Positions 1 to 64,000 of a stretch of 64,000 nt of DNA are shown here, in pieces. A program made the translations under genes and the position numbers. How positions within the stretch are numbered: the stretch's first letter is position 1; each line of letters starts with the position of its first letter. The notes beneath the pieces were generated by a model. The model saw nothing but the letters and a program-made list of their open reading frames with translations, did no database searches and had not been told where the DNA came from. Source of the DNA: an uncultured Candidatus Saccharibacteria bacterium (lineage in GTDB: Bacteria; Patescibacteriota; Minisyncoccia; Phycocordibacterales; UBA1006); contig CAZROP010000001.1 in NCBI GenBank assembly GCA_964601935.1, positions 20,127 to 84,126 of the forward strand, written 5' to 3'.

Positions 1-46
1 CCTTTTATCGAATGTTTCTAGGGCTTTATTCATAATCCATCAGAGT

Positions 47-2041
47 TTACTGCAAACTTTCCATCAGAGCAACTGTCTTTGGACCTACAACACCGTCTAC
101 TCGCAGTTTGTGTACCTTTTGGAACATACGTACCACCTGATCTGTCTTGGGTCCGAATCCACCATCATCGAGCATTGGTTTTGGGGTAAGTTTTTGTGTA
201 TTCAAAAATTGCTGCAATGCCCGGACATGTTTTCCTTCCTGTCCTTTTCTCGTTACGCGATTGCGCAGGAGTGAAAAATCAATTGACTCTGACTTGGCAA
301 CTTCTTTTATCAGAGATAGTGCCTTGCTTTTGGTATCTAAAGGAGTAGTTTTCGCCGCAACAACAGAGGGATTGTACGCCCCTCCGCCTCCACCACCTGA
401 CCCTCCAGTATTTGCCTGTGCGCTGACAGTTGCAGTACGTACTACCTGAGCTGCATTATTCCCTGCCGCATCAGCAACATTATATGTTATGGTATATGCA
501 CCAGGTGCGGCAGTATTTATAGAATTCACCACAACAATATCACTCGTGATAGTACCGTCAATATTATCTACTGCTGTCGCACCCTCATTTGTATAGTTGT
601 CGCCAACATTCATTGTCAAATGTGGAGAGCCAAGCAAGGTAATCACAGGAACTGTACGATCGATAATAATACCGCTAGTCCCTGTACCCGCGAGTAAACT
701 GCCATAACTATCCTGATACTGCAACTCTACGGAATATGTTCCCTCTGCCAATGTTGATACACCTCCCACATAGCTGGTAACCGCGGGGCTGCTCGCTATC
801 AGACCGGCGCTATTAGTGGTAAGGGTAAACGTATGATTACCCGCTGCGACATCAGCCAACGTTGCCGTAACAGTAGAAGGTCCTGTAAAAACAAGCTTGA
901 TAGACCCTGCAAGAGGTGTCTCAGGAAGAGCGTAGTTAACGGCGATACTCGTACTGTAGTTGCCTGCAGCAGGGGTAGTTAATGTTGCAAACTCGGTGAT
1001 GTCAGCATACGCGAGCTCTGGATACGTCGAGGTCATATGCCAAACACCAGGGAAACTCCAGGCAGATAATGGCGCATTCCCCTGAACATAGAAGTGAGAA
1101 GTACTATTATTAATAACAGTACACCCTGTACTACCCGTCTGATAGCACTGCGCAGGGTTATCAGGCCTATTGTTCCAGTACACATTAGTAGGAGCAAACA
1201 CTGACCCGCTCCCCGTATTAATCTCTCCCGTCAAACCAAAGTTTGAAGCATTCGCATTAACACTCGTATCCGAAAAGGCATTGTTCACAATAACATCATG
1301 GTCACCTGTAATAATGCCGAACAAGCCACCACTATTACCTCCTCCGCTTATACTACCCGTACTGTATACATTGGTGTACGTACTCGTACCCGATGTCCAG
1401 AAATCTTCTCCTGCAATCCCTGCAACATTTCCTCCTGCACTAGATGAAGCATTAATATTACGCGCATAGCTATTTGTAATTAGACCACTCACGTTACTCA
1501 CAATACCAAACAAGCCTCCAACAACACCATTGGTTCCGCTGATTGTGAGATCATCTACAAATGATGCCGATACATTGGTGTTAGTAATATTACCAATCAG
1601 GCCTCCCACAAAACTATCACCGCTAATAGTACTGTTGCGGAGACCGACTCCCGAGATAGTGCTGTTGTCAGCTGTTCCTATGAGGCCCACATTCTGACTA
1701 CCCGTAATAGTAATATTATCGAATATCACATCCTGAATAGTTGCTCCATTGATATATCCGAATACACCCAGCCATGACGTTCCTGGCTGTGAAATAGTAA
1801 TATTATAAATCTTATGACCATTACCATCGAATGTTCCCGTGAATTTTGCACCAGGATTACCGATGCGTGTGAACGCGCCCGAACAGGTGATGTCGTTCGA
1901 TAATTCGTAACTGAGACCAAGCCCAGAATTTATATTTTGGAATCCTGCACAGTCAGTAATAGCTACTGCAAATGCACTGTGACTAACGCCAAAAAATGCT
2001 GTGATGAAAATAATGCCAAAAAGATAGTGTTTGATATTCAT
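47..2041 (-). CDS. Secreted right-handed beta-helix repeat protein with an Ig-like (HYR/DUF5011-like) module and a C-terminal PG_binding_1 domain
   Basis: N-terminal signal peptide (MNIKHYLFGIIFITAFFGVSHSAFA). Many GGLIG/GGLFG beta-helix-like repeats. A 'DNIDGTITSDIVVVNS...AAGN' Ig-like segment. The C-terminus 'LQQFLNTQ...DGGFGPKTDQVVRMFQ...VDGVVGPKTVALM' matches the PG_binding_1 consensus. Start placed at the third in-frame Met, just before the signal peptide. Confidence 0.6.
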   Translation of the reverse strand: MNIKHYLFGIIFITAFFGVSHSAFAVAITDCAGFQNINSGLGLSYELSNDITCSGAFTRIGNPGAKFTGTFDGNGHKIYNITISQPGTSWLGVFGYINGATIQDVIFDNITITGSQNVGLIGTADNSTISGVGLRNSTISGDSFVGGLIGNITNTNVSASFVDDLTISGTNGVVGGLFGIVSNVSGLITNSYARNINASSSAGGNVAGIAGEDFWTSGTSTYTNVYSTGSISGGGNSGGLFGIITGDHDVIVNNAFSDTSVNANASNFGLTGEINTGSGSVFAPTNVYWNNRPDNPAQCYQTGSTGCTVINNSTSHFYVQGNAPLSAWSFPGVWHMTSTYPELAYADITEFATLTTPAAGNYSTSIAVNYALPETPLAGSIKLVFTGPSTVTATLADVAAGNHTFTLTTNSAGLIASSPAVTSYVGGVSTLAEGTYSVELQYQDSYGSLLAGTGTSGIIIDRTVPVITLLGSPHLTMNVGDNYTNEGATAVDNIDGTITSDIVVVNSINTAAPGAYTITYNVADAAGNNAAQVVRTATVSAQANTGGSGGGGGGAYNPSVVAAKTTPLDTKSKALSLIKEVAKSESIDFSLLRNRVTRKGQEGKHVRALQQFLNTQKLTPKPMLDDGGFGPKTDQVVRMFQKVHKLRVDGVVGPKTVALMESLQ

Positions 2042-2391
2042 ATATTTAAAACGAGGAAGTAGATTCATATAGCTATATAGTACCAAACAAAATTAGGTAT
2101 GTATGCAGAGGAATCCACTTTTTAAAGAGACTGTCGCAGAACTGATAAACGATGTGTGCATTTCTATCAGAAAAGTTTGAGCCTCACTTTTCGAAGCCTA
2201 ACCGATTGGAGTCGCTTCATGGAAAAACATCTGCCAACCCCCACCAGTCTTTCTCCAATGAGAACTTCTCTGAGAAATAACCTTATCTTTGCCATCAGTA
2301 ATTCTTTCTGTCTTGAATGTCGCGATCGCAATATCATTAGATAGAATATTTACCGCAAAATCACTCATTTGCATTTTGTCGTTTACTTTTT

Positions 2392-2841
2392 TCATCGCGT
2401 TACGAGATAATAGACCGAAAGTGCCAATCCACCCCACCAGCCCAGATCAGAAAAAATAAGACTTACCATGATTTTATTCTGCCAAAATTGTGGTAGAAGC
2501 TCTCCGGCCTTGCCCTCCCTTTCTTTTTGCAAAAGATATGGACTTACACAAAAAGAAAGAAACAAACCATTTAAAATAAGTACACCTGCGATAATAGAAA
2601 GAAACAGAGGTATACCAATAAACGATTCATCCCTGAAAAATATAAATCCACCGAGTATCGCAAGAATGATACCAACCCAAATCAAAGGCTTGGTTACTTT
2701 ATGGGTGCGAGTGGTAGCTTCACTCCAATAATTTGATTTTCGTCCTAAAAACCCATGTATATCAATCACCGTCACAGCTCCGAGACCAATAATAAATCCG
2801 GTAATAAAAATAAATAATCCAATAAAGTCTAAATTAATCAT
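2392..2841 (-). CDS. Hypothetical polytopic membrane protein
   Basis: 149 aa with four hydrophobic helices; no recognisable motif. Confidence 0.4.
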   Translation of the reverse strand: MINLDFIGLFIFITGFIIGLGAVTVIDIHGFLGRKSNYWSEATTRTHKVTKPLIWVGIILAILGGFIFFRDESFIGIPLFLSIIAGVLILNGLFLSFCVSPYLLQKEREGKAGELLPQFWQNKIMVSLIFSDLGWWGGLALSVYYLVTR

Positions 2842-3608
2842 ACATTATTTCTGGGCAAAGGAATAAATACACTGGTTTTTTTCTTATATTCAGCAAATTC
2901 TGGGTTCTCTTCCATCTCTTTTTCAAGCATCGGGATGCCAGATACTTTCAAAATTAAGAAGGTTATAGTGATCGGTCCAATAATTCCGAGCCAACCGTTT
3001 GGCACTGACAAAGCGACGAGCCATAGACCCCACCACTGTGTGACCTCTCCAAAATAATTCGGGTGACGAGTATACGCCCAAAGCCCGCTTTGCATAACCT
3101 TGCCCTTGTTATACGGATTTCTAATAAATCGCGCGAGTTGTGCGTCGCCAACAGCTTCAAAATAAAAACCAACAAGCCAAACAGCTACACCGATAGCATC
3201 GAGTATGCCGAACTCAGCTCCTGCACTTTTATTAACAAGCAACACCGGCGTAACAATCAAAAATAAAAACAGACCTTGCAAAAGATATACTTGAAAATAA
3301 GAACGAATGTAAAACCACTTGCCCCATTCTTTGCGCCATGCGAGATAGCGATAATCTTCTGCCCTACCTTTATTCCGTCCATGAATATGCCATGCCAGAC
3401 GCAATCCCCAAATACTCACTAAAGTTCCAACCAACAACCCTCGCACCCCAGAATCATCGGAAATAAAATAAGATACCCAAGCCATAAGTACAAAGCCCAA
3501 TCCCCACGCCACATCGGCAACGTCGTTCCTTTTTTTAAGCAAAGAAACTACAAACCACAGACTCATGTATGCAAACAGTAGTAAAGTAAGAGTTAGATAA
3601 TAACTCAT
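2838..3608 (-). CDS. Membrane methyltransferase-like protein of the DUF1295 / ICMT / steroid-5-alpha-reductase superfamily
   Basis: Multi-TM protein with the C-terminal motif 'WAYTRHPNYFGEVTQWWGLWL' characteristic of the DUF1295/ICMT-like family. Overlaps neighbouring genes by 4 bp, which suggests an operon. Confidence 0.55.
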   Translation of the reverse strand: MSYYLTLTLLLFAYMSLWFVVSLLKKRNDVADVAWGLGFVLMAWVSYFISDDSGVRGLLVGTLVSIWGLRLAWHIHGRNKGRAEDYRYLAWRKEWGKWFYIRSYFQVYLLQGLFLFLIVTPVLLVNKSAGAEFGILDAIGVAVWLVGFYFEAVGDAQLARFIRNPYNKGKVMQSGLWAYTRHPNYFGEVTQWWGLWLVALSVPNGWLGIIGPITITFLILKVSGIPMLEKEMEENPEFAEYKKKTSVFIPLPRNNV

Positions 3609-4003
3609 AAACCGATTTTAGTTGCGATGAAATAAGCAATAATTGATACAGAACCCGCAATTACTGCGCCCCAAGCCAGGTCAACAATAGTTACCAAAAG
3701 CGGCCAATCCTTTGCAACAGCCAGATTGGTCAGGTCATAGGTCGCATAGCAAACAAAGCCAAACAGCGCCCCAAAAAGAAGGGCATGTGTCCACGATCCT
3801 TTTTCCATAGCCGGCGAGATCACAAATACCACAAGACCTGCAATAAATATCAAATAGAAAATAATAGCTGCGGTCCAGTTCACATCACTCTTCATAAGTG
3901 TGCCAATCTGCCCACGGTAAAAATCATTGGCTACAAGCCCGAGCCATACCATGTCTATGGCAAAGAAAACTGGAAGTGCGATTGCATAAAGTTTTATAAA
4001 CAT
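3605..4003 (-). CDS. DUF2177-like small membrane protein
   Basis: 132 aa, 4 TM. The N-terminal 'PVFFAIDMVWLGLVANDFY' resembles DUF2177. Confidence 0.4.
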   Translation of the reverse strand: MFIKLYAIALPVFFAIDMVWLGLVANDFYRGQIGTLMKSDVNWTAAIIFYLIFIAGLVVFVISPAMEKGSWTHALLFGALFGFVCYATYDLTNLAVAKDWPLLVTIVDLAWGAVIAGSVSIIAYFIATKIGL

Positions 4004-4004
4004 A

Positions 4005-4337
4005 TTATTTATTGAGATACGTAATTGTTAATTGAAGACACATCGCAAATGTTCCCCAGAGAAGATATGGAATGTTGGCGTAAACGACCCAACGGAGTTC
4101 GGGCACACTGTTCCACACTGCAGAGAGTGCCCAGATGAGTGTTCCGACGACGAGCACGATGTCTACTGCAGCGAGAAGATTATTTTTCAAACCAAATTGA
4201 ATTGGAGTGAAAGCGAAGTTGAAAATTAGGTTGAGAATAAAAGGCAAAGCCACCACCCACGAAATCTCTTTGGTGAAAACCTTGTAAAAAACAGTGCCGA
4301 AAGACACGGCAATAATCGCATACAACACCGTCCACAC
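4005..4337 (-). CDS. TspO/MBR-like tryptophan-rich membrane protein, possibly N-terminally truncated
   Basis: Trp-rich TM helices ('WALSAVWNSVPELRWVVYANIPYLLWGTFA') resemble the C-terminal three helices of TspO. Only 110 aa against about 150-160 aa for typical TspO. Confidence 0.35.
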   Translation of the reverse strand: MWTVLYAIIAVSFGTVFYKVFTKEISWVVALPFILNLIFNFAFTPIQFGLKNNLLAAVDIVLVVGTLIWALSAVWNSVPELRWVVYANIPYLLWGTFAMCLQLTITYLNK

Positions 4338-4661
4338 CGGCCCAAAAAGCCAGCTCGGTGGCGCTCATGTTGGTTTAATTAATTGTGAATACCAGTTGTA
4401 TGTATTCATATATTTATCTTAACACTTTTCTAACAAAAATATTCCTACCCCTTATTCCCTTAAGGGGAAACGCAGGTAAAGTACTGCCCTTGTTAGGCAG
4501 GTGAATTGATTCCGATACTAAATTGTCTCTGCGGAGGATCTGGGTTAAGTGCCCACAGGTAAATCCTTGTAAGGGTATTCTAGCACCTTTTGGTTGGATC
4601 AATTTAGGTAAGTGGGTCAGGGGTAGTAAATCCAGCTATTTTCATTATTATAGATAATATT

Positions 4662-5873
4662 ATGGATACTCAACAGCTAGAAAGCAATAATTACTCAAAG
4701 AATAAATCAACAGAAAAGACATACGTTGGTAAGGAGCTCAGAGTAAAAAATGCAGATGGCTCTACTTCAGAAAAGAGATATGTGACAAAAGTATTTGATA
4801 TCGAGGATTTTCAAGAATACTATAAAGATTTAAAAAACAAAGGAATCTTAAAAGTTTTGAGAGAGGGAGAAAGACAAGAAGTTGTAGCAATTGTAGATAA
4901 AGAAGAGAGAAGTTTTTCTTTACGAATTCAGAGGTTTACAAAGGAAACTGGTATGCCTCACTCCCAATCATTTAGTTTCCATAGCGGAGCACTTATAAAA
5001 CTTATTGAGTTTATTGATTCACTTGGCTTTATTGATTTCAGCAACAAAAGCTATTTCAGTTTACATGACACAGAGATTAAGAAACAAAAACAATTCTGGC
5101 TAAATAATACAGAGGTGCTCCAATACATTGAAAGATTCGATTCAAGTTTGTTGAAAAAGATCTTTGAAAAGATTCAAGATGAAAAAAAGCTGAAAATAAT
5201 CCTTGATTCTCTTTCTAGTGTTGAAATTGAACATCTTGAAGCATCAATAAAGCAAGCAGCGTATAAAACAGCCCTTGAAGATCTAAAGAGCATGATTAGT
5301 TTTGAGCAGGATAAAACAAAGAGTATTGTTGAAGAAGTAAAAAAAGATGAACGACTTAATAAATATTCTGCAGGTCAACCAGAAAAAATTTTTCAGAATT
5401 GGATTGAAGCCAATTTATGGATATTTGGGATTGAATACTATAAAAAGCACAATTGGAGAATTATTGATTCAACTCCTAATGAAAATTCTGAGGCTGACTT
5501 AGTAATGGAGACAATGGATGGATACGTTGACCTAATAGAACTAAAACGGCCAAGGACAAAATCAGACAAAATATTATCTTATGACATTGATCATAAAAGT
5601 TTTTTCCCAGCCAGAGATCTTTCTTTAGCATTAGGTCAGTGTTTACATTATTTAAAAAAACTAGATGAGCAAAAAGTCACAATCGAAAAGAAAAATAGTA
5701 CGAAAGTGCTACGACCACGAGTAAAGTTAATAATTGGAAGAAGTGCTGATTTTGACTCAGATGAATATGATGCTTTGAGAATGATTAATTCAAATTTGAG
5801 TCATGTCCAAATTATTACTTACGATGACTTGGTAAAGAACGGGGAATTGATTCTTTCTTATTATAGAAAATAA
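4662..5873 (+). CDS. Shedu-like (DUF4263 / SduA family) candidate anti-phage nuclease: Lys/Glu-rich N-terminal region plus C-terminal RecB-like PD-(D/E)xK nuclease domain
   Basis: The C-terminal ~170 aa contain 'EADLVMETMDGYVDLIELKRP' (the D...ExK of PD-(D/E)xK). Downstream 'LALGQCLHY' gives the RecB-family QxxxY motif. The tail 'VQIITYDDLV' is typical of DUF4263. Protein is ~400 aa, Shedu-sized. An AT-rich -10-like element (tagataatat) lies just upstream. A tRNA-Ser gene is adjacent. Confidence 0.5.
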   Translation: MDTQQLESNNYSKNKSTEKTYVGKELRVKNADGSTSEKRYVTKVFDIEDFQEYYKDLKNKGILKVLREGERQEVVAIVDKEERSFSLRIQRFTKETGMPHSQSFSFHSGALIKLIEFIDSLGFIDFSNKSYFSLHDTEIKKQKQFWLNNTEVLQYIERFDSSLLKKIFEKIQDEKKLKIILDSLSSVEIEHLEASIKQAAYKTALEDLKSMISFEQDKTKSIVEEVKKDERLNKYSAGQPEKIFQNWIEANLWIFGIEYYKKHNWRIIDSTPNENSEADLVMETMDGYVDLIELKRPRTKSDKILSYDIDHKSFFPARDLSLALGQCLHYLKKLDEQKVTIEKKNSTKVLRPRVKLIIGRSADFDSDEYDALRMINSNLSHVQIITYDDLVKNGELILSYYRK

Positions 5874-5969
5874 GTCACGTCTTCAATCGCTGTTTTAAAA
5901 TTACAAAAACACGCAGAATGGAGCCGCGTGTTTTTGTAGTATTCGGGTCACTCCGATACTTAGCTCTAT

Positions 5970-6057
5970 TGGCGGAGACGATGGGATTCGAACCCATGGG
6001 GCTGTTACGCCCACCTCCTTAGCAAGGAGGCACAATCGGCCACTCTGACACGTCTCC
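5970..6057 (-). tRNA. tRNA-Ser (anticodon GCT)
   Basis: Reverse complement folds as a cloverleaf: GGAGACG acceptor, long variable arm, anticodon loop TTGCTAA, T-loop GGTTCGAATCC, 3' GCCA. Confidence 0.85.
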
Positions 6058-6145
6058 GTATACCCATCAGTATACATAATTTTGCCCAACCTGCACGCAG
6101 CCAGGCGCTACTAAAAATACTTACGAGGGGTATCTGGATGTAGGA

Positions 6146-6604
6146 TTATACTGCTGATTCTGCGAGGTCCTTTAGCTTCTGCAGAGCACGTGGCCACATT
6201 TCGCTGAACATAACGGAGTATTCTTCGTTGGAATCCATGTCTATGCGCACCTCTGTTGTGTCACCGTTATTGACGAAGGTATAATTCTCGAAAGCTGGTG
6301 TCCACTTTTTGACTTCATCACTGGTGGTGTCTTCGACCCCGTTTGCTATCATACCTAGATGTTCGATAGAGATAAATTCATACTGTCGGTTATCAGCGAT
6401 CCTGGCCACCATGCCACCTTCACCACTACCATCAGGATTAGGTCCGAGAAACAAAATCTTTGATCCCGGGCTCCAATCACCCTGATAATATGATCCTTCG
6501 TTAAAGGGTACAGTCCATTGTCGATACGTCTCGTCACCCAACATAGTGTTCCATACTGTCTCGACAGGCGCATCTATAGTAATTGTAAAATGTAGTTTTT
6601 CCAT
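6146..6604 (-). CDS. SRPBCC / AHSA1-like (Activator of Hsp90 ATPase homolog, START-like) domain protein
   Basis: 152 aa. The N-terminal 'HFTITIDAPVETVWNTM' pattern is typical of AHSA1/polyketide-cyclase-like SRPBCC proteins. Confidence 0.5.
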   Translation of the reverse strand: MEKLHFTITIDAPVETVWNTMLGDETYRQWTVPFNEGSYYQGDWSPGSKILFLGPNPDGSGEGGMVARIADNRQYEFISIEHLGMIANGVEDTTSDEVKKWTPAFENYTFVNNGDTTEVRIDMDSNEEYSVMFSEMWPRALQKLKDLAESAV

Positions 6605-6672
6605 ATAAATTTAGCGTTACAAGTAATATAGATCTAGTATATCATTACTCATCTCAAATTACCCGATTACCT

Positions 6673-7137
6673 CTAGAGAATCTCAGACCTTATGTGCTTC
6701 ATCTTTTTCCAATCAATCTCCTCTGTATTTCCTTGTGCATCAACGAAGAATAGATAAAGGTTTAGTTTATCCATTACATCAAAAGGTAACTTCTTAATAA
6801 TCATTTTTCTAAAAGACACCGGAAAGGCAATTCCATATTTGTAACCATACTTGTACGCTCGCTTGCCTTTGCGATGCATTCTGGTAATTATTTGACCAAG
6901 TGCAGAATTAAAACTACTACTTCTGCTACCCCCAGGACTTTTCACAATAGCAGAAGGATCTCCTTTTGCTTCTATTAACCAGTAACGAGAAAACTTATTA
7001 TTCCTTACTTTAATGTCAACGCCATGCTCCCACAATTCGGCACTCTGCAAAGATTTACTCCAGCCTTGTGCTTCGAGATACTGCACTACACACCTTTGCA
7101 CGAAGTCCTCTTTGATAATTTTAGCGGATTCTGACAT
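6673..7137 (-). CDS. Small PD-(D/E)xK nuclease-like hypothetical protein
   Basis: 154 aa. 'HGVDIKVRNNKFSRYWLIEAKGD' gives a D-x17-E-A-K restriction-endonuclease-like motif. No further family recognised. Confidence 0.35.
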   Translation of the reverse strand: MSESAKIIKEDFVQRCVVQYLEAQGWSKSLQSAELWEHGVDIKVRNNKFSRYWLIEAKGDPSAIVKSPGGSRSSSFNSALGQIITRMHRKGKRAYKYGYKYGIAFPVSFRKMIIKKLPFDVMDKLNLYLFFVDAQGNTEEIDWKKMKHIRSEIL

Positions 7138-7175
7138 GTGTTATCGAGTGATATATCTAAAACACTAAATCATGT

Positions 7176-7263
7176 TGGCGGAGGGAGCGAGATTCGAACT
7201 CGCGAAGAGTTTCCCCTTGCCGGTTTTCAAGACCGGTGCCTTCAACCACTCGGCCATCCCTCC
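7176..7263 (-). tRNA. tRNA-Ser (anticodon TGA)
   Basis: Reverse complement: GGAGGGA acceptor, D-loop AGTGGTTGA, anticodon loop CTTGAAA, long variable arm, T-loop GTTCGAATC, 3' GCCA. Confidence 0.85.
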
Positions 7264-7328
7264 ATCTGTGCCGTATTCGACAACGCAAAAAGTATACCAG
7301 ATTTTCCGAAATACGCTATACTAAAAAT

Positions 7329-8459
7329 ATGCGTATTATTGCTATTATATTTGCCCTGGCCCTCATAACTACGCCCTGCCTGACCTCTGCATCAGCTAAT
7401 ATAGAATATTTACGGGGTGTTATTATTTCAACTCAAGAAGACGTCAACGAACAGTCTATTAATGGAGATACTATATATCGTGCGCAGATCCAAACGCAAT
7501 CAGGAGTCATCGAGGCAGAAAACGAGCTCGGGATTCTGGAACCTGGAGACAGGGTCATCGTTAGAACAGAACAAGTCCCTAATTATGATGACGAGACTGC
7601 CGGAAGCTCGGAAACTGTTTACAGCATTTACGAACGTGACCGAATAATTCCGCTCATCGCGCTCGCTCTCGTGTTTGCAGGTGCGGTTATCAGCCTGGGC
7701 GTACGTCAGGGTCTGCGCGCACTATCTGCGCTGGCTGGTACATTATTCGTAATATTTGGTATATATATCCCCTCACTATTAGCTGGCTTCTCGCCTCTGA
7801 CCACCAGTATTATCATGGGGCTTCTGATTGCAGGGTGTGCTGTATTTATCACCCATGGATTCAAACGATCTTCTGCTGTTGCCTATGGTAGTACGGTACT
7901 GTCTGTTATCGTTGCTGTTATTATTGCAATGATTGCTATTCACGCATCAGGACTGACAGGTGCTACCAGTGACGAGGTTACATTTTTGGCTGCGACGAGC
8001 GTGCGCGCATTTGATTTTATCGGCATTATGATTGGTGGCGTTATCATTGCGATGCTCGGCGTACTAGATGATATCGCAATTACGCAGGTTGCGGTAGTGG
8101 AAGAATTAAAGCGATCAAAGCCTAACTCAACATTCACGGAATTGTATCGTGCTGCGCTACGGGTAGGGCGTGATCATGCAGGCGCGTTGGTGAATACATT
8201 AGTGCTGGCATATGCAGGAACATCTCTACCGCTGCTGTTATTGTTACAGTCTCAGAACCTGGATACATTCGTTGTGATTAACCAAGAACAATTTGCATTC
8301 GAGATCATCAGATCGCTATCGGGCAGTATCGGGCTCGTTGCATGTGTGCCTATCGCTACCCTACTGGCAATATACCTTACCAGACCCTGTGACCATAACC
8401 ACACGACTGATGGATGTCCACACTGTATGACAAAACTATCTAGCACAAACCAGAGTTAA
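7329..8459 (+). CDS. YibE/F-family membrane protein
   Basis: Signal/TM N-terminus, soluble N-terminal domain, then ~8 TM helices with Gly/Ala-rich helices (YibE/F-like). Start moved to the ATG at 7329 because the longer ORF runs into the tRNA. Confidence 0.5.
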   Translation: MRIIAIIFALALITTPCLTSASANIEYLRGVIISTQEDVNEQSINGDTIYRAQIQTQSGVIEAENELGILEPGDRVIVRTEQVPNYDDETAGSSETVYSIYERDRIIPLIALALVFAGAVISLGVRQGLRALSALAGTLFVIFGIYIPSLLAGFSPLTTSIIMGLLIAGCAVFITHGFKRSSAVAYGSTVLSVIVAVIIAMIAIHASGLTGATSDEVTFLAATSVRAFDFIGIMIGGVIIAMLGVLDDIAITQVAVVEELKRSKPNSTFTELYRAALRVGRDHAGALVNTLVLAYAGTSLPLLLLLQSQNLDTFVVINQEQFAFEIIRSLSGSIGLVACVPIATLLAIYLTRPCDHNHTTDGCPHCMTKLSSTNQS

Positions 8460-8501
8460 CACATATCCTCCGTAAATATAAAAATGAAAAACACAAATAG
8501 A

Positions 8502-9014
8502 TTATGGCGAGACTCCGAACAACTGAAGCAGTGGGATAGCTATTGGGTCAGCTGCTGCTCCATAAACCATCACGCCCCCGAATACACCTGTAACAACAAG
8601 AGCCACTAGACCTAGTACCGACAGTAGAACAGTAATAATTCTAGTGTCGACAAATGCTGCAATCATATACAATAATCGAATCACCGTATAGCGGTTCAAA
8701 TTAGAGTATCTCCTGTGTATATACTCAACAATTACAGAACCTAGTAGTATTCCATAAAATAACTGAACGAGGGAGGCGAACGTTTCGTGGAGCTCCAGCA
8801 GATCGTGCTGAGGATTATTTAAACCAGCAGCAACCTCGCCAGTAACCGCGCCGGCTAAAGAACCTAGAAAACCTATACATAATAGTAATGTTTTTATTTG
8901 TGTCCATGCAATCTTTGGAAACCACCTGTGTAGCGGAAGTATTTGCAGCAAAGAGTAAATACACAATAGAGCAACTGGAAAATGGACCACTAGAGGGTGA
9001 AAGTCATATGTCAT
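8502..9014 (-). CDS. DUF2231-like membrane protein
   Basis: The N-terminal 'HPLVVHFPVALL' motif is typical of DUF2231. 4-5 TM helices. Confidence 0.45.
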   Translation of the reverse strand: MTYDFHPLVVHFPVALLCIYSLLQILPLHRWFPKIAWTQIKTLLLCIGFLGSLAGAVTGEVAAGLNNPQHDLLELHETFASLVQLFYGILLGSVIVEYIHRRYSNLNRYTVIRLLYMIAAFVDTRIITVLLSVLGLVALVVTGVFGGVMVYGAAADPIAIPLLQLFGVSP

Positions 9015-9048
9015 ATACTCCTTAGTGTACTCCTATTCCCCTATATAG

Positions 9049-9082
9049 CAAAACCGCCTCTGGCATAGAGACGGTTTTGCTA
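9049..9082. terminator. Intrinsic-terminator-like hairpin after rplE
   Basis: GCAAAACCGCCTCTGGCATAGAGACGGTTTTGC is a perfect 12-bp stem. It lies between the convergent end of rplE and the upstream side of the DUF2231 gene. Confidence 0.55.
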
Positions 9083-9100
9083 TAACCAAACAAATACTTG

Positions 9101-9637
9101 TTACTTTTTGAACGGTACTCCGATATGATCGAAAAATGCCATTGCTTCATCACGATTGCGTGCGGTTGTAACCACATTGATCGCGAGTCCGAATATATCT
9201 TTCAGATCTTCTTCTGCACATTCTGGAAAAATAGAATGCTCTCGGATACCGATAGTGAGGTTACCCATACTATCTACCGCTGTACGGTTCAGTCCACGGA
9301 AGTCCTTTGTACGAGGTAATGTGATGTGGATGAGCTTCTCTAGGAACTCCTGCATCTTTTTACCACGTAGTGTTACTACCTGACCTACTTCATCACCCTG
9401 ACGGATTTTGAATCCTGCAATTGATTTCTTTGCAGTACGGGGAGAGGGCTTCTGTCCTGTAATACGCGCCAAACGATCTGCAACCAATGTATGAACTGTT
9501 TTATCGAAACGTGCACGCTTGCCTGTTCCAACTGATATCAGTATCTTTGTTATTTTTGGTGCAGCTAGCTTGTTCGTGTATCCGAACTTACCCCTCAAAG
9601 CTTCGTATGCCGAATTAATTTTGTCTGAGACTATCAT
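9101..9637 (-). CDS. rplE: 50S ribosomal protein L5
   Basis: Strong similarity pattern to L5 (KLAAPKITKILISVGTG...), expected length, and position after L24. Confidence 0.9.
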   Translation of the reverse strand: MIVSDKINSAYEALRGKFGYTNKLAAPKITKILISVGTGKRARFDKTVHTLVADRLARITGQKPSPRTAKKSIAGFKIRQGDEVGQVVTLRGKKMQEFLEKLIHITLPRTKDFRGLNRTAVDSMGNLTIGIREHSIFPECAEEDLKDIFGLAINVVTTARNRDEAMAFFDHIGVPFKK

Positions 9638-9640
9638 ATA

Positions 9641-9943
9641 TTATTTTATGACTTGTCCGCTTGCTTTCGCTACGCGGACTTTTTTGCCACTCTCGACCAA
9701 AAATCCTACACGTGTCGGCTTGCCAGACTTTGGATCTTTCAATGCCACATTTGATACATGGACAGGATATTCACGAGCAACGAGCTTTTTCTCATTTCCT
9801 ACGCGTCGTACTGCATGCTTGATATTAATGCCCGAAACTACAACACGATCTGCAGTAGGTAATACCTGGAGTACTTCGCCTGTTTGTTTTTTCTGTGACC
9901 CAGTCAGTATTACTACTGTGTCTCCTTTTTTGATTTTGTTCAT
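9641..9943 (-). CDS. rplX: 50S ribosomal protein L24
   Basis: KOW-motif protein 'MNKIKKGDTVVILTGSQKK'. Start taken at the internal Met, giving ~100 aa; the listed ORF is extended upstream. Confidence 0.85.
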   Translation of the reverse strand: MNKIKKGDTVVILTGSQKKQTGEVLQVLPTADRVVVSGINIKHAVRRVGNEKKLVAREYPVHVSNVALKDPKSGKPTRVGFLVESGKKVRVAKASGQVIK

Positions 9944-9959
9944 ATAGATTATATTTGGA

Positions 9960-10337
9960 CTACAGGACTTCAGGTGCCAATGACGCAATCTTGTTATAGC
10001 CTCGCTCCGACACTTCACGAGGAATAGGACCGAATACACGGGTACCACGAGGGTCACCCTTTCCATCAATGAGAACGATTGCGTTTTCATCGAATCGGAT
10101 ATAGGACCCATCAGGACGACGGAAGCTCGCCTTTTGGCGAACTACTACGCCTTTGTGTACTGTTCCTTTTTTAACTTGCTTGTTAGGTTCTGCGGTTTTA
10201 ATTGCAACAATTACCACATCCCCAATGTATGCATAGCGGCGTTTCGATGCACCTGGTACTTTGAATACCTGTGCTGTCGATCCACCACTGTTGTCAGCGA
10301 TGACAACTTTTGATCCGGCTTGCAACATATTAGACAA
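9960..10337 (-). CDS. rplN: 50S ribosomal protein L14
   Basis: 'MLQAGSKVVIADNSGG...' is typical of L14 (~122 aa). Confidence 0.9.
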   Translation of the reverse strand: MSNMLQAGSKVVIADNSGGSTAQVFKVPGASKRRYAYIGDVVIVAIKTAEPNKQVKKGTVHKGVVVRQKASFRRPDGSYIRFDENAIVLIDGKGDPRGTRVFGPIPREVSERGYNKIASLAPEVL

Positions 10338-10584
10338 CTACGCGGAAGGCAACTGTTTTTGCTACAGGTGCACATTCCTCGATTACTACTTTGCTGCCGA
10401 CCTTTGGCATTTCGCCTGCAACATGGGCTTTGTATTTCTTTGATACAGTATAGAACTTTCCGTACTTTGGATGTTTAACGAAGCGGTCAACTTTGACCAC
10501 TACCGTACTCATCATTTTGTCCGAAACCACTACACCTTCAAAACGTTTTTTATTTATTACTTTATCCATATTATTTTGCACCAA
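10330..10584 (-). CDS. rpsQ: 30S ribosomal protein S17
   Basis: 84 aa with 'FEGVVVSDKMMSTVVVKVDRFVKHPKYGK', the typical S17 OB fold. Confidence 0.85.
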   Translation of the reverse strand: MVQNNMDKVINKKRFEGVVVSDKMMSTVVVKVDRFVKHPKYGKFYTVSKKYKAHVAGEMPKVGSKVVIEECAPVAKTVAFRVVV

Positions 10585-10759
10585 GTGCGGTCAATGCTCG
10601 AGCAACACTTCGACGAAGCATGCGCTTTTCTGCTGGGTTCTTGCTAGATAAGGACAATGACAATGTTTCCAGTTTCTTGCGAGAATCAGTGACAAACTTT
10701 TGCAACTCGTCTGCTGATTGTGCTGTGAAATCTTCTTTCTTTGATGTTTTCTTTGACAT
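10571..10759 (-). CDS. rpmC: 50S ribosomal protein L29
   Basis: Start taken at the internal Met (MSKKTSKK...) to give ~62 aa. Helical, Lys-rich, and in the expected position between L16 and S17. Confidence 0.7.
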   Translation of the reverse strand: MSKKTSKKEDFTAQSADELQKFVTDSRKKLETLSLSLSSKNPAEKRMLRRSVARALTALGAK

Positions 10760-10898
10760 AATTGTTTTTACTTGAGGGGTTTCAAATTTGGATGAAGATT
10801 GAAGTGAATTATGTGTGGGCGGGAGGATTGCATACATAGCGTACGATGACGACCCAAGCACATTAATTCACGAAAAGATTCACCAAATTTGGAAGCCC

Positions 10899-11333
10899 TT
10901 AGACGAGTGTATGTTTGTCGACGATCTTAACCTTAACTGGTAATTTTGCCCCTGCCTTGCGTAGAGCTTCGCGAGCAACTGCCTCGGAAACATTATCCAC
11001 CTCGAACAGAATGCGTCCTGGCTCTACTTCTACGCAGTAACCGTCCAAGCCTCCCTTACCCTTTCCCATTGGGACTTCTGCAGCCTTTTTGGTGATAGGG
11101 CGATCGGGGAATACGCGGATCCAGTACTTGCCCAATTTTCCGACAGTACGAGACACAACCTTACGAGCTGATTCGATCTGACGTGATGTGATGCGAGCTG
11201 GAGTGATTGCTTTTACAGCGTATGATCCAAACTGCAATTCTGTGCCACGTGTTGCAACGCGATTTGCGAGAACATCTGCATTACGGCGCCCCACCTGCCA
11301 GCGTCGGTATTTTACTTTTTTAGGAAACAACAT
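10899..11333 (-). CDS. rplP: 50S ribosomal protein L16
   Basis: 'MLFPKKVKYRRWQVGRR...' is the canonical L16 N-terminus; 144 aa. Confidence 0.9.
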   Translation of the reverse strand: MLFPKKVKYRRWQVGRRNADVLANRVATRGTELQFGSYAVKAITPARITSRQIESARKVVSRTVGKLGKYWIRVFPDRPITKKAAEVPMGKGKGGLDGYCVEVEPGRILFEVDNVSEAVAREALRKAGAKLPVKVKIVDKHTLV

Positions 11334-11339
11334 AATTTA

Positions 11340-12041
11340 TTATGCATTTCTGCGAGCTGGCTGATTGTTCGACTCTGCGTTTGCATTCTCTAGACTGTCT
11401 CCACGGTTAATCCATACCTTGATACCGATAACACCGTAGGTCATCTTTGCGCGCTCACGAGCGTAATCGATATCAGCACGAATAAACTGTAGTGGAATTG
11501 ATCCCAGTTTTACCTCTTCTTTACGAGACATATCTGCGCCACCCAATCGTCCAGACAGAACGATACGGACACCTTTTACGCCACGTGACTGCATAACCTT
11601 TTCTGCGTTCATTTTCATGGTGCGCTTGAACTGGATACGCTTTTCTAGTTCCTGAACAATCTGTAGTGCAACAATCTTTGCATCAGATTCAGGATTAGTA
11701 ATTTCTGAAATATCGATCTTTACATCCTTTGGAATGTTCAGCTTTCGCTTTGCAGCAAATGCCAAAACGTCTTTACGGATATTAGTGATACCTTCACCTG
11801 ACCGTCCTATGACCAATCCCGGACGTGATGTCGCGATTGTTATCTTCATAGTTGAATGATCACGTTCGATAACAATATTGGAAACGAATTGAGTACGAAG
11901 CTTCTTTTCCAAGTACTCACGAACCAATACATCACCCTGCAGATAATTACGATACTCGCGTTTGGATCCTCCAACCCAGCGTGATAGCCATGGGCGTATG
12001 GTAACCAAACGTAGTGAATATGGATGAACTACTTTTGACAT
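11340..12041 (-). CDS. rpsC: 30S ribosomal protein S3
   Basis: KH domain plus S3 C-terminal domain; 'GIKVWINRG' is a conserved S3 motif. Confidence 0.9.
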   Translation of the reverse strand: MSKVVHPYSLRLVTIRPWLSRWVGGSKREYRNYLQGDVLVREYLEKKLRTQFVSNIVIERDHSTMKITIATSRPGLVIGRSGEGITNIRKDVLAFAAKRKLNIPKDVKIDISEITNPESDAKIVALQIVQELEKRIQFKRTMKMNAEKVMQSRGVKGVRIVLSGRLGGADMSRKEEVKLGSIPLQFIRADIDYARERAKMTYGVIGIKVWINRGDSLENANAESNNQPARRNA

Positions 12042-12045
12042 ACAA

Positions 12046-12372
12046 TTATTTTACAGCTAACACTACTGACACGTTACTCGTGTGTTTGTGGATTGGGTTC
12101 ACCATACCGCGCGACCTGGGCATGGATCGTTTTAACACGATACCTTTGTTTACAGTGATAGAATCTACTACCAATGTATTAGGGTCTACCTTGTAATTGT
12201 GTTCCGCATTTGATGCTGCTGACGTGATCACATTTGCGATCTGTCGGCTGGCGCGTTTTGGAGTGAATGCCAAAATAGCCAATGCCTCTGGAACACTTTT
12301 GCCTTTTACTGCGTCGGTAACGAGACGCACCTTACGAGGCGACTGACGATAGTTTTTGAGATACGCTTTCAT
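12046..12372 (-). CDS. rplV: 50S ribosomal protein L22
   Basis: 108 aa; 'RQSPRKVRLV...' L22 pattern, and positional order. Confidence 0.85.
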   Translation of the reverse strand: MKAYLKNYRQSPRKVRLVTDAVKGKSVPEALAILAFTPKRASRQIANVITSAASNAEHNYKVDPNTLVVDSITVNKGIVLKRSMPRSRGMVNPIHKHTSNVSVVLAVK

Positions 12373-12381
12373 ATTCTATCT

Positions 12382-12732
12382 TTATTTTTTCTTTACTGGT
12401 GATGCCGAAGAAGTTTTGGCTGCCTTTGCTGCTGCTATTTCAGCCTCTTTGCGCTTTGCATCCAATTCTTTCTGCATCTTACCACCGTGACGATGGAATG
12501 TTTTCGACGGAGCGAATTCCCCCAACCTATGTCCGATCATATCCTCGGTTACCAATACAGGGATATGCTTGCGGCCATTGTGCACAGCAAAAGTGAACCC
12601 TACGAATTCCGGTGCAATCTGGCTGGCACGTGACCAGGTTTTGATTGGTGGAGTTTGCATGGGCTCTTTGCCTGCGATTTTTTTGAAGAGCTTCCAATAA
12701 ATGAAAGGTCCCTTTTTGATGGATCGTGTCAT
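12382..12732 (-). CDS. rpsS: 30S ribosomal protein S19 with a Lys/Ala-rich C-terminal extension
   Basis: 'GPFIYWKLF...[30 protein letters not shown]' is the S19 core. An extra ~25-aa [13 protein letters not shown] tail follows. Confidence 0.85.
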
Positions 12733-12963
12733 GTTGTGACGAGAATACTCTTTCGAGTACTCTTAAATTATGGCACTAAACTATTCCTAGACTACTCAGA
12801 CAGAGGTCTGCAAGCCCGGGTTAGTGTAAAGACTAGATTCTATTAAAATGAGTTTTTGGCAATGAAATGAAGCACCCTAGTCTATAGCACAACCAACAAA
12901 TGCCGAACCCGAGCTGATATACAGCACGATAGTAATACTACTGAAAAGTGTCAATATTGCAAG

Positions 12964-13257
12964 CTATTTATCGCTTCCCCGGAAATAGTGCCCCAAGACA
13001 AAACCTATTATAGCATTAGGAATACTTGAGATCTTCAAAACGGTATCAGCAAGATCCAGCTGGGCTTTCGCAATCATATTATAAACAACAAAAACAACTA
13101 TGGAGCCACACACTATTGCAAAATATCCCTTTACAACAATCTTGGCGAGTATTGATCGAGTTTGATTATTATCCTTCACAGGGTTGTAATCGTCACTTCC
13201 CTCTATCTTTTGTGCCAATTCTGCCAACTTTGCCTCTGCGTCGCTGATTCTAGACAT
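12964..13257 (-). CDS. Hypothetical small membrane protein
   Basis: 97 aa, one or two TM helices; no recognisable domain. Confidence 0.3.
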   Translation of the reverse strand: MSRISDAEAKLAELAQKIEGSDDYNPVKDNNQTRSILAKIVVKGYFAIVCGSIVVFVVYNMIAKAQLDLADTVLKISSIPNAIIGFVLGHYFRGSDK

Positions 13258-13271
13258 AGTATTTCTGGTCT

Positions 13272-13535
13272 TTAACTATTATTTTGCGAGTCAACTATGT
13301 GCTCATACGCAGAGAACAGCTTCTCCGTATTTTCTACTAGGTTTGTTATAGATTCTTCAATCTTAGAAATCTGAATTTGCAAAAGCTGCTTAGTTTCATC
13401 CGGGATCGAAACAGCAGCAGAGTCAGAAACAAGTTTTCTTAACTCTTCGGATTGACTGAGTAGCATTCTTATTGTCCTTACATTGGTCATGATGGCCTCT
13501 CTAATATTCTTATACTGCTGCTTAAGGTCTTTCAT
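13272..13535 (-). CDS. Hypothetical coiled-coil protein
   Basis: 87 aa, helical with heptad-like pattern; no recognisable domain. Confidence 0.3.
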   Translation of the reverse strand: MKDLKQQYKNIREAIMTNVRTIRMLLSQSEELRKLVSDSAAVSIPDETKQLLQIQISKIEESITNLVENTEKLFSAYEHIVDSQNNS

Positions 13536-13587
13536 ACAACAAAAGTATACATCATTATAGGTACAACAACAATCTACTTCCTAGAAA

Positions 13588-14952
13588 CTATACCCTCGGC
13601 AATTCGTATGCCTGCGCTCGTTCTGGCACAAATGCGTCATATCCATGTGTGTCACGAATAGACTGTGCCAGAGTTGCTGATGATCCCGCCTCGCCTAGTA
13701 CACAGAATACTCTCTTGCTGCGTTCGCCTATCTGACCCACAAAGTCCAGCAAATGCTGTGCATCCTTGTGCCCTGAGTACCCCATGATCATCTCTATTTT
13801 ACAGCGTACATCTACTGGCTTGCCGAATATATAGACCGGACTGACGCCTTCTTTGATCTTGCGACCCAGTGTCCCAGGCGCCTGATATCCGACGAATAGC
13901 AATGTCGTAGATTTTTCTGGCAGGTAATCCTGATGATGGAACATAATACGCCCCCCGGCCGACATACCGCTGCTGGCGATAACTACCTTTGGAGCCTGAA
14001 CTGCTCGGATTGATTTGGATTCTTCGGCCGTGCGAGTAAACCGCAGCCCCTTGAAACTGAATACATCATCATCCATCATTTCATTCTGAACATCTGTTTT
14101 CATGTACTCAGGATACTTGCGGAATACCTCAGTAACCTTGATCCCTAGTGGCGAGTCAACAAATACCGGAACTACCGGCACTTCTTTTGATTCTATCAGG
14201 TGATCGAGTTCTATCAGTAGTTCCTGAGTACGCTCTACCGAAAAAGCTGGAATCAACAGTACTCCATGATTTTTTATATTCTGCAGATATACGTCTTTCA
14301 ATTGCTGCGTGCGACCTTCTCTATCTTCATGATTGCGGTCACCATATACACTTTCGGTGACAATATAGTGTGGACGAGGAGTCTCGTTCGTGTCCGAGAG
14401 TAGTACCGATGGAGAATTACCCAGATCTCCCGTGAACAGAGTCTGAGTTCCTGCATCATCAATCAGTATCATCGATGAGCCCAGAATGTGCCCTGCATCA
14501 TACAAAGTGAATGCTACATCATCAGATAGCCTGATAGTATCCTGATAGGTTGCAGGATGCCACATTTTCATCGCCTGCGTAATATCTACTTCGGTGAATA
14601 GTGGTTCGATGCCTTCGTCTTCGAATTTGTGATACATCAAATTCAGTTCGTCCATGAGCATATGGTACCCGATATCTCTCGTTGGTTCGCTGGAATAAAT
14701 CTTGCCACGGAATCCATGTCGTACCAGTTTTGGTACACGCCCAATGTGATCCATATGTGAGTGTGTTACGAACAAGATATCTATCGACGCAGGATCGTAG
14801 GGGAAGGGTTCATAATTCCATTTTTCCTGTTCTTTTGTCCCCTGAATTAACCCGCAGTCAATCATAATACGTAACCCATTGGTTTCGTATACGAATTCTG
14901 CTCCTGCCACCAATTCTGTTCCGTTGAAAAAAGTAACCGTTGGGTTATTCAT
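13588..14952 (-). CDS. Metallo-beta-lactamase-fold beta-CASP ribonuclease (RNase J / CPSF-like)
   Basis: The 'VTHSHMDHIGRVPKL' HxHxDH motif, with downstream Asp/His motifs and a C-terminal beta-CASP-like region. Start placed at the internal Met (MNNPTVTFF). Confidence 0.65.
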   Translation of the reverse strand: MNNPTVTFFNGTELVAGAEFVYETNGLRIMIDCGLIQGTKEQEKWNYEPFPYDPASIDILFVTHSHMDHIGRVPKLVRHGFRGKIYSSEPTRDIGYHMLMDELNLMYHKFEDEGIEPLFTEVDITQAMKMWHPATYQDTIRLSDDVAFTLYDAGHILGSSMILIDDAGTQTLFTGDLGNSPSVLLSDTNETPRPHYIVTESVYGDRNHEDREGRTQQLKDVYLQNIKNHGVLLIPAFSVERTQELLIELDHLIESKEVPVVPVFVDSPLGIKVTEVFRKYPEYMKTDVQNEMMDDDVFSFKGLRFTRTAEESKSIRAVQAPKVVIASSGMSAGGRIMFHHQDYLPEKSTTLLFVGYQAPGTLGRKIKEGVSPVYIFGKPVDVRCKIEMIMGYSGHKDAQHLLDFVGQIGERSKRVFCVLGEAGSSATLAQSIRDTHGYDAFVPERAQAYELPRV

Positions 14953-14966
14953 AGTAAAAAATATAA

Positions 14967-15386
14967 TTATTTTGATACAGGCTGTCGATAAAACAGCACG
15001 TACCAATTAAAAGCAACAAGTGCACCTAAAGAATCGTTAATAATATCGTGGAACATATCAATGGTATCCCATCGGTATACCGGAATTAAATTATGTATGA
15101 CAATTTCATACACTTCCCACCCAATGAACGCTGCACATGCAGCTGCTCCCCATATATGCCACCAGGCATGGTGATTTACCAACTGAATGCGAGCGCCTAA
15201 ATACAGCACAAAGAACCCTATGAATATACCACCTAAAAAGTGTGTCATAACATCCCACCACCAAATTATTGAGTACAGGTGATACGAAACGCCTATCCAG
15301 TTTAGTACGAACAAAGGCACCATAACAGCCAACGCACGTTTTATGCTCCAGTCAGACAAAGGGTTCATACGATGTAAGTGTACCAT
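14967..15386 (-). CDS. Hypothetical membrane protein (Trp/His-rich)
   Basis: 139 aa, 4 TM; no family assigned. Confidence 0.35.
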   Translation of the reverse strand: MVHLHRMNPLSDWSIKRALAVMVPLFVLNWIGVSYHLYSIIWWWDVMTHFLGGIFIGFFVLYLGARIQLVNHHAWWHIWGAAACAAFIGWEVYEIVIHNLIPVYRWDTIDMFHDIINDSLGALVAFNWYVLFYRQPVSK

Positions 15387-15753
15387 ATATCACAAAAGCA
15401 ATCTGTACATAACCGAAAAGTATTCAGGTATTTACTTCTTGAGTACAAAAAAAGCACTCGTGTGTGCTGTTTTTGTCATCTTCCTTCTAAGACAAAGAGT
15501 GTGAGATTTAGCTCACGTGGGCACCTGATCTGACATGGCCACAGCCACGAGATACTTGTTGGTTCCCTATAAAATTGTGTTCTCAAAACTTTGTCTAGTA
15601 GGAAGACTAATTCATTATATCATACTTCTTTTTGCGTCATCAACATTTTGTGACCCTGACGGATTTTTACCCATTAAGGTCCCGAAAAATCCTATCCTCG
15701 TCCACCAGAAACACCCAAAATATACTTATACCTGCAATGCATGCATTATTTTG

Positions 15754-15825
15754 TGCCCCCGGTAGGACTCGAACCTACAACCGTCTCCTTAAGAGGGAGC
15801 TGCTCTACCATTGAGCTACAAGGGC
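15754..15825 (-). tRNA. tRNA-Lys (anticodon CTT)
   Basis: Reverse complement GCCCTTGTAGCTCAATGGTAGAGC...CTCTTAA...GGTTCGAGTCCTACCGGGGGCA is a cloverleaf with anticodon loop CTCTTAA. Confidence 0.8.
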
Positions 15826-15876
15826 AATAGGTAAAAGTATACACAAAAATATCTACAATTCCAGTTCTCAATCACT

Positions 15877-16458
15877 ATGGTACAATCTATCTATATGTTG
15901 GAGTTTTTTGCCGAATATCGATCTGTATTCATTATTGTACATGCTTTCTCTGCAGCAATAGGAATAGGCGCCACTCTGACGACCGATTTTCTATTTTTCC
16001 AGTTCTTGCGTGACTATCGGATTTCACGTATAGAATCGAAGTTATTCAGAACAGTCTCTCGTGCCTTTCCCGTATTTTTGACCATTATTATACTTTCAGG
16101 AGTGGCACTCTATTTATCCGACCCAGCAAAATATATTGAAAGCTCCAAGTTTATGACAAAAATGCTAGCAGTATTCATCATACTGTGGAATGGTGTATTC
16201 CTGCATTATTATGTATCCCCACGACTGCAGCGTCTAGATTTTCGTACTTCCAAATTTGCATCGACAAAGCGCATCGCATTTGCAAGCGGCGCGATATCAA
16301 TGACCTCTTGGATATCATCATATCTATTGGGACTATTATCGAAAATCCCATTTACCATAACAGACGGAATCATACTCTATTTCTGCCTGCTGGGAATCGG
16401 TGTCTGCGGGAGCCAAATCATATATGCACGTACCCAGAAACGAGCGCAGCAGAAATAA
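15877..16458 (+). CDS. Hypothetical membrane protein
   Basis: 193 aa, ~5 TM helices. Confidence 0.35.
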   Translation: MVQSIYMLEFFAEYRSVFIIVHAFSAAIGIGATLTTDFLFFQFLRDYRISRIESKLFRTVSRAFPVFLTIIILSGVALYLSDPAKYIESSKFMTKMLAVFIILWNGVFLHYYVSPRLQRLDFRTSKFASTKRIAFASGAISMTSWISSYLLGLLSKIPFTITDGIILYFCLLGIGVCGSQIIYARTQKRAQQK

Positions 16459-16497
16459 AACTAAATTTTATTTCTAACTAAATATCTTTCATAAAAA

Positions 16498-17502
16498 CTA
16501 AATATTCTGTAATTTTTCCAAAACGCGCTCAACTATTGAATCTCGGTCTAGCCCGTACTCCCGATAGAGTTCTGTCATGGTACCTGACTGGCCAAAACGA
16601 TCTTGGATACCAATACGCAACATAGGAATAGGTCGTGTTTCTGATAGATACTCCGCAATAGCACTACCGAGCCCACCTGCAACCTGGTGCTCCTCGACTG
16701 ATACAATCAATGACGCACGAGATACAACATCATCCAACATTTGGGTATCAATAGGCTTCACGGTGTGCATATTCCATACCTCTACAGAATGACCTGATTC
16801 ATCCAACTGGTGTGCAGCATAGAGAGCCTCTGCCAAAATTGGTCCACAACCAATAAATACGATATGAGGTGATTCGCTGTTGTCGCCTGCATTATCCGAA
16901 GAATAGAGTTGATATGACTTCCCTATTTGAAATGGTGTTTCCAGAGTTGTCATTACCGGGGATTTTTCACGCGCGAGCCGCAAGTAGGCTGGTGTGCGGC
17001 ACAATGATGAATCGGCGAGCGCGATAGTTGCCTTTTTCGCCTCGATTGCATCACACGGCACCACCACAGCCATGTTAGGCAGCACACGCATGAGCGCGAT
17101 GTCCTCTATAGCCTGATGGGTTCCGCCATCAGGACCAACCGACACGCCTGCATGGCTGCCAACAATTATTACTTTTCTATCGTTATAGGCAATCGTGGTT
17201 CTGATTTGCTCCCAGTTACGCCCAGGACTGAACATGGCATAGGACGAACAAAAGGGAATCTTGCCCATAGCTGCCATACCACTGGCAACAGTGACTAGAT
17301 TTTGTTCTGCAACACCAACCTGCACAAATCGCTCTGGAAATTGTTCTGCGAACAGATTCATCTGTGTAGATTCGGTCAAATCTGCACATAGTGCAACTAC
17401 CTGTGTATTTGCCTGACCTACTACCAACAAACCCTCACCGAAACCTTTTCGATTTGCAGTCATTGTGGGTTCTTCTGTAAAAAAAAGTGGATCTAGATTC
17501 AT
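16498..17502 (-). CDS. Transketolase, C-terminal (pyrimidine-binding) subunit
   Basis: Split-transketolase C-terminal section: pyrimidine-binding plus transketolase C-terminal domain, 334 aa. Confidence 0.8.
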   Translation of the reverse strand: MNLDPLFFTEEPTMTANRKGFGEGLLVVGQANTQVVALCADLTESTQMNLFAEQFPERFVQVGVAEQNLVTVASGMAAMGKIPFCSSYAMFSPGRNWEQIRTTIAYNDRKVIIVGSHAGVSVGPDGGTHQAIEDIALMRVLPNMAVVVPCDAIEAKKATIALADSSLCRTPAYLRLAREKSPVMTTLETPFQIGKSYQLYSSDNAGDNSESPHIVFIGCGPILAEALYAAHQLDESGHSVEVWNMHTVKPIDTQMLDDVVSRASLIVSVEEHQVAGGLGSAIAEYLSETRPIPMLRIGIQDRFGQSGTMTELYREYGLDRDSIVERVLEKLQNI

Positions 17503-17516
17503 ATAATATTATCAGA

Positions 17517-18350
17517 CTATGCGAAGAGCTTTTTTAATTCGTTGATCCATGATATTTCCTGTTCTTTGTTGGGTGGTTTGCCATGCCAGTGATAATCCCG
17601 TTCTATTTCTGAAATACCTTTTCCTGCAATAGTGTGTGCAATAATAACGCTTGGTCTATTAGTGATAGTCTTTGCAAGATTCACCGCATTTATAATGGAC
17701 TGAATATTATGCCCATCAATTTCTATTACATGCCAGTTGAAGGCCTCCCACTTTGCGACTAGATTCTCCAATGGCATGACGTCTTCGGTATTACCATCTA
17801 TCTGAATATTATTTCTATCAACAATTACGATCAGGTTACCAATGCGCTCTTTTGCTGCCAACATAATAGCCTCCCAGTTATTCCCTTCGTTTAACTCTCC
17901 ATCCCCCATTAAACAATAGAACCATTTTTTTGTTCGTAGATTATCTATTCGATCTGCCAACGCCATACCGACAGCCTGCGACAGCCCGCTGCCCAGCGGA
18001 CCTGATGAAGTCTCCACACACGACAGAAACTCACGATGTGGGTGACCCTGTAGTCGTGATCCGAATTTCCGCAATGTGCGCAATTCCTCTACTGGAAAGT
18101 AACCCGTGTGTGCCAAGGTTGCGTAATACACCGGACATATATGACCATTAGACAATACAAGTCTATCTCTATCAGCCCAGTCAGGATTATTCGGTTTGTG
18201 ATTCAGTATATTGAAGTACAACGCAGTAAATACATCCGCCATATCGAGTGGCCCCGAAGTGTGCCCACTTCCGGCATCTTCTAACATATCAATGATGCTG
18301 ATTCGGATTTCTTGTGCCTTTATTCGCAGTTCATCAATGGAATAGTTCAT
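17517..18350 (-). CDS. Transketolase, N-terminal (TPP-binding) subunit
   Basis: 'GSGHTSGPL...GHPH...' thiamine-diphosphate-binding motifs; 277 aa; adjacent to the C-terminal subunit. Confidence 0.8.
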   Translation of the reverse strand: MNYSIDELRIKAQEIRISIIDMLEDAGSGHTSGPLDMADVFTALYFNILNHKPNNPDWADRDRLVLSNGHICPVYYATLAHTGYFPVEELRTLRKFGSRLQGHPHREFLSCVETSSGPLGSGLSQAVGMALADRIDNLRTKKWFYCLMGDGELNEGNNWEAIMLAAKERIGNLIVIVDRNNIQIDGNTEDVMPLENLVAKWEAFNWHVIEIDGHNIQSIINAVNLAKTITNRPSVIIAHTIAGKGISEIERDYHWHGKPPNKEQEISWINELKKLFA

Positions 18351-18427
18351 ATAGATAGTATAGCGTATGTGGTCTTAAAAATGAAGAAAATCCAGTACTC
18401 TAGACTGGATTTTCTTTTTGTGACAAG

Positions 18428-21400
18428 TTACTTGGGGCACCCAACCATCACCTTAATCTTAGCGCTCAGTGTAGGGGTATATGCTCCTGTCTCAGCCATA
18501 TTGAACCTCTTCTGCAACAAACGTACATACGCCTTGGACGACCTCCCATACACTCCGTCTATGACTACTTCACCTCTGAGGACATAGGCTATGAATCTCT
18601 GAAGATTAGTGATTGATGTCTTTGAGCTTGAGGACGATATGGTAGTGGCTGGTAATGCTGCACAGGCTTGTGCCAGTACTGCAGGCGGTAGTTTCTGTAT
18701 ATGGCAGAGCATATCAGAATGGAGAGGCAGTGTAGGTTCGGTGTCGAATACATTCGAGAAACCCCGCAGGTCTATTCCTGCTCCTGTGAGTATTGATACA
18801 CCAGGTGTTGTAGCATAGAGATCTCTTTGTGTAGGAGTGAGTTGTGAGTCTATAACCTTGTAGGCAGAGGTACAAGTAGGCAATACTTCTCCTCCTGATG
18901 CATAGGTTGTAGGCTTCTTAGTCTTCTTTGCATTATAGAGCTCTATCAGTTTTGTCATGAATGGATTACTGAGGATATTTGTTTCTACAGGTATATTGTT
19001 CTTCTTATGGAGATCAGTGATTGCTTTGGTTGTTGTTGTGTTTTGTCTTCCTGTGATAGTTGTTTTGTAACCTAGAGTACGAAGCATGGATTGGATGGAT
19101 TTCCAGTCTACTTTTCCGGTGGGGGTGGTGGTTGAGATGGGTGTAGTAGTAATTGCTGGAGGTAAAATTGTTGAGGTTGGTGTCTTTATGCAGCCCGTTG
19201 GAGTGAGGATGTGTGTTGAGGGGCAGCTGGGGGTGGAGGGTCCTCCTCCTCCTGAAGAAACAGAAGGTGCTGGGGTATAGACAATCAAAGCTTTATTTGC
19301 GCTCAAACTACCAGCTACACCAGGCGATGGAAGCAACAAACGTACCGGAGCCGTTTGTGCAGTGGTTGTTATGTTGCCTCCATTCAGATTGAGGGCACCT
19401 ACTGATGCGTAATCGAGATCAGAAGAAGTATCGCTTGGTCCCACAGTATAATTAAACGTTAGTGTATCAGTACCCGATCCCGAAATATAATTAGCCACTG
19501 CATCAGTCGCACCAGTCTCTAGTGTCAACTGCGGTGTTCCTGTGACGGTTACTGATTCACTGAATTGAATCAGAATATTAATGGTACCACCGTTCGTGTA
19601 CGAGCCATCCGAATTACCGGAAGCAACGTTGAGAATGGTAGGGACACTTATATCGAAAATCATAGTGCGATTCGCCGGCTCATCAGATACATAAAGCCTC
19701 TTATTTTGAGAATCTATCATGAGGTCAATAGGGTCTACGATACTGGATTGCGTGACAGCGGTACTATAGTTCAAAAAATTAGGTTGTCCGAGCACATTGA
19801 TAGCTGACTCTCCATTGGTGATATCTGCCACGTCAAATACAAGAACACGGGCAGCCGAGTAATCTGCGACAAACAATCTACTGTACACCTCATCATAGCT
19901 TAGCCCATTCGGCTCGCCACCAAAACCAGCTTGACCTCCGTTAGCGTTTGCTGTAACAAAATCAGGTTGTCCGAGCACATTGATAGCTGACTCTCCATTG
20001 GTGATATCTGCCACGTCAAATACAAGAACACGGGCATTACCACCATCTGAAACAAATAACCTTCGCTGAATAGCGTCATACGTAACCCCTGTAGCTTCGT
20101 CCATCTTACTCTGTGTCGTACCGACAGTGCAGGTAACAAAGTCAGGTTGTCCGAGCACATTGATAGCTGACTCTCCATTGGTGATACCTGCTATATCAAA
20201 AACAACAATACGGCGGTTGCTCCGATCTGAAACAAACAATCTATTTCCCGTCGGATCGAGCGATAAATAGCTAGGATTATTTAATCTTGAAGCTGAACAA
20301 GCACTTGTAATATTGCTGAAATTTGCTTGCCCCAAAACATTTACAGGAGCATCTCCGTTCTCTATAGTGGAAACATTCCATACGAGAACACGCTGCTTGT
20401 CCGCATCTGCCACAAACAGCCTGTTCTGCCCTGAATCATAAACGAGACCTGCAGCATAAGAAAATCCGTAGAACCCCCCCGAGGACGTATCCCAGAAATT
20501 CTGCTGCCCTAATACATAATCAGGTGTTTTGTCTACCAAGATATTTGATGAATTTAAGTTAAATACTAAAATACGAGAACCATCTGCCAAAAAAAGTCTA
20601 TGATTAGTATAATCAATCGCAAGACCTGCAGGCTGACTCAACCCATAAGGATTTATCTGCGTACCGTCGTTACTATCTTGTGTATAATAATCTACTTCTA
20701 GCCCATCATTATAAGTCGACTGCCCTACAGCGTCAATCGCATCTTCTCCATCAGTAATAGCTGTAGTATCAAATATCATTATACGGTTACTGCCAGTGTC
20801 TGATACATAGGTTCGATTATTGGTAGAGTCATAATATACTCCTTCTGGGGAACTAGTAACCCCTGTGTCCGCAAATCCAGATCCTGACTCAAAATCAGGC
20901 TGACCTAAAATATTAACCGCAGGCTCACCATTGGTAATAGTTGCTATATTAAACACTTTTACACCACTGCCCCCGCTCTCTGCAACATACAATCTATTAT
21001 TTGCTGCATCGTGGGCGATCGCATTGGGCTGATTCATGCCATCTTGGGTAATATTGTCACTAGCACTGACAAAATCAGGTTGACCTAGCACATTGATAGC
21101 GTTTTCTCCATCAGTAATAACTGTAGTGTCAAATACGAGAACTCGATGATTTGCGGTATCTGCAACATAGGCACGAGTTCCTGATGTATTGATCCCTATA
21201 CCCTGCGGGGCGAACATCCTGTTCTGTGAGGCGAGAGCTGAGCTTGTTGTAAAATTAGCTTGCCCGAGTACATTAGCTGCAGCCTGGCCATTAACAATAG
21301 AAGTAGTGTTATATATCACAGCACGATTATTACCTGTATCTGCAACGTATAAACGAGCATTGACACTATCGTATGCCAGTCTATACGGAATATTCAGACG

Positions 21401-21979
21401 CCCTGCAGCGAGCGTGCCTGTACCGCTAGTGAAATCTGCCTGCCCTAAAACATTAACAGCGCTCTCGCCATTGGTAATAGATGTAACATCAAATACTAGT
21501 ATTCGGTTATTAGAGGTGTCAGCGACAAACAATCTATTATTACCACTATCATGTGCTATTCCCTGCGGACCCTTCAACATCGTTTGTGTAGTACCCTCTA
21601 CGCGCAAGTAAAAACCCTGTTGACCCAATACAAAATCTGGAGTTTTGTCTACAAGCTGATTCGAGACATTGAGATTGAATACCAGCACCCTATTATTACC
21701 TGAATCAATGACAAACAAACGATGATTGCTGGCATCTAAGGTGGCTTGAGCGGGCCCATTCAATCCGTACGGCGTCATATCACCAGCGCCACCATTCTCG
21801 CTACTGCTAGTATAGCTCACTTCACCCCCCTCACGATTGACATACTGGCCAATAGCATCTATAGCATTCGCGCCATTCACAATAGCAGCATATGAATACA
21901 GCGGTATAGCACTTAGCACGGCTAGTGCAACGAACCCAATATATCGATAGACAGTATTCATGGTAATAGGTGATTTCAT
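18428..21979 (-). CDS. Giant secreted NHL-repeat beta-propeller protein (1183 aa) with C-terminal tandem PG_binding_1-like domains
   Basis: Signal peptide. More than 15 NHL-type repeats ('NNRVLVFD', 'NHRLFVAD', 'ITNGESAINVLGQPDF'). The C-terminal ~250 aa is shared with the 2116-aa protein and carries two peptidoglycan-binding-like repeats (LRTLGYKTTITG...; DGVYGRSSKAYVRLLQ). Confidence 0.7.
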   Translation of the reverse strand: MKSPITMNTVYRYIGFVALAVLSAIPLYSYAAIVNGANAIDAIGQYVNREGGEVSYTSSSENGGAGDMTPYGLNGPAQATLDASNHRLFVIDSGNNRVLVFNLNVSNQLVDKTPDFVLGQQGFYLRVEGTTQTMLKGPQGIAHDSGNNRLFVADTSNNRILVFDVTSITNGESAVNVLGQADFTSGTGTLAAGRLNIPYRLAYDSVNARLYVADTGNNRAVIYNTTSIVNGQAAANVLGQANFTTSSALASQNRMFAPQGIGINTSGTRAYVADTANHRVLVFDTTVITDGENAINVLGQPDFVSASDNITQDGMNQPNAIAHDAANNRLYVAESGGSGVKVFNIATITNGEPAVNILGQPDFESGSGFADTGVTSSPEGVYYDSTNNRTYVSDTGSNRIMIFDTTAITDGEDAIDAVGQSTYNDGLEVDYYTQDSNDGTQINPYGLSQPAGLAIDYTNHRLFLADGSRILVFNLNSSNILVDKTPDYVLGQQNFWDTSSGGFYGFSYAAGLVYDSGQNRLFVADADKQRVLVWNVSTIENGDAPVNVLGQANFSNITSACSASRLNNPSYLSLDPTGNRLFVSDRSNRRIVVFDIAGITNGESAINVLGQPDFVTCTVGTTQSKMDEATGVTYDAIQRRLFVSDGGNARVLVFDVADITNGESAINVLGQPDFVTANANGGQAGFGGEPNGLSYDEVYSRLFVADYSAARVLVFDVADITNGESAINVLGQPNFLNYSTAVTQSSIVDPIDLMIDSQNKRLYVSDEPANRTMIFDISVPTILNVASGNSDGSYTNGGTINILIQFSESVTVTGTPQLTLETGATDAVANYISGSGTDTLTFNYTVGPSDTSSDLDYASVGALNLNGGNITTTAQTAPVRLLLPSPGVAGSLSANKALIVYTPAPSVSSGGGGPSTPSCPSTHILTPTGCIKTPTSTILPPAITTTPISTTTPTGKVDWKSIQSMLRTLGYKTTITGRQNTTTTKAITDLHKKNNIPVETNILSNPFMTKLIELYNAKKTKKPTTYASGGEVLPTCTSAYKVIDSQLTPTQRDLYATTPGVSILTGAGIDLRGFSNVFDTEPTLPLHSDMLCHIQKLPPAVLAQACAALPATTISSSSSKTSITNLQRFIAYVLRGEVVIDGVYGRSSKAYVRLLQKRFNMAETGAYTPTLSAKIKVMVGCPK

Positions 21980-22113
21980 ATTATTATATTAAGCGTAAGT
22001 AGTGAGGATAAACTAAACAGGTTATCGAATAGAGATTCAGTCATGAGGCTCTTCCCAACTCTAGTATACCCACAATCAGAAATACACACAAACGGCATTG
22101 TGTGTACAAGAAA

Positions 22114-22926
22114 TTACTCTGAATGCACGCGCTCCAAGATATGTGGATTCACGATATTTTTGACGTCTGGCCACGGGATCATAATTTCAGGCTGTCCTGC
22201 TGCATAAGGTGCAATTTGGTACGCGCCAAATATAATACGTATTCCTGGATGTTCTAGCATAAAATTAACAAAATTTTCAGACTTGGGTTCGGTACCTGTC
22301 AGTACATAGCTATTGCTAAACATTTCAGGATTTTCTTTTGCCACTGCAGATAGTTCTGCATTAGCAAACGTGCCCGAAGCAATCAGCGCACGCGAAGTAC
22401 GCGACAGAGTGGTCAGATAGTCGGGATGATTAGCGAATACTTCAGACAGCTCTACCTGACGACCATCCTCGTCAAATACGAGGGCAATTACAGCAGGATT
22501 ACCGTGTGCTCCCCCGGTATATTCGTACGCATCAATACGATAGTTGATATATTTCCCTGCACGACTCATTACCGCCCCTTTCCAGTCTGCCTGCCACTTA
22601 TTACCACTCGGCTGTAGTTCTGCGATTGATTCATTTTTGAATTTACTAGAATCATACTCCTGCTCAAATACTACAATTGATTGCTCGACCATCTGACGAA
22701 TCATAGCATCAGCGGTAGTATTACCTGACGTATTCAAATCAGCACTGAGAATATACAGATCTGTCTCCTTGTGAACCTCGAGCACCTTGCCGACAGGACC
22801 ATTATCTGTGACTTCGTTAGGAATACCAAAGAATGGAATATCATTGGTTCGAGACCGCATATACCAATACCCGCCAGCTAGTACTGCCAGAATTACCAGA
22901 ATAATTATAATTCGCCGCGTATTCAT
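22114..22926 (-). CDS. DUF3298/DUF4163 (RsiV-like) domain membrane-anchored protein
   Basis: N-terminal TM helix. 'YEYTGGAHGN' is the hallmark DUF3298 motif. Confidence 0.55.
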   Translation of the reverse strand: MNTRRIIIILVILAVLAGGYWYMRSRTNDIPFFGIPNEVTDNGPVGKVLEVHKETDLYILSADLNTSGNTTADAMIRQMVEQSIVVFEQEYDSSKFKNESIAELQPSGNKWQADWKGAVMSRAGKYINYRIDAYEYTGGAHGNPAVIALVFDEDGRQVELSEVFANHPDYLTTLSRTSRALIASGTFANAELSAVAKENPEMFSNSYVLTGTEPKSENFVNFMLEHPGIRIIFGAYQIAPYAAGQPEIMIPWPDVKNIVNPHILERVHSE

Positions 22927-22957
22927 GTATATAGTCTATCACAAAGATGCAGGGACA

Positions 22958-23653
22958 TTACTGAACCTGACCCTGTAACTGTTCAAAAGAATTTCGTGGA
23001 TTCTCACTCCCAAAAATCGCCGAACCACACACAACTGATGTAGCACCTGCATCTCGCAAAGCGAGAATATTAAACTCTGAAACACCCCCGTCGATCTGTA
23101 TAGGCAATTCCGGATCAAATTGCTGAATTCGTGCTATAACATCGAACACACGAGTAGAGAAAGACTGCCCTTGTACCCCAATACGCTCTATTCCCATTAT
23201 CTGAACGAAGTGTACTCTTTTTAAAAGCTTTTGGTATATCGAAAAATCATCATTCACTGTCACCGCAATACCATATTCAAATTTTGGATAATCCTGTGAA
23301 TACCCGTGCAAAATTGCAAAACAATATGACAAATCTTCTGCACTACCAACATGCAAGACAACTCGACGAGGATTCGCGGACAACCACCTAATCAGTGATT
23401 CCTGTGGATTTTTGATCATTAGATCAAACTCAACGACGATATTTTGTTTGCGTAATATTTCCAGAGCAGCGACACAGTCTGCATCTTCTACAATCTGCCC
23501 CGCAGTATTATACGGCCATGTACTTGATTCTACATACTCCCCATCACAAATATCTATCTGCACCAGTGTAGCAGAGTCTTTGTTGGCGCAGAGCACTGCC
23601 TTGTGCTCTATTTCTTGCCAGTTTGATTCGAGTATTCCTGGGGTAACCTTCAT
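22958..23653 (-). CDS. rpe: Ribulose-phosphate 3-epimerase-like TIM-barrel protein
   Basis: 'MKVTPGIL...' start, 'IDICDG' and C-terminal 'IQIDGGVS...GATSVVCGSAIFG', typical of Rpe. Adjacent to rpiB. Confidence 0.6.
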   Translation of the reverse strand: MKVTPGILESNWQEIEHKAVLCANKDSATLVQIDICDGEYVESSTWPYNTAGQIVEDADCVAALEILRKQNIVVEFDLMIKNPQESLIRWLSANPRRVVLHVGSAEDLSYCFAILHGYSQDYPKFEYGIAVTVNDDFSIYQKLLKRVHFVQIMGIERIGVQGQSFSTRVFDVIARIQQFDPELPIQIDGGVSEFNILALRDAGATSVVCGSAIFGSENPRNSFEQLQGQVQ

Positions 23654-23656
23654 ATC

Positions 23657-24121
23657 TTATGCGTGTACGATTTCAATCATATTAATACGTCTCTGATGCC
23701 TAACTCCATCGAATGGCGTATCTAAGAATAATTGCACGCCAGCCCACAACTGATCTTGTGATACGAATCGCGCACCGACAGATAATACATTGGCGTTGTT
23801 GTGCGCACGACCCAGACGGATTACTTCGACATCCTGGCCATTATAGACAACAGCACGAATTCCAGAATACCTATTCATAACAATAGCCTCGCCAGTACCT
23901 GACCCGCCCAGCACAATAACGCAAAGTTCCAGGAATTCAGTATCACGCGCATAAAGCTGCAATTGCTCTGCTGCTTTATGCATATAGACAGGATAATCAT
24001 CGTCTGACACCAGGGTATACGCGCCGCAGTCTTCTACAGCGTGCCCCTGTCCTAGCAGCCAAACCTTGAGCTGCTCCTTCATTTCAAAACCTGCATGATC
24101 TGCAGCAAGTATAATATTCAT
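23657..24121 (-). CDS. rpiB: Ribose-5-phosphate isomerase B (RpiB/LacAB family)
   Basis: 'MNIILAADHAGFEMKEQL...' is the canonical RpiB N-terminus; 154 aa. Confidence 0.8.
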   Translation of the reverse strand: MNIILAADHAGFEMKEQLKVWLLGQGHAVEDCGAYTLVSDDDYPVYMHKAAEQLQLYARDTEFLELCVIVLGGSGTGEAIVMNRYSGIRAVVYNGQDVEVIRLGRAHNNANVLSVGARFVSQDQLWAGVQLFLDTPFDGVRHQRRINMIEIVHA

Positions 24122-24382
24122 ATATACCTACTATATCAGGGTTTTCAGATATTTCATCATCCAGTGACCTACCAATTAGATTGCTATTTCCAAAAAGGCT
24201 TCCAATAAAAATCATACTGCGTACCGCTGGATGTACACAACGGACCTGGTGAATCTAAATTACATTCAGGATCGACATATACCTGCTCCTGATGAACAAA
24301 TGATGTGATTAAAAAAACTATCAGTGCGACAAAAAATAAAAGTTTGAACATATACTATATTGTACACTATCTCGGTGAAATA

Positions 24383-25414
24383 CTAACTAAGATTACTCAC
24401 CACCTCTTCGACATGTCTCACCAATGTGTGGGTATACCCATACTCGTTATCGTACCAGGCGAGCACCTTTACTAAATTACCGTTCACTACGCGGACCATT
24501 TCTGCGTCGACAATACAAGGCACAGTTCGCCCTACTATATCCGACGAAACCAGAGGCTCGTGCGATACCTCCAGAATTCCCTGCCAACGGTCAGATGTGG
24601 CTGCCTGCTCTAATAGTTTTACCACCTCTTCTGCTGTTGTAGATTTTTTGGAAATGAATGTTACATCCACAATAGAGCCTGCAGGAACAGGCACCCGCAA
24701 ACTAATACCGTCGAATTTGCCTTCTAATTCCGGATATGCCACAGTCACCGCCTTTGCAGCACCCGTCGACGATGGCACAATATTCTGTGCTGCTGCACGT
24801 CCTTCACGCAAATCCTTTTTACTGGGGCCATCTACTAGCGCCTGGGTTGCCGTATATCCATGAGTTGTCGATAGTATTGCAGACTCTATTCCCAGTGTTT
24901 CGTTCAATACTGCAATCAATGGTGATGCTGCATTGGTAGTACATGATGCGTTTGATGTTATCGCGGTTTTTCCAAATTTATCATTGTTAATTCCTATCAG
25001 AATAGTCTCTCCAGGAATTACTCCAGATGGATCCTGTTTTGCAGGAGCACTAATGACTACACTGCGGGCACCTGCAACAATATGTGCATGCGCCTTGTCA
25101 TACTGAGTAAAAAATCCTGTTGATTCAAGAACGCAATCAATATTCATATCTGCCCAAGGCAATAATGCAGGATCTTTTTCGTGAATGACGGCGATCTTTT
25201 TGCCACTTACTTTAAGAGCACTCTCACTCTCAGCCTCTACAGCAAAGTTTGCCTTGCCATATACTGTGTCGTACTGGAGTAAGTATGCAAGTGATTCGAT
25301 TGTCCCTAAATCGTTGATTGCAACCACTTCTATATGCTCATTATTTATAGTCTGCCGAAAGAATGCTCGCCCAATACGTCCAAATCCATTGATTGCAATT
25401 CGTTTTTTTGTCAT
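24383..25414 (-). CDS. gap: Glyceraldehyde-3-phosphate dehydrogenase, type I
   Basis: 'INGFGRIGR' NAD-binding motif, 'SCTTN' catalytic Cys region, ~343 aa. Confidence 0.9.
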   Translation of the reverse strand: MTKKRIAINGFGRIGRAFFRQTINNEHIEVVAINDLGTIESLAYLLQYDTVYGKANFAVEAESESALKVSGKKIAVIHEKDPALLPWADMNIDCVLESTGFFTQYDKAHAHIVAGARSVVISAPAKQDPSGVIPGETILIGINNDKFGKTAITSNASCTTNAASPLIAVLNETLGIESAILSTTHGYTATQALVDGPSKKDLREGRAAAQNIVPSSTGAAKAVTVAYPELEGKFDGISLRVPVPAGSIVDVTFISKKSTTAEEVVKLLEQAATSDRWQGILEVSHEPLVSSDIVGRTVPCIVDAEMVRVVNGNLVKVLAWYDNEYGYTHTLVRHVEEVVSNLS

Positions 25415-25497
25415 ATACACGAATTATACCATTCAAATGCTCTAAAACAAAAAACACCCTATGGGGTGTTTTTATAGTGTACGGTACAGCAATTATG

Positions 25498-26061
25498 CTA
25501 TCTCTGCCACGCCTTTAGCTGTTCGATTTCGGCTGACTGTGCACGAATGATACCTGCAGCCATTGCGCGCAATTGATCGTTCGTAACCCCTGATCCTCCT
25601 ACTAGTTTTGTAGACATATCAATCGCACCTTCGTGATGAATAATCATTTGCTCTATAAATTCTTGCTCGAGATCTGATCCTGACAGACTATCCAGTGATG
25701 CCGACATGCCGTGCATCATTTCCTGCATAGACATAGGGTTTTGCATAGTCATTCCACGATGATGTCCACGACTCCAACCCATTAATGACCCGACTATTAA
25801 CCCTATCGCCAAAGCAATAAGAAGCGATACCCAGTGATTCATTTCCATTTTGCGACCTGTAGGCATTGCCTCGTATTTTGCTTTTGCTGTATTTGCTAAT
25901 TCTACCACTTCTTCTTTTGCGTCTTGTGCAAATTCGCGAACGTCGGTAGCCATATCATCTGCTATATCGCTCACCTTGTCACGGACAGTGTCTTTCCAGT
26001 CGTGTTGAGTATTGTTACCATTATTACTATTCCCAGGGTGTGCATTGTTGTTGTTATTCAT
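25498..26061 (-). CDS. DUF305-domain protein with Asn-rich low-complexity N-terminus and a TM helix
   Basis: The C-terminal 'MIIHHEGAIDM...AEIEQLKAW' matches DUF305 (ferritin-like, metal-resistance associated). Confidence 0.5.
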   Translation of the reverse strand: MNNNNNAHPGNSNNGNNTQHDWKDTVRDKVSDIADDMATDVREFAQDAKEEVVELANTAKAKYEAMPTGRKMEMNHWVSLLIALAIGLIVGSLMGWSRGHHRGMTMQNPMSMQEMMHGMSASLDSLSGSDLEQEFIEQMIIHHEGAIDMSTKLVGGSGVTNDQLRAMAAGIIRAQSAEIEQLKAWQR

Positions 26062-26140
26062 ATTAATAGAAAGGTTTATTATTAAATAATACTGACTTTA
26101 GTATTATATCATGCTCTACAGATCTAATTCAACAGGAGCC

Positions 26141-29140
26141 CTATCCATTACGGATTTTATCAACTAATTGTATAAAGTTACATTTTTTCGGATCCGGAGC
26201 GTGCTGCCAGTATTCACCTGACCGGATGTACTGCGCCATATGCTGTAGAAACAGTTCAAGTTCATCAATCTCTGCCTCATCAATTGTAAAGCGCTCTACC
26301 ACAAACTGCCCTGATTCCTTTGGCTCTACAAAATGCAGCACAGCATCATCCAGCTGATACGCACCCTCGCGGAAATAACGCAGCAACAGTTTGTAAAACT
26401 GCAACTGGCGGTAATAATTACCATCACTGGTTTTTGTCGCGCCTATGATATCATTACGACTTTTTGATTTGCCTGTTTTGAAATCAATCACGCGCACCCG
26501 TGAATCTGAATTACCTACAAATTCAAATCGATCAAGCGCACCCGACAGAGTGACATCAGCGCTTGGTAAAACTACTCCATTAATACGAAATTCAGAAAAA
26601 CCGCGTGTCTCCCATATGCCGTCATGCTCCTGGTACCATAATGGCAGCGTGCGCTCTGCCTGGGCACAGAGCCGTAGGTAGTCTGCATCAGCAACCGGCT
26701 CGCGACCTAACCTGGTACGAAATACTTGAACGAATCCTTCACTATTCAAAACCTCGCCTTGCGATGCTGATTTATATAATTGCTCTATCGCATAATGAAC
26801 AGCTGTTCCATACATCAGATTCGCTGATTGTAACTCTGGAATACGGATCAGATTTTTGCAGATATACTCCCAAGGATCTGCTAAAAAGTTATTCAAATGT
26901 GTCGCAGCGATAGGTCGAGACTCAAACAACGACAGTATGTATTCGTGAAATTCTTTTTGGGTATCAGTAGTTATACTAGGCACAGCAAGCTGTCGCTGTA
27001 ATAAATCTGTCTGATATTGCTCAACCAGGTCTGATACATCGACAGAAGTAATATGATTAGCATCCAGTTGCGATATAAACTGTGATGGCACCAATTCTCG
27101 ACCCTCTCCTGATCGTTCTGCATAAGATAGATGTAAGGCACTGCGTGCACGAGTTAGTGCGACAAAGAGCAGACGCCTCTCATCCCCATTTGATTCGTTA
27201 CCAGGAACACCATCGAATACTCTATCCAATATCTTTATGACATCTCTATTGGGGCGATTCCCCCATTTGCCGTCCACCAACATTGGAATATACACATGAT
27301 CGAATTCGAGCCCTTTTGATCGGTGTGCAGTCATGATGCGCACAGACCCAGTTCGTCCTCCCTGGACTGTGAGTTTTAACTTTTTCCCATGCGACTCTAA
27401 TGTGTCCAGATACTCTACGTATTCGCGGAATGTGCCACCCTCGGACGTGTGTACGAATCCAACGACATCATTGAACAATACTTGCAGCGCTGCAATATCC
27501 GAAGCCAGCTGATTGGATTGTAGATAATTAAATATCCCCAATCCATCAATAACAGACTGGAATACCACACTCGCATGATCTATCTGGGCAGATACATGCC
27601 AATTCATAATACGGTCTGCGAATGTCATGCATAGCTTGGGCTTGGTTACGCCAACCTTTTTCAATTCTAGTCCATCGGATAACAGATCTACCATGGTTGT
27701 GGTCTTTTTCTGGCTGGACGACCTGACGATACGCGCTACATCGATCGATGGAATGGTACACCACGGAGTATAGAGCATACGAGACAATGCTACGTTGTTA
27801 TGCGGGTCTTTGATAACCTGGAACGTTGCAATGATATGCCTAATTATTGGCGATTGCAAAATATCAATATCAGACTCTAGGCAATTAGAAATTCCTGCAC
27901 GAGATAACTCTGAAGCAATAATAGCCCCGTCTGTATTAGTACGTGTTAGTACGGCAATTTCTTCTGCAGGAGTTCCAGCCTGTATCAAGCTGGATACCCC
28001 TTGCACCACACCATACAGTTCAGATCCCGTGTCAGGGTATATCGATAGCTGCGCCTGCACAGGCTGACGCTCTGCATATGATTGTAGCTGCACAGGACCA
28101 GGTAGTAACGCATGTGCAATATCGAGAACCGATTGGTTAGAGCGGTAATTACTAGACAGGTGAATAATAGTAGCATTAGGATATTTTGCATGAAATCCAT
28201 AAAAGTATTCTGGTGATGCGCCCTGGAATCGATATACGGATTGTTTGTCATCACCTACTACAAAGATATTGGGGTTATCGTGGAAACTACCTACCAACTC
28301 CACGATACGATTCTGTACATTATTAGTATCCTGATATTCATCTACCAATATGTACTGATATTCCTCCTGAAGCCCTAGTAGAAATTCTGGATCTGATTCA
28401 CATACATTTACCAGCTCTGTAATCATGTCGGTGAAATCATACAGCTTTGCCTCGCGCATTGCAGCATCAAATCGTTCATACAGAGATACTAGTTCTAGGT
28501 TTTTTTCTATTTGTTTTTTCAGGTTAACATAGTCGGACTTCATTTTGCCTTTATGAACACCTTTTTCGTGGTGCAAATCATCGATACGATCAAAATCTGT
28601 CTGCGCATCAGTGACATGTCGCAACAATTGGGCTGGCGATATATGTTCGCGTTTCAGTGTATCAATAGCCGACAAAACACCATCGACATAGGCGGTATAA
28701 CTGTCATACCAGCGGATATAGACACCCATGTGCGAGCGCAACAATGACTCCACAATGCGAAGCTTGTCTACATCAGTAGCGAGTTGTGAACCCATAATAC
28801 GCGGGAATGATTCTGGATGTTCGGTGATAAGTTTCTGTGCTAACCCATGGAATGTATGCACATGTACCTCGTAGGCGTGTGACCCCATCATACGCGCCAA
28901 ACGTTTGCGCATATTACCTGCGGCAGATTCAGTAAACGTCAGCGCCAGAATAGCATCAGCCGGCGTATCAGTTGTGCGTACGATATTGGCGATACGCAAT
29001 GACAGAATTTGTGTTTTGCCAGTACCCGGACCAGCAAACACCATCACAGGACCATCCACTGTATCGACTGCCTGACGCTGTTGCGGGTTCAGCCGACGGT
29101 ACTGTTCATCGAATATACTAGTATCAGAAGTAGTAGGCAT
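26141..29140 (-). CDS. UvrD/PcrA-family superfamily-I helicase fused to a C-terminal PD-(D/E)xK (RecB-like) nuclease domain
   Basis: Walker A 'FAGPGTGKT'. Other helicase motifs: 'VDEYQDTN', 'TAHRSKGLEFD'. C-terminal 'VIDFKTGKSKS...YYRQLQFYKLLL' is nuclease-like (D...K...QxxY). Start set at MPTTSD (29140). An in-frame upstream extension to 29269 would add a Gly/Trp/Arg-rich peptide encoded by a GC-rich tract and is probably not real. Confidence 0.7.
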   Translation of the reverse strand: MPTTSDTSIFDEQYRRLNPQQRQAVDTVDGPVMVFAGPGTGKTQILSLRIANIVRTTDTPADAILALTFTESAAGNMRKRLARMMGSHAYEVHVHTFHGLAQKLITEHPESFPRIMGSQLATDVDKLRIVESLLRSHMGVYIRWYDSYTAYVDGVLSAIDTLKREHISPAQLLRHVTDAQTDFDRIDDLHHEKGVHKGKMKSDYVNLKKQIEKNLELVSLYERFDAAMREAKLYDFTDMITELVNVCESDPEFLLGLQEEYQYILVDEYQDTNNVQNRIVELVGSFHDNPNIFVVGDDKQSVYRFQGASPEYFYGFHAKYPNATIIHLSSNYRSNQSVLDIAHALLPGPVQLQSYAERQPVQAQLSIYPDTGSELYGVVQGVSSLIQAGTPAEEIAVLTRTNTDGAIIASELSRAGISNCLESDIDILQSPIIRHIIATFQVIKDPHNNVALSRMLYTPWCTIPSIDVARIVRSSSQKKTTTMVDLLSDGLELKKVGVTKPKLCMTFADRIMNWHVSAQIDHASVVFQSVIDGLGIFNYLQSNQLASDIAALQVLFNDVVGFVHTSEGGTFREYVEYLDTLESHGKKLKLTVQGGRTGSVRIMTAHRSKGLEFDHVYIPMLVDGKWGNRPNRDVIKILDRVFDGVPGNESNGDERRLLFVALTRARSALHLSYAERSGEGRELVPSQFISQLDANHITSVDVSDLVEQYQTDLLQRQLAVPSITTDTQKEFHEYILSLFESRPIAATHLNNFLADPWEYICKNLIRIPELQSANLMYGTAVHYAIEQLYKSASQGEVLNSEGFVQVFRTRLGREPVADADYLRLCAQAERTLPLWYQEHDGIWETRGFSEFRINGVVLPSADVTLSGALDRFEFVGNSDSRVRVIDFKTGKSKSRNDIIGATKTSDGNYYRQLQFYKLLLRYFREGAYQLDDAVLHFVEPKESGQFVVERFTIDEAEIDELELFLQHMAQYIRSGEYWQHAPDPKKCNFIQLVDKIRNG

Positions 29141-29345
29141 ATGGGAGTAGTGTAGCACGCCGTGCAAAGACACAAACCCCACCCTAACCCTCCCCTTTTC
29201 TAGGGGAGGGAACCTGCAGGAACGGCTGCGAGCCGCCCTCCACCACCCCATTCCCCAACCACTTGACACAGCGCAATTAGTCAGTACTATATAACTTCGT
29301 TTTAGAAACAGTTATTTATTAACCTTATTCAAACATCTTTCGCAT

Positions 29346-29630
29346 ATGGCAAAGATCAAGAATCACAAATCAGGGGCAGCAGCTACAGTAGCCCCAAAAA
29401 CTGCGTTGCAAAGGCTTCAAGAGATGGAAGCTAGTTCGTGTAAAAACATACAGGCGACTTTGCAACTAATCTTGCAGGCTTGCTATTCCGCCAAAAGAAA
29501 CCCTATCCTTAAAAGGGTGGACTTCCAAAAATTGAAAACACATCTCGGTGTTGAAGTATTCAAAAGAGAACAAACTTATATAGCTTCATTTTTTGAAGCC
29601 CTCCACAAACAACACCAGCCAGCGAGTTAA
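29346..29630 (+). CDS. Hypothetical small protein
   Basis: 94-aa ORF followed by a clear hairpin terminator (29649-29682). Confidence 0.3.
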   Translation: MAKIKNHKSGAAATVAPKTALQRLQEMEASSCKNIQATLQLILQACYSAKRNPILKRVDFQKLKTHLGVEVFKREQTYIASFFEALHKQHQPAS

Positions 29631-29777
29631 TTCATAACCTTAACTATTCTAAGCACAAAGAAACTCCAACAGTACTCGCTATTCGTACTGTTGGGGTTTT
29701 AATATTCCGGCGGCGAATGGATGCTGGCGTGCGAGATACTGGTATCTCGCCGCCGGAATCCTCCACAGATCTCTGAG

Positions 29778-30731
29778 CTACTTCTTCAACCTCACCACAT
29801 TTTCTATCACTTGAATCATTCCATCTTTTTCTAATCCCTGTACCGCCTTTGCTATTCTATCGTCCTGCGGATCAATAATACCCACCATATTCGCAATCTC
29901 AGAAACTGCGATAGTATCGTGCTGCAGCAACCACTTCACAATACCCGAACGCACCTGTCGTACCGAACCCTCGAATCGTGACTGACGCGTGTAGTGCTTG
30001 CTTTGTGTATTAGGGTTGGACTTCAAAATCTTGGGCAATGTTGCGCCGTAATCCATCATCGCCCAATAAAACTCTCGTGGTGCGAAGGCTAGCCCTAGGT
30101 CTTTGGGCTTCCCTCTTGTGCCTATAGGATTCGCGAGAGGAGGGTTAGGGAGGAGTCGCTGCATCAGATTATCTACAATCTCTTTCATTTTTTCCAAGAC
30201 CTCTTTATCGCTCACCTCTTCTCTCTCGTTAAAAAAATGATGAATCATCACACGGCGAATATTAGTCTCTACGAATATTTCTGGCTCATTCCATACAAAG
30301 GCTCTCACTGCACCGGCAGTATACGGACCGATACTAGGCAATGATTCGAGCGCTGCACGATCCTGAGGAAATGTGCCATTATATTGGGACACTACTACTC
30401 GTGCCAACTGTCCCAAGCGCAATCCACGATTGTTATAACCTAAACCCTGCCAGGCACGCAGAATGTCTTCGTTGGTAGCTTTTGCGAGAGTCATTACATC
30501 AGGAAATAACTGCATCCACTTTTCAAAGTATCCGATTACTCGCGCAACCTGTGTCTGCTGCAGCATAACTTCTGAAACTACAATGTGGTAGGGTGTCAGA
30601 TATTTCCCCTGTCGCCACGGCAAATCATGGCGACCATTCTGTGCGTAGTAGTTTGCCAAAATATCTAAAAATTCATCCATAAATATCATAGTACACACTA
30701 CGTGTCGAATCTCAAGACGCATATCAATCAC
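29778..30731 (-). CDS. HhH-GPD base-excision DNA glycosylase (MutY/Nth-like), apparently lacking the 4Fe-4S cysteine cluster
   Basis: 'LPWRQ...YHIVVSEVMLQQTQV...GLGYNNRGLRL' are the helix-hairpin-helix GPD motifs of the EndoIII/MutY family. No C-x6-C-x2-C-x5-C cluster is present. Confidence 0.6.
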   Translation of the reverse strand: MIDMRLEIRHVVCTMIFMDEFLDILANYYAQNGRHDLPWRQGKYLTPYHIVVSEVMLQQTQVARVIGYFEKWMQLFPDVMTLAKATNEDILRAWQGLGYNNRGLRLGQLARVVVSQYNGTFPQDRAALESLPSIGPYTAGAVRAFVWNEPEIFVETNIRRVMIHHFFNEREEVSDKEVLEKMKEIVDNLMQRLLPNPPLANPIGTRGKPKDLGLAFAPREFYWAMMDYGATLPKILKSNPNTQSKHYTRQSRFEGSVRQVRSGIVKWLLQHDTIAVSEIANMVGIIDPQDDRIAKAVQGLEKDGMIQVIENVVRLKK

Positions 30732-30793
30732 TGGTTATCCACAAATTATATCCCGAGCCGCAACTTGGCCCCCATACAGACGCTATAATATAT

Positions 30794-31912
30794 TTGTATA
30801 TGAAAACACCCTACCTAGTATCTCTCATTGTATTACTCGCGACCGGCACCTACGCCCTCGCTCAACTCACCCCACCTCTCCAAACACCTACCTGTAGTCC
30901 TACATCAGCAGGGTGTCAGATAGCACCTCCTATCAATGCAGGAACATATTATCAGGAGAAGAAGTCTAATGTGGTGGTACGTTTGCCTGTTGCATCTTCA
31001 AGTATTCTTCCCTTCTTGGATCCTACATGGAATCCTGTACTACAGAACTATCCTGCAGCGACTCCTTCTCATTTTGGGTTTGATACTAACGGTTATGTAC
31101 GTGGACAGGGTGTGATTGCGAATAAAACGTTGAAGGTTGGAAAGGATTGGGTTATTACAACACCGAATACACCTCCTGTGGGCGAGTTGTTTATTCCTTA
31201 TGCGTCGGAACCGCAAACTAGTACCGTCTCAGAGCGACCTCTCTGTGTAGTCAAGGGTACCGGCCTCATAAAAAGGTGTGTATCTGCAACGACTGTAGCA
31301 GAACCATCAGTTAACGTCACGGCATCTACAACAGCACTGGGTAGTGCTGGAGGTAATGTTACCTACACATGGACATCTACGAATACAGACTCCTGTGGAT
31401 TCATAAATGGCCCATCATATATCAGTTATGTGCCCGGAGGAACACCTAGCAATACATCCGGCAGCGTTGCGATGGCATATCCTGCAAACTCTTCAGGAGC
31501 ACATCGGCAGTACAAATTCGGAGTCTATTGTTACAAGGCTGTAACAGGTGGCGCCAACAAAACAGTTATTGATGACGTAGCACTGACTGTATTCGGCAGC
31601 ACTCCACCACCGCCATTACCTACCGTAACGGTTCTAACTCCTATCGAAAGCCATGATCTTGATAACCCAAATACGCCGTTTACTGTGCAGTATGAAGTAG
31701 CCAATGCAACATCATGTGCATACTCATGGAATACTCGACCTGCTAGCAGTACATTTACTCCTGTTAGTCAAACAACACCGACAAATGGTATCTATTCACT
31801 AACTCTAAACCTATTACCTGCGGGTCCTAGTACTCATTACGGGGTGAACATAACCTGTACCAACAGTACAGGTAGTACCACCCAGTGGTATCGAATTTAC
31901 TACGGAATATAG
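30794..31912 (+). CDS. Secreted Thr/Ser-rich protein, paralog A of a tandem pair
   Basis: Signal peptide MKTPYLVSLIVLLATGTYALA. The first 426 nt are identical to the downstream paralog. Divergent Cys-containing Thr/Ser-rich C-terminal half. Confidence 0.55.
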   Translation: MYMKTPYLVSLIVLLATGTYALAQLTPPLQTPTCSPTSAGCQIAPPINAGTYYQEKKSNVVVRLPVASSSILPFLDPTWNPVLQNYPAATPSHFGFDTNGYVRGQGVIANKTLKVGKDWVITTPNTPPVGELFIPYASEPQTSTVSERPLCVVKGTGLIKRCVSATTVAEPSVNVTASTTALGSAGGNVTYTWTSTNTDSCGFINGPSYISYVPGGTPSNTSGSVAMAYPANSSGAHRQYKFGVYCYKAVTGGANKTVIDDVALTVFGSTPPPPLPTVTVLTPIESHDLDNPNTPFTVQYEVANATSCAYSWNTRPASSTFTPVSQTTPTNGIYSLTLNLLPAGPSTHYGVNITCTNSTGSTTQWYRIYYGI

Positions 31913-32097
31913 TAATGGTGAGTAATCTACTCACTGATTCCTTACAAAACAGCCTCAACTTCTGAGGCTGTTTTGTTTGGTATAGAGAAATCTATTATCA
32001 ATAAAGGTTATTACTGTTTCAGTTACAACTTTATCCACAAACAGAGGAATCCTGGAACAACTATTGAGTAATGGAACACGTTATACTGTATCTACCT

Positions 32098-33315
32098 ATG
32101 AAAACACCCTACCTAGTATCTCTCATTGTATTACTCGCGACCGGCACCTACGCCCTCGCTCAACTCACCCCACCTCTCCAAACACCTACCTGTAGTCCTA
32201 CATCAGCAGGGTGTCAGATAGCACCTCCTATCAATGCAGGAACATATTATCAGGAGAAGAAGTCTAATGTGGTGGTACGTTTGCCTGTTGCATCTTCAAG
32301 TATTCTTCCCTTCTTGGATCCTACATGGAATCCTGTACTACAGAACTATCCTGCAGCGACTCCTTCTCATTTTGGGTTTGATACTAACGGTTATGTACGT
32401 GGACAGGGTGTGATTGCGAATAAAACGTTGAAGGTTGGAAAGGATTGGGTTATTACAACACCGAATACACCTCCTGTGGGCGAGTTGTTTATTCCTTATG
32501 CGTCGGATCATCAGACAAACGCAAAGTCAGAAAAGGTTCTCTGCGTCGCAAAGGGAACGGGTCTAATAAAACAGTGTAGCCCTGCAACAGTCCCAACCCA
32601 GGGAACAACTGCCAGCACACCACTGACTGCAACATTAACAGCATCACAATCAACTGTCACAACGACTGTACCCAGCTCTATTTTGACCTGGACATCAACA
32701 GGCGCTACTGAATGTTATCCGGTGAGTGGATGGGGGTTTGATTTTAATACTCGCGCAATATCAGGGACAGAAACAGTGACTCTTACCAACCCCACATCAC
32801 TGTTCGGCGATAACTCGACATTTATTGTAGCCTGTACGAATGCAGCACAGAACGTGGTCTTTGCCTCTACCAAAATTAATGCTGACCTACGTCCTGTTAT
32901 AGGTACATTCTGTGCAACACCGTATAAAAACCTTGGATCAGGTTGGCAGCCTACAGGGGGATGTACCAAAGTCATAAATGGTGCGTACGACAATAACGAA
33001 TACTTTGTTACTCACCTGAACGTGACCAGCCCTAATGGGTCACCAGTACAATGTAAAGCGCGAACAGTTGCTAGTAATATTGCAGGATCTAACACGTGGA
33101 GCTTCCTCGCAAGTGGTGTGTGGACGACATCAAAGACTGTACCAACAGGGGTAATCGTCAGTGGCGGCACACCTAATGCTTGTCTGAATGGCTGTCAGTA
33201 TGATGAAATTGTCTCTGCTCCTTATACTTCTGCACAACTGCAAGTAGAATGCACCAATACTGCAGGAACATCTGGCGATAGCATCATTCTTACCACAGGA
33301 CTATCTACTGATTAG
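32098..33315 (+). CDS. Secreted Thr/Ser-rich protein, paralog B of a tandem pair
   Basis: Same 142-aa N-terminus as paralog A, then an unrelated C-terminal half. Start placed at the Met that begins the identical block. Confidence 0.55.
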   Translation: MKTPYLVSLIVLLATGTYALAQLTPPLQTPTCSPTSAGCQIAPPINAGTYYQEKKSNVVVRLPVASSSILPFLDPTWNPVLQNYPAATPSHFGFDTNGYVRGQGVIANKTLKVGKDWVITTPNTPPVGELFIPYASDHQTNAKSEKVLCVAKGTGLIKQCSPATVPTQGTTASTPLTATLTASQSTVTTTVPSSILTWTSTGATECYPVSGWGFDFNTRAISGTETVTLTNPTSLFGDNSTFIVACTNAAQNVVFASTKINADLRPVIGTFCATPYKNLGSGWQPTGGCTKVINGAYDNNEYFVTHLNVTSPNGSPVQCKARTVASNIAGSNTWSFLASGVWTTSKTVPTGVIVSGGTPNACLNGCQYDEIVSAPYTSAQLQVECTNTAGTSGDSIILTTGLSTD

Positions 33316-33332
33316 GCTCATAATTAAATATA

Positions 33333-33363
33333 AAACCCCTCGCACTTGCGAGGGGTTTTATTT
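33333..33363. terminator. Bidirectional hairpin terminator between paralog B and typA
   Basis: AAACCCCTCGCACTTGCGAGGGGTTTTATTT, a GC stem flanked by A/T runs on both sides. Confidence 0.6.
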
Positions 33364-33396
33364 CATGACTTACAACTTCAAATTAAAGTAACTATA

Positions 33397-35193
33397 TTAC
33401 TTAGATCTTCCACCACGTGCACGCTCTGATTCTGTCAGATACTGCTTGCGCAAACGTACAGATTTTGGTGTGATCTCTAACAACTCATCATCTTTCATAA
33501 CCTCCAAGCCTCGTTCGATACTCAACGTATACGGGGGTACGAGGTTAATCGCCTCGTCGTTACCACTCGAACGAACATTGGACTGGTTCTTACCTTTTAT
33601 AGGGTTTACCGTCATTTCTTCTCCCTTGCTCGTGTTTCCAATAACCATTCCTTCGTATACCGGCTCTGCGTGACCAATATAGAGCAGTCCGCGATCCTGT
33701 AAATTCCACAGGGCATACCCTGCAGCAACTCCTGAAATCATAGAAATCATAGATCCAGCAATATGTTTTTTGATTTCACCTGCATGAGGACGGAATGCCA
33801 AGAAACGAGCAGCAATGATACCGAGCCCCTTTGTCGCAACAACAAACTCTCCACGATAACCAATCAGTCCGCGTGTAGGAATTTCGAATGTAAGACGTGT
33901 TGTTTTATCGCGTTCTTCCATATTCATCAGCATGCCTTTGCGGCGATTCACTGTATCAATAATTCCTCCAGAAAATTCTGTAGGAACATCAATAGTCAAC
34001 TCTTCGTACGGCTCAGTGATACTACCATCTTCCTCTCTCCGTGTTATTGCTTGTGGCTGAGACACTGCCATTTCGAATCCTTCGCGACGCATTTGCTCCA
34101 ACAACACAGCTATATGCAGCTCACCACGTCCACAGAGCAGTGCATTACCGTCCTCGAATGTGATTCTCATACCAACGTTCGTTTCCAATTCTCGTTCTAA
34201 TCGTTCTTTAATCTGGCGCCCTGTTACAAATTTGCCCTCCTTTCCAGCGAACGGAGAGTCATTTGCCATAACCACCACTGATATGGTTGGCTCATCAATA
34301 GCAATAGACGGTAACAAAGGCGTGTCGAGGTCGGTTACGATCGTCTCTCCAATCATTGCGTTAGCATTTCCTGCTATTACTCCAATATCACCTGCTGATA
34401 ATACCGGAACAGCTTCACGCTCAATGCCGCGAAATGAGTAGAGTTTTGTAATACGGAATGTTGTCTTGCTGCCATTCCCATCAACTGAGTGTACCTGAGA
34501 GCCGTCTTTTATAGACCCCTGGTACACGCGCGCTACAGACAAACGACCCAAGAAATTATCATAACCCAGAGAAAAGGTCTGAGCCTGAAATGGTAAGTCA
34601 ACAGTTAGCGCTGCGTTTGAAGTATGCTCCAACACAGTGTCCAGCAATGGTGAAAGATCAACTTTATCATCATTCAGATTCTTCATCGCAACTCCCTCGC
34701 GACCGATTGCATATACGACAGGAAATTCTATTTGATGATCGTCAGCCCCTAATTCCAGGAATAATTCGAGTACAGCATCCAGCGTAGCTGCCGGGTTTGC
34801 TGCTGGCTTGTCAATTTTGTTCAATACCACAATAGGTCGCAATCCTAATTCCAAAGATTTCTTTAACACAAAACGTGTCTGAGGCATGGGGCCTTCCTGG
34901 GCATCTACCAGAAGTAGCACAGTATCAATAGAGCGTAGTACACGCTCTACCTCGGATCCGAAATCAGCGTGACCCGGTGTGTCTACAATATTTATTTTTA
35001 TATCTTTCCATACCAGCGAGGTATTTTTTGCATAAATAGTAATACCTCTCTCCCCTTCCAGCTGATTACTGTCCATGGTACTACCCTCGTTCCATACACC
35101 ACAAAACTGCATTAGCTTGTCAGTAAGCGTGGTCTTGCCGTGGTCAACATGGGCAATAATTGCAATATTTCTAATATCAGAGAATTGTGACAT
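33397..35193 (-). CDS. typA: Translational GTPase TypA/BipA
   Basis: 'IAIIAHVDHGKTTLTD' G1 motif; EF-G-like domain order; 598 aa, typical of BipA. Confidence 0.9.
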   Translation of the reverse strand: MSQFSDIRNIAIIAHVDHGKTTLTDKLMQFCGVWNEGSTMDSNQLEGERGITIYAKNTSLVWKDIKINIVDTPGHADFGSEVERVLRSIDTVLLLVDAQEGPMPQTRFVLKKSLELGLRPIVVLNKIDKPAANPAATLDAVLELFLELGADDHQIEFPVVYAIGREGVAMKNLNDDKVDLSPLLDTVLEHTSNAALTVDLPFQAQTFSLGYDNFLGRLSVARVYQGSIKDGSQVHSVDGNGSKTTFRITKLYSFRGIEREAVPVLSAGDIGVIAGNANAMIGETIVTDLDTPLLPSIAIDEPTISVVVMANDSPFAGKEGKFVTGRQIKERLERELETNVGMRITFEDGNALLCGRGELHIAVLLEQMRREGFEMAVSQPQAITRREEDGSITEPYEELTIDVPTEFSGGIIDTVNRRKGMLMNMEERDKTTRLTFEIPTRGLIGYRGEFVVATKGLGIIAARFLAFRPHAGEIKKHIAGSMISMISGVAAGYALWNLQDRGLLYIGHAEPVYEGMVIGNTSKGEEMTVNPIKGKNQSNVRSSGNDEAINLVPPYTLSIERGLEVMKDDELLEITPKSVRLRKQYLTESERARGGRSK

Positions 35194-35273
35194 AGCTGTT
35201 CTAAACTATCATACACAGGCAGTATTGTCAAAACAGCGAAGGATTACACCCTGCTATCAATAAGGTGTGTTTA

Positions 35274-36155
35274 CTACATCTGGTGTAGCCGTGCTATACG
35301 TTCCTCCACAGGAGGATGTGACGCCAGTAATCGTGCAGGTGCCAGCGAACCGAATGGATTACTAATATACATATGGGCTGTCGCCGTATGAGCATGCTCC
35401 AGAGGATGATCATAACTACTGATTTTACTCAACGCATTCGCCAATCCACGAGGGTTACCGGTGATCAGTGCACCGGTACTATCTGCCAGGTACTCTCGCT
35501 TTCGTGATACTGCAGCTACAATCATTGCTGCGCCTATCTGCGCCAGTATTCCTGACACGATTACTGCAACGAATCCCAGAATTCCGCGACTATCATCATC
35601 TCCTAATAATGCATTTCTACCGAGCATGTCAGCCACAATTGCGACAAACCCTGCAACAATGGTCGCCACCGACATCAATAATATATCTTTGTTTCCAATG
35701 TGCGCCAATTCATGGGCTATTACTCCTGCAAACTCTTCTTGATCCAAACGTTGTATTAAACCTACAGTCACCGCAACAGCGCTATGATCTTTATTACGAC
35801 CCGTTGCAAATGCGTTAGGCGCTTGGTCTGGAATTATGTAGAGGCGCGGCATAGGCAGTTGGGCACGCATGGTTAACTCGCGTACAGTGCGATAATAGTT
35901 GGGATATTCTAATTCTGTAGCCAACTCAGCACCTGCCATTCGTATAGCAATCTTATCAGAAAACCAATATGATACGATATTCATTACTACAGAAAACCCT
36001 ATCATGATATAGAGAAGTGAAGGGTTCTGAAAACGAACTGATAGCCAATAACCAATGGCGATTACGACGACCAGAAACAATCCCATAATTGTATAGGTCT
36101 TTGTCGTAGCTGCAGCCTGGTGGGTAAATAACTTTGACTGTATAAATTGTGCCAT
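35274..36155 (-). CDS. htpX: M48-family zinc metalloprotease HtpX
   Basis: Two N-terminal TM helices, a 'HELAHIGNKD' HExxH motif and downstream Glu; 293 aa. Confidence 0.8.
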   Translation of the reverse strand: MAQFIQSKLFTHQAAATTKTYTIMGLFLVVVIAIGYWLSVRFQNPSLLYIMIGFSVVMNIVSYWFSDKIAIRMAGAELATELEYPNYYRTVRELTMRAQLPMPRLYIIPDQAPNAFATGRNKDHSAVAVTVGLIQRLDQEEFAGVIAHELAHIGNKDILLMSVATIVAGFVAIVADMLGRNALLGDDDSRGILGFVAVIVSGILAQIGAAMIVAAVSRKREYLADSTGALITGNPRGLANALSKISSYDHPLEHAHTATAHMYISNPFGSLAPARLLASHPPVEERIARLHQM

Positions 36156-36283
36156 ATGCCATCATTATACTTGAAAAGCTAGTAAAAAAGAATACACTAG
36201 GCTAGTTCTATACGAATCAGCAATTAGCAGATAATCAACGTTAGATCCTATATCTAGAGAGGATCGACACCTACTACAACCTT

Positions 36284-36883
36284 ATGTCACTACTCGACTA
36301 CAACGAAATTCGCGAAAAGAAGGTAATTATTTATGACGATGAACCGTGCCTGGTAGTATCATCCCACGTCGCACGCACACAAATGCGCAAGCCGACCAAC
36401 CAAACAAAACTGAAATCGCTCATTTCTGGAAAGGTATTCCAGGCAGTATTCCAGGCAAGCGATCGCGCAGAAGAGGCCGACATTGAAAAACGTGTTTCAA
36501 AGTTTCTCTACGCACAGCCACAGAAAAACGAGTGGTGGTTTGCCACTATCGAGGACACCAAGGATAGATTCAAACTAACAAGAGACGAGATTGGTGAAGC
36601 GGCAAAATGGATTCGTGAAGGATCTGACGTTACCATTAAATTCTTTTTGAAAGATGATGACGAAGAAGTAGTGATTGGAGCAGAAACACCTATAAAGGTA
36701 GAGCTGACAGTAAAGGAAGCGCCCCCTAATGTACGTGGTGACACTGCAACAGGCGGGCGCAAGACCGTTCTACTAGAGAACGGAACCGAGTTATCGGGTG
36801 TACCATTATTTATAGAGGCTGGTGATATTATTCGCATCAACACCGAACTAGGTGAATATGTGGAACGTGTAGAAAAACGATAG
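36284..36883 (+). CDS. efp: Elongation factor P
   Basis: KOW-like N-terminus plus two OB domains; ~190 aa; EF-P conserved pattern (GK..A...T). Confidence 0.75.
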   Translation: MSLLDYNEIREKKVIIYDDEPCLVVSSHVARTQMRKPTNQTKLKSLISGKVFQAVFQASDRAEEADIEKRVSKFLYAQPQKNEWWFATIEDTKDRFKLTRDEIGEAAKWIREGSDVTIKFFLKDDDEEVVIGAETPIKVELTVKEAPPNVRGDTATGGRKTVLLENGTELSGVPLFIEAGDIIRINTELGEYVERVEKR

Positions 36884-36886
36884 TGA

Positions 36887-36920
36887 AAAGCCCTCACCTA
36901 GGTGAGGGCTTTTCACTATC
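36887..36920. terminator. Bidirectional hairpin terminator between efp and the giant minus-strand gene
   Basis: GTGAAAAGCCCTCACCTAGGTGAGGGCTTTTCAC is a perfect palindrome. Confidence 0.6.
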
Positions 36921-36923
36921 TAA

Positions 36924-39900
36924 TTATTTGGGGCATTCAGCCAGTGTTTTGAGCTTTGCACCCAACACCGCGGTATATACTCCCGTTTCTGTAAGTCCTA
37001 ATCGGTTTTGTAGCAATCTGATATATGCTTTAGATGACCTCCCATACACTCCGTCTACTACTATTTCTCCTTTCATTACGTACGCTATGAATCTCTGTAA
37101 TGAGGCTACAGATGACTTAGGACTGAGTGAAGATATAGTTGTTAGTGGAAGAGCTGAACAAGCAGTCTCTAATACAACGTCAGGGATACCTGACACATGA
37201 CATTGAATATCACTGTGTAATGGAAGTACGGGGTATGTATCGAACGCACGAGAGAACCCACGCAAATCGATCCCCTTCCCAGTCAAAATGGTAACATTCG
37301 GTAAACTACCATACACAGCTTTCTGGTCAACAGATAACTGTGAATCTATAACCTTGTAGGCAGAGGTACAAGTAGGCAATACTTCTCCTCCTGATGCATA
37401 GGTTGTAGGCTTCTTAGTCTTCTTTGCATTATAGAGCTCTATCAGTTTTGTCATGAATGGATTACTGAGGATATTTGTTTCTACAGGTATATTGTTCTTC
37501 TTATGGAGATCAGTGATTGCTTTGGTTGTTGTTGTGTTTTGTCTTCCTGTGATAGTTGTTTTGTAACCTAGAGTACGAAGCATGGATTGGATGGATTTCC
37601 AGTCTACTTTTCCGGTGGGGGTGGTGGTTGAGATGGGTTGCGTTGAAGAAAGAGTAGGTGTTGGTATATCTGCAGCTTTAGTGACAATCGGAACAGGGAT
37701 GATTGGTATTACTCCACCGCCCCCACCAGAAGAAGACTGTGGTGGAGTAACTATTAGGGGAGAAAACCATCCCGTGGTATTTCCTACGTTAGTGCTGTTG
37801 GCAGGATCTACAGGAGTGGAAAAGACTGATGAATTGTCAGTAATGACACTATCCTTGATCGATAGAAATCCCGAACTTACAAAGGTAGAACTACCAGCCA
37901 TATCTATGGTTGCAGCAGTGTCCGGCATAGAAGAAACTATTGAGAGCCTATCGTTTGCATCTAGACCATTTAGAGTGAGCACTCCTGCTACAGTCTGGGT
38001 ACCACCTGTTGGTAATGTAATGACAGCAGGAGTAGAATTGTTAGAACTATCAGAAAAAGTAAGGTTGTTCCAGGTAGTGGCACCAGTGAGAGCGTGGTCG
38101 TCGCCCGAACTGAATACTACAGTACCGTTGTTATGGTTAAAGGTTCCTGTGTTGGTGAAGGTGCCAGCTATATTAAGAGTGTCTGAAGGGGCGGTGAACG
38201 TTCCTTGGTTAACCATACTACCTGTACCACCACCTGTATTCAGAGTAATTGTCTCTCCCGACGTAAACATAGATCCTGAAGGAATAAAAAATGTACCCGC
38301 CGTTATAAAGACAACTTCGTGAGGTAGAGTGCCCATGAGGCTACTTATGGGTATACTGGGGTCACCACTTTTTGCAAGCACCAGATCTGCGTTGGTCATT
38401 GCTCCATCAGAAATACGTAAAATCTTATCCAGCGCCAGGTGTCCTTCATGGTCGACAAAATCACCACCTACTAACACCTTTCCGCCAGGCTGCACTGCAA
38501 ATGAATACACACTTGCACTAAGCGCTGATGGAATGAACGTAGTATCTCGTGTTCCGTCCGTGTTCAGACGAGTTATTTTATCTAGATTAGATTGACCATT
38601 ATAGTCATTAAAATTTCCACCTACCAGAATCTTTCCATCTGGCTGCAGAGCTAATGTATACACACCTGCCCCAAACCCTGCTGGAACCATGAAACTTGTA
38701 TCTCGTGTTCCGTCCGTGTTCAGACGAGCGATTCTATCCAAATTAGGCTGAGCATCATAATTTTGGAACTCTCCTCCTACAAGTATCTTTCCATCTGGCT
38801 GTATCACAATATTATATACATAATCACTGAGAGCTACCGACGGAACGAATGTTGTATCTCGTGTTCCATCAGCGTTGATACGAGCCAAATAAGCAAGCTC
38901 TGGCAGAGCATCGTAACTCTCGAAGAATCCTCCTACAAGTATCTTTCCATCTGGCTGGATCGCCGCGCTCTGCACGATCTGGCCAAATGCCACCGCAGGA
39001 GCGAACGTTGTATCTCGCGTTCCATCAGTATTCAGACGAGCAATTCCGTCCAGATTGGGCTCCGAATCATAATCTGTAAAACTACCTGCAATTACAATAC
39101 GCTCATCAGCATCTAGATTAATAGAGGATACAGAACCCGTCGAAGCACCGACCGGGATAAAACTAGTGTCACGACTACCGTTCGTATTCAGACGAGCAAT
39201 CCTATCCAGGTTAGCCTGCGCACCATAATCAGTAAAACCACCACCGACCAAAATCTTTCCATCTGACTGTAAAGCCAATGAATTTATACTTGCGTTAAAC
39301 GCGGCAAAAATAGAGAAGCCTGTATCTCGTGTTCCGTCAGCATTAAGACGAGCAATATAGTCCAGATTAGCTTGACCATCGTAGTCGGTGAAATTTCCAC
39401 CTATAACTATCTTCCCATCAGGCTGAACAACTATTGCATTAACAGTATTATTCAATGATGCGGCTGGAGAAAATGCAGGATCGTTAATTCCACCCCTATC
39501 CAATCCCCACACCGTCACCCTATCAGCATAAATATCCAACCCCGTGAGACTGATACCATCTTTTCTAGCCACAGCCACCCCTGCCTCGTCCTCAATATAC
39601 AGAGTAATGATATCGCCATCGTAAAGCTGTACTCCGCTAAATGAATACGCGCCACCACTAGTTACAGCTGTATTTATAGATACACCATTAACAAACAGTT
39701 GCACCGTAATATTATCCGCCACAGGGGTTATGCCATCATTAGCATATACATTTCCCGATATAGTATACCTAGGAGGAAATGCCATATCCAAAACAGAGAT
39801 AAAAGCATCTGTGCCTCCTGCTAATTCTGCCTGATATACTCCTGCAGTCGTAGGAAACGCCGTACCTGTTTGCCCTGTTAGGTATATATTATTGGTAGAA

Positions 39901-42900
39901 TCGAGAGTTATAGCGTAACCAATATCATTATTGGCTGATCCACCCAGGTATGTACTTGCGATCAAGTTTGTAAGATTACTAGGAAATTGTGATATGAAAG
40001 CATCTTGTGTACCACCAATAACAGTATCATATGCTCCAATCGTTGTAGGAAATCCTGTTCCCCCTACTAACCCTGTTACGTATACGTTATTGGTAGAATC
40101 GATATCTATACTATAGCCACTATCTATATTACCTGTGCCACCGAGGAGTGTGCTGGCGGTAAGACTGGCGAGTGTGCTTGGTAGCTTTGAAATAAAGATA
40201 TCTGCTGCACCGCTCAAACTCGTGTCATAAGCACCAACCGTTGTTGGGAACGCTGTTGCTGCTAAACCTGTGACATAAACATTGTTGCTGGAATCCAGGG
40301 CTATGTCGTAGCCAGTATCATTACCTGTACCACCGAGGAGTGTGCTGGCGGTAAGACTGGCGAGTGTGCTTGGTAGCTTTGAAATAAAAGCGTCGCGCGA
40401 TCCACCGATAACAGTATCATATGCTCCAATTGTTACCGGAAAAGTAGATTCTGCCTGACCTGTCACATAAACATTGTTGCTGGAATCCAGGGTTAGGTTA
40501 TACGCGATGTCTGTATTCGTCCCACCGAGAAATGTACTCGCGGTGAGGGTTGCAAGACTACTAGGAAGTATCGATATAAAAGCATCGCTGCCACCTCCCA
40601 CAGTTGTATCATAAGCACCACCCGTTGTCGGGAACGCTGGCCCAGCACCACCTGCCACATAAACATTGTTGCTGGAATCCAGGGCTATACCGTAACCAGT
40701 ATCAATGCCCGTTCCGCCCAGAAAGGTACTAGCTGTCAGGCTAGTTAGCGTGCTCGGAAGTACTGACACAAAAGCATCAGTAGAGGCACCCCCACTAAGC
40801 GCAGTCTGATATGCTCCGACTGTTGTAGGAAAACCTGTTGCTGCAGAGCCTGTGACATAAACATTGTTGCTGGAATCCAGAACTATATCATATCCAATAT
40901 CAGAACCTGCCCCTCCCAAGTAAGTCGCAGCTGCAAGCGTCGTAAGTCCGTTATTGAATTTATAAATCACTACATCCTCAGCACCACCATATGTAGTATC
41001 ATAAGTTCCTGCGCCAGCTGGCGAGTGACTCCTGGATTGACCAACCATATAAATATTACCAGATGTATCGACTGTAATACCGCGACCTATATCATTACCC
41101 GTTGAACCAATTTGATCGCCTCCATACAATGTGCTGGCGGTCAACGCCGTGAGATTGCTGGACAACTTGGAAATAAAAACATCTTGTGATGCGCCTAGCG
41201 TAGTGTCATAAGCACCACCTGTTGTCGGGAACGCTGTTGCAGCTGTACCAGTTATATACACATTATTAGTGGCATCCAATGCTATATCATTCCCAGCTTC
41301 AGTGCTGGTACCACCTAAAACTGTACTCGCAGTCAATGTAGCGAGAGTACTGGGAAATACGGAGACAAAGGCATCCGTACCGCTCACAGTTGTATCATAA
41401 GCACCACCTGTTGTCGGGAACGCTGTTGCAGCATCGCCTACGACGTACACATTGTTACTAGCGTCTAATATAATTCCTCGCCCTATATCAGTACTACTTC
41501 CACCTAGAAATGTACTCGCGGTGAGGGTTGCAAGATTGCTGGGAAGTATCGATATAAATGCATCAGTACCACTAATAGTGGTATCATATGCGCCCACTGT
41601 TGTAGGAAAACCTGTTGCTGCTTGACCTGTAATATATACATTACTACTGGAATCTACTGCAATATCATTACCTGCATCTGCACCAGATCCGCCAAGATAT
41701 GTGCTAGCATTCAGAGTAGTGAGATCGGCAGGTAACGCAGCAACAAATGCATCCAATGAACTACCTCCATACGAAATATCATACGCCCCGACAGTCGTTG
41801 GAAAACTCCCCGACGTACTACCTGTCAGATACAGCATATTTCCTGTACCCCACACCATACTTACTGCCCTATCGTTGCCCGATCCGCCCAGATATGTGCT
41901 AGCATTCAGAGTAGTGAGATCTGGAGAAAATACGGTTATAAAAGCATCTGTGGTCGAACCCCCATGTGTTATCTGGTAACTTCCAGCTGTTACAGGAAAC
42001 CCCGATGCCGCCTCTCCTGCTATATAAATCGCATTATCAGCACCCACCAGTATGCTGGTACTTCCTTCATTACTCGCGGCACCACCTAGAAATGTGCTAG
42101 CAGTTAAGGTAGACAAATCATTAGTGAGTTTCGAAACGAATACATCAACAGTACCACCACCAAAAGTAGGCTGATAGACACCTGCTGTGGTTGGAAATCC
42201 ACTTGCAGCAGTCCCGACTATATAGACATTGCCTGAACTATCCAGTGCAATATCATTGCCTGTATCTGCACCAGACCCTCCTAAAAATGTTTGCCCCTGC
42301 AAGGTCGTCATTGCATCATCGAACTTTAGCACTAGAATATCACCCAAACCATTCGGTGTCGTATCATAGCCTAGACCTGTTATGGTTGGATCGCCTGTTC
42401 TACCTATTATAAAGACAGAATTATTATGCCATACAATACCGTTGCCTGTTTCGAGCTCTGTATACGACTCACCCCCTACATACGTACTCGCCAACAACGG
42501 ATCAATATATAACATATGTGTTGTATCATATTCTCCAACATCGAATCCGTAGGAGTCATTGTTTTGATAAAGTGTGTACTCTACATCTACGGATACTTTT
42601 TCTCCATTGATGTATTGAAAAGCAACAGGTGCGGTCATACGAACACCTCCTGCCCGGGTATTAATTATCAGTTCTCCTGTATCTTCATCGATAGAGAGGT
42701 CTTCTATACCTTCTATTGCAACCTGAATAGTGTCTGGTGATGACTGCGGTGATACGTTGAATATCTTTTCTATATTCTTTTGATAGGCGCGCAGAGTTAC
42801 ACCTATGCCTGGCCATACTAGTGTAAACTCTAAATCTTTATGAGTGTTCAGGTCAGTTTCCCATTTACTAGAATCATCGCCTATGAATCGTGATACTGTT

Positions 42901-43274
42901 GTTTCTGATTTCTGTGCTGGAACCAGATTATTAGTACTACCTCCAACAAACTGTTCGCGAAATGTAGTATCAGGCAACGCATAGGTAATACCCTCTGATC
43001 CAGCATATACTGTTCCAGCACTAGTAACCGCGTAGTACGGATATTGTTGTGCCTCTCCTAGGTTGCCTGAGTTTTCTATCCAAGGCAACTGTACCCGTGC
43101 CATACTTGCCTGTTGATCTGAAGTGAGGGCGGTTTCTGAACTTTCTATATCGGGCACGAGTGCTGCAGTGTTCGCATAGGAAATATTGGGGAGCATGAGT
43201 GTACTGCAGAATATTATGAGAAGGGTGGATGTTGCTATTTTTTTAAAAGATTGAAGGGTTTTTTTTGTTGGCAT
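36924..43274 (-). CDS. Giant secreted surface protein (2116 aa): SBBP beta-propeller repeats plus delta-60 repeats plus C-terminal PG_binding_1-like anchoring module
   Basis: Signal peptide. About 18 'LGGSGxDxGxxIALDSSNNVYVTGxAxxxFPTTxGAYDTT' repeats of the SBBP / beta-propeller type. About 8 'DGKILVGGNFTDYDGQANLDxIARLNxDGTRDTxF' repeats of the delta-60 type. C-terminal 250 aa homologous to the end of the NHL protein. Confidence 0.7.
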   Translation of the reverse strand: MPTKKTLQSFKKIATSTLLIIFCSTLMLPNISYANTAALVPDIESSETALTSDQQASMARVQLPWIENSGNLGEAQQYPYYAVTSAGTVYAGSEGITYALPDTTFREQFVGGSTNNLVPAQKSETTVSRFIGDDSSKWETDLNTHKDLEFTLVWPGIGVTLRAYQKNIEKIFNVSPQSSPDTIQVAIEGIEDLSIDEDTGELIINTRAGGVRMTAPVAFQYINGEKVSVDVEYTLYQNNDSYGFDVGEYDTTHMLYIDPLLASTYVGGESYTELETGNGIVWHNNSVFIIGRTGDPTITGLGYDTTPNGLGDILVLKFDDAMTTLQGQTFLGGSGADTGNDIALDSSGNVYIVGTAASGFPTTAGVYQPTFGGGTVDVFVSKLTNDLSTLTASTFLGGAASNEGSTSILVGADNAIYIAGEAASGFPVTAGSYQITHGGSTTDAFITVFSPDLTTLNASTYLGGSGNDRAVSMVWGTGNMLYLTGSTSGSFPTTVGAYDISYGGSSLDAFVAALPADLTTLNASTYLGGSGADAGNDIAVDSSSNVYITGQAATGFPTTVGAYDTTISGTDAFISILPSNLATLTASTFLGGSSTDIGRGIILDASNNVYVVGDAATAFPTTGGAYDTTVSGTDAFVSVFPSTLATLTASTVLGGTSTEAGNDIALDATNNVYITGTAATAFPTTGGAYDTTLGASQDVFISKLSSNLTALTASTLYGGDQIGSTGNDIGRGITVDTSGNIYMVGQSRSHSPAGAGTYDTTYGGAEDVVIYKFNNGLTTLAAATYLGGAGSDIGYDIVLDSSNNVYVTGSAATGFPTTVGAYQTALSGGASTDAFVSVLPSTLTSLTASTFLGGTGIDTGYGIALDSSNNVYVAGGAGPAFPTTGGAYDTTVGGGSDAFISILPSSLATLTASTFLGGTNTDIAYNLTLDSSNNVYVTGQAESTFPVTIGAYDTVIGGSRDAFISKLPSTLASLTASTLLGGTGNDTGYDIALDSSNNVYVTGLAATAFPTTVGAYDTSLSGAADIFISKLPSTLASLTASTLLGGTGNIDSGYSIDIDSTNNVYVTGLVGGTGFPTTIGAYDTVIGGTQDAFISQFPSNLTNLIASTYLGGSANNDIGYAITLDSTNNIYLTGQTGTAFPTTAGVYQAELAGGTDAFISVLDMAFPPRYTISGNVYANDGITPVADNITVQLFVNGVSINTAVTSGGAYSFSGVQLYDGDIITLYIEDEAGVAVARKDGISLTGLDIYADRVTVWGLDRGGINDPAFSPAASLNNTVNAIVVQPDGKIVIGGNFTDYDGQANLDYIARLNADGTRDTGFSIFAAFNASINSLALQSDGKILVGGGFTDYGAQANLDRIARLNTNGSRDTSFIPVGASTGSVSSINLDADERIVIAGSFTDYDSEPNLDGIARLNTDGTRDTTFAPAVAFGQIVQSAAIQPDGKILVGGFFESYDALPELAYLARINADGTRDTTFVPSVALSDYVYNIVIQPDGKILVGGEFQNYDAQPNLDRIARLNTDGTRDTSFMVPAGFGAGVYTLALQPDGKILVGGNFNDYNGQSNLDKITRLNTDGTRDTTFIPSALSASVYSFAVQPGGKVLVGGDFVDHEGHLALDKILRISDGAMTNADLVLAKSGDPSIPISSLMGTLPHEVVFITAGTFFIPSGSMFTSGETITLNTGGGTGSMVNQGTFTAPSDTLNIAGTFTNTGTFNHNNGTVVFSSGDDHALTGATTWNNLTFSDSSNNSTPAVITLPTGGTQTVAGVLTLNGLDANDRLSIVSSMPDTAATIDMAGSSTFVSSGFLSIKDSVITDNSSVFSTPVDPANSTNVGNTTGWFSPLIVTPPQSSSGGGGGVIPIIPVPIVTKAADIPTPTLSSTQPISTTTPTGKVDWKSIQSMLRTLGYKTTITGRQNTTTTKAITDLHKKNNIPVETNILSNPFMTKLIELYNAKKTKKPTTYASGGEVLPTCTSAYKVIDSQLSVDQKAVYGSLPNVTILTGKGIDLRGFSRAFDTYPVLPLHSDIQCHVSGIPDVVLETACSALPLTTISSLSPKSSVASLQRFIAYVMKGEIVVDGVYGRSSKAYIRLLQNRLGLTETGVYTAVLGAKLKTLAECPK

Positions 43275-43532
43275 ATTGTTTGACTGGGGGGGGCACTTAA
43301 CTGCTTTTTAAAATGATGCCAGCGATCTCATCTACCATAGCGGTATTCTTGTCCTCGAATGGCTTACTATATCTAATAACACCTCTCTAGTGTAGCAGGT
43401 ATACTGTATTTTTGTAGCTTATAACTATATAATATAGTGTGAAAAACGAGTAGGTTGCAGTGTTTTGACAAAAACATATTCCTCTCGTGTACAAACATCA
43501 GCTTTCACAAGAAATGATATACTATATCTCCT

Positions 43533-44297
43533 ATGCATAATCTGCCTATAAAACCCGTATACCGTCCCAAACATATGACACTAGAAGAAATACGTGATGG
43601 ATGTATCACACTCACCAATGGGGATAACATTGAAACACGGGTGTGTATCGCTCAAGAAGAACTCCGCCAAGGCATCGACATGGTTGCACGTTATCCACGA
43701 TCGGTAACAATGTATGGATCCGCACGAATCACCGAGGACCATCCTGACTACCAGCGAGCACAGCGCATCGCACGACGTGTTGTCGCAGAACTAGGTTATG
43801 CAGTTGTTACCGGGGGAGGTCCTGGAATAATGGAGGCTGCTAACCGTGGTGCGACAGAAGCAGGTGGTGTATCCATAGGTCTCACTATTCGACTACCTCA
43901 CGAGCAGTACACTAATCCATATGTAAACGTAGAGGTTCCTTTTTATTACTTCTTCACACGAAAAACTACCCTATCGTTTTCGTCAGAGGCATACCTAGCA
44001 TTTACGGGAGGATTTGGAACATTCGATGAAATATTTGAAATAATCACCCTGATGCAAACAGGTAAAATACCCCGCGTCCCTGTTCTGTTGGTAGGATCAG
44101 CGTTCTGGACACCTTTGATTAACGCTACGCGTCATACATTACTGGATACATATCACACTATTTCCTCATCTGATATGGACTTATTTACAATAACCGACGA
44201 TGAAGATTTTATAGTCGAAACAATCCGAAAAGCACCAGCACGAGATACCGCCATTACAGAAGATCCTTCTATCGACTCTGTCGCATACGCTGAATAA
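43533..44297 (+). CDS. LOG-family protein (TIGR00730; cytokinin riboside 5'-monophosphate phosphoribohydrolase-like)
   Basis: 'MYGSARI...AVVTGGGPGIMEAANRGA' and 'PGGFGTFDE' are hallmark LOG motifs. Confidence 0.75.
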   Translation: MHNLPIKPVYRPKHMTLEEIRDGCITLTNGDNIETRVCIAQEELRQGIDMVARYPRSVTMYGSARITEDHPDYQRAQRIARRVVAELGYAVVTGGGPGIMEAANRGATEAGGVSIGLTIRLPHEQYTNPYVNVEVPFYYFFTRKTTLSFSSEAYLAFTGGFGTFDEIFEIITLMQTGKIPRVPVLLVGSAFWTPLINATRHTLLDTYHTISSSDMDLFTITDDEDFIVETIRKAPARDTAITEDPSIDSVAYAE

Positions 44298-44553
44298 TAC
44301 GCAATGCCTGTGCAGGATCCTTTTTCAGAATATTGGACATACGTGTCACAGTCGCGATAGACACCCTCAGACGATCTGCTATTGTGCGGTGTGACTCGCG
44401 GCCCTCCTCTACTGCGCGAAGTATCTCCAGCCTGCGGGCGATACCATCATACTCTTTATCAGTCAGTAGCAGCTCGAAAACAGAGTGCAGGGTACGCTTG
44501 TCAGACGAAAAAGCCTTTATAGTAGCCAATAATTGTTCATGATGCCAATCCAT
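44269..44553 (-). CDS. TrpR-like / YerC-YecD family small DNA-binding protein
   Basis: 94 aa. The helix-turn-helix 'RLEILRAVEEGRESHRTIADRLRVSIATVTRMSN' resembles the Trp-repressor-like YerC family. Confidence 0.5.
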   Translation of the reverse strand: MDWHHEQLLATIKAFSSDKRTLHSVFELLLTDKEYDGIARRLEILRAVEEGRESHRTIADRLRVSIATVTRMSNILKKDPAQALRIIQRMRQSR

Positions 44554-44628
44554 ATACTTTCTATACTAGCTGAAAGCAGCCCACTGTCTAGCGTACTAGT
44601 ACGCTAGAGCTATTTTTGACATATCTGT

Positions 44629-46443
44629 CTAGTCGTGGTATGCACTTGCTTGGGCTGTATAGAGCTGGTGATATCTTCCCTGTTTGCTGATGAGTTCTGA
44701 GTGACTACCCTGCTCTTGCACCTCTCCATGTTCGAGTACTACAATAATGTCTGACTGGCGAACAGTTGAAAATCTATGCGAAATTGTCAGCAGTGTTTTG
44801 TGGGCTGAATTTTTGTACAGACTCTCGAATATTTCTTGTTCTGCGATAGCATCTACTGCACTCGTAGGCTCATCCAGAATAATCATTTGAGCATCACGGT
44901 ACATAACACGTGCTATTGCCATACGCTGTCGCTCTCCACCCGATAACTCTTTTCCGTCGAATTCACGCCCGACCTGTGAATCGTAGCTATCCGTCCAGTT
45001 TTCTATAAAACTATATGCATGAGATGCCCTTGCGGCTTGCAACATTCTTTTTTCATCATAGGGATTATTAGTGTCACCCAGCGCAATTATTTCTTTTGCT
45101 TTTAGTTTGAAATTAGCGAACTCTTGCATCAAAACAGCTGCATTATGATAGAAGGTATCCAAATCAATATCCTTGATATCAATCCCGTTTATATAAATTG
45201 CACCCTCATCAGGATCATAAACCCGCAACAGTAAATGTACAAATGTTGTTTTTCCAGCACCATTATGACCTACCAAGGCAACCTTCTGACCTCTACCTAT
45301 GGTCAGGTTTAAGTTTTTGAACACATAATTATCGCCACCAGGATATTTGAACCATACATTTCTGAATTCTATTTCAATGCCTGACGAATAGTCTACATAC
45401 GCAGGATTTGTAGGAACCACTAACACATTCTCAATCTCCATTACTTTTACTAATTCATGTGAGTAGCGCACATCTTTACTGAATTTGCCAATTAGGTTAA
45501 ACATCCTTCCCAAGTCGCCTTGTAATTTAGAAAACGCACCCAGAGCAACGGTAAATTGCCCCACACTCATTATTCGGGCAACAATCTTTTCAGTAATCAG
45601 GTAGATTGCACCAGCAAATGCACTGATATAAATAAATGATCCTATGAATTCGTCACCCAAACGCTGCTTGTCAGTCTTTTGCATCTTTGACTGAAATGAT
45701 TCCATGTATCCGACTATTCGATTCAAGAAATATTTAATGTTCTGGAATAATCTTATTTCGATCAGAGATATCTTGTTATGTAACAGGTTTTTGTTCTCGT
45801 CGAGCTGGCGACGCTCATATGTGTCCTCGTCCCATACTCCGTACACACGCTGACCATGGAAATACTCCACTAGAAATACTGGCACAGATGCCAGGACCCC
45901 CAGCACCGCGAATCTCCAATCCAGCGTACCCAAGTACCCAATTGCCAAGAATATACTGATAACGCGTGCAAACATTAGGCTGACATTTTCTGCGGTGCCG
46001 TACACGCGCCATACGCCTTGCTCTCGGGCTTTTGCCCTACGATTCTGATATTCAGAACTTTCGATTATTTGAATATCACGTGTTGCCGTATGCTCTATAA
46101 ACTTTACGATAAGCGCATCAGAAAACTCTCTGAAAAATCGTGTTGCCAGGTAATTATGTAGGTAACCAATAATACTCGGTAACACCAGGGCGCCTGAATA
46201 CACCAAAATATAGGTGTAAAGATACGTATACGTAGTAGTGGCTCCTGCAATAACAGAAACTAATTCATCCAGGATAAATCCCAATGCAAAAATCTCGACG
46301 TACCCAATTACTGCCTGTACGATTTCGATGGCGATCATCAGTGAGTACGTGTAGGGTTTATATCGAAATGCCAATTTCACACATGCCCATCCTGTCCGCA
46401 GAGATTCTGCCAGGGTTAATGTTTCTTTTTGTTTTATATTCAT
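44629..46443 (-). CDS. ABC exporter, fused permease and ATPase (MdlB/MsbA-like)
   Basis: 6-TM N-terminal domain; Walker A 'GHNGAGKTT'; signature 'LSGGERQR'; Walker B 'ILDEPTSAVD'. Confidence 0.8.
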   Translation of the reverse strand: MNIKQKETLTLAESLRTGWACVKLAFRYKPYTYSLMIAIEIVQAVIGYVEIFALGFILDELVSVIAGATTTYTYLYTYILVYSGALVLPSIIGYLHNYLATRFFREFSDALIVKFIEHTATRDIQIIESSEYQNRRAKAREQGVWRVYGTAENVSLMFARVISIFLAIGYLGTLDWRFAVLGVLASVPVFLVEYFHGQRVYGVWDEDTYERRQLDENKNLLHNKISLIEIRLFQNIKYFLNRIVGYMESFQSKMQKTDKQRLGDEFIGSFIYISAFAGAIYLITEKIVARIMSVGQFTVALGAFSKLQGDLGRMFNLIGKFSKDVRYSHELVKVMEIENVLVVPTNPAYVDYSSGIEIEFRNVWFKYPGGDNYVFKNLNLTIGRGQKVALVGHNGAGKTTFVHLLLRVYDPDEGAIYINGIDIKDIDLDTFYHNAAVLMQEFANFKLKAKEIIALGDTNNPYDEKRMLQAARASHAYSFIENWTDSYDSQVGREFDGKELSGGERQRMAIARVMYRDAQMIILDEPTSAVDAIAEQEIFESLYKNSAHKTLLTISHRFSTVRQSDIIVVLEHGEVQEQGSHSELISKQGRYHQLYTAQASAYHD

Positions 46444-46452
46444 ATATTATAT

Positions 46453-47592
46453 CTATAAACTTGAACCAAAGTAATCTATTTTCATAGCACTACGCACTAC
46501 CTGCATTGTTTCTGCTGCCAGTTTGCGCGCTGTAGCAGTGCCATCTTGCAAACTTCTCTCGATTGCGGGAATGTCCTGTTCGAGCTCTGAGCGACGCTGA
46601 CGAATGGGTGCAATCAAAGTGTCGAGTATATCAACCAACCTATCTTTTCCTTCCATATCACCAACCTGGCCCGTCATATAACGCTGTTTCAGATCGGCAA
46701 CATACGCGATATCAGTATCGAATACATCAAGATATTGGAACACGACATTGCCCGCTAATTCTTCTGCGGTTACTGTATCGGTGACACGGACCTTAGAAGG
46801 ACATGTGTATGTGCTCTTTATCTGCTTAATAATTTGATCACGGGTATCTGATAGATAAATAGTGTTACCCAGAGACTTTGACATTTTTGCATTGCCATCT
46901 ATTCCTACTAACCGTGCTGTTTCTCCTACTAGAATATCTACACAAGGAAAGAGATCTGTGCCGTATATTCTATTAAAAGACTTTGCTATTTTATTAGCCT
47001 GCTCTATCATGGGTCGCTGATCTGCGCCAACCGGAACTAGATTTGCCCGGGCGAACAGTATATCGGCAGCCTGCGATACAGGGTAATTTAAAAATCCCAT
47101 TGGAATACCCCTACTAAATAATACATTTCCTCCCTCCGGTGAATTAGACTCATCGACCCTCTCCATAGTATCTCTGAACATGTCTTGTGCGAGGCCGTCG
47201 TTTAGTTTGGAATCTAAACTATACCCTTTTTCTTTTGCCTCTGTTTTTATCGTTGGATTATGAGATAACTGTTGTAGGGTAACCAAATTCATAAACAATA
47301 CCGTCAATTCCGCAATCTCTGGAACCATTGATTGGATAAACATCGTAGTTCGCGTAGGATCCACCCCACATGCCATATTATCAATTACTACCTGCAGCAT
47401 ATTCTCACGCACCTTGGTAGGATTATCGTAATTGTCAGTCAGCGCCTGAATATCGGCGACCATATACAGACGCGTCGAAATACTGTCATCCGCCTGTAAT
47501 TTCAATCTATTCTGAATAGACCCCACATAGTGCCCCAAATGCAGTCTGCCGGTCGGCCTATCCCCTGTTAATACACGCTTTTCATGATTCAT
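46453..47592 (-). CDS. trpS: Tryptophanyl-tRNA synthetase
   Basis: Class I HIGH motif 'GRLHLGHY', 'KMSKS' present, TrpRS-like length. tRNA-Trp and a TrpR-like gene lie nearby. Confidence 0.75.
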   Translation of the reverse strand: MNHEKRVLTGDRPTGRLHLGHYVGSIQNRLKLQADDSISTRLYMVADIQALTDNYDNPTKVRENMLQVVIDNMACGVDPTRTTMFIQSMVPEIAELTVLFMNLVTLQQLSHNPTIKTEAKEKGYSLDSKLNDGLAQDMFRDTMERVDESNSPEGGNVLFSRGIPMGFLNYPVSQAADILFARANLVPVGADQRPMIEQANKIAKSFNRIYGTDLFPCVDILVGETARLVGIDGNAKMSKSLGNTIYLSDTRDQIIKQIKSTYTCPSKVRVTDTVTAEELAGNVVFQYLDVFDTDIAYVADLKQRYMTGQVGDMEGKDRLVDILDTLIAPIRQRRSELEQDIPAIERSLQDGTATARKLAAETMQVVRSAMKIDYFGSSL

Positions 47593-47743
47593 AATAGAAC
47601 CATCCTACCATAATTATAAGGATAACAAAAAGCCTGCGACAGCTCGGATACACACACATCTGGAAAATGTAACCGCGGCGCAGGACTTATCTCAGTTAGT
47701 ATACTTCTAAAAAGCAAAGACTTCCAGACATTTATCTCGAAAA

Positions 47744-49174
47744 CTACCAGGATAATTCTACCTTAAGTAACTCAGTCAACTTTGCAGGATTCGCAGCGCC
47801 TTTTGATGCCTTCATCGCCTGTCCAACCAGGAACATAATGACGGATTCTTTTCCACTGCGATATTCGTCTGCCACCTTCGGATTATTAGCGATAGCTTCG
47901 CGTATAAATACCAGAATTGCTTCATCGTCGTTTTTTTGTATCAGCCCGTGCTTCTCGGCTAACGATTGTGGGTTACCACCCTCCGTTATTATCAAACGCA
48001 AAATATCTTTTGCAGCACGTGATGATAATTCGCCCGCATGAATCATTGCAACCAATTGCGCCATATCAGATATCTCTACCGCAGAGAATACTTTATCTTC
48101 GCCGAATTCCGTAGATAACCCCACCATATCTGACAGAATATAATTGGATACCAACTGCGCTAATGATATATTGTTGTGTAATTCTAAAACTACATTTTCA
48201 AAGTATGTAGCCCACGGAGGGTTCACTATCAGAACATCAATATCATCAGATTTGATACCATACTGCTCTACATAACGTGCGCGCTTTTCATGTGGCAATT
48301 CAGGAAGCTCTTGTCGCAATGTATCTATATCGAAGAGCTCATGGAGCATAAACTTTGATATATCAGGATCAGGGAAATACCGATAATCCTCGCTATTTTC
48401 TTTTAATCTCTGAGATTTCGTCACACCACGCGCGTCATCCCATCCACGTGTCTCCTGTACTATTTCTGACTCCCGACCCTGTTCATATAGTTCTTCCATG
48501 CGCTTTAATTCATAATCAATCGCTTTACCAACTACACTGAACGAGTTTAGGTTTTTTATCTCTACCTTGGTTCCAAATTTGTCTGGGTCAGGTGACAACG
48601 AAATATTTGCCTCCACACGCATCTGGCCCATTTCCATGTTCGCCTCAGAAATACCCAAATAGCGTAATAACAATTGTAGCTCTTTTCCAAACTGCATTGC
48701 CTGCTCTGCGCTATGAATTACAGGCTCTGTCACTAACTCCATCAAAGGTACTCCTGCACGATTAAAATCTACCAGCGTACCATCACTACTGTGCTCACTA
48801 GTTGCTGTGTCTTCTTCTAAATGCACACGGGTGATGGCAACCCCTGCGACAGACCCGCCCGATACTATAGGGTATTTGTACTGGCTAATCTGATAGCCTT
48901 TTGGCATATCAGGATAAAAGTAATTTTTGCGGTCAAACTCGGTAAAATTTGTAATGGTTCCATTGACTGCCAATCCCATCATAATTACCGATCGTATGGC
49001 AGCAGTATTGGGTACTGGGATAGCCCCTGGATGTGCCATACATACAGGACAAATATGAACATTTGGTCCAGACGCATGAAATGGATCGTTCACGCAACTA
49101 CAGAACATTTTTGACTGAGTATTCAGTTCTGCATGGATTTCCAGACCAATGGTTGGATAATAGGTTCGTGACAT
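47744..49174 (-). CDS. gatB: Asp-tRNA(Asn)/Glu-tRNA(Gln) amidotransferase subunit B
   Basis: 'YYPTIGLEIHAELNTQSKMFCSC' is the canonical GatB N-terminus; a C-terminal YqeY-like domain is present. Confidence 0.85.
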   Translation of the reverse strand: MSRTYYPTIGLEIHAELNTQSKMFCSCVNDPFHASGPNVHICPVCMAHPGAIPVPNTAAIRSVIMMGLAVNGTITNFTEFDRKNYFYPDMPKGYQISQYKYPIVSGGSVAGVAITRVHLEEDTATSEHSSDGTLVDFNRAGVPLMELVTEPVIHSAEQAMQFGKELQLLLRYLGISEANMEMGQMRVEANISLSPDPDKFGTKVEIKNLNSFSVVGKAIDYELKRMEELYEQGRESEIVQETRGWDDARGVTKSQRLKENSEDYRYFPDPDISKFMLHELFDIDTLRQELPELPHEKRARYVEQYGIKSDDIDVLIVNPPWATYFENVVLELHNNISLAQLVSNYILSDMVGLSTEFGEDKVFSAVEISDMAQLVAMIHAGELSSRAAKDILRLIITEGGNPQSLAEKHGLIQKNDDEAILVFIREAIANNPKVADEYRSGKESVIMFLVGQAMKASKGAANPAKLTELLKVELSW

Positions 49175-49227
49175 ATGCGACCAGTCTACCAGACTATGGC
49201 AAAAATCCAAAGCTGGCACCCAATCTA

Positions 49228-50196
49228 TTACCGCCCCAGCGTTTCTCCTATAACGCGTGCTAATTTCTGTAAAGACTCGTCATCGAACACACTCACGGGA
49301 TATACCGGCACTCCGATTGCCTGCGACAGGTGTGCCACTATTTCATCTGCATTTTGAACTTCATCTGACTGCGATAATACTACGATCTCTTGTTTTTCTA
49401 TCAGACTGGTATCGAACTTTTCAAGTTCTTTGCGAATAGCACGATAAGATTCTACAGGATCAGGATTGATTGCAGCGACCAGATGCACTAATACTCGTGT
49501 ACGCTTGATATGACGTAGGAACTTTATACCCAACCCCTTTCCTTCGCTCGCCCCTTCGATCAATCCTGGAATATCAGCAATAATAGCTCCACTGGGCAAT
49601 ACGCCTAAATGTGGCTCTAGGGTAGTAAAATGATACGCGGCTACTTTTGACTTTGCATTTGTGAACGCATTCAACAGTGATGATTTACCTGCACTCGGCA
49701 AACCAATCAGACCAATATCCGCAACCATGCGCAGCTCTATATCAAATGTACCCGACTCGCCTTCGGCGCCAGGAGTACATTCTATAGGGCTCGTATTGCG
49801 AGAAGATTTGAACCATTCATTACCCAGCCCGCCACGACCACCGGCTAATAATTGTTCCTTCTGACCAATCTGGGTCAACTCCCATTCGAAACCGCTCTCG
49901 CGCTGACGTATTACCGTACCCACTGGAAACTTCAAAACCAGATCATCGCCTGACGCACCCTGCTTCCCGAAGTTTTCTCCATCACCGCCACGAGCAGCAG
50001 AAAAGGAATTTTTGAACTGATAATTCGATAAATATCCCAGATCTGAAACCGCCTCTACCCATACATCGCCACCCTTGCCACCGTTACCACCACCAGGACC
50101 TGAAAGAGGTTTGAACTTTTCTGTTCTCCAGCGCACAACACCATCGCCACCGCGACCTGCCTGTATTTGTAAAGTGAGTTCATCAACGAATGCCAT
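49228..50196 (-). CDS. obg: GTPase Obg/CgtA
   Basis: Gly-rich Obg fold ('GGDGVVRW...GGGNGGKGG') then G domain ('GLPSAGKSSLL', 'DIPGLIEGA'). Start set at MAFVDE; the listed longer ORF overlaps a tRNA. Confidence 0.85.
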   Translation of the reverse strand: MAFVDELTLQIQAGRGGDGVVRWRTEKFKPLSGPGGGNGGKGGDVWVEAVSDLGYLSNYQFKNSFSAARGGDGENFGKQGASGDDLVLKFPVGTVIRQRESGFEWELTQIGQKEQLLAGGRGGLGNEWFKSSRNTSPIECTPGAEGESGTFDIELRMVADIGLIGLPSAGKSSLLNAFTNAKSKVAAYHFTTLEPHLGVLPSGAIIADIPGLIEGASEGKGLGIKFLRHIKRTRVLVHLVAAINPDPVESYRAIRKELEKFDTSLIEKQEIVVLSQSDEVQNADEIVAHLSQAIGVPVYPVSVFDDESLQKLARVIGETLGR

Positions 50197-50373
50197 ATGA
50201 TTTTTTTTGATTATATTATTTGAGGATTCGGTCACAAAACATGCGTTCTCAGTACTCGTGCTCTGCACTCGTATTCGAACACTGTTTCGCGACCCCTGTT
50301 CGAATCCTCGTGGGTCGCGTAGCAATACAATCAAAATGCTTCTGAGGTCGCATGTTTGATTGTTTGCTAATTG

Positions 50374-50444
50374 CGGGCCCACGAGGATTCGAACCTCGGT
50401 CAACGGTTTTGGAGACCGCTATTCTACCACTGAACTATAAGCCC
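50374..50444 (-). tRNA. tRNA-Trp (anticodon CCA)
   Basis: Reverse complement GGGCTTATAGTTCAGTGGTAGAAT...CTCCAAA...GGTTCGAATCCTCGTGGGCCCG; cloverleaf with anticodon loop CTCCAAA. Confidence 0.8.
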
Positions 50445-50553
50445 GATCGAGAAGGCGAACCTAGCTCTTATCTGATATTCTACACTTTTTTCTGAAAAAA
50501 TGAACCCCAACTATGCAATCGGCCGTTCGCACAGCGAACGGCCGACCACTCAA

Positions 50554-50715
50554 TTATTTCTTCGCCAGAGAAAACTCTACATGAGTACGAGTTTTCGGGT
50601 CGTACTTTTTGAGCTTTAACTTGAAATTCTTATTACCCAACTTTTTCTTGTTAAAGGTTGTATGAATAACGGTTCCTGATTTTGACTTTATTTTGACAAG
50701 TTTTTCCTGTGACAT
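50554..50715 (-). CDS. rpmG: 50S ribosomal protein L33
   Basis: 'KLKLKKYDPKTRTHVEFSLAKK' matches the L33 C-terminal consensus; ~54 aa from the internal Met. Synteny with tRNA-Trp is a conserved bacterial arrangement. Confidence 0.65.
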   Translation of the reverse strand: MSQEKLVKIKSKSGTVIHTTFNKKKLGNKNFKLKLKKYDPKTRTHVEFSLAKK

Positions 50716-50853
50716 AGAGTACTCGTATAGTATCAAAGATTGACATTTTTGCAAGACACCCTGCGCAAAACGTGACCCATTGACCAAAAGTAAAAACAGC
50801 CTTCCTATTGACAGACTATCATATTTAAGATATCATACGTAAAACTACTGATA

Positions 50854-51591
50854 ATGAAGAAGTTAATAATCATTCTGCTGCTAGCGCATAGCTGCATCGC
50901 CTCGGCGCAACAGGACACCTTGACGGTTATATCCTGGAATATTGGGATGTTGTTTCCCAAAAAATACAATGATGATGTGACCACAAAGTACTACCGTGGA
51001 GGATTCACAGATATCGCCTTGCCTGGTGAAGTCTACGTTCTAACTGAGGTATACCCGGGGAACGAGAGCGTACACAATGACAGGTGTTACTGTTACGAAA
51101 GGCACACCCATATGCTTACGAGTCTCAACTGTGTAACATGGGGTTCAAACTTTCAAACCCCGGTTGTCGTGCTCGATACTAGCGTAATAAACCACCGAAT
51201 CCAGGCACTGGACTTCGGTACATTTATTATCGTACCAGCACATTTACACACCTACTTGGGGAAGCGACGATTTGCCGTAATGAAAGCTATCGTGGAGTGG
51301 GCACAGACAGTAAACAAACCGGTAATCATCGCGGGTGATTACAATACCCGGGGGACCCACTGGAAAGGCAAGTTAATTGTAAACAACTGGGATAAAAAAC
51401 TATTCCAGTTGTTGCGCGATGCCGGCTTCATGGATGCCGGGTTTGAACAAAACACGTACCGATTCGCACCCGCGCGAATCGACTGGATCTTTGCAAGAGG
51501 AATGAATGAGTATTCTGCAATAAAAACGAAAGGTGTCTCTCCTTTCGACCATATCCCAATTATGACAAAGCTCATACTCAAAACTGAATAG
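50854..51591 (+). CDS. Secreted endonuclease/exonuclease/phosphatase (EEP) family protein
   Basis: Signal peptide; 'ITWNIG' start; the C-terminal 'SPFDHIPIMTKL' catalytic His/Asp motif is typical of the EEP fold. Confidence 0.6.
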   Translation: MKKLIIILLLAHSCIASAQQDTLTVISWNIGMLFPKKYNDDVTTKYYRGGFTDIALPGEVYVLTEVYPGNESVHNDRCYCYERHTHMLTSLNCVTWGSNFQTPVVVLDTSVINHRIQALDFGTFIIVPAHLHTYLGKRRFAVMKAIVEWAQTVNKPVIIAGDYNTRGTHWKGKLIVNNWDKKLFQLLRDAGFMDAGFEQNTYRFAPARIDWIFARGMNEYSAIKTKGVSPFDHIPIMTKLILKTE

Positions 51592-51614
51592 CCTCAGTAG
51601 GAGCAATATCAACA

Positions 51615-51653
51615 AGCTTGAATTAGTTACCTAATTCAAGCTTTTTTAACTGA
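51615..51653 (+). terminator. Rho-independent terminator of the EEP gene
   Basis: AAGCTTGAATTAGTTACCTAATTCAAGCTT followed by TTTTTT. Confidence 0.7.
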
Positions 51654-51837
51654 TAAAATAGATCACCGACCAACCGCCCTTTGAAACAAAATTCAAGCCT
51701 AATTCTTTTAGGCAGTTGGCAGCATATGATATCCTCAATCTGCCGATGTGACTTCACTCCTTTACAATCTGGGAAAATACATTAGTATACTAGACATATA
51801 GAGGTGGATTGCTGCCTGTATATAATCCAATATATTT

Positions 51838-51910
51838 GGGCCCTTAGCTCACTTGGTAGAGCGCCGGTTTTGCACTCCGGAGGCAAGCAGTTCGAATCTG
51901 CTAGGGTCCA
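51838..51910 (+). tRNA. tRNA-Ala (anticodon TGC)
   Basis: GGGCCCTTAGCTCACTTGGTAGAGC...TTTTGCAC...GTTCGAATC...GGGTCCA with the G3:U70 Ala identity pair. A TATAAT-like box lies ~12 bp upstream. Confidence 0.85.
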
Positions 51911-52174
51911 CAGTAATAAATAAAAACAGGCGAGTATGCCTCTTTTACTAAAAAACAAGCTATCTATTGATTCATGTTTTCTGGTATACTAGCTGAGTAC
52001 CTAGTTACAGCAGGCTAAGGCTTTGTGTCTTTCCTGATCGAGTGTAGAAACAGCATCATCAGTGGGCACGATTAGGGTCTTCGGGTTTTCTGTAAGTGGG
52101 TACAACTGTCTATCTAGTGGTACCTTTTATTAGCATACCCCTAACTTATTCGTAATAAAGTAAATTAATTTTTT

Positions 52175-52879
52175 ATGAAAGAACTATTTAAAACATATAT
52201 TTTAATAATGACTCTATTCAGCATACTTGTTATGCCTTCAGGCGTACATGCTGTCACAAACGCAAGCTATGTAAAACTTCAAAAAGAAAATAAATTACTT
52301 AAAGCTCAACTCGCACAACTAAAAGAACAAACCCTATCTTGCAAGACAGATAAACTGGGCCAAACCAGCTCTACCACACCACTTAATGAGAAAAAGGTGC
52401 TAGTCAGCGTTAAGTGGGTGAACACTTTTAGCCCCGATATAGGTATAAATCAAACACCTGCTTTCGTTGCTTACAAAATTGAAAATACTTCTAATGTCGA
52501 CATTCCCATAGACAGTATTACTTTTAGCGTAGAAACAAAAGGACAAGAGTATTCTATAGGTTATCGCGAAACTCTATACTCTTTTTCTACAAAAGAGCGT
52601 AATAAAAATAATGCATTCTATCTTCCTGTTGACAATGTGACTAATCCTGTCACACACGAATTTGAAGAATCTATAATTATCCCAGCAAATAGTACTAAAG
52701 TACTTTACTTAAACATGTGGGGCTTTTCAGGAGGGCTTGCGGCTCTAAGATTCGGTGGCGCAGGAAGTACGGTTATTACATTGCACTCGCTCAAGTCCTT
52801 AAAACAAGGTACTGTATTTGACTTAGGAGCAGATGGAAAACTGATAGCCATTGACTACCACAAACAAGGATCGCTTTAG
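52175..52879 (+). CDS. Hypothetical secreted protein with an N-terminal coiled coil
   Basis: Signal peptide, 'LQKENKLLKAQLAQLKEQ' coiled coil, beta-rich C-terminal part; no family assigned. Confidence 0.35.
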   Translation: MKELFKTYILIMTLFSILVMPSGVHAVTNASYVKLQKENKLLKAQLAQLKEQTLSCKTDKLGQTSSTTPLNEKKVLVSVKWVNTFSPDIGINQTPAFVAYKIENTSNVDIPIDSITFSVETKGQEYSIGYRETLYSFSTKERNKNNAFYLPVDNVTNPVTHEFEESIIIPANSTKVLYLNMWGFSGGLAALRFGGAGSTVITLHSLKSLKQGTVFDLGADGKLIAIDYHKQGSL

Positions 52880-52961
52880 AAAAGCTTTTAACAAAAATGA
52901 TTTCAAAAAAACCGTTGTTGCAAATAATGCAACAACGGTTTTTGGTTGAGTAGATCTGTAC

Positions 52962-53357
52962 TTACAGCATCATCGAATGCAGCGCTATTCGATTACCTTC
53001 CGAATCTTCTATGCTCGCGATGTGTCCATTCTCGCCGATTTCTATACCTGACTTTAACACGTGTATACCCAGCTCCTTTGCACGCGCGAGTGCGCCACTA
53101 ATGCTCGCAACCGAGAAATATACCAACACCCCTTCCAATGACGGCTTCATATGCGGACCTTTGACCAACTGCCCTGCTGCGCCATACATAGTCATAGTAT
53201 CGGGACCCATCGGGAACCAACTGGTTTCTACTCCGTCTTTTTCGGGCTGACGGATACATTCAAAATCCAGGAATTCTTTATAAAATTTTTCTGCACGACC
53301 CATGTCCGTCACAGGAATATCGAACCATCCAATTGGGTTACCTTTTTCTTTTTCCAT
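52962..53357 (-). CDS. VOC-family (glyoxalase/bleomycin-resistance fold) protein
   Basis: 131 aa; 'IGWFDIPVTDMGRAEKFYKEFLDFE' is the typical VOC beta-alpha-beta-beta-beta N-terminus. Confidence 0.6.
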   Translation of the reverse strand: MEKEKGNPIGWFDIPVTDMGRAEKFYKEFLDFECIRQPEKDGVETSWFPMGPDTMTMYGAAGQLVKGPHMKPSLEGVLVYFSVASISGALARAKELGIHVLKSGIEIGENGHIASIEDSEGNRIALHSMML

Positions 53358-53475
53358 ATACTGCTTAGTGATTATCTAGTAGTAGGCTCAGTATAGCATT
53401 GCCGTTGACAAAATATTAACTCAAAAAAACAAACCCTGACAATAACCATTGTCAGGGGGTTTTAGTATGAATTTT

Positions 53476-54744
53476 TCATGTAATCACCTCGTTGCTAGGA
53501 GGAACGATATGGATTCCTCCACTTTTGATTATTGTACCCTCTGCAAGCAGATGTGCATTTACGAGCGTAGCCCCAACATGTGCGGGCCGGTGATCCCACT
53601 CACCTTTTTCATTTTTGTAACGAACAATACGTACATGCTGGCGGCGATAGTGGGGCTGCACCGTATACCCTCCGGCTCTTTTTACAACAATATGAGAAGA
53701 ATTTGCACGGAGGCGACCGATTTCAATCGTTTGACTAATGTCTACAACATGCCATGACTGTTGGTACCTTGGTGATAGTGCTACTTGGTGCAGCATTTCA
53801 GTACCTATTTCAACAAACGGACTATTCACATGCGCCTCAGCACAAATCCTACAGATTCTGTTAACGATCTCTACAACACCTACTAGAGTTTTTCCATCCT
53901 CCATTGTATAGATTGATGCTGTTAGCGGTTTGAAATCGCTACTGTATGCACGACCAATCCCTCCAGGTGAAATTGATGCAAACCCGCAAAAACCTTTACC
54001 CATAGAGTCGACAGTAGCCTGTAACTTCTGCGCCAGCTTCTGAAATAGCTTAACTTTTGAACTACGTACAGCTGCGGTGGCATCTCTGAAATCCTTTTCT
54101 TGTTCCGGTGACATAAGACAATGTTCCACCTCATCAGACCAAACCATAATATGAGTTTGGCCATTCTCCCCCGCTACCACTAAAATATTATTCATATCCC
54201 AACCCTCAGCAGGCATATTGTGAGACGTGGCGTGGCCGACATGTAGGCTATTGTCTATACGATATTCATTTTCGTAGCGGATGTATAAGGCTGGATACGG
54301 TAACGCATCCAGCCAGTACTCTGTGCGTAAGTCCAGCGGCTGAATGACCCCTGACTCTACAGTAATCGCTCTGCGTACTCCTCCCCATTTCTGTACCATG
54401 TATGGAATCATTAACTGGTTTGGCACGTTATAGGACCTAACGATATCGAACTGCGAAACCTTTCCTAAAAGATCTTTAGGAACACGCGGTAGAAACTGAT
54501 ATGGCGATTCCACAGACACAGCAGTAGGATCCTCTAACCACTTCCGCAAGTTCTGGTATTCTTTTATACTCCGTACCAAGCCCCAAGAGGGACCCAGTTC
54601 AGACCCAGCCCTTGGAGCTACTTTCCGAGCATCTGCTCCATGCTTTGATCCAGTGCGAAATATTTCGAACATCCCTCCCGCAACCAACTGGTAGTCTTCC
54701 CAATGGCGGAGCAAATTATCTAAGTGTGTCCCTAATAGTTTCAT
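53476..54744 (-). CDS. Orphan 422-aa soluble protein of unknown function
   Basis: Long ORF with no TM helix or signal peptide. No motif I can assign; a weak 'GENGQTHIMVW' primase-like sGxGxH resemblance was not accepted. Divergently paired with the HExxH gene. Confidence 0.4.
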   Translation of the reverse strand: MKLLGTHLDNLLRHWEDYQLVAGGMFEIFRTGSKHGADARKVAPRAGSELGPSWGLVRSIKEYQNLRKWLEDPTAVSVESPYQFLPRVPKDLLGKVSQFDIVRSYNVPNQLMIPYMVQKWGGVRRAITVESGVIQPLDLRTEYWLDALPYPALYIRYENEYRIDNSLHVGHATSHNMPAEGWDMNNILVVAGENGQTHIMVWSDEVEHCLMSPEQEKDFRDATAAVRSSKVKLFQKLAQKLQATVDSMGKGFCGFASISPGGIGRAYSSDFKPLTASIYTMEDGKTLVGVVEIVNRICRICAEAHVNSPFVEIGTEMLHQVALSPRYQQSWHVVDISQTIEIGRLRANSSHIVVKRAGGYTVQPHYRRQHVRIVRYKNEKGEWDHRPAHVGATLVNAHLLAEGTIIKSGGIHIVPPSNEVIT

Positions 54745-54769
54745 TCGTTTCAGTTTTAGATGAAGAAAT

Positions 54770-55318
54770 TTGAGGCTCTTTATACCACAAGTGGGTCATA
54801 AGGTCAATGACTTACTCACCGTAGAGACACCAGGATATATCTCACACAGGGCTAAACAGTGTATACTAGAATCTATGCAAGAGGAGTACTGCCTGATCAA
54901 ACGAATACCAACATTCTGGAATTACATTCCACTCTTGGGAACTGACATGGCTATGACTGCTTTTGGTGTTATATACTTTCCTCCTGACCAGTATGACGAT
55001 CTGCATTCTGACAATCCCAGCACTTGGATTCAATCTGTACTGATTCACGAAAAAGTGCACGCGCATCGACAGGCAAAAATGGGCGGCACGCAGTGGGGTC
55101 TGCGCTATATAGTATCCCGCAAGTTTCGACTGAATGAAGAACTGCTCGCGATCAGAGAACAGATGCTGTTTCTTAAAAAACATAATGGGTCTTATGATAT
55201 AGAACGTAAAGCGCGGCAGTTCGCTGGCGCTGCATACCTATGGGTTTTGCCCTACCAACAAGCAATCACGGTACTTAACAACCTATGGAATTCTTGCAAT
55301 ACACAAGAAGTCCGATAA
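54770..55318 (+). CDS. Putative HExxH zinc-metallopeptidase-like protein
   Basis: 'VLIHEKVHAHRQ' gives HExxHxH, possibly SprT/ImmA/MtfA-like. 182 aa. Only 25 bp from the divergent 422-aa gene. Confidence 0.35.
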   Translation: MRLFIPQVGHKVNDLLTVETPGYISHRAKQCILESMQEEYCLIKRIPTFWNYIPLLGTDMAMTAFGVIYFPPDQYDDLHSDNPSTWIQSVLIHEKVHAHRQAKMGGTQWGLRYIVSRKFRLNEELLAIREQMLFLKKHNGSYDIERKARQFAGAAYLWVLPYQQAITVLNNLWNSCNTQEVR

Positions 55319-55350
55319 AAGTATCAAAATACTGACAAATATGGGTCTCT

Positions 55351-56880
55351 GTGGTATGGTGCGTCTATATGATGACGCTGAAAAATATCGCATTCTGGTA
55401 TGACGAGGATCACCCACTGTTCGAAGAGGTGTCGTTCAAGATTATAAAGAATGACCGCTTGGTTATTGTAGGAGAAAATGGCGCAGGTAAATCCACTCTG
55501 CTACAGATTATTGCAGGACTGATCGAGCCCGAAGAAGGAAATGTACATACTGATCCAGGTGTTCGTATGCTGTACGTGTTCCAGGAATTTGATGGGCACA
55601 ACGAGCTCATCCGTGACTACATAATAAAGCGTACAAAAAATGTCGGCGCAGCCATGGCATGCGCTGCGCAATTCGGATTCGATGCGAACAAATATCCTGT
55701 AGACTCTACGTTCTGCAAAAACCTATCAGGAGGACAACAAAAGGCATTGCAATTGTCATGTGCATTCGTAGAAGAGCCATCAATACTGTTATTGGATGAG
55801 CCAGAAAACCACTTGGATATTATCGCCCGCAAGCATCTGATAGAAAAGATCCGATCATTCCCTGGTGCAGTCGTTCTGATTTCCCACGACCAGACGACGC
55901 TATCAACTGTAGTGAATCGCACCATAGAAATCATCGACCAGCAAATGTTCCTCACCAATGGTGGCTACGAGGAATATAAGATTGCTCGACAGCGACGTGT
56001 AGAAGCAGCCGTTAGAGATAAAAAGTCTATGGTCAAAAAAGCATCGGAAATGCAGGACGCACTCGTCATCATGCATCAAAAGGCATTCCGCGGAAAGTCC
56101 ACAGGCGACTACCGCGCCCGCAAGGCAGAACTCGCAGAACTAAAAGAAACTTTGAAAAATACCAAACCACCGAGCGGCGACCAGGCAAAAAAACTGGGCG
56201 GCAAAATAACAGCAGAAGACCGCAGCGAAGGCAGGTTCATTTGGGAGTCTGACGAATTACGTTATCGATATGACGGCAGTAATGCAGATGCGTTTCGTAG
56301 TGACGAGTTATCAATACGATTCGGAGATAGAATTGGATTGGTTGGACGTAATGGTGCTGGCAAATCAACCCTGGTGAATACCCTCACCAACAAACTAACA
56401 CCAACACATGGAACAGTACGATGGGCACCCGATATTAGTTACGAAATGTTCAATCAGCATATGCATTTGCCCGAAGACCAAAATACCGTACAGGTAGTAC
56501 GCGACGAACGCAACTGCAGCGAAGAAGAGGCATTCCGTATTCTGGGACAGGCAAAGCTATCGAATAAAATATTATCGAAATTAAAGGTTCGCGATCTATC
56601 TGGCGGACAGCGTATGCGATTACGATTTGCATTAGCATTTTCGCGACCGCTCGACCTGATCATTCTGGACGAACCGACGAATAATCTGGACGAATCAACA
56701 CTAGAGATTCTGAAAAACCTTATTAATGATTTCCCTGGTGCGGTACTGATCATTACCCATGATCGCGCATTCATGGAACAACTGGATCTGCACAAATTCT
56801 GGTATATTACTGGTAATACTGTACACGAAACCTATAAAGACTTATCAGATATTCTGAAAGAAATGGAAAAATCCCGCTAG
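55351..56880 (+). CDS. ABC-F family ATPase with two ABC domains and no TM domain
   Basis: Two Walker A motifs ('GENGAGKST', 'GRNGAGKST'), two signatures ('LSGGQQ', 'LSGGQRMR'), Walker B motifs, and a Lys/Arg-rich linker. Confidence 0.8.
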   Translation: MVWCVYMMTLKNIAFWYDEDHPLFEEVSFKIIKNDRLVIVGENGAGKSTLLQIIAGLIEPEEGNVHTDPGVRMLYVFQEFDGHNELIRDYIIKRTKNVGAAMACAAQFGFDANKYPVDSTFCKNLSGGQQKALQLSCAFVEEPSILLLDEPENHLDIIARKHLIEKIRSFPGAVVLISHDQTTLSTVVNRTIEIIDQQMFLTNGGYEEYKIARQRRVEAAVRDKKSMVKKASEMQDALVIMHQKAFRGKSTGDYRARKAELAELKETLKNTKPPSGDQAKKLGGKITAEDRSEGRFIWESDELRYRYDGSNADAFRSDELSIRFGDRIGLVGRNGAGKSTLVNTLTNKLTPTHGTVRWAPDISYEMFNQHMHLPEDQNTVQVVRDERNCSEEEAFRILGQAKLSNKILSKLKVRDLSGGQRMRLRFALAFSRPLDLIILDEPTNNLDESTLEILKNLINDFPGAVLIITHDRAFMEQLDLHKFWYITGNTVHETYKDLSDILKEMEKSR

Positions 56881-56908
56881 TGCGGGATTTTTTATAGTAG
56901 AAATCTCT

Positions 56909-57288
56909 CTACTGCCGACTTTCTCGACGCTCCTCAAAAATCGCATTCTTAAATTTACGCGAGGACGTTATACTCATAAAGTCTAGGATTTCTGACTCCA
57001 GCTTATTTTCTAACTCTTTATAATGAGGAGATGTTTCTCCCAATCTTGCCATTTCAGCTCTTATTTCTTCGGTCTTCTGTTTTAATTCCCGTAATTTCTG
57101 ATTGTATATTTCTATTTCTTCCTCTGAAGGTTTGCCATTACGCCGCTCGTGGAGGCGAGGTCTTTTTATTTTCTCAGGAAGAGTTGCTTTTTTATGCGTA
57201 GTATTATCCGGCGCAGCAGAGCCTCCATCTGTATTAATAGACCCCCAGCTATTCTGCATTCCTTCCAATCCTCCACCAAAGCTTGCCA
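56909..57288 (-). CDS. Hypothetical charged coiled-coil protein
   Basis: 126 aa from MASFGG; Lys/Glu-rich helical C-terminus. It overlaps the alternative plus-strand ORF 57102..57695; the minus-strand reading is retained up to 57288. Confidence 0.3.
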
Positions 57289-57339
57289 TATACCAGAAGT
57301 ATATCATTATTTTCCACAATGCGATATACTATAGTCATA

Positions 57340-57695
57340 TGGAAAAGCTCAACCTCATCAAAAACATTTATATCTACGCCTTATCAGGCATCACTCTCAT
57401 CATATTTTTAGTATCAATTACTAATATGCTGACAAAAATCCCAGACGTGCTCTACCCTACCACCTACACCCAGACATTCCCGGAATATAAACAAATGTTA
57501 CCGGCAAATGACACTCGTCCACCAGAACAGATCCGTGCAGAGCTCGACGAGCGCAATCAAAAGATGATAGAGCAGGAACAATTGAATCAGAAAAAACAAT
57601 TATTCAACAATGGAATCTGGGCATTGGTATCTGCAGTTGCTTTCGGGTATTTCCATCGCGAGCGAAAAGAAATCGACAAACAGAATAAGAAATAG
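57340..57695 (+). CDS. Hypothetical small membrane protein
   Basis: Start at MEKLNLIKN avoids the antisense overlap. One TM helix near each end. Confidence 0.3.
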
Positions 57696-57746
57696 AAAAA
57701 TCAAACTCTCCGAGACATACAATATATCTCGGAGAGTTTTTAAAAA

Positions 57747-58982
57747 CTATTTTTTCTTGTCAATAAAATTCTTATCTCTCGTTTTTTTGTGAAATTCTAA
57801 TGCATAACGATGTGCCTCTGAATTGGCCAGCAGTATTGCCTGTCGCCATGAGTCAATAATACGTGCATCGCCCAGAATATCTCGCGGCTGGTGTCGTTCG
57901 TCCTTTACCACGCTGACAACTGCAGTGTCTACACGAAATGTGTTTTTTGCTGATTCGCCTATGCCACGCTGAACCTCGTTACCGTCACACACCATAATAT
58001 TTGGGAATCTCCATTCACGATGACGGAATCTACGCACCAGGATTTGTGCCAATGCGGCTGGATCGTTCGATGATTCAATACCTCTGATATGGAATTTCCT
58101 ATACTCGGATTTCTGGGGTTCACCATTTTCTAATACGACCATCACGCCTACCATAGATTTTCCCCCTATATGCGCCACATCGTATGCTTCGATACGTACT
58201 GATCGAATGGATGATTCGTGTCGATCAGATTTTATCAGAGTAACATCACGTATATGCTCCAATGCCCATATTGTGTTGCGCAGATGTGTTGCGGATTCAA
58301 AGTCTTCCTGCTCTACTGCCGCCTGCATACGGTGTGACAAATCATCAATTAACCCACGCCAGTCCCCCGACAATACTCTACAGAAATCATCGATCATTTG
58401 ATGATACTGCGTTACCATATCAGCATCGGCTCGTGCTGCCAATCCTAGAGATTCATAGAATCTATCCCTGTGCTTGTTTATAGTTTTTCCTGAACGAAAC
58501 GGGAAAATGCGACGGAGCAATCGTAATGCCTCCCGAATCACCGGACCATTAGGGAATGGCCCGAATGTACGTAGCGTACCGTACTTTGTAACTGACGTGT
58601 CCTCATTTTGCTCCAACACTCTGCCCCGTTCTAGGAATACTCTGGGATACTCCTCGTCAGTTACTACGACATAGTAATAACTTTTATTATCTTTTTCTTT
58701 TGTATTGTAGTAGGGCTGGAACTTCTTTATCAGATTTGCTTCTAGTATCACCGCTTCCAATACATTCTTTGTTTCCGTCCAATCTATATGATCTGCGCGC
58801 ACCACCATGTCCACGAATGCTACACCTCTATCGTGCATCAAATCTTTACCGAAATAACTTCGCACACGATCACGCAAACTAGTCGCGCGCCCTACATACA
58901 AAATAACCCCATCAGAATCGATGAATCTATATACACCAGGCGCATCAGGTAGTGCTGCCTGTTTTAGCTGCTCATTCGTCAT
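57747..58982 (-). CDS. UvrC-like excinuclease homolog (GIY-YIG N-terminus), shorter than canonical UvrC
   Basis: 'GVYRFIDSDGVILYVGRATSLRDRVRSYF' is a textbook GIY-YIG motif. 411 aa against ~600 for UvrC. No recognisable C-terminal (HhH)2. Confidence 0.55.
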   Translation of the reverse strand: MTNEQLKQAALPDAPGVYRFIDSDGVILYVGRATSLRDRVRSYFGKDLMHDRGVAFVDMVVRADHIDWTETKNVLEAVILEANLIKKFQPYYNTKEKDNKSYYYVVVTDEEYPRVFLERGRVLEQNEDTSVTKYGTLRTFGPFPNGPVIREALRLLRRIFPFRSGKTINKHRDRFYESLGLAARADADMVTQYHQMIDDFCRVLSGDWRGLIDDLSHRMQAAVEQEDFESATHLRNTIWALEHIRDVTLIKSDRHESSIRSVRIEAYDVAHIGGKSMVGVMVVLENGEPQKSEYRKFHIRGIESSNDPAALAQILVRRFRHREWRFPNIMVCDGNEVQRGIGESAKNTFRVDTAVVSVVKDERHQPRDILGDARIIDSWRQAILLANSEAHRYALEFHKKTRDKNFIDKKK

Positions 58983-59770
58983 TACAACAGTTTACCAATA
59001 TCTGAAATAGATACAATAACCATCAATAATATTAGTGCAGCGAAACCTGTCATGTTTATAATACCCTGAACTCGTGACGGAATAGGCCGCCCAATGACAC
59101 GCTCTACCAATACAACGATAATCTGTCCGCCATCCAGAGCAGGAAATGGAATGAGGTTCATAATACCCAAATTGATAGACAATATCGCTGACAAAAATGC
59201 AACCTGCCCAAACCCTGCATGTGCAGCGTTCCCCAGTATGCCTGCGATACCCACTGGCCCTGACACATCACCCAGCCCATTGCCAGAAAATATTCCCGAG
59301 AAAAATTGCCCCAACCCCATCATAACTTCTCCTGTAATATTCATATACAGCGCCCAGCCTGATGCAAAACCTGACCAGCCGAATTTGACCAACGACAGAA
59401 TCACCAGTACCAAAATGGCGAATATAAAATTAAACACCACGCCTGCTGACAGGATACAGAGTTTCTGCCACCACGGCTTTGCAGACATAAACTGATCGCG
59501 AGAAAACTCACGATCATCCTCTATATCATCACCAAATTCACCGAGAAGCGACACATAGCCACCCATGGGGATTGCATTGATTTTGTAGGTGGTTTGTCCA
59601 ATCTTGCGAGACCATAGTGTAGGCTGGAAACCTATCGCGAATGACCGCACTCCGACATTAAAAATCCTTGCTGCAACAAAATGACCCAACTCGTGCACAA
59701 ATACCAGAATACTAATAACTGCAAGAAAGATGAGAGTAGCTATCATAATTACCAGATTACTATACCACAT
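58982..59770 (-). CDS. M50-family site-2 protease (RseP-like) zinc metalloprotease
   Basis: 'FVHELGHFVAARIF' HExxH inside TM1; multiple TM helices; C-terminal 'NLIPFPALDGG' (LDG motif). Confidence 0.75.
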   Translation of the reverse strand: MWYSNLVIMIATLIFLAVISILVFVHELGHFVAARIFNVGVRSFAIGFQPTLWSRKIGQTTYKINAIPMGGYVSLLGEFGDDIEDDREFSRDQFMSAKPWWQKLCILSAGVVFNFIFAILVLVILSLVKFGWSGFASGWALYMNITGEVMMGLGQFFSGIFSGNGLGDVSGPVGIAGILGNAAHAGFGQVAFLSAILSINLGIMNLIPFPALDGGQIIVVLVERVIGRPIPSRVQGIINMTGFAALILLMVIVSISDIGKLL

Positions 59771-59809
59771 AGATGCGAATTGAGAAAATATGAGTATACT
59801 GTCCCTATT

Positions 59810-59891
59810 GCCCGGGTGGCGAAATTGGTAGACGCGTACGCTTCAGGTGCGTAAGCCGAAAGGTGTGGAGGTTCGAGTCCTCTCCCGGGCA
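59810..59891 (+). tRNA. tRNA-Leu (anticodon CAG)
   Basis: GCCCGGGTGGCGAAATTGGTAGACGC...anticodon loop TTCAGGT...long variable arm...GGTTCGAGTCC...CCCGGGCA. Confidence 0.8.
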
Positions 59892-60084
59892 CAAAACAAC
59901 GAAAAAACACACTGTGTTTTTGACTATGTTTTTGCCCATAGGGAGAGGTCGAGAACAGTACCGACGGGGACCCTCTGGGGAGTTCGGTACGTCAGGGGTC
60001 GCGAAACAATAATTATGAGAGCGTTAAGCGAAGAATAATTATATGTTTTGTGACCGAGTCCTAAAACCAAATCAGTATCTACCT

Positions 60085-60861
60085 ATGCAGACTCCCTCCA
60101 TAATCATCATCTGCGGACAAACCGCTACAGGCAAATCAGATCTCGCTGTACAGTATGCGCTTGCTCATAATGGCGAGATAGTGTCTGCTGATTCCCGACA
60201 AATATATCGCGGACTGAATGTAGGCTCTAATAAAATAACTCCACCAGAAATGGAAGGTGTGCCTCACCAGGGTATCGACATAGCGGACCCCGAAACACGA
60301 TTTACTGCTGCAGACTTTCAATCGTATGCTCGAAATATAATTACTGATATTTTGTCGCGAGGGAAAACACCTATACTAGTCGGAGGTACGGGGTTTTATA
60401 TTGATGCAACATTATTTGCAGATTTTGATTTTGAAGAAAGAAAGGGTTCGATCAACTATAATTCGGCTTCGTACTTTTTTGATATACCACATCAGTGGAT
60501 AGGACTCTGTGCTTCGCGTGAATATCTCGTAGATCGTATCTGTGCTCGTGCAGAGCGCGCAATGACTGCCGTCACTACAGAAATTCAACAACTACAGAGC
60601 CAGGGTACTGGTCGTGACTGGCTCCATGGTCTCGGCCTAGAATATCGTTACGGAACAGAATTATTAGAAGGTACTATTTCAGAACTAGAATACACAGAAA
60701 CTATAACAACAAAAACCTGGCAGTACGCACGTCGCCAGATGACCTGGTTCAAACGAAACCCTCATATTAATTGGTTTGATATCGCGGAATCTAAACCTAT
60801 TCTGTCAGCGACTGATACACTAACGCAAGCACTCCCTCCCGACTCTCCGCAACAGCCATAA
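60085..60861 (+). CDS. miaA: tRNA dimethylallyltransferase
   Basis: P-loop 'GQTATGKSDLAV', 'SADSRQIYRGLNVGSNKIT', typical of MiaA. Confidence 0.75.
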   Translation: MQTPSIIIICGQTATGKSDLAVQYALAHNGEIVSADSRQIYRGLNVGSNKITPPEMEGVPHQGIDIADPETRFTAADFQSYARNIITDILSRGKTPILVGGTGFYIDATLFADFDFEERKGSINYNSASYFFDIPHQWIGLCASREYLVDRICARAERAMTAVTTEIQQLQSQGTGRDWLHGLGLEYRYGTELLEGTISELEYTETITTKTWQYARRQMTWFKRNPHINWFDIAESKPILSATDTLTQALPPDSPQQP

Positions 60862-61723
60862 ATCCTGAACGATGCACCATACGCGCGTCAGAAACACCTA
60901 CCACCTGTTGTAGTTCAGCATCTTTTTTGCCGCGCCAATTGGTTGGAAAATCTTTACGGATTTCAAAGCTCGTGTGTCCGTTTACACGTACACCTTTTGC
61001 GCCCCAAGAACCATCAGAACGCTGATATACAAAATAGATCGGCTCTGGGTATTTTGATAGTACTTCTACCCATGCCGGATATTCAAAATCCGCGACAACG
61101 ATGCGTTTGTCCGCCGCAGAATCATACGCCTCTACCACTTTGCGCTCTGCCTCTATATAATCAGTTGCGTGTAGTATTGCGCGACGCATTGTTTTCTTTG
61201 CGTAATCATACACGTCCCAAAATCCCTGGTTCATAGCCGTTACAGGTTGTAACTGCTCTTCGCGCCATGTAGGCCGAGATAGCCCGACCAGATCACCCAC
61301 GCTCGCCTGCCGTACTCCGCTGACATGAGTAGCCGCCGTCAGCGTGACACCTACATCCAACGCATCAATACCTGCTATCAATGTATCATCAACTATTTGC
61401 CATGCCCGCTGGTTTTCTTCGCACAAGAGCATTCCATAATGACGCCATGCCAAACCTGCCGACGCATACGGAATACCATTATCACGCACCTCTGCAAAAT
61501 CTGACTGATGATGATCCAGTCGATGATGAACAGGATCATATACTCCACCTACGTCTAACACCACCTGGCACTCTGCCAGTTCAGATTCAGTGCGGGTACG
61601 CACCATCGTACAATCATAACCGCGATGCTGCGCCCACAATACCGAAATAGCCAATGCGAACACGTCATCTGTATGATAGGTGCCATTGTGTACCGCTATT
61701 CGAATACTGTCACGCTCTGCCAT
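60797..61723 (-). CDS. MYG1/UPF0160-family metal-dependent hydrolase
   Basis: 'VHNGTYHTDDVFALAISVL' matches the MYG1 HxGxFHxDE motif; 308 aa. Its 3' end overlaps the 3' end of miaA by 65 bp (convergent). Confidence 0.55.
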   Translation of the reverse strand: MAERDSIRIAVHNGTYHTDDVFALAISVLWAQHRGYDCTMVRTRTESELAECQVVLDVGGVYDPVHHRLDHHQSDFAEVRDNGIPYASAGLAWRHYGMLLCEENQRAWQIVDDTLIAGIDALDVGVTLTAATHVSGVRQASVGDLVGLSRPTWREEQLQPVTAMNQGFWDVYDYAKKTMRRAILHATDYIEAERKVVEAYDSAADKRIVVADFEYPAWVEVLSKYPEPIYFVYQRSDGSWGAKGVRVNGHTSFEIRKDFPTNWRGKKDAELQQVVGVSDARMVHRSGFMAVAESREGVLALVYQSLTE

Positions 61724-61729
61724 ACTTGA

Positions 61730-62077
61730 TTAATCGTCTTTATCGAGAAGCAAAGAAATAATCCAAACACCGAACATAGCGATAATACCTCCTATGATAG
61801 CAGCCTGCACACCCACAACATCGAATCCATTCACCAAATATCCAACAAACCAAAAAAGCGCCGTATTAATAACGAATGAAAACAGCCCCAATGTTACTAA
61901 ATTTATAGGAAGCGTTAGAATCTTTATCACAGGCTTTATCACTGTATTCACAAAGAAAAATACCACACCTGCAATCACTACTGTTGGCCATACTACATCG
62001 ATAGTTACTCCTGGTACAAACCATGTGATGCCGTAAATCAGCAAACAGTATAGCAATAATTTAATAATAGTTGTCAT
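61730..62077 (-). CDS. Phage-holin-family-4-like (DUF360) small membrane protein
   Basis: 115 aa, 4 TM; pattern similar to Phage_holin_4_2/DUF360. Confidence 0.4.
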   Translation of the reverse strand: MTTIIKLLLYCLLIYGITWFVPGVTIDVVWPTVVIAGVVFFFVNTVIKPVIKILTLPINLVTLGLFSFVINTALFWFVGYLVNGFDVVGVQAAIIGGIIAMFGVWIISLLLDKDD

Positions 62078-62091
62078 ACAGTCAGAGTTAA

Positions 62092-62544
62092 TTAGCCCAG
62101 TAATTCATCGACAATCATTTTCACATCAGTACCGTCAGCCTTACCCGCCAAATCCTTCATCAATGCACCGACCAACTTGCCTGCTCCTGATTTGTCAGAT
62201 ACTTCTAGCTCTGTAATTTTTGCCTGAACGATAGGTCGTATTTCATCCAAACTCATGAGAGCTGGTAGAAACTTTTCTATAACCGCTAATTCTGCCTTGC
62301 TCTCTTCGGCTAGGTCGTCGCGACCTCCTTCGATAAACTGCTGGATAGAATCTTTTAGACGCTTTACTTCACGGCGCATGAGTCCTTCTAATTCTGCCTC
62401 GGTTAATTCACCCTGTGGACCACGACCCAGATTCACTAATTCATTCGTACATGCAGCCAATACATTACGAATAGTAGTCAGCGCGACACTATCCTTTGCA
62501 CGCATTGCGTTTTTCATTTCTTCTTTCAATTCTAATTGTGTCAT
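62092..62544 (-). CDS. GatB/YqeY-domain protein
   Basis: 150 aa helical protein; 'LKEEMKNAMRAKDSVALTTIRNVLAA' is typical of YqeY. Confidence 0.65.
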   Translation of the reverse strand: MTQLELKEEMKNAMRAKDSVALTTIRNVLAACTNELVNLGRGPQGELTEAELEGLMRREVKRLKDSIQQFIEGGRDDLAEESKAELAVIEKFLPALMSLDEIRPIVQAKITELEVSDKSGAGKLVGALMKDLAGKADGTDVKMIVDELLG

Positions 62545-62599
62545 ATATGTAGTATAGATATTAGGTCAATAATAATGAATTATTCCTTTTCACCTATCC

Positions 62600-63388
62600 A
62601 TGATACCATGGAACAATATGAAATACACGCTCGCATTTCTCGATACAGAAACAACTGGCAATACCCCACCAGATAGGCTATGTCAATTATGTATGCGCCT
62701 ATGGCGCGACCAAGCACTGGAACGCGAGATCAACGATCTCTACACCCCTACGCATCCTATCAGCATAGGATCCATGGCAATACATCACATCACGCCCAAA
62801 ATGGTTGCAGGCAAACCTGAGTTCCAGCAATCGGAAACATACAGATTCGTAAAATCAACATTGGAAGATCCAAGTACTGTCATGATCGCACATAATGCGC
62901 CGTTCGATCGTACGATGCTCGTACACGAAGGCATCGAACCACCCTGTGTTATAGATACACTGAAACTCATCCGACACAGCGATCCCAATATGGAAATAGA
63001 GCGACATAACCTGCAGTATATTCGCTACTACTGGGAATTGGACGAAAGCCTGCCCGAGGGAACAGTTATCAATCCGCATGATGCCCTATCAGATGTTATT
63101 ATCCTTGAACAAGCATTCTGGCATCTATTCAAACTCGCACAGACAACTGGCAAATTCTCAGACGATGACGCCATAATTGAATACATGATAAAGAGGTCGA
63201 GCGAGCCTGCTCTTATTGGTAAATTCACATTCGGTAAACACGAAGGCAAAACCGTATCAGAGGTAGCACGTGTTGATAAAAATTATCTAGAATGGCTGCT
63301 GCGACAAAAACAGGAACAACAGGAAAAGGGAGAAAACGAAGAAGACTGGATTTATACACTCGAGAAAGCACTTGGTTTGTTAAAGTAA
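62600..63388 (+). CDS. DEDD-family 3'-5' exonuclease (DnaQ/PolIII-epsilon-like) with a C-terminal extension
   Basis: Exo I 'FLDTETTG', Exo II 'HNAPFDRTML', Exo III 'HDALSDVI'. Confidence 0.7.
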   Translation: MIPWNNMKYTLAFLDTETTGNTPPDRLCQLCMRLWRDQALEREINDLYTPTHPISIGSMAIHHITPKMVAGKPEFQQSETYRFVKSTLEDPSTVMIAHNAPFDRTMLVHEGIEPPCVIDTLKLIRHSDPNMEIERHNLQYIRYYWELDESLPEGTVINPHDALSDVIILEQAFWHLFKLAQTTGKFSDDDAIIEYMIKRSSEPALIGKFTFGKHEGKTVSEVARVDKNYLEWLLRQKQEQQEKGENEEDWIYTLEKALGLLK

Positions 63389-63449
63389 CTTTTCAGGAGA
63401 GGGGGAACCGAAATCCCGGGCTCTGCTCGCTGTGATATACTAAGCCCCT

Positions 63450-64000
63450 ATGTCTACAATCGTTATTATATTGCTCATTATTTGTTTTTTAGTTGTTGCG
63501 ACTTTTTTGTATCTTATTTTTCGCAAGATTTCTCAACCTATGGCAGTGCCTGACAACTCGTCACAGGTAATCCAATCGATGAATGCATCGATGCAAATGC
63601 TGCAGAATAATCTGCACAAAATAGAAGAAGTCGTCCACAATAGATTGCAATCATCCGAAGACCGCCTGAACGAAAACTTCCGCCATCAAACCACTACATT
63701 CCGCGAACAAACACAGTCATCTCTGGCTGCACTGTCACAGATCACCGAACGATTGGGACGCCTGGACGAAACGAACAAGCAGGTCATGTCATTCACCGAC
63801 CAGCTGCGCAGTTTTCAAGATATCTTGAAAAATCCAAAACAGCGCGGGACTATCGTAGGTGAATACTATCTGGAAACAATTCTATCCAAAGTCCTCCCAC
63901 CAGGCACCTACGAAACGCAGTACCGATTCCCCAGCGGGGATATTGTGGATGCGGTTATTTTTGCCAATGGACAAATCATTCCTATAGATAGCAAATTCAG
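63450..64000 (+). CDS. rmuC: DNA recombination protein RmuC (N-terminal part; continues past the window end)
   Basis: N-terminal TM helix, long coiled coil, then 'GEYYLETILSKVLPPGTYETQYRF...DAVIFANGQIIPIDSKF', the RmuC consensus. No stop codon inside the window. Confidence 0.7.
   Translation, partial: MSTIVIILLIICFLVVATFLYLIFRKISQPMAVPDNSSQVIQSMNASMQMLQNNLHKIEEVVHNRLQSSEDRLNENFRHQTTTFREQTQSSLAALSQITERLGRLDETNKQVMSFTDQLRSFQDILKNPKQRGTIVGEYYLETILSKVLPPGTYETQYRFPSGDIVDAVIFANGQIIPIDSKF

Follow-up and report, generated by a model that had tools for sequence, protein, structure and literature searches.

A probable type I Shedu (SduA) immune nuclease encoded by a solitary gene of a Patescibacteria genome

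Does a solitary ORF in a small bacterial genome encode an immune nuclease, or something that merely resembles one? The ORF in question lies in a 64,000-nucleotide stretch of contig DNA (hereafter, the window), whose ribosomal protein uS3 places the host among the Patescibacteria/CPR. A preliminary description of the locus proposed a Shedu-like (DUF4263) PD-(D/E)xK nuclease, a candidate anti-phage gene alone in a small genome of the host-dependent type. Here, we examine what the protein is, how the gene came to be where it is, and which explanations of its presence the evidence favours.

The ORF listing gives a complete reading frame of 403 aa that runs from ATG to TAA at exactly 4662–5873 on the plus strand. 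Its product matches Pfam family PF14082 (SduA_C/DUF4263) far beyond chance (E=4.4e-18; 66.4 bits against a gathering cut-off of 27), with residues 240–391 covering profile positions 3–159 of 159. Thirteen PADLOC SduA models also match (best 6e-34), and one of these, PDLC00394, aligns over nearly the full length of the protein (residues 9–398 against model positions 5–383 of 392; E=1.6e-24). No NCBIfam model matched the 403 aa protein. A search of the PDB with the single sequence returned nothing relevant; a profile was needed, and one built from 32 homologs matched the solved SduA structures 8ps4 (3.5e-11) and 8ti9 (7e-6). Structural comparison, made by Foldseek against the PDB with a predicted AlphaFold model (pLDDT 80), gave nine matches at E≤0.001, and all nine are chains of the Escherichia coli or Bacillus cereus SduA proteins (EcSduA and BcSduA; E 1e-8 to 1e-5, TMt up to 0.64). 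The family proposed in the preliminary description is thus upheld by Pfam and PADLOC, and the SduA nuclease fold is present in the predicted model. Together with the dN/dS values given below, these are the grounds on which we annotate 4662–5873 (plus strand) as a Shedu sduA gene. As a side point, standard defence-finder tools would pick up the gene.

The nuclease domain occupies residues 236–403 (5367–5870, plus strand), and its PD-(D/E)xK active site is complete: motif I E241 (with Q245), motif II D279, motif III E293-x-K295, and motif IV Q326 (with Y330). Of these, E241, D279, E293, K295 and Q326 are invariant across 32 homologs. The motifs by which the domain had originally been recognized were found at residues 289–295 (VDLIELK), 325–330 (GQCLHY) and 385–390 (ITYDDL). 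Counted from profile alignments, EcSduA D269/E283/K285/Q314 and BcSduA E204/D249/(E264A)/K266/Q295 are the counterparts of the residues here, so that the D/E/K/Q set lines up with the SduA active site. The catalytic assignment is supported by the coincidence of the invariant columns with residues that are experimentally essential in EcSduA and BcSduA. In the model, a long helix (318–345) bears motif IV, and the motif II loop is poorly ordered (pLDDT <50 at 272–276).

The remainder of the protein departs from its earlier portrayal. The N-terminal two thirds had been described as a single Lys/Glu-rich helical region; the K+E content of residues 1–235 is 25%, but the model predicts a seven-strand beta-sheet at residues 19–93, followed by a helix at about 110–121, and only residues 136–235 form a helical linker. 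We therefore distinguish two parts: (i) a putative regulatory or sensor module, residues 1–125 (4662–5036, plus strand), with the signature FSLRIQRF-K-TG-PH-QSFSF, and (ii) the linker, residues 126–235 (5037–5366, plus strand), which is the most variable segment, has the lowest identity among orthologs and is modelled with low pLDDT at 152–163. The resulting order—a beta-rich domain (19–121), helices (136–235) and a nuclease (240–403)—is the type I layout. Comparison of the N-terminal domain with Pfam and with solved structures yielded no family and no match; in a Whirly/PC4 comparison, WHY1 appeared at rank 41 with a probability of 0.14, which is not significant, and homology to the EcSduA type of N-domain, with its end-stacking Trp, was not found. 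The N-terminal module thus does not resemble the DNA-end clamp of E. coli, and no likeness to Whirly is detectable in it.

How close, then, is the protein to the two Shedu systems that have been studied in the laboratory? EcSduA (type I; 8ps4/8ps5; Loeff et al., Cell 2025) is its best match both by PDB profile (3.5e-11) and by Foldseek (1e-8). The two proteins have almost equal lengths (403 aa here, about 408 aa in E. coli) and share the order of N-domain, linker and C-terminal DUF4263 (EcSduA segments 1–145, 146–188 and 195–408), and EcSduA E226/Q230/D269/E283/K285/Q314 correspond to E241/Q245/D279/E293/K295/Q326 here. They are, however, only about 15% identical, and for this reason neither the DNA-end clamp mechanism of EcSduA nor its conserved Trp25 should be assumed here. 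BcSduA, from B. cereus B4264 (Type 1A; 8ti8/8ti9; Gu et al., Mol Cell 2025), aligns over motifs I–IV (E204/D249/E264/K266/Q295), resembles the present protein in its long motif IV helix and poorly ordered motif II loop, and gives TM-scores of 0.56–0.64 normalized to the target. Among the differences, the BcSduA N-domain is predicted to be sPC4/Whirly-like whereas the N-domain here has no significant Whirly/PC4 match, and the present linker has roughly double the length of that of BcSduA (118–170). Across the nuclease domain, identity to the characterized Shedu proteins is 15–20%.

Also close are PDLC00394, with which the whole protein aligns, N-terminal module included, and a full-length subfamily. 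This subfamily (P0002–P0028) consists of full-length proteins from Parcubacteria, Saccharibacteria, Omnitrophica and Sedimentisphaerales MAGs; about 30 clusters belong to it, most of them labelled hypothetical and, at most, 'DUF4263 domain-containing'. Orthologs at 41–90% identity possess the N-terminal module, the linker and the nuclease. All ten full-length carriers of the N-terminal module that were scanned have DUF4263. The same module is, moreover, fused to either of two nuclease cores with no more than about 25% identity between them, and the same nuclease core is also fused to unrelated N-terminal modules. The subfamily is therefore a clean natural case of Shedu modularity, handy for studying how the N-domain controls the nuclease.

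Several lines of evidence bear on how the gene reached its present position. Its GC content is 31.7% against 43.7% (z=-3.9), the lowest among 54 ORFs, and it lies on the minority strand. The gene is missing from every one of the 80 relatives in which the adjacent TspO-DUF2177-DUF1295 cluster occurs; these 80 loci are diverged (69–87% at the amino acid level) and differ in their tRNA-Ser isoacceptors, so that they show the absence of the gene rather than a base-precise empty site. No flanking gene is shared with orthologs of 64–90% identity. Absence from the cluster-bearing relatives, combined with an ortholog context that is different every time, indicates that this is not a syntenic housekeeping gene, a possibility that the preliminary description had itself raised as a challenge to its reading.

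The coding sequence is under functional constraint. Compared with orthologs, dN/dS is about 0.03 overall and 0.02–0.10 in every domain; against the ortholog at 90% identity (locus L006), pN is 0.049 and pS 0.69, with synonymous sites near saturation. Judged from these substitution patterns, purifying selection on the gene is strong, and it looks to have been both horizontally acquired and functional.

The flanks allow the proposed import to be delimited. On the left, 4338–4432 matches DNA found beside TspO in many relatives, while from 4511 onward the sequence matches the region upstream of an ortholog; the interval between them (4433–4510, unstranded) matches the DNA of neither side and forms the junction of host core DNA with the imported segment. 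The non-coding segment 4511–4654 (plus strand) shares 81% identity with the upstream DNA of the 90% ortholog, which sits in an unrelated context (L006/L007), while pS in the gene itself is 0.69. What this locus has in common with that of the closest ortholog is the gene plus about 150 bp of upstream DNA, and we envisage that about 1.36 kb (about 4511–5873) would have been inserted into a Patescibacteria genome, between the promoter region of its TspO gene and a tRNA-Ser gene. The insertion retains neither an integrase nor att repeats, and no tRNA-derived att-like repeat on the gene's other side, nor any other integration scar, was found. A 15-nt direct repeat that brackets the ORF (4645–4659 and 5858–5872) was considered as such a scar and set aside: it is AT-rich, the conserved C-terminal YY-R/S-K is encoded within its 3' copy, and by our estimate 3.4 kb should contain about three such pairs at random, so that we judged it a chance occurrence.

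The segment that travels with the gene may be a promoter, operator or leader. Searches of the rest of the window, of the other loci retrieved and of viral contigs gave no further copy. It is not a known RNA by Rfam, where it has no match; its predicted RNA fold has z=-0.5, and a consensus fold from two sequences shows two compensatory pairs. An origin as the relic of an upstream hsdS or of a small ORF was also discarded, as tblastn gave no match and inspection revealed no triplet pattern in the differences. The AT-rich promoter-like element attributed to the gene earlier did not stand up either: a sigma-70 scan returned 5 sites where 5.3 are expected, none of them in a sensible upstream position. 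A further reading has two separate parts, namely that 4511–4654 is a cis-regulatory element dedicated to this lineage of Shedu and that the N-terminal module is a sensor fold outside the solved classes; we regard this combination as rather doubtful. Were it true, the roughly 145-nt segment would be an operator for a repressor, or a structured leader RNA, which would silence a potentially self-toxic nuclease until infection and would move with the gene on transfer.

The preliminary description placed the gene directly upstream of a tRNA-Ser gene. A tRNA-Ser(GCT) is indeed present at 5970–6057 (ARAGORN, Rfam) and serves as the right-hand landmark of the insertion, outside the system itself; but it lies on the minus strand, convergent with the Shedu gene, which is thus not upstream of it as regards transcription, and a hairpin separates the two. 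This inverted repeat (5897–5943, unstranded) forms a 15-bp hairpin flanked by runs of A and T, folds with z=-2.9 on the plus strand and z=-3.5 on the minus strand, and is likely a bidirectional terminator. Similarity to orthologous loci stops at the stop codon, and the hairpin is therefore probably host DNA. A simple terminator scan overlooked it on account of its 11-nt loop.

The wider neighbourhood is not that of a defence island, contrary to what had been suggested. None of the 8 neighbouring proteins, within about 4.5 kb on each side, matches PADLOC; the genes are membrane and housekeeping-type genes. The gene does stand alone, as described: it has no co-oriented neighbour, the TspO gene being divergent on one side and the tRNA gene convergent on the other, and in this it conforms to the single-gene nature of Shedu. 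A second PD-(D/E)xK ORF, claimed at 6673–7137 (minus strand), is unsupported, with a sub-threshold Mrr_cat score (E=0.12; 12.9 bits, where the cut-off is 21). This Mrr_cat match occurs in 3 of 21 homologs and one to NOV_C (0.027) in 2 of 21; a profile of the ORF has no PDB or Pfam support and an hhalign probability of 0.3% against the Shedu profile. Its invariant E10, D41, E56-x-K58 and Q82 fit the motif pattern, a fit that is no statistical test. The adjacent TspO gene contains a nonsense codon (an in-frame TGA); UGA recoding was rejected as its cause, since code 11 gives a coding density of 87% and read-through is required by none of the other clear genes.

A location in defence islands or mobile elements, lacking at this locus, is seen across the subfamily. 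Orthologs at 83%, 81% and 49% identity directly follow hsdS in Type I restriction-modification (R-M) operons, with gaps of 5–7 nt or overlapping codons, and in the two closest of these the next gene is hsdR. This is the commonest context among close orthologs, although the copy in the window is solitary. Other orthologs neighbour ParB-MTase, MTase and Mrr and, elsewhere, SocA, Fic and helicases; one is accompanied by three toxin-antitoxin (TA) pairs and a transposase fragment, and one belongs to a conjugative or mobilisable element that also encodes a relaxase and a TraG/TrwB coupling protein. Viral contigs yielded no relatives of the protein. The slot after hsdS recalls TgvAB of Vibrio cholerae VPI-2, defence genes embedded in a Type I R-M operon; the window locus differs in having no R-M genes nearby. 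These settings agree with published work that associates Shedu with R-M systems and with mobile elements: Gu et al. place 602 of 5,499 Shedu loci within R-M systems, and note its occurrence on transposable elements and prophages.

What might the protein do? If it behaves like the two Shedu proteins that have been studied, it would form a homotetramer through its nuclease domains, its N-terminal module and linker would hold the nuclease inactive until an infection-associated cue, and the active enzyme would nick or cut invading double-stranded DNA in a Mg2+-dependent manner while sparing the circular chromosome; for its oligomeric state, its substrate and its trigger alike, the models are proteins of 15–20% nuclease-domain identity. 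An alternative leaves this biochemistry identical, and so concerns the target rather than the nature of the protein: the nuclease may mainly act on incoming DNA other than phage, gating or processing linear DNA taken up by natural competence or keeping out plasmids and conjugative elements, or its benefit, by way of superinfection exclusion or addiction, may go to the mobile elements that bear it and not to the host cell. The ortholog beside the coupling protein and relaxase speaks for this, as do those adjoining transposase fragments, serine recombinases and TA modules, the ability of EcSduA to block propagation of linear DNA independently of phage, the competence genes reported across Patescibacteria, and the elements and prophages listed by Gu et al. 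Yet the gene in the window has no integrase, relaxase or TA partner, the Type I R-M operon in which close orthologs are most often found is a classical anti-phage setting, and both characterized Shedu proteins protect against phage; we consider this alternative unlikely. Weighing against the immune-nuclease reading are the absence of any neighbouring defence gene, the lack of a significant promoter, an N-domain that could be placed in no sensor class, and the absence of relatives from phage and viral contigs, so that nothing indicates a target.

Two other explanations fare worse. That the gene is an inactive relic of past transfer, neither expressed nor functional in this genome, would accord with the lack of a promoter above chance, the absent partner genes, and the decay implied at the locus by the nonsense codon in TspO. 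Against this stand the intact 403-codon ORF with every catalytic residue kept, a pN/pS of about 0.07 against orthologs with saturated synonymous sites (which indicates that the lineage leading to this copy was constrained), the conserved 5' region, and the identical sequence in two independent assemblies; we hold a relic to be very improbable. A housekeeping nuclease for DNA repair or recombination, of the EndoMS/NucS-like PD-(D/E)xK type and merely resembling Shedu, seems scarcely credible. Outside Shedu itself, the fold has its nearest structural relative in EndoMS, and strong purifying selection is what such a gene would also show, but the patchy, non-syntenic distribution already contradicts it: the cluster-bearing relatives do without the gene, every ortholog has a different context and the GC content deviates strongly. 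Shedu models, furthermore, score far above generic nuclease families, and SduA accounts for all of the structural matches at E≤0.001.

We conclude that the product of the ORF is probably an immune nuclease of type I Shedu (SduA), its function being assigned by likeness to the studied Shedu proteins. The gene is an intact addition to the known Shedu family and not a new kind of system, and current understanding of Shedu is unchanged by it. In the literature consulted, we found no link between Shedu and Saccharibacteria, and no report of Shedu from any genome of the Patescibacteria. The finding provides a firm functional annotation for a gene deposited without a name, and for a subfamily mostly labelled hypothetical. 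For the biology of the host, it would mean that very small, host-dependent genomes acquire single-gene innate immunity and keep it under strong selection.

The open reading frame at 4662–5873 (plus strand) runs from ATG to TAA with exactly the coordinates of the preliminary description and encodes 403 aa, including the motifs VDLIELK (289–295), GQCLHY (325–330) and ITYDDL (385–390) read there. The identical protein is already public, in a 377-kb NCBI contig and in two Logan assemblies; the latter come from different runs and are 100% identical to the window across 3223–7238. The suggested DUF4263 domain is confirmed: Pfam SduA_C (PF14082) matches residues 240–391 over its whole profile (E=4.4e-18), at 66.4 bits compared with a gathering score of 27. 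The protein also hits 13 SduA models of PADLOC (best 6e-34), and alignment to PADLOC PDLC00394 pairs residues 9–398 with model positions 5–383 of 392, so the N-terminal part too is covered by an existing Shedu model. Neither an NCBIfam search nor a PDB search with the single sequence returned a match; a 32-homolog profile finds the Escherichia coli Shedu effector EcSduA (8ps4, 3.5e-11) and Bacillus cereus BcSduA (8ti9, 7e-6) in the PDB. In a Foldseek search of the PDB with the AlphaFold model (mean pLDDT 80.4), all nine significant matches (E≤0.001) are chains of EcSduA or BcSduA (E from 1e-8 to 1e-5; TM-score ≤0.64 on target), with FokI and nicking endonucleases ranking far below.

Columns invariant in the 32-sequence alignment are E241, W247, G256, D279, I292, E293, K295, Q326 and Y330. 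Motif equivalences were counted through the profile–PDB alignments (E. coli PDB chain numbering being offset by +3) and then set against the residues given in the two structure papers (Loeff et al. for EcSduA; Gu et al. for BcSduA), from which the experimentally essential residues were taken. In motif I, E241 corresponds to EcSduA E226 and BcSduA E204, and Q245, four residues on, to EcSduA Q230 (not named in BcSduA). These EcSduA equivalences were drawn from matching spacing and from the alignment to B. cereus, since the one to 8ps4 covers nothing before D279. D279 itself (motif II) corresponds to EcSduA D269 and BcSduA D249; E293 and K295 (motif III) to EcSduA E283 and K285 and BcSduA E264 (replaced by Ala in the deposited chain) and K266; and Q326 (motif IV) to EcSduA Q314 and BcSduA Q295. 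The catalytic D, E, K and Q thus all align with essential residues of both enzymes, and the proposed assignment does not founder on a displaced D/E/K core.

The preliminary description gave the N-terminal two thirds as helical and Lys/Glu-rich. The composition broadly stands (K+E 25% over residues 1–235), but the all-helical structure does not: the full-length prediction and one made for residues 1–149 alone (pLDDT 84.5) both place seven beta-strands within residues 19–93, followed by a helix (110–121), a short strand and further helices (136–235). Read from these predictions, the layout is N-domain, helical linker and DUF4263, the same as the 'type I' layout of EcSduA (1–145, 146–188, 195–408; Loeff et al.) and what Gu et al. 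call 'Type 1'. The N-module carries a strongly conserved signature, FSLRIQRF-K-TG-PH-QSFSF, and its invariant residues include K43, V44, F50, S86, Q90, R91, F92, K94, G97, P99, F104 and F106. It is not the DNA-end clamp of E. coli SduA, nor is it demonstrably of Whirly type; an N-domain-only sequence profile found neither PDB SduA N-domain and no Pfam family. Searched alone against 1.84 billion representatives, the N-domain matches only 55 clusters, in every one at or near the N-terminus. SduA_C is present in all 10 full-length carriers scanned, and thus the N-module has so far been met only in Shedu proteins.

Region-wise identities reveal that N-domain and nuclease have been shuffled in both directions. 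Three homologs (P0025, P0027, P0028) share 75–77% of the N-domain and only 24–29% of the nuclease, which is of a different DUF4263 subtype; five others (P0030, P0032, P0053, P0070, P0114) show the reverse, with 16–18% in the N-domain and 49–58% in the nuclease. One of these five, P0053 from Hymenobacter, carries the name 'Shedu anti-phage system protein SduA domain-containing protein'. When P0025, P0027, P0028 and P0045 are compared with the window protein, the N-module is ~76% identical, with a single mismatch over FSLRIQRF...FIDFSNK, and the DUF4263 core only ~25%. This domain mosaic implies recombination inside the linker between distinct Shedu lineages.

A decaying relic is very unlikely, judging from the substitution pattern. 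Against the 90% ortholog (P0002, locus L006) pN is 0.049 and pS 0.69, and against the 84% ortholog (P0003, L003) 0.082 and 0.67; the corresponding dN/dS values of about 0.03 and 0.05 are approximate because dS is near saturation, the raw pN/pS of 0.07–0.12 being the conservative measure of constraint. In these comparisons, all three domains are under constraint.

The contexts of the orthologs are the neighbourhood expected for Shedu; Gu et al. count 602 of 5,499 Shedu genes within R-M systems and 1,110 alongside transposable elements. The 83% and 81% orthologs (P0004, P0005) lie in Type I R-M operons between hsdS and hsdR (gaps of 5–7 nt for P0004), and the 49% ortholog (P0012) directly follows hsdS with overlapping codons, the next gene running off the contig and a serine recombinase nearby. 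P0002 adjoins a ParB-methyltransferase, a second methyltransferase, Mrr_cat and DUF2779, and P0003 adjoins UDG, SocA/Panacea, RecQ, an SNF2/AEP helicase and Fic. Other orthologs stand 3 nt after a DUF6119 gene (P0009, 59%), on an element that encodes a relaxase and a TraG/TrwB coupling protein (P0010, 54%), and beside a transposase fragment and three toxin-antitoxin pairs (P0018, 45%). The R-M-embedded orthologs occupy L090 2622–3833, L091 5375–6586, L092 4238–5449 and L094 7001–8179; in L090–L092, hsdR follows the Shedu ortholog and is itself followed by a YgjP-like gene. The DUF6119 protein (599 aa, L093 1532–3331) and the ortholog behind it may form a two-gene arrangement, with DUF6119 as a candidate Shedu partner.

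At the window locus, none of eight neighbouring proteins matches PADLOC, and the idea of a defence island here was not upheld; the neighbours are a surface protein (Ig-like and peptidoglycan-binding domains), DUF1295, DUF2177, TspO, AHSA1-like, YibE/F and DUF2231. The Shedu gene has the lowest GC in the window (31.7%, GC3 26%, compared with 43.7 ± 3.1% across 54 ORFs; z=-3.9), in a low-GC block that coincides with the ORF, and it is one of 14 ORFs on the plus (minority) strand, compared with 40 on the minus strand. A conserved housekeeping gene, the alternative that the preliminary description allowed for, does not fit the comparison with relatives: the window shares no flanking genes with the orthologs at 90, 84, 67 and 64% identity, which are non-syntenic, and no Shedu homolog occurs in any of 80 fetched metagenome loci with close DUF1295 relatives (69–87% aa), most with DUF2177, many with TspO, and at least 15 reaching >2 kb past TspO. 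The 324-nt spacer 5' of the gene is composite: 4338–4432 matches TspO-adjacent DNA of many relatives, while 4511–4654 matches DNA upstream of the 90% ortholog (L006/L007, in an unrelated context) at 81%, although synonymous sites are saturated. Similarity across orthologous loci ends at the Shedu stop codon, and the imported unit therefore spans ~4511–5873. In a relative (L016), a large serine recombinase fills the interval between tRNA-Ser(GCT) and TspO, so the neighbourhood accepts mobile DNA; the window itself retains neither an integrase nor an att repeat or a piece of tRNA. The L016 recombinase (6117–7522, 456 aa) overlaps the end of tRNA-Ser(GCT), beside the TspO-DUF2177-DUF1295 cluster.

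A 15-nt direct repeat (4645–4659, TTATTATAGATAATA; 5858–5872, TTATTATAGAAAATA) brackets the ORF almost exactly, with a weaker form in L003 and L006. Chance is its likeliest origin, given its AT-richness and the fact that the conserved C-terminal Tyr-Tyr falls in the 3' copy. P0003 always starts 80–190 nt from a contig end across independent assemblies (L003, L008, L009 and at least seven more, one of 103 kb), which suggests a repeat or strain-variable junction directly upstream of that gene.

Long identical blocks within 4511–4654 are TGGGTTAAGTG, CCCACAGGTAAA, TATTCTAGCACCTTTT, TCAATTTAGGTA and GGGTAGTAAATCC. The segment, represented by two independent sequences, has no Rfam match, unusual folding energy or evident coding pattern, and neither the rest of the window nor viral contigs hold a copy. 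The AT-rich promoter-like element described earlier was not recovered: a sigma-70 scan gave 5 sites compared with 5.3 in shuffled sequence, none suitably placed. Downstream, a 15-bp hairpin with A and T runs on its flanks (5897–5943) has a more favourable fold than shuffled sequence on each strand (z=-2.9 plus, -3.5 minus); standing between the convergent Shedu and tRNA-Ser(GCT) (5970–6057, minus) genes, it is a plausible bidirectional terminator.

The neighbouring ORF 6673–7137 (minus, 154 aa) had been read as a second PD-(D/E)xK gene. Its invariant residues (E10, D41, E56-x-K58, Q82) fit the nuclease pattern, but statistics do not support the reading: Mrr_cat reaches E=0.12, hhalign to the Shedu profile a probability of 0.3%, and its profile has no relevant PDB match. 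Neither the protein nor any of its 342 homologs (68–81% identity) carries a Pfam domain. The homologs span many CPR lineages (Colwellbacteria, Gracilibacteria, Nomurabacteria, Paceibacterota); so broad and conserved a distribution points to a CPR-wide gene rather than island cargo. The ORF, of lowish GC (38%), lies between two tRNA-Ser genes, the second being tRNA-Ser(TGA) at 7176–7263.

TspO (4005–4409, minus) has an in-frame TGA at 4365–4367 where six relatives keep Trp (MNTYNWYSQLIKPT-stop-APPSW compared with ...KPTWAPPSW), and the codon is the same in two independent assemblies. It appears to be an isolated nonsense mutation, or else to force a restart at GTG 4337 with loss of ~24 residues. 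UGA recoding was checked in the window and found no support. TGA is uncommon as a stop there (4 of 54 ORFs, with TAA in 29 and TAG in 21), and three of the four TGA-ending ORFs are consecutive overlapping membrane genes (2392–4003). Within 8502–12041 (minus), the ribosomal cluster uS3-uL16-uL29-uS17-uL14-uL24-uL5 stops after uL5 (9101), and a DUF2231 membrane protein stands where uS14, uS8 and uL6 are normal. The region ~1–9100, in which Shedu lies, may therefore sit within or at the edge of a broken spc operon.

The host is assigned by sequence to the Patescibacteria/CPR, from which a reduced genome is plausible. Relatives of its uS3 reach 84% identity, and among those with names Candidatus Paceibacterota and Pacebacteria come nearest (~57%). 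Two Shedu orthologs (L004, L005) belong to Saccharibacteria MAGs, which does not place the host because the Shedu gene is mobile. The domain, the architecture class, the R-M association and a PADLOC model spanning the N-module are already known. In the literature searched, no report was found mentioning both Shedu and Saccharibacteria; Shedu and Patescibacteria are co-mentioned in one paper, without a link between them, and the text of Gu et al. lists DPANN archaea and does not name CPR. This silence is a gap in description and no surprise.

The gene encodes a complete Shedu nuclease core with a Shedu-associated N-module, all parts are under constraint, and its distribution is mobile and defence-associated. 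By analogy with EcSduA and BcSduA, the protein would form a tetramer via its nuclease domains, with the N-domain and linker keeping the nuclease inactive (their deletion is toxic in both model enzymes). An infection-associated nucleic-acid cue would activate it, and the activated enzyme would then nick or cleave linear foreign dsDNA in a Mg2+-dependent manner.

Follow-up and report, generated by a model that had tools for sequence, protein, structure and literature searches.

An XisH-like nuclease gene within a tRNA-Ser insertion hotspot of a patescibacterial genome

How did a small nuclease-like gene come to lie between two tRNA-Ser genes, and does the interval that they enclose form a unit? 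The question arises at positions 5970-7264 of the window, by which we mean the whole stretch of 64,000 nucleotides analysed here, from a contig of an uncultured Candidatus Saccharibacteria bacterium. A first-pass annotation had described tRNA-Ser(gct) and tRNA-Ser(tga) on the same strand, with two small genes between them and a Shedu-like gene immediately outside, and had read the arrangement as a compact accessory islet at integration-prone tRNA genes. The layout is as described: the tRNA genes enclose just two sizeable open reading frames, both on the minus strand, and the gene directly outside the pair is SduA (Shedu). The region is also accessory and tied to insertion at tRNA genes. The interval is thus real, yet it is no self-contained islet, because the window holds no recombinase, because three copies of a tRNA-Ser trailer are present, two of them around the low-GC SduA gene, and because the AHSA1 gene is native in composition. 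It belongs to a tRNA-Ser insertion hotspot of ~2.8 kb (about 4478-7263), whose features, in minus-strand reading, are the following.

7176..7263, minus strand: tRNA-Ser(tga) (ARAGORN; Rfam tRNA 62.6 bits)
7162..7175, minus strand: T1, truncated trailer box (11 of 14 bases equal to the collinear box of the related locus L018)
6673..7137, minus strand: gene for the 154-aa XisH-like PD-(D/E)xK nuclease (catalytic E10, D41, E56, K58)
6605..6672, no strand: spacer of 68 nt separating AHSA1 from the nuclease gene (shuffle test for a recombinase remnant)
6146..6604, minus strand: gene for a 152-aa AHSA1/SRPBCC (YndB-like) protein (Pfam PF08327, E 8.6e-7)
5970..6057, minus strand: tRNA-Ser(gct), the second insertion point (ARAGORN; Rfam tRNA 49.3 bits)
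5938..5969, minus strand: T2, trailer after tRNA-Ser(gct) (exact sequence match in L018)
5897..5943, no strand: strong terminator hairpin lying between T2 and the 3' end of the convergent SduA gene (inverted repeat I14)
4662..5873, plus strand: SduA (Shedu) gene (Pfam SduA_C E 4e-18; PADLOC SduA E 6e-34)
4478..4545, minus strand: T3, third trailer copy, with core 4510-4534 and a variable hairpin (25-nt consensus match)
4005..4409, minus strand: TspO gene, the native flank bounding the hotspot (Pfam TspO_MBR E 7e-15)

An Rfam scan returned nothing beyond the two tRNAs. The 154-aa open reading frame with its 'HGVDIKV...LIEAKG' motif, which had been noticed as restriction-endonuclease-like, does carry a genuine PD-(D/E)xK signature and encodes a protein of the restriction-endonuclease fold. 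In an alignment of 91 family members no substitution occurs at D41, conservation is 90% or higher at E10, E56 and K58, and in the predicted structure (AF2 pLDDT 91.4) the E...D...(D/E)xK residues lie on an alpha-beta-beta-beta-alpha-beta core, the 154 residues making up a single domain. Judged from its sequence the protein is a putative nuclease with an intact catalytic site, from an uncharacterised family. Its gene is under strong purifying selection, and synonymous sites are saturated among the relatives. At 50% identity the family falls into 185 clusters in a set of 1.84 billion proteins, and it was found at 24 loci in a pattern-limited scan of 185,579 species genomes; a single-protein scan of viral contigs gave one locus.

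The closest known relative of the protein is XisH, the accessory protein of the large serine recombinase XisF in Anabaena. XisH (PF08814; PDB 2inb, 2okf), the excision-controlling factor of the fdxN element of Anabaena/Nostoc, is ~19% identical to the 154-aa protein, which has the XisH-type fold including the C-terminal extension, and in the structural ranking restriction enzymes come below XisH. The profile similarity is moderate, with E 0.02-0.03 against PDB sequences and an hhalign value of 80.8% against an XisH profile that is shallow, since the homologue search gave only sequences 88-100% identical to the query. The Pfam XisH model matches one of the 91 family members (E 0.018) and does not match the window protein at E <= 0.1. 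That XisF-mediated excision requires XisH has been known since 1997, and XisH/XisI pairs are widespread without XisF. Both XisH and XisI are needed for excision by XisF, XisH being endonuclease-like and XisI a directionality factor (PMC4853749, PMC4874684, PMC11249958, PMC3424549). The two systems differ, however, in their setting. Whereas xisH forms a tight operon with xisI, the window gene has AHSA1 downstream, and no XisI (PF08869) partner was found in the ~40 neighbouring proteins scanned at related loci. The hosts of the 154-aa family are Patescibacteria and not cyanobacteria, and its genes are placed at tRNA-Ser junctions with RM cargo instead of at developmentally excised nif/fdx elements; moreover, a sister clade of the family resides within RM, reverse-transcriptase and helicase operons, unlike XisH.

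A link with large serine recombinases comes from the relatives of the window copy. Within its clade the nuclease gene is the first gene of a module that runs from tRNA-Ser through a box-plus-hairpin trailer, a terminator and the nuclease gene to a convergent large serine recombinase gene and RM cargo, that is, Type I RM or DNA methyltransferases. At L015, L016 and L017, which encode 78-80% identical relatives of the window protein, a Resolvase+Recombinase+Zn_ribbon_recom gene converges on the nuclease gene with a gap of 2-3 nt or an overlap of 4 nt; at L040 the recombinase is one gene farther off, and L018 and L032 have kept recombinase remnants, the one in L018 being ~62 nt of the recombinase 3' end (significant, 0 of 1000 shuffles). 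All these loci form one clade with the window copy. The recombinases at the four to six linked loci are of one lineage (70-90% identity), so that the link has been observed independently few times. In the window, the spacer 6605..6672 occupies the position of the 3' end of the convergent recombinase gene in the relatives. A first alignment suggested a recombinase remnant within these 68 nt, but the shuffle test found none of significance there (31-719 of 1000 shuffles), and tblastn with the related recombinases gave nothing within the 64-kb window. For the window copy it is thus clade membership that suggests the recombinase link, and its nuclease gene is probably what remains of one end of a recombinase-borne element. 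The extent of such an element is not delimited, the far ends of the relatives' elements lying beyond the DNA covered.

Conservation of the same gene order across distant relatives had been named in advance as an argument against an accessory region. Distant genomes do show the succession of tRNA-Ser and the 154-aa gene (L016, L017, L018 and L040), but there it forms the end of a recombinase-borne element and is not core synteny. No genome is close enough for a true comparison with an empty site, even ribosomal protein L5 being a singleton at 90% identity, and a metagenome scan with YibE/F yielded one 2.9-kb contig, which supplies a tRNA-Ser(tga) flank and no wider context.

The trailer itself consists of a conserved box, AGACAATTTAKTATCGGA, plus a hairpin. 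In L016 and L040 this box comes after tRNA-Ser(tga), in L017 and L018 after tRNA-Ser(gct), and the trailer is conserved despite the saturation of synonymous sites. Its inner stem varies in sequence but keeps its pairing in L016, L017, L045 and T3, the four different inner stems being suggestive. In the window the 3' end of tRNA-Ser(tga) is the junction to the nuclease gene. T1, ACATGATTTAGTGT, directly follows the CCA end of this tRNA, agrees with the collinear box of L018, ACACAATTTAGTAT, as listed above, and lacks the hairpin and terminator present in relatives; since it is short, it is suggestive only as a trailer copy. At L039 the tRNA-Ser(tga), with one mismatch to that of the window, diverges right after CTCCCTCCGC and is followed by a terminator and no trailer. 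T2, ATAGAGCTAAGTATCGGAGTGACCCGAATACT, has a short hairpin (GTATCGG/CCGAATAC) and has TATCGGAGTGACCCGA in common with L018; it folds as a hairpin (83-nt stretch, z -5.5) before the terminator, which is made of a 14-bp stem and a U-run. T3, with the core CCGCAGAGACAATTTAGTATCGGAA, has the same orientation as T2 and differs by three mismatches from a 25-nt junction consensus derived from other genomes (0 of 100 shuffles), and its local alignments to the trailers of L016, L017 and L018 were equalled in none of 500 shuffles. Nineteen of its nucleotides, CCTCCGCAGAGACAATTTA, recur without a difference at L045, where they form the 3' end and trailer of a genuine tRNA-Ser(tga). Upstream of T3 stands a decayed tRNA acceptor-end fragment alone, and neither ARAGORN nor Rfam detected a tRNA there. 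At L045 the trailer follows tRNA-Ser and a different gene lies downstream; the trailer may be a structure that goes with the tRNA and not a site for the recombinase. When viral contigs were scanned with a trailer 17-mer, five of the six matches were chance occurrences inside coding sequence.

Direct repeats of tRNA 3' ends had been proposed as a sign of integration. None were found around the two-gene interval 6058-7175, but att-like repeats do surround SduA: T2 and T3 bracket this gene in the same orientation, T3 being the repeat of the tRNA 3' end and flank at the distal boundary. SduA is also the most atypical gene of the window (GC 31.7%, z -3.7), and we take it to be a separate foreign cassette that was inserted at tRNA-Ser(gct), between two trailer copies. 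The locus thus resembles known tRNA-linked islands in its insertion at a tRNA 3' end, in the partial tRNA 3'-end duplicate at a distal boundary (T3), in cargo composition that is clearly atypical for SduA, though mildly so for the 154-aa gene and native for AHSA1, and, in the relatives, in the recombinase that adjoins the junction. It differs from them in that this recombinase is of the large serine type instead of the usual tyrosine integrase, in that the repeats are diverged box-plus-hairpin versions rather than identical cores, and in that the window itself has no recombinase at the junction, whereas L015, L016, L017 and L040 have one.

Taken as a whole, the locus is in our opinion best explained, tentatively and with somewhat less than even confidence, as a tRNA-Ser insertion patch in which an XisH-like nuclease has been left from a serine-recombinase element. 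The patch would have been assembled through insertions at the 3' ends of the two tRNA-Ser genes, and recombinase and cargo would then have been lost from the window while the nuclease gene survived. The 154-aa protein would be a Mg2+-dependent DNA endonuclease, probably dimeric, and an accessory factor of the serine-recombinase element, as XisH is for XisF; the hairpin-containing junction may be where it acts, and its function would be valuable enough to outlast the loss of the recombinase. A bolder version, which we put forward as decidedly doubtful, is that the proteins of this family are solo XisH-type nucleases that need no XisI and cooperate directly with a large serine recombinase at an attachment site of box-plus-hairpin structure joined to tRNA-Ser 3' ends. 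They would then be nuclease-type cofactors of serine integrases or would control the direction in which these work, and in the sister clade they would have been recruited as trans-acting effectors at the ends of defence operons with RM, helicase and reverse-transcriptase genes.

The interest of the locus lies in a patescibacterial XisH-like family, distant from XisH and independent of it, whose genes have an attachment-like tRNA-Ser junction on one side and a large serine recombinase on the other. Such a family would be a second and simpler, XisI-less system for probing the function of XisH-class proteins. Genome engineering relies on large serine integrases as important tools, and cofactors for them are actively sought (PMC12286644). 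As to annotation, the analysis defines a family missing from Pfam, and the junction motif, box plus hairpin, marks hotspots with RM, Shedu and other cargo in reduced genomes.

But could the nuclease serve defence and its adjacency to recombinases reflect no more than shared residence in islands? The role of the family, recombination helper or defence effector, is one that we infer, and a stand-alone or trans-acting defence nuclease, a minimal restriction-like effector that is either Mrr/type IV-like or recruited by translocase-type systems, is the alternative that we take most seriously, unlikely as we consider it. Genes of the sister clade occupy the 3' end of operons of the Type I/III RM, reverse-transcriptase and helicase kinds, they are without the trailer, and no recombinase was found within 6-10 kb of them, except at L021 (one ~8 kb upstream); by its gene neighbourhood this setting points to a role in defence rather than recombination. 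In addition, the Mrr_cat (PF04471) and NOV_C models weakly match 23 and 20 of the 91 family members, respectively (best E 1e-5), and Mrr_cat type IV restriction endonucleases and NOV_C proteins share superfamily, catalytic motif and residence in defence islands with the family. These models leave the window protein itself unmatched, however, and its 154 residues contain neither the N-terminal DNA-recognition domain of Mrr-like enzymes nor a reader of DNA modification or any other domain for targeting. No gene is its constant partner, no homologue was found in the phage and plasmid collections, and the single PADLOC match (PDC-M02B, 13.7 bits over 29 residues) we take as noise. The Hachiman nuclease HamA (PDB 8vxy) is larger, at 245 aa, and 10% identical, and the window has no HamB-type partner and no PADLOC Hachiman match. 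Finally, it is XisH and not a restriction enzyme that is the top match by every method.

The constant company of gene and trailer invites yet another explanation, namely that of a selfish homing-type nuclease which recognises the trailer hairpin or the empty site and thereby promotes the spread or retention of its own locus. Within its clade the gene always adjoins the conserved box plus hairpin, typical targets of dimeric PD-(D/E)xK enzymes are palindromes or branched DNA, the distribution is sporadic alongside strong conservation, and several assemblies break at this junction. Against this, the trailer is intact beside the gene, the sister clade has none, and saturated dS is at odds with recent spread, so that we hold homing to be improbable.

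Slightly less probable still is the model of the first-pass annotation, in which the 154-aa gene and AHSA1 form a mobile islet between formerly adjacent tRNA-Ser genes, possibly in partnership with Shedu. Both tRNAs do serve as insertion points in relatives, and the GC content of the 154-aa gene is mildly low (z -1.6). The assignment of the other gene to AHSA1/SRPBCC was correct (PF08327, 29.7 bits against a cut-off of 22.1 bits), but with 44.9% GC (z +0.4) its composition is native, and it is an ordinary small gene. Its 3337 homologues at E <= 1e-10 spread across Patescibacteria and other phyla. Homologues elsewhere are found among small stress and detoxification genes, and at L041 and L043 no tRNA appears beside them in the called-gene lists, of which a tRNA scan is not part. 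With no repeats around the interval, a discrete islet is not upheld. As to Shedu, SduA adjoins the interval, and L017 also has an SduA gene downstream of its 154-aa-type gene. These are, however, the only two of about 29 family loci with SduA nearby, the two SduA proteins are only 25% identical over the C-terminal domain, and the SduA of the window has its own repeat-bracketed, compositionally distinct cassette, all of which makes a partnership unlikely. Shedu works as a single gene. Viral contigs scanned with SduA gave nothing.

Very improbable, lastly, is a housekeeping function of the protein in this reduced genome, in repair or in the resolution of Holliday junctions (Hjc/RecU-like), a resolvase-like enzyme having been among the first-pass suggestions: archaeal Hjc and UPF0102 (YraN) are likewise minimal E...D...ExK nucleases of about 120-150 aa, but the protein belongs to neither Hjc nor RecU by sequence or structure, XisH being clearly the better match, and its small family is sporadic rather than single-copy (one genome has two members, L016 and L028), with both flanks variable between genomes and the gene embedded in RM and recombinase islands.

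At the far side of the hotspot, a sequence after T3 (4397-4414) had looked like a relic start of the 154-aa gene (2 of 500 shuffles); what lies there is the TspO start codon, and the resemblance is due to chance. TspO is native in GC content, and it carries an in-frame TGA at 4365-4367.

The two tRNA-Ser genes are separated by 1118 nt holding two ORFs, both on the minus strand, and SduA lies alongside; this arrangement, described in the first-pass annotation, is borne out as written by ARAGORN, Rfam, ORF and Pfam calls. The other flank is formed by YibE/F and a ribosomal-protein operon.

Features of the tRNA-Ser locus in the window, in minus-strand order. T1, T2 and T3 are the window copies of the trailer, a conserved box with a hairpin after the tRNA-Ser 3' end; L numbers denote loci from other genomes or contigs.
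7263-7176, minus: tRNA-Ser(tga) (ARAGORN; Rfam agrees)
7175-7162: T1, truncated box ACATGATTTAGTGT, without hairpin or terminator
7137-6673, minus: 154-aa ORF (nuclease gene)
Between nuclease gene and AHSA1: 68-nt spacer
6604-6146, minus: AHSA1/SRPBCC protein, 152 aa (Pfam PF08327, E 8.6e-7, above the curated cut-off)
6057-5970, minus: tRNA-Ser(gct) (ARAGORN; Rfam agrees)
5969-5938: T2, with the 16-mer TATCGGAGTGACCCGA also found in L018
After T2: strong terminator hairpin
5873-4662, plus (opposite strand): Shedu SduA, flanking the interval
4545-4478: T3
After T3: small hairpin, then TspO

The 154-aa protein has no match in Pfam, NCBIfam, PHROGs or the PDB sequences, and a match at noise level only in PADLOC. 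Public data hold 342 homologues; the 120 listed share about 69-81% identity and belong, where named, to Colwellbacteria, Gracilibacteria, Nomurabacteria, Paceibacterota and other Patescibacteria. The family is small, since an exhaustive HMMER search of 1.84 billion proteins yielded only 185 clusters at 50% identity. Among 91 aligned sequences D41 never varies, and conservation reaches 90% or more at E10, G39, I42, E56, K58, G59, G81 and R86; this is the classical E...D...ExK set, with the active site intact. The AlphaFold2 model, of PD-(D/E)xK fold, is confident (pLDDT 91.4, pTM 0.87), and within clade 1 of the family (see below) purifying selection is evident (dN 0.05-0.19 with dS saturated; dN/dS about 0.03-0.05 where computable). 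Together, the homologues, conserved residues, model and dN/dS argue for an intact, strongly constrained predicted nuclease of a new family distantly related to XisH.

To excise the fdxN element, the large serine recombinase XisF depends on both XisH, which is endonuclease-like, and the directionality factor XisI, and XisHI pairs are also widespread without XisF (PMC3424549, PMC4874684, PMC4853749, PMC11249958). The 154-aa protein is folded like XisH and may work like it. However, the Pfam XisH model does not pick it up, family members brush Mrr_cat (23/91) or NOV_C (20/91) more often than XisH, and an xisI partner is missing, which counts against the analogy; the XisH profile used in hhalign was shallow. 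Because it fails both the sequence model and the xisI-partner test, we file the family as a solo XisH-like PD-(D/E)xK family of Patescibacteria, outside PF08814.

About 29 loci of the family were examined, and a neighbour-joining tree of those that share at least about 70% identity resolves two clades that match genomic context. In clade 1, to which the window copy belongs, a recurring module is found: the nuclease gene comes after tRNA-Ser(tga) (L016, L040) or tRNA-Ser(gct) (L017, L018), with a large serine recombinase of a single lineage downstream. The recombinase gene is convergent with and abuts the nuclease gene in L015, L016 and L017 (2-3 nt gap or 4-nt overlap), is one gene away in L040, and persists only as remnants in L018 and L032. 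Beyond it lies the cargo: Type I RM in L015, in L040 and, around an embedded SduA, in L017; DNA methyltransferases with a ParB-methylase in L016. The sequence covered stops short of the distal ends of these elements. In clade 2 the nuclease gene follows, at 0-12 nt, operons that differ widely in kind; their final gene encodes Type III Res (L010, L012/L023, L020, L027, L028), Type I HsdR or HsdS (L008, L021), RadC following a Type I system (L005), a reverse transcriptase (L025), a 1721-aa SF1 helicase-nuclease (L033) or, in one case, a T2SSE ATPase. Genes downstream vary throughout the family, one genome carries two copies (L016 and L028), and phage and plasmid collections contain no homologue; the gene is accessory, not housekeeping. 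L021 also encodes, at 1408-2442, a second serine-recombinase lineage (44% identical to that of L017) about 8 kb upstream of its HsdM-HsdS-nuclease operon (nuclease at 10001-10486); with the two genes at opposite cassette ends, this would be a circular permutation of the L017 layout.

The clade 1 junction is itself conserved. The CCGCCA end of the tRNA is followed by the box AGACAATTTA(G/T)TATCGGA and a hairpin, either short (GTATCGG/CCGARTAC; L018, L040, T2) or about 60 nt long (L016, L017, L032, L036), and then by a canonical terminator, the box TTTCATATATAAATAAT just ahead of the start codon, and the nuclease gene. The inner stem stays paired despite sequence change (CATTTGTC/GACGAATG in L016, CATTTAC/GTAAGTG in L017, CACTTGC/GCAAGTG in L045, CTGCC/GGCAG in T3), a covariation seen in few sequences. 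The trailer is under selection, because its box is nearly identical between genomes with saturated synonymous sites. One box is shared after two tRNA-Ser isoacceptors; all that stands before it in L032 and L036 is a fragment resembling a tRNA 3' end, and the tRNA-Ser(tga) of L039, the nearest available relative of that of the window (one mismatch), runs without it straight into a terminator. Between trailer and nuclease gene, L036 (1-4290) and L015 (1-2500) carry a 4-kb cassette of a Na/Ca exchanger and membrane proteins of 270 and 155 aa, and the hotspot therefore takes non-defence cargo too; direct repeats of about 45 nt, including the terminator hairpin, flank it in L036, and L015 has the right-hand copy only. 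Nor is the trailer strictly tied to the nuclease gene, since in L045 (35-2805, an IMG/VR contig) tRNA-Ser(tga), a T3-type trailer and a terminator lead instead into the gene of an SF1 helicase (AAA_30; at least 849 aa). We read the trailer as a structured sequence where insertions recur and as a usable marker of insertion hotspots in these genomes; it may be the attachment site of the recombinase, or it may have a role in tRNA processing or termination and simply be copied when insertions occur, or both may hold.

Several independent assemblies break off upstream of the 154-aa gene, at a distance of about 450 nt or less (contig starts of L001/L017, L004/L026, L029, L032 and L040), four of them within about 235 nt and, where the tRNA-Ser/trailer junction is present (L001/L017, L032, L040), at or near it, which suggests strain-level heterogeneity or repeats there. 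In L018, ARAGORN calls an unusual 'tRNA-Ser(act)' (9673-9760, minus), which lies 60 nt upstream of tRNA-Ser(gct) and on the other strand. A pseudo-tRNA at this hotspot, or a mistaken call there, may explain it.

Three trailer copies mark the window locus. The T3 core CCGCAGAGACAATTTAGTATCGGAA differs from the consensus of other genomes by 3 mismatches, reached by 0/100 shuffles, and its alignment to the L016, L017 and L018 trailers is matched by 0/500; 19 bases are identical between T3 and the 3' end plus trailer of the L045 tRNA-Ser(tga). ARAGORN and Rfam detect no tRNA at T3, and only a decayed acceptor-end fragment lies upstream. The interval 5970-7264 is one part of a tRNA-Ser insertion hotspot of about 2.8 kb, in which SduA forms a foreign cassette of its own, placed at tRNA-Ser(gct) and bracketed by T2 and T3. 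Base composition fits this picture. No gene of the window is more atypical than SduA (31.7% GC, z -3.7); the GC content of the nuclease gene is slightly low (38.3%, z -1.6) and that of AHSA1 is native (44.9%, z +0.4). AHSA1 homologues are plentiful (3337 at E <= 1e-10); at two loci in other Patescibacteria their neighbours are small genes for stress response and detoxification, and at both the list of called genes, the annotation consulted there, contains no tRNA.

For the window nuclease gene at tRNA-Ser(tga), the best reading is that it survives from a serine-recombinase element in which it was the gene next to the junction. It would once have had an adjoining recombinase, which was presumably lost together with the cargo; the same loss is visibly under way in L018 and L032. 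No related-lineage serine recombinase was found anywhere in the 64-kb window, and the 68-nt spacer holds no significant recombinase remnant. The protein would cleave DNA and serve the element as XisH serves XisF, an accessory role that we favour only tentatively, at a little below even chances. The main evidence counter to it is the position of clade 2 copies at operon ends after RM, helicase and reverse-transcriptase genes, which speaks for a defence effector; we consider this rather unlikely. A homing-type selfish nuclease is improbable, and slightly more doubtful still is the proposal of the first-pass annotation, a discrete islet or a partner of Shedu, set against a hotspot in which SduA forms its own cassette. 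A housekeeping resolvase is the least credible, the gene being accessory.

Two traits set the hotspot apart from the classical tRNA-linked islands that it resembles: the recombinase associated with it is of the large serine type, and its repeats are copies of a structured motif that have diverged. The finding holds no new principle; it offers a clean second system for testing what XisH-type nucleases do beside serine recombinases, a question long unclear.

L039 is the sole relative found (YibE/F 68% identical). There tRNA-Ser(tga) and YibE/F run in one direction, with genes for a ZIP-like transporter and a Fur-like regulator between them; in the window (7176-8459) the two are divergent and abut. 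The segment has undergone inversion or rearrangement. Unrelated to the hotspot, a 679-aa secreted or surface-type protein (47-2086, minus) has Gly/Ser/Thr-rich repetitive beta-helix-like repeats and seven consecutive Gly residues, and its C-terminus holds a peptidoglycan-binding-like domain. The TspO gene (4005-4409, minus; start ATG 4407-4409) has an in-frame TGA at 4365-4367, exactly at the conserved Trp of the TspO consensus motif 'KPsWxPPxW', and the listed 110-aa ORF is only the portion past it. TGA serves as stop codon in only 4/44 window genes, and the TspO gene may have acquired a nonsense mutation, be a pseudogene or be locally recoded.

Follow-up and report, generated by a model that had tools for sequence, protein, structure and literature searches.

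Two genes on the minus strand of the window, by which we mean the whole 64,000-nucleotide stretch analyzed here, part of a 377,037-bp metagenome-assembled contig from NCBI, encode large repeat proteins that differ over most of their length and end in the same kind of module. Within that module lies a tract in which the two genes are identical base for base. The genes and the features of their C-terminal coding regions are as follows.

18428..21979, minus strand: gene 1, 1183 aa, a predicted secreted NHL-repeat beta-propeller protein ending in a peptidoglycan (PG)-binding module
18428..18848, minus strand: diverged C-terminal flank of gene 1, 140 codons including the stop; sub-module 2, comprising the Cys-containing region and the second PG_binding_1 domain
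18849..19142, minus strand: tract copy 1, in gene 1 (the NHL-repeat gene), codons 946-1044, CDS nt 2838-3131
19175..19285, minus strand: Pro/Thr/Gly linker of gene 1, low complexity, just upstream of the tract
36924..43274, minus strand: gene 2, 2116 aa, a predicted secreted DUF7948 + SBBP + DUF5122 (delta-60) repeat protein with the same kind of C-terminal module
36924..37344, minus strand: diverged C-terminal flank of gene 2, homologous to 18428-18848
37345..37638, minus strand: tract copy 2, in gene 2 (DUF7948/SBBP/DUF5122), codons 1879-1977, CDS nt 5637-5930
37653..37757, minus strand: linker of gene 2, upstream of the tract, weakly homologous to 19175-19285

Two unrelated proteins with one kind of tail

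The bodies of the two proteins upstream of the module are unrelated. By Pfam, gene 1 matches NHL (1.9e-40) and gene 2 matches DUF7948, SBBP, and DUF5122, in agreement with the original prediction, made from the sequence alone, that the repeat domains had nothing in common (NHL versus SBBP/delta-60). The N termini of both proteins are hydrophobic and resemble signal peptides, and each gene is full length with a start codon of its own; thus, neither is a silent cassette. The protein of gene 1 is also present in the protein collection as P0001, from the 377,037-bp contig, with a start 6 codons further downstream. Look-ups by exact protein returned no record of gene 1 with either of two start codons, of gene 2, or of a 149-aa cut product predicted for the gene 2 flank.

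What the two proteins share is their last 244 residues, which form a module that is 76% identical overall. The module consists, in order, of a Thr-rich linker, a first PG_binding_1 domain, a Lys-rich linker, a Cys-containing region without a Pfam match, and a second PG_binding_1 domain. Against the curated Pfam cutoff of 23 bits for PG_binding_1 (PF01471), gene 1 scores 36.5 bits and gene 2 scores 36.3 bits; the peptide encoded by the identical tract reaches 23.1 bits when scored alone (E = 8.6e-5), and the last PG_binding_1 domain reaches 22 bits. A third large repeat protein (47..2086) also carries PG_binding_1, at 48.3 bits, and had been grouped with the other two as evidence of a shared anchoring strategy. 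The domain does exceed the cutoff in all three proteins, but the module itself is not common to the third, as tblastn detected no homology between its C terminus and the module beyond the generic Pfam domain.

BipA, encoded between the two genes, is 60 to 63% identical to its best relatives, which come from Patescibacteria, Paceibacterota, or Nomurabacteria metagenome-assembled genomes (MAGs). On protein sequence identity, the organism is thus a CPR bacterium that has no close relative among sequenced species. The module was absent from the neighborhoods of 80 BipA homologs, about 25 of them from Patescibacteria MAGs, and neither copies nor relatives of it were found in collections of genome contigs and metagenome contigs. 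Moreover, none of the 120 best homologs of the gene 2 body (best identity, 46%) lists PF01471, and these proteins end in other C-terminal domains. An exhaustive HMMER search with the module recovered gene 1 itself, two distant proteins that matched sub-module 2 only, and generic PG_binding_1 proteins. A word-indexed protein search returned nothing, not even the protein itself, and is given little weight. Relatives that lack the module and homologs of the gene 2 body that lack PF01471 indicate that the wall-binding tail is, by these comparisons, a lineage-specific addition common to only the two genes.

An exact tract in a diverged module

The exact repeat is 294 bp long. BLAST and a longest-common-substring and k-mer search between the two genes both place it at window positions 18849-19142 and 37345-37638, with 100% identity and a diagonal offset of 18496. 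The original prediction had reported some 300 bp of identical DNA in the two genes at 18842-19141 and 37342-37641. The identity is real, but those positions are not the right ones: at the offset of 18500 that they imply, 92 of 300 bases match (31%), which is chance level.

The tract is ordinary coding sequence in the same place in both genes. Each copy begins 421 nt above the low end of its own open reading frame (ORF) and lies in codon phase 2. The common frame on which the original prediction had staked its reading is therefore present, and the two genes encode 98 identical residues across the tract. In protein terms, the tract spans module residues 7-105 and encodes the Thr-rich linker, the first PG_binding_1 domain, the Lys-rich linker with the motif KKTKKP, and the first residues of sub-module 2. 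As a functional consequence, the first PG_binding_1 domain, for which wall binding is predicted, is the same in the two proteins. Tract composition is not distinctive (GC, 0.40; GC3, 0.40), and neither value discriminates between the two genes or points to a donor.

Downstream of the tract, the two genes are old relatives. Over the 140 codons that follow the tract, up to and including the stop, nucleotide identity is 59.8%, 87 of 140 residues are identical, and 53 differ, which bears out the proposal that the flanking C-terminal regions are homologous but diverged. The same numbers speak against the further proposal that the whole C-terminal module had been exchanged, since the tract is only its first third and the remaining 140 codons diverged anciently. 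The contrast is sharpest at synonymous sites. Differences are found at 29 of 38 fourfold-degenerate sites in the flank, which amounts to saturation, versus 0 of 51 in the tract, and the probability of finding 0 of 51 at the rate of the flank is about 1e-32. In a Sawyer-type permutation of the 172 differences over 717 aligned sites, the longest run in 200,000 trials was 59, compared to the 294 observed. The longest identical run within the flank is 22 nt.

The edges of the tract are sharp. The first residues beyond the downstream edge (D-S-Q-L) are conserved between the two proteins, and yet their codons differ (GAC/GAT, CAA/CAG, and CTC/TTA). Codons that change within conserved residues just past the edge indicate that the boundary marks an event at the level of DNA and is neither a domain border nor a product of selection on the protein. 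Upstream of the tract, BLAST found no DNA-level match between the two genes, and the sequences are unalignable. The linkers found there nonetheless align as protein, with a local score of 61 against 33 ± 6.7 for composition-preserving shuffles, none of which reached 61 (0 of 500). Because the linker alignment beats every shuffle, older homology probably flanks the tract on the upstream side as well. No gradient of divergence was seen beside the tract and both edges are abrupt, although the counts are small (8/9, 9/11, 9/12, and 3/6 fourfold sites differing), and either a single event or a long-lived island of similarity may lie behind the tract.

Probable gene conversion and its alternatives

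We conclude that the tract is most likely the footprint of a recent, nonreciprocal, ectopic gene conversion between C-terminal modules that were duplicated long ago. The signs by which a conversion tract is recognized in sequence are found together here: a run of identity in excess of expectation, homogenized synonymous sites, and diverged homology on either side, weak on the upstream one. Recent conversion had been suggested in the original prediction, and that part of it is upheld by the synonymous sites, at which the flank is saturated with differences and the tract has none.

How the tract arose may be pictured as follows. A wall-binding module of approximately 244 to 285 aa would have become attached long ago to two unrelated beta-propeller surface proteins. 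Much later, one copy would have served as the template from which 294 bp of the other were rewritten, or at any rate those sites in it at which the two differed, probably during the repair of a break or gap. The likely route is RecA-type strand invasion with a noncrossover outcome. The present flanks, at approximately 60% identity and with no identical run beyond 22 nt, could hardly support strand invasion. From this we infer that, even before the last event, no other part of the module was as similar as the converted stretch, probably because previous conversions had kept it so, and that this last event took in the island of similarity from end to end.

Some observations count against gene conversion. 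The edges are abrupt, and conversion requires an earlier island of similarity that is not directly visible. No recA gene lies in the window, where only an AddA-like helicase-nuclease is found. Finally, no orthologs, close relatives, or sister strains carrying the module, with which the paralogs might be compared, were found in genome, metagenome, or protein collections.

A second exact repeat was found in the window. It is 411 bp long, is the only other long exact repeat there, and joins two nearby tandem genes for orphan secreted proteins, in which it covers the signal peptide and the N-terminal domain. From its sequence, this 411-bp tract between tandem paralogs appears to be a second product, within the window, of the process that made the 294-bp tract. 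We note that both tracts are confined to the nonvariable end of paired secreted or surface proteins.

Perhaps, then, the two 100% identical tracts are not accidental recent repairs but the product of long-lived concerted evolution, maintained by selection, of attachment and export modules in an episymbiont with a reduced genome. Every adhesin, for instance, might have to fit one wall ligand or export partner. We consider maintenance by selection unlikely, and a recent conversion remains the reading that we prefer.

Whether recombination between the copies serves surface variation is a separate matter. The original prediction had offered the pair as a possible substrate for recombination-driven variation of the cell surface, and the arrangement of the locus disfavors it. 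Lying 18.2 kb apart on the same strand, the copies form direct repeats, and the DNA between them encodes a DUF3298/PdaC protein, ribulose-phosphate epimerase (rpe), RpiB, GAPDH, the AddA-like helicase-nuclease, an HhH-GPD glycosylase, BipA, an M48 (HtpX-like) protease, and EF-P. A crossover between the copies would cost the cell all of these genes and join the two surface-protein genes into one; judging by what the deleted genes encode, it would probably be lethal. Thus, with direct repeats placed around housekeeping genes, only noncrossover outcomes should survive. Cassette exchange for the sake of variation is disfavored because crossover is probably lethal and because the part that was homogenized is the anchor and not the exposed propeller; moreover, both genes are complete. 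A programmed variation system of the pilE/pilS, vlsE, sap, or slp type was considered and rejected, as the locus has no silent or promoterless donor and no invertible layout, and the window holds two copies.

Exact identity in an assembled metagenome can also be manufactured. Two similar loci may be given one consensus by bubble collapse, by repeat resolution, or by polishing with mismapped reads, or the contig itself may be chimeric. The metagenomic origin of the contig makes such an error conceivable, gene 2 as read here is not in the protein collection while its neighbors are, and nothing gives short-read assemblers more trouble than exact repeats such as these, of 294 and 411 bp. A second assembly, from Logan (run SRR13208906; k = 31), bears on the question. 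One of its contigs, L002, covers 18878..15781 (3,098 bp), is 100% identical to the window, and ends 30 nt inside the tract; another covers 36908..32478 (4,431 bp), is likewise 100% identical, and has one end 30 nt inside the 411-bp repeat and the other at a 30-nt palindrome. On the gene 1 side, the break thus falls k − 1 nucleotides into the tract, as it does in a k = 31 graph at a genuine repeat, and we take it to mean that the read graph branches at the tract edge, that is, that the edge is present in two contexts. Moreover, the identity is in frame, falls at the homologous position of a homologous module, and ends within conserved protein, which is not how a chimera looks. Collapse could do no more than turn near-identity into identity, and two nearly identical stretches beside saturated flanks would still point to conversion. 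The Logan contigs weaken the artifact as an objection, although they do not close the matter, since bubble collapse could hide a few copy-specific single-nucleotide polymorphisms and the 100% figure could be slightly overstated to that extent. That the tract as a whole is an artifact of assembly or polishing seems quite improbable to us.

Alternatively, a domain rather than a repair patch may have moved. One of the two genes might have had only the linker and sub-module 2 and might have gained the first PG_binding_1 domain from the other recently, by an illegitimate or microhomology-mediated event. The two distant relatives of the module, P0002 (186 aa) and P0009 (484 aa), match the query over residues 98/99-243 and lack the first domain, and the tract, at module residues 7-105, nearly coincides with a unit that evolves separably. 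An AF2 model of the module, built on a two-sequence alignment and of low confidence (mean pLDDT, 43.6), likewise places a self-contained unit of three helices at residues 20-82, the only stretch of better pLDDT (58-74, residues 20-80). The downstream edge, however, lies approximately 7 residues into sub-module 2, among conserved residues whose codons then differ, and the linker upstream of the tract is weakly homologous as well. Conversion of a copy already in place is far likelier than an in-frame insertion that, with no flanking homology, hit exactly homologous points on both sides, and we regard the transfer of a domain cassette as very unlikely.

Finally, the identity might be that of a nucleotide-level function or of mobile DNA. 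The 294 bp could then contain an RNA gene or an antisense element, represent a small mobile element, or form the template/variable repeat pair of a diversity-generating retroelement, a type of element in which Patescibacteria are rich. Compared with mononucleotide shuffles, the plus (antisense) strand forms a somewhat more stable fold (z = -3.1), but with dinucleotide shuffles the excess falls to z = -1.74 and is not significant. No Rfam family was found in the tract, a scan for promoter and terminator motifs gave background levels, and no match to the tract was found in phage, plasmid, or viral collections. Among the ORFs of at least 150 aa in the window, none codes for a reverse transcriptase, a transposase, or an integrase, and the tract itself simply codes for a Pfam domain. 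A MITE- or IS-like element was rejected because neither terminal inverted repeats nor target-site duplications mark the edges, the two copies occupy equivalent places in homologous modules, and no transposase was found; a diversity-generating retroelement was rejected because a reverse transcriptase is likewise missing, not one mismatch separates the copies, and substitutions in the flanks show no A bias. A nucleotide-level or mobile origin is hardly credible.

Significance and comparison with known systems

Recombination is hardly documented in Patescibacteria (CPR), and in a full-text literature search no paper on gene conversion in this group turned up. The tract described here offers a clean example, with edges that are sharp to the base pair. 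If it is a conversion tract, dispersed repeats in a genome this small do undergo homologous recombination. The two genes also suggest how surface proteins are built here, by the joining of a lineage-specific wall-binding tail to unrelated propeller bodies. On a practical level, the two exact repeats flag two sites at which assemblies of the lineage will break or collapse.

Conversion between dispersed repeats is well known. In the tufA/tufB genes and the rRNA operons, RecA-dependent, noncrossover conversion keeps synonymous or neutral sites identical. There, whole genes of identical function are homogenized, whereas here the homogenized part is an island of one domain, set in diverged modules on unrelated proteins. 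In the sap genes of Campylobacter fetus and in slpA/slpB of Lactobacillus acidophilus, a box that encodes the anchor is identical across otherwise different surface-protein genes, and inversion or promoter capture involving silent copies switches the protein that is expressed. The tract resembles these systems in that the segment encoding the wall anchor is the identical stretch common to different surface-protein genes. Unlike in sap and slp, however, both genes are complete, the copies are in direct orientation, and housekeeping genes lie between them, such that switching by crossover does not appear viable.

Exact tracts are also copied between paralogous genes for envelope proteins in the PE/PPE families of Mycobacterium tuberculosis, at loci up to 190 kb apart (PMC12046097). 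The likeness lies in a short exact tract, with two exact matches in one genome, in distant genes of the cell envelope (PMC12046097). The PE/PPE events were seen directly, in outbreak strains and with long reads (PMC12046097), while here the end state in one assembly is read against saturated surroundings. The outer-membrane adhesin genes babA, babB, and babC of Helicobacter pylori have near-identical terminal regions and a divergent middle, and undergo intragenomic gene conversion between distant loci (PMC4552749). As in bab (PMC4552749), the genes described here are surface-protein genes that share a conserved, paralogous end, with probable conversion between distant loci. In bab, where the C-terminal region is more than 90% identical over hundreds of base pairs, exchange makes chimeras that alter adhesin expression and phase variation (PMC4552749); here, the bodies are not homologous, 294 bp only were homogenized, and no expression switch is apparent. 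Conversion between paralogous genes for surface or envelope proteins is a phenomenon already known, and the tract calls for no new mechanism; what is new is its setting in Patescibacteria.

A second perfect repeat and an island of raised identity

The window holds a second perfect direct repeat, which lies in a tandem gene pair.

30799-31209 and 32097-32507: direct repeat, 411 bp, 100% identical
30794..31912 and 32071..33315 (+): tandem genes holding the 411-bp repeat
18541-18600 and 37037-37096: small island of higher identity in the second PG_binding_1 domain of genes 1 (NHL-repeat protein) and 2 (2,116-residue SBBP protein)

The 411-bp repeat spans the start codon, the signal peptide and the first ~137 residues of both tandem genes. 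Beyond it, identity drops to about 55-70% over ~90 nt and then disappears. Neither gene had a match in Pfam, nor did either have a homologue among 5.8 billion proteins other than its partner. A contig of Logan, an independent k=31 assembly of SRR13208906, breaks 30 nt within the repeat. The repeat looks like a further conversion tract, or else like the product of a partial tandem duplication that happened very recently. In the island, 50 of 60 nt are identical, including an exact run of 22 nt. On counts this small, an earlier conversion event may have left the island behind, or it may reflect strong amino acid and codon constraint only.

Recombination machinery

26141-29269 (-): AddA-like protein, UvrD helicase domains and a C-terminal PD-(D/E)XK nuclease

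The AddA-like gene is situated between the two copies of the 294-bp repeat shared by genes 1 and 2, and neither recA nor an addB partner was seen within the window. We take the predicted protein as evidence that the organism possesses break-processing machinery for homologous recombination.

Database record and 3' boundary of gene 2

36891-36920: perfect 30-nt palindrome between the convergent ends of the EF-P gene and gene 2

Gene 2 (36924-43274, minus strand) is an intact open reading frame, but its product, as translated here, is missing from the protein collection, which does include the products of neighboring genes on that NCBI contig. The record may use another start, the gene may be annotated as a pseudogene, or it may be unannotated. 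The palindrome, flanked by EF-P (36284..36883, plus strand) and the gene 2 stop codon (36924-36926), is probably a bidirectional terminator hairpin, and a Logan contig terminus coincides with it.

Other neighboring genes

4662-5873 (+): 403-residue ORF, Shedu SduA C-terminal nuclease domain (PF14082, E 4.4e-18)
16498-18350 (-): transketolase split into two genes, N-terminal and pyrimidine-binding/C-terminal halves

The Shedu-domain ORF, which adjoins tRNA-Ser (5970-6057), is a candidate anti-phage defense gene in a small CPR-type genome. The transketolase genes lie directly downstream of gene 1, with rpe, rpiB and GAPDH nearby. Together, these form a compact cluster for the pentose-phosphate pathway and glycolysis, into which the gene for a giant surface protein intrudes.

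Follow-up and report, generated by a model that had tools for sequence, protein, structure and literature searches.

Blades 9, 10 and 11 of a predicted double beta-propeller share short tracts of identical DNA within units that are otherwise as diverged as any two blades of the protein. We consider, with a probability of roughly 0.75, that these tracts arose by short-tract intragenic gene conversion or template switching between old blades, and not by a recent gain of blades. The gene lies in the window, by which we mean the whole 64-kb stretch of DNA that was analysed. The evidence comes from the extent of the tracts, from codon use inside and outside them, and from the behaviour of blades across the protein family.

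The NHL-repeat gene and its predicted product

The gene (18428..21979, minus strand) encodes a protein of 1183 amino acids, delimited by its open reading frame and identical to a protein recorded in NCBI. Its description in an earlier note as an NHL-repeat gene was confirmed: the Pfam NHL family (PF01436) matched with 135.3 bits against a cut-off of 20 (E = 1.9e-40), related six-bladed propeller families also matched, and sequence matches were found to the solved NHL domains of SOQ1 (1.4e-08), NHLRC2 (8.3e-08), Thin (2.2e-06) and TRIM71 (about 9e-04). An AlphaFold2 model built on 42 family members predicts 12 four-stranded blades arranged as two sets of six, with pLDDT values mostly above 90 over residues 70-780.

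From the N-terminus onwards, a signal peptide is followed by the two propellers, an Ig-like domain, a Pro/Thr/Ser linker that is disordered, and helical domains of the peptidoglycan-binding type (all coordinates in this paragraph refer to the minus strand). The putative signal peptide or membrane helix (21887..21979, approximately residues 1-31) was assigned from the sequence and coincides with a hydrophobic helix at residues 6-22 of the model. Propeller 1 (20642..21763, residues 73-446) comprises blades 1-6, as delimited by the six four-stranded units of the model and by blade alignment, and propeller 2 (19619..20641, residues 447-787) comprises blades 7-12 of the model. Blade 7 resembles blade 1 (54% amino-acid identity; the corresponding DNA repeat, D5, has a spacing of 1116 nt), and the two propellers therefore descend from an old duplication of a whole propeller. 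The Ig-like beta-sandwich (19445..19618, approximately residues 788-845) is a feature of the model, with strands at residues 798-844 and pLDDT values of 66-84; it gave no Pfam hit. The C-terminal anchor module (18428..19142) contains PG_binding_1 and shows gapless homology to the C-terminus of a second propeller gene in the window (36924-37638), which encodes 2116 amino acids. Just 3' of the stop codon, a consensus scan marked a terminator-like hairpin of 13 pairs followed by a T-rich tail (18384..18416).

The N-terminal hydrophobic helix suggests that the protein is exported, and in combination with the PG_binding_1 domains it makes exposure at the surface probable, in line with what the earlier note had proposed. 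The gene product is probably a secreted, peptidoglycan-anchored protein that displays two six-bladed NHL beta-propellers. A Foldseek search of the PDB returned only generic tandem propellers (LRP4/LRP6 and WD40 pairs), which gave no lead on function. The neighbouring genes have housekeeping roles and encode a split transketolase, ribulose-phosphate epimerase, RpiB, GAPDH and a UvrD/PD-(D/E)XK helicase-nuclease.

Extent of the identical tracts

The longest exact run, of 73 nt, is shared by blade 10 (19964..20036, minus strand) and blade 11 (19781..19853, minus strand). It covers strand C, the C-D loop and strand D, and encodes the peptide ARVLVFDVADITNGESAINVLGQP at residues 649-672 and again at residues 710-733. 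The copy in blade 9 (20142..20186, minus strand) is shorter: it is exact over 45 nt with blade 10 (19962-20006 = 20142-20186) and over 43 nt with blade 11 (19781-19823 = 20144-20186), corresponds to part of the C-D loop and strand D, and encodes ITNGESAINVLGQP, which is all that blade 9 shares with both other blades. Beyond position 20186 the blade 9 copy shows 9 mismatches within the next 33 nt. When the 73-nt pattern was used as a query, matches were found at 19963-20035 with 0 mismatches and at 19780-19852 with 1 mismatch, but there was no third copy at up to 3 mismatches; none of 100 shuffled sequences contained a match. The earlier note had described a core of 75 bp that recurs exactly three times. 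One exact pair of 73 nt is indeed present, whereas the third copy is exact over only 43-45 nt and then diverges. The blades are likewise not identical at the protein level, as had been assumed, but read RRIVVFDIAGITNGESAINVLGQPDFVT (blade 9), ARVLVFDVADITNGESAINVLGQPDFVT (blade 10) and ARVLVFDVADITNGESAINVLGQPNFLN (blade 11).

The tracts are spaced by 180, 183 and 363 nt, all multiples of 3, so that the reading frame would be kept after a deletion or duplication; the period of 180-183 bp given earlier is correct. The description of the region as perfect tandem repeats, in contrast, did not hold. Whole blades 9-11 are 62-68% identical in nucleotide sequence, or 59-68% when taken as repeat units, and 53-58% identical in amino acids. 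Outside the tract the 180/183-nt units are only 44-46% identical, no more than any pair of blades shows as background. Owing to this divergence, Tandem Repeats Finder, run with a low threshold over positions 15000-26000, reported no array in the NHL gene and only a 9-nt repeat elsewhere.

The tracts are far beyond chance. In the 52 other blade pairs the longest exact run is 16 nt, and permutation of mismatch positions gave maxima of 32, 21 and 22 nt, against the observed 73, 45 and 43 nt.

Three further observations concern the same region. A search against Rfam found nothing in the repeat and, within the window, tRNAs only. Two open reading frames in alternative frames run across the repeat (19900..20178 on the minus strand and 19565..19807 on the plus strand) and were treated as by-products of the repetition. 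The region was also considered as a target of a diversity-generating retroelement and rejected as such, the nine differences between copies B and C (T/C, C/T, C/T, G/A, T/A, G/C, C/T, G/C and C/G) not being adenine-specific on either strand.

Probable copying between old blades

The columns of the alignment that contain the tract are the best-conserved part of the blade: in ordinary blade pairs their nucleotide identity is 56% (maximum 70%), compared with 44% elsewhere. Across the family, too, no part of the blade is better conserved than this motif, and exact internal peptide repeats on it are common, with a median longest repeat of 18.5 amino acids in the best 120 matches and 24 amino acids in the protein described here. 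Such conservation is what purifying selection on the peptide would produce, and together with codon bias it might yield identical DNA without any copying. However, the codons of the tract are identical at 24/24 sites, whereas the background frequency of same-codon use at sites with identical amino acids is 0.44. The probability of 24 identical codons by chance is approximately 0.44^24, roughly 3e-9, and it falls to 1.7e-11 when all 30 same-codon sites of the pair 10/11 are considered. Moreover, the codons differ in blades 2 and 4, although the peptide there is the same or almost the same; blade 2 specifies ITNGESA-NVLGQ with other codons, including AGC instead of TCA for serine, i.e. a codon from the other serine family. 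Selection at the protein level alone is therefore insufficient, and we regard this explanation as extremely unlikely.

Another possibility is that whole blades were duplicated in tandem, recently and twice, and then diverged rapidly except in the core. The blades concerned are adjacent, single-blade amplification is well documented in propellers (PMC9218822), and one homologue (L004) contains a true duplication of a whole unit, with 254 nt exact and a period of 186. In the gene described here, however, similarity outside the tract is at background for both amino acids and synonymous sites, whereas there are zero substitutions within it. Amino-acid identity outside the tract is 0.39-0.41 for the pairs 9/10 and 9/11 compared with a background of 0.38, and same-codon use in blades 9-11 is 0.47-0.55 compared with 0.44. 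The slightly raised value of the pair 10/11 (6/11) may be a trace of an earlier event that was longer. A stretch with 0 differences in 73 nt beside a divergence of about 55% fits no plausible rate heterogeneity and makes a recent whole-blade duplication untenable.

The number of blades also speaks against it, as it equals the norm of the family. Proteins most often have 11-12 blade motifs of the VLGQ type, in agreement with two propellers of six blades each, and all of the eleven blade anchors tested align nearly without gaps across the family; 12 blades (2 x 6) are therefore the family architecture and not the result of an expansion. Altogether, a double whole-blade duplication is very unlikely. 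The earlier suggestion of a very recent repeat expansion was thus correct in one respect, since the identical DNA shows recent exchange between adjacent blades, but there is no sign of the expansion itself: 43-73 of 180-183 nt are identical, the rest is at background and the blade number is normal.

Short-tract copying between old blades remains as the preferred explanation. Since the end points of the tracts differ between the pairs, at least two events are needed. We propose at least two short, non-reciprocal copying events between the neighbouring blades 9, 10 and 11, each of which would have replaced 43-73 nt that code for the conserved framework, namely strand C, the C-D loop and strand D, without touching the remaining blade. 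Copying would have fallen on the best-conserved part of the blade, where similarity may be sufficient for pairing and where replacement would be harmless. The candidate pathway is gene conversion or template switching in post-replication gaps. In Escherichia coli, direct repeats of less than 200 bp that lie within a few kb of each other are substrates of RecA-independent deletion and expansion and of template switching (PMC7145654). The mosaic of the three blades, the identity at synonymous sites, the fold and the pattern across the family come directly from the analysis; we infer the pathway, the number and direction of the events, and their neutrality.

The tracts might also have been generated during assembly or polishing, if the assembler had collapsed or homogenised similar repeats. 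The sequence is probably a metagenome-assembled contig, and the exact protein has a single NCBI entry (P0001, on a 377-kb contig). A few real differences can be lost through bubble-popping or through polishing with multi-mapped reads, and the exact identity could have been slightly inflated in this way. On the other hand, the background identity of the tract columns (56%) is too low for merging by an assembler, the tracts are in frame and have end points that differ by pair, comparable tracts occur in six independent assemblies (NCBI and JGI), and the contig passes unbroken through repeats of 294 and 411 nt. It is therefore very improbable that the tracts as such are an artefact.

Exact tracts between blades in relatives

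The next best relatives are at most 48% identical to the protein, and their names refer to Pacebacteria, Peribacteria, Parcubacteria, Yanofskybacteria and Elusimicrobia. Judged by these names, the organism is probably a bacterium of the Patescibacteria/CPR type. At the DNA level we analysed six homologue genes, partly picked for having peptide repeats and to that extent a biased selection, and found in-frame exact tracts between blades in 6/6, with lengths of 31-254 nt and mostly on the same motif. The flanks of these tracts, measured in 5/6 homologues, are 54-74% identical.

Compared across 42 family members, two internal blades of one protein resemble each other more (0.549) than internal blades of two different proteins do (0.485), and a shared position makes the latter no more similar (0.490; Mann-Whitney p = 3e-90). 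Positional orthology across homologues gave a signal for blades 1 and 6 and was ambiguous for blade 7, while internal blades match any blade. The greater likeness within than between proteins, together with internal blades that have no positional signal, is the signature of concerted evolution. The protein described here has a value of 0.441 and is the fourth least homogenised of the 42 members.

Closer relatives were sought by several routes. A look-up of contigs carrying the exact protein found no orthologue or strain variant, protein-guided scans of species-representative genomes and of metagenomes found no relative, and searches for the exact 42-mer of the shared core gave 0 matches in genomes and 0 in metagenomes. 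A protein search with blades 8-12 alone, aimed at fragments and variants, returned nothing above 53% identity, a weak result because this search missed the identical full-length protein itself.

Exact repeats in other genes of the window

Exact direct repeats with a length of 20 nt or more number 21 in the 64-kb window, and they are confined to four genes, each coding for a secreted or probably secreted protein; three of the 21 are the tracts of blades 9-11. The gene for the 2116-residue SBBP/DUF5122 propeller protein (36924..43274), which ends in PG_binding_1, contains 15 internal exact tracts of 23-59 nt. Its anchor module is linked to that of the NHL gene by an exact tract of 294 nt (18849-19142 = 37345-37638) and by another of 22 nt. 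The two modules align without gaps from their stop codons; the last 420 nt are 50-80% identical, the 294 nt are 100% identical, and then the homology ends. Two adjacent paralogues (30794..31912 and 32071..33315) share an exact stretch of 411 nt that begins at the start codon, the remainder of these genes being diverged. Judged from sequence, exchange between paralogous modules looks general for the secreted-protein genes of this genome. That long exact repeats are confined to such genes suggests a part for recombination between paralogous modules in shaping the organism's surface proteins.

The earlier note had interpreted the repeats as a hotspot of copy-number change, and the idea is physically reasonable for a pair of 73-nt repeats that lie 183 nt apart in frame. 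In its stronger form, the gene would be a contingency or antigenic-variation locus, in which in-frame direct repeats exist or persist to change the number of blades or to make hybrid blades. Several observations agree with such a role: the repeats of 43-73 nt are in frame at all three spacings and of a size that deletes and expands without RecA in E. coli (PMC7145654), exposure of the product at the surface is probable, the exact tracts of the window are confined to genes of secreted or probably secreted proteins, and variants of Helicobacter pylori cagY arise by in-frame recombination between repeats (PMC2194252). However, an array of full identical units is absent, and homogenisation has affected the conserved framework instead of the variable parts, the D-A linkers and loops. 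If a blade were lost, the second propeller would be left with five and the six-fold form that is conserved in the family would be broken, and the gene is among the least internally repetitive of its 42 relatives. A variation locus is therefore unlikely.

A related and bolder proposal is that copying of short tracts between blades and between modules serves as an active diversification system for the cell-surface proteins of this bacterium, which has a small genome and probably belongs to the CPR, and in which the framework tracts would be recombination anchors that allow variable loops, whole blades and anchor modules to be shuffled within and between genes. If true, this system would be akin to antigenic variation by segmental gene conversion and would create population-level variants of proteins in contact with the host; we consider it improbable. 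Ordinary concerted evolution of a repeat family, with short-tract copying as its local expression, is probably sufficient, and a dedicated variation device is not probable.

Comparison with known systems

With its sequence family and its predicted six four-stranded blades per propeller, the protein resembles the six-bladed NHL propellers (PF01436) of SOQ1, NHLRC2, Thin and TRIM71. A typical NHL blade has about 40-45 amino acids. The blades described here differ in having about 60 amino acids and a long D-A linker, and the protein differs from the known NHL propellers in its tandem propellers, bacterial signal peptide and peptidoglycan-binding anchor.

The repeats of H. pylori cagY are also found in a surface-exposed protein and are also direct repeats spaced so as to keep the frame on recombination. 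cagY, however, contains very many direct repeats and has documented in-frame rearranged variants (PMC2194252), whereas the gene described here contains three short tracts, and its fold constrains the number of units.

The recently amplified, 'locally repetitive' beta-propellers (Pereira and Lupas 2022, PMC9218822) likewise contain a few consecutive blades that are unusually similar in DNA. In those propellers whole blades are from more than 60% to 100% identical, which was read as amplification; here the amino-acid identity is 53-58% and exact identity is confined to the tract of 43-73 nt. With flanks at background, blades 9-11 do not belong among recently amplified propellers. Near-identical blades are usually taken as fresh amplification (PMC9218822), but exchange below the level of the blade can create local identity at a constant number of blades, which matters when amplification is dated from the similarity of repeats.

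The closest likeness is to concerted evolution by short-tract conversion or template switching (PMC7145654), with which the gene shares the mosaic of exact tracts in diverged repeats, the identity at synonymous sites and the greater similarity within than between proteins. It differs from general concerted evolution in that the exchange took place below the structural unit, over about 40% of a blade, and in that it concerns an uncharacterised family of cell-wall-anchored double NHL propellers. The gene adds a further case to an established process, the concerted evolution of repeats within and between genes by way of short conversion tracts. The identical DNA in it marks routine exchange among old blades, and neither new blades nor a demonstrated variation switch.

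Exact sequence common to two anchored propeller genes

An exact repeat of 294 nt (window 18849-19142 and 37345-37638) links the C-terminal anchor modules of two genes located 18.5 kb apart: the NHL gene and a gene for a 2116-aa protein (window 36924-43274, minus strand), in which a DUF7948 domain, propeller repeats of the SBBP and DUF5122 types and, at the C-terminus, a PG_binding_1 domain were identified. Starting at the stop codons, the alignment of the two modules is free of gaps: the final 420 nt of the genes show 50-80% identity, the adjoining stretch is 100% identical, and homology then ends abruptly. Judged from this pattern, the 294-nt tract looks like the outcome of gene conversion between the genes or of module exchange. 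Within 64 kb, PG_binding_1 is found at the end of three large proteins (window 47-2086, 18428-21979 and 36924-43274). The protein of window 47-2086 also contains a bacterial surface Ig-like domain, and its anchor showed no similarity to the module common to the other two.

The 2116-aa gene is converged upon by the EF-P gene (36284..36883), and a perfect palindrome between them (window 36879-36901) is probably a bidirectional terminator.

Adjacent paralogues with an identical 5' part

Two neighbouring plus-strand ORFs of 372 and 414 aa share 411 nt that are exactly identical (window 30799-31209 and 32097-32507), starting from the ATG and corresponding to 137 codons. Their N-termini resemble signal peptides, and neither ORF had a match in Pfam. 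On the 3' side of the identical stretch the identity drops to ~60% and later to background, and the regions upstream of the two ORFs are unlike each other.

Genes around the NHL gene

Genes of core carbon metabolism flank the NHL gene on both sides (window 16498-18350 and 22958-25420), all on the minus strand, and encode transketolase (as separate N- and C-terminal subunits), ribulose-phosphate 3-epimerase, RpiB and GAPDH. Located 4 kb from the NHL gene is a minus-strand gene for a UvrD-type helicase of 1042 aa (window 26141-29269), which carries a C-terminal PD-(D/E)XK nuclease domain and is AddA/PcrA-like by domain content; given this predicted product, the organism has genes for at least part of a recombination or repair apparatus.

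Comparison of repeat patterns

The 2116-aa gene contains 15 internal exact tracts of 23-59 nt, spaced mostly by ~190 nt or multiples thereof, and displays patchy homogenisation of the same kind as the NHL gene. In P0101, a homologue of the NHL protein from another assembly, the gene (locus L004) contains an exact repeat of 254 nt with a period of 186 nt (gene coordinates 595-1034), so that the exact duplication extends beyond a single full blade. This is a genuine recent duplication of a whole blade, unlike what is observed in the NHL gene of the window.
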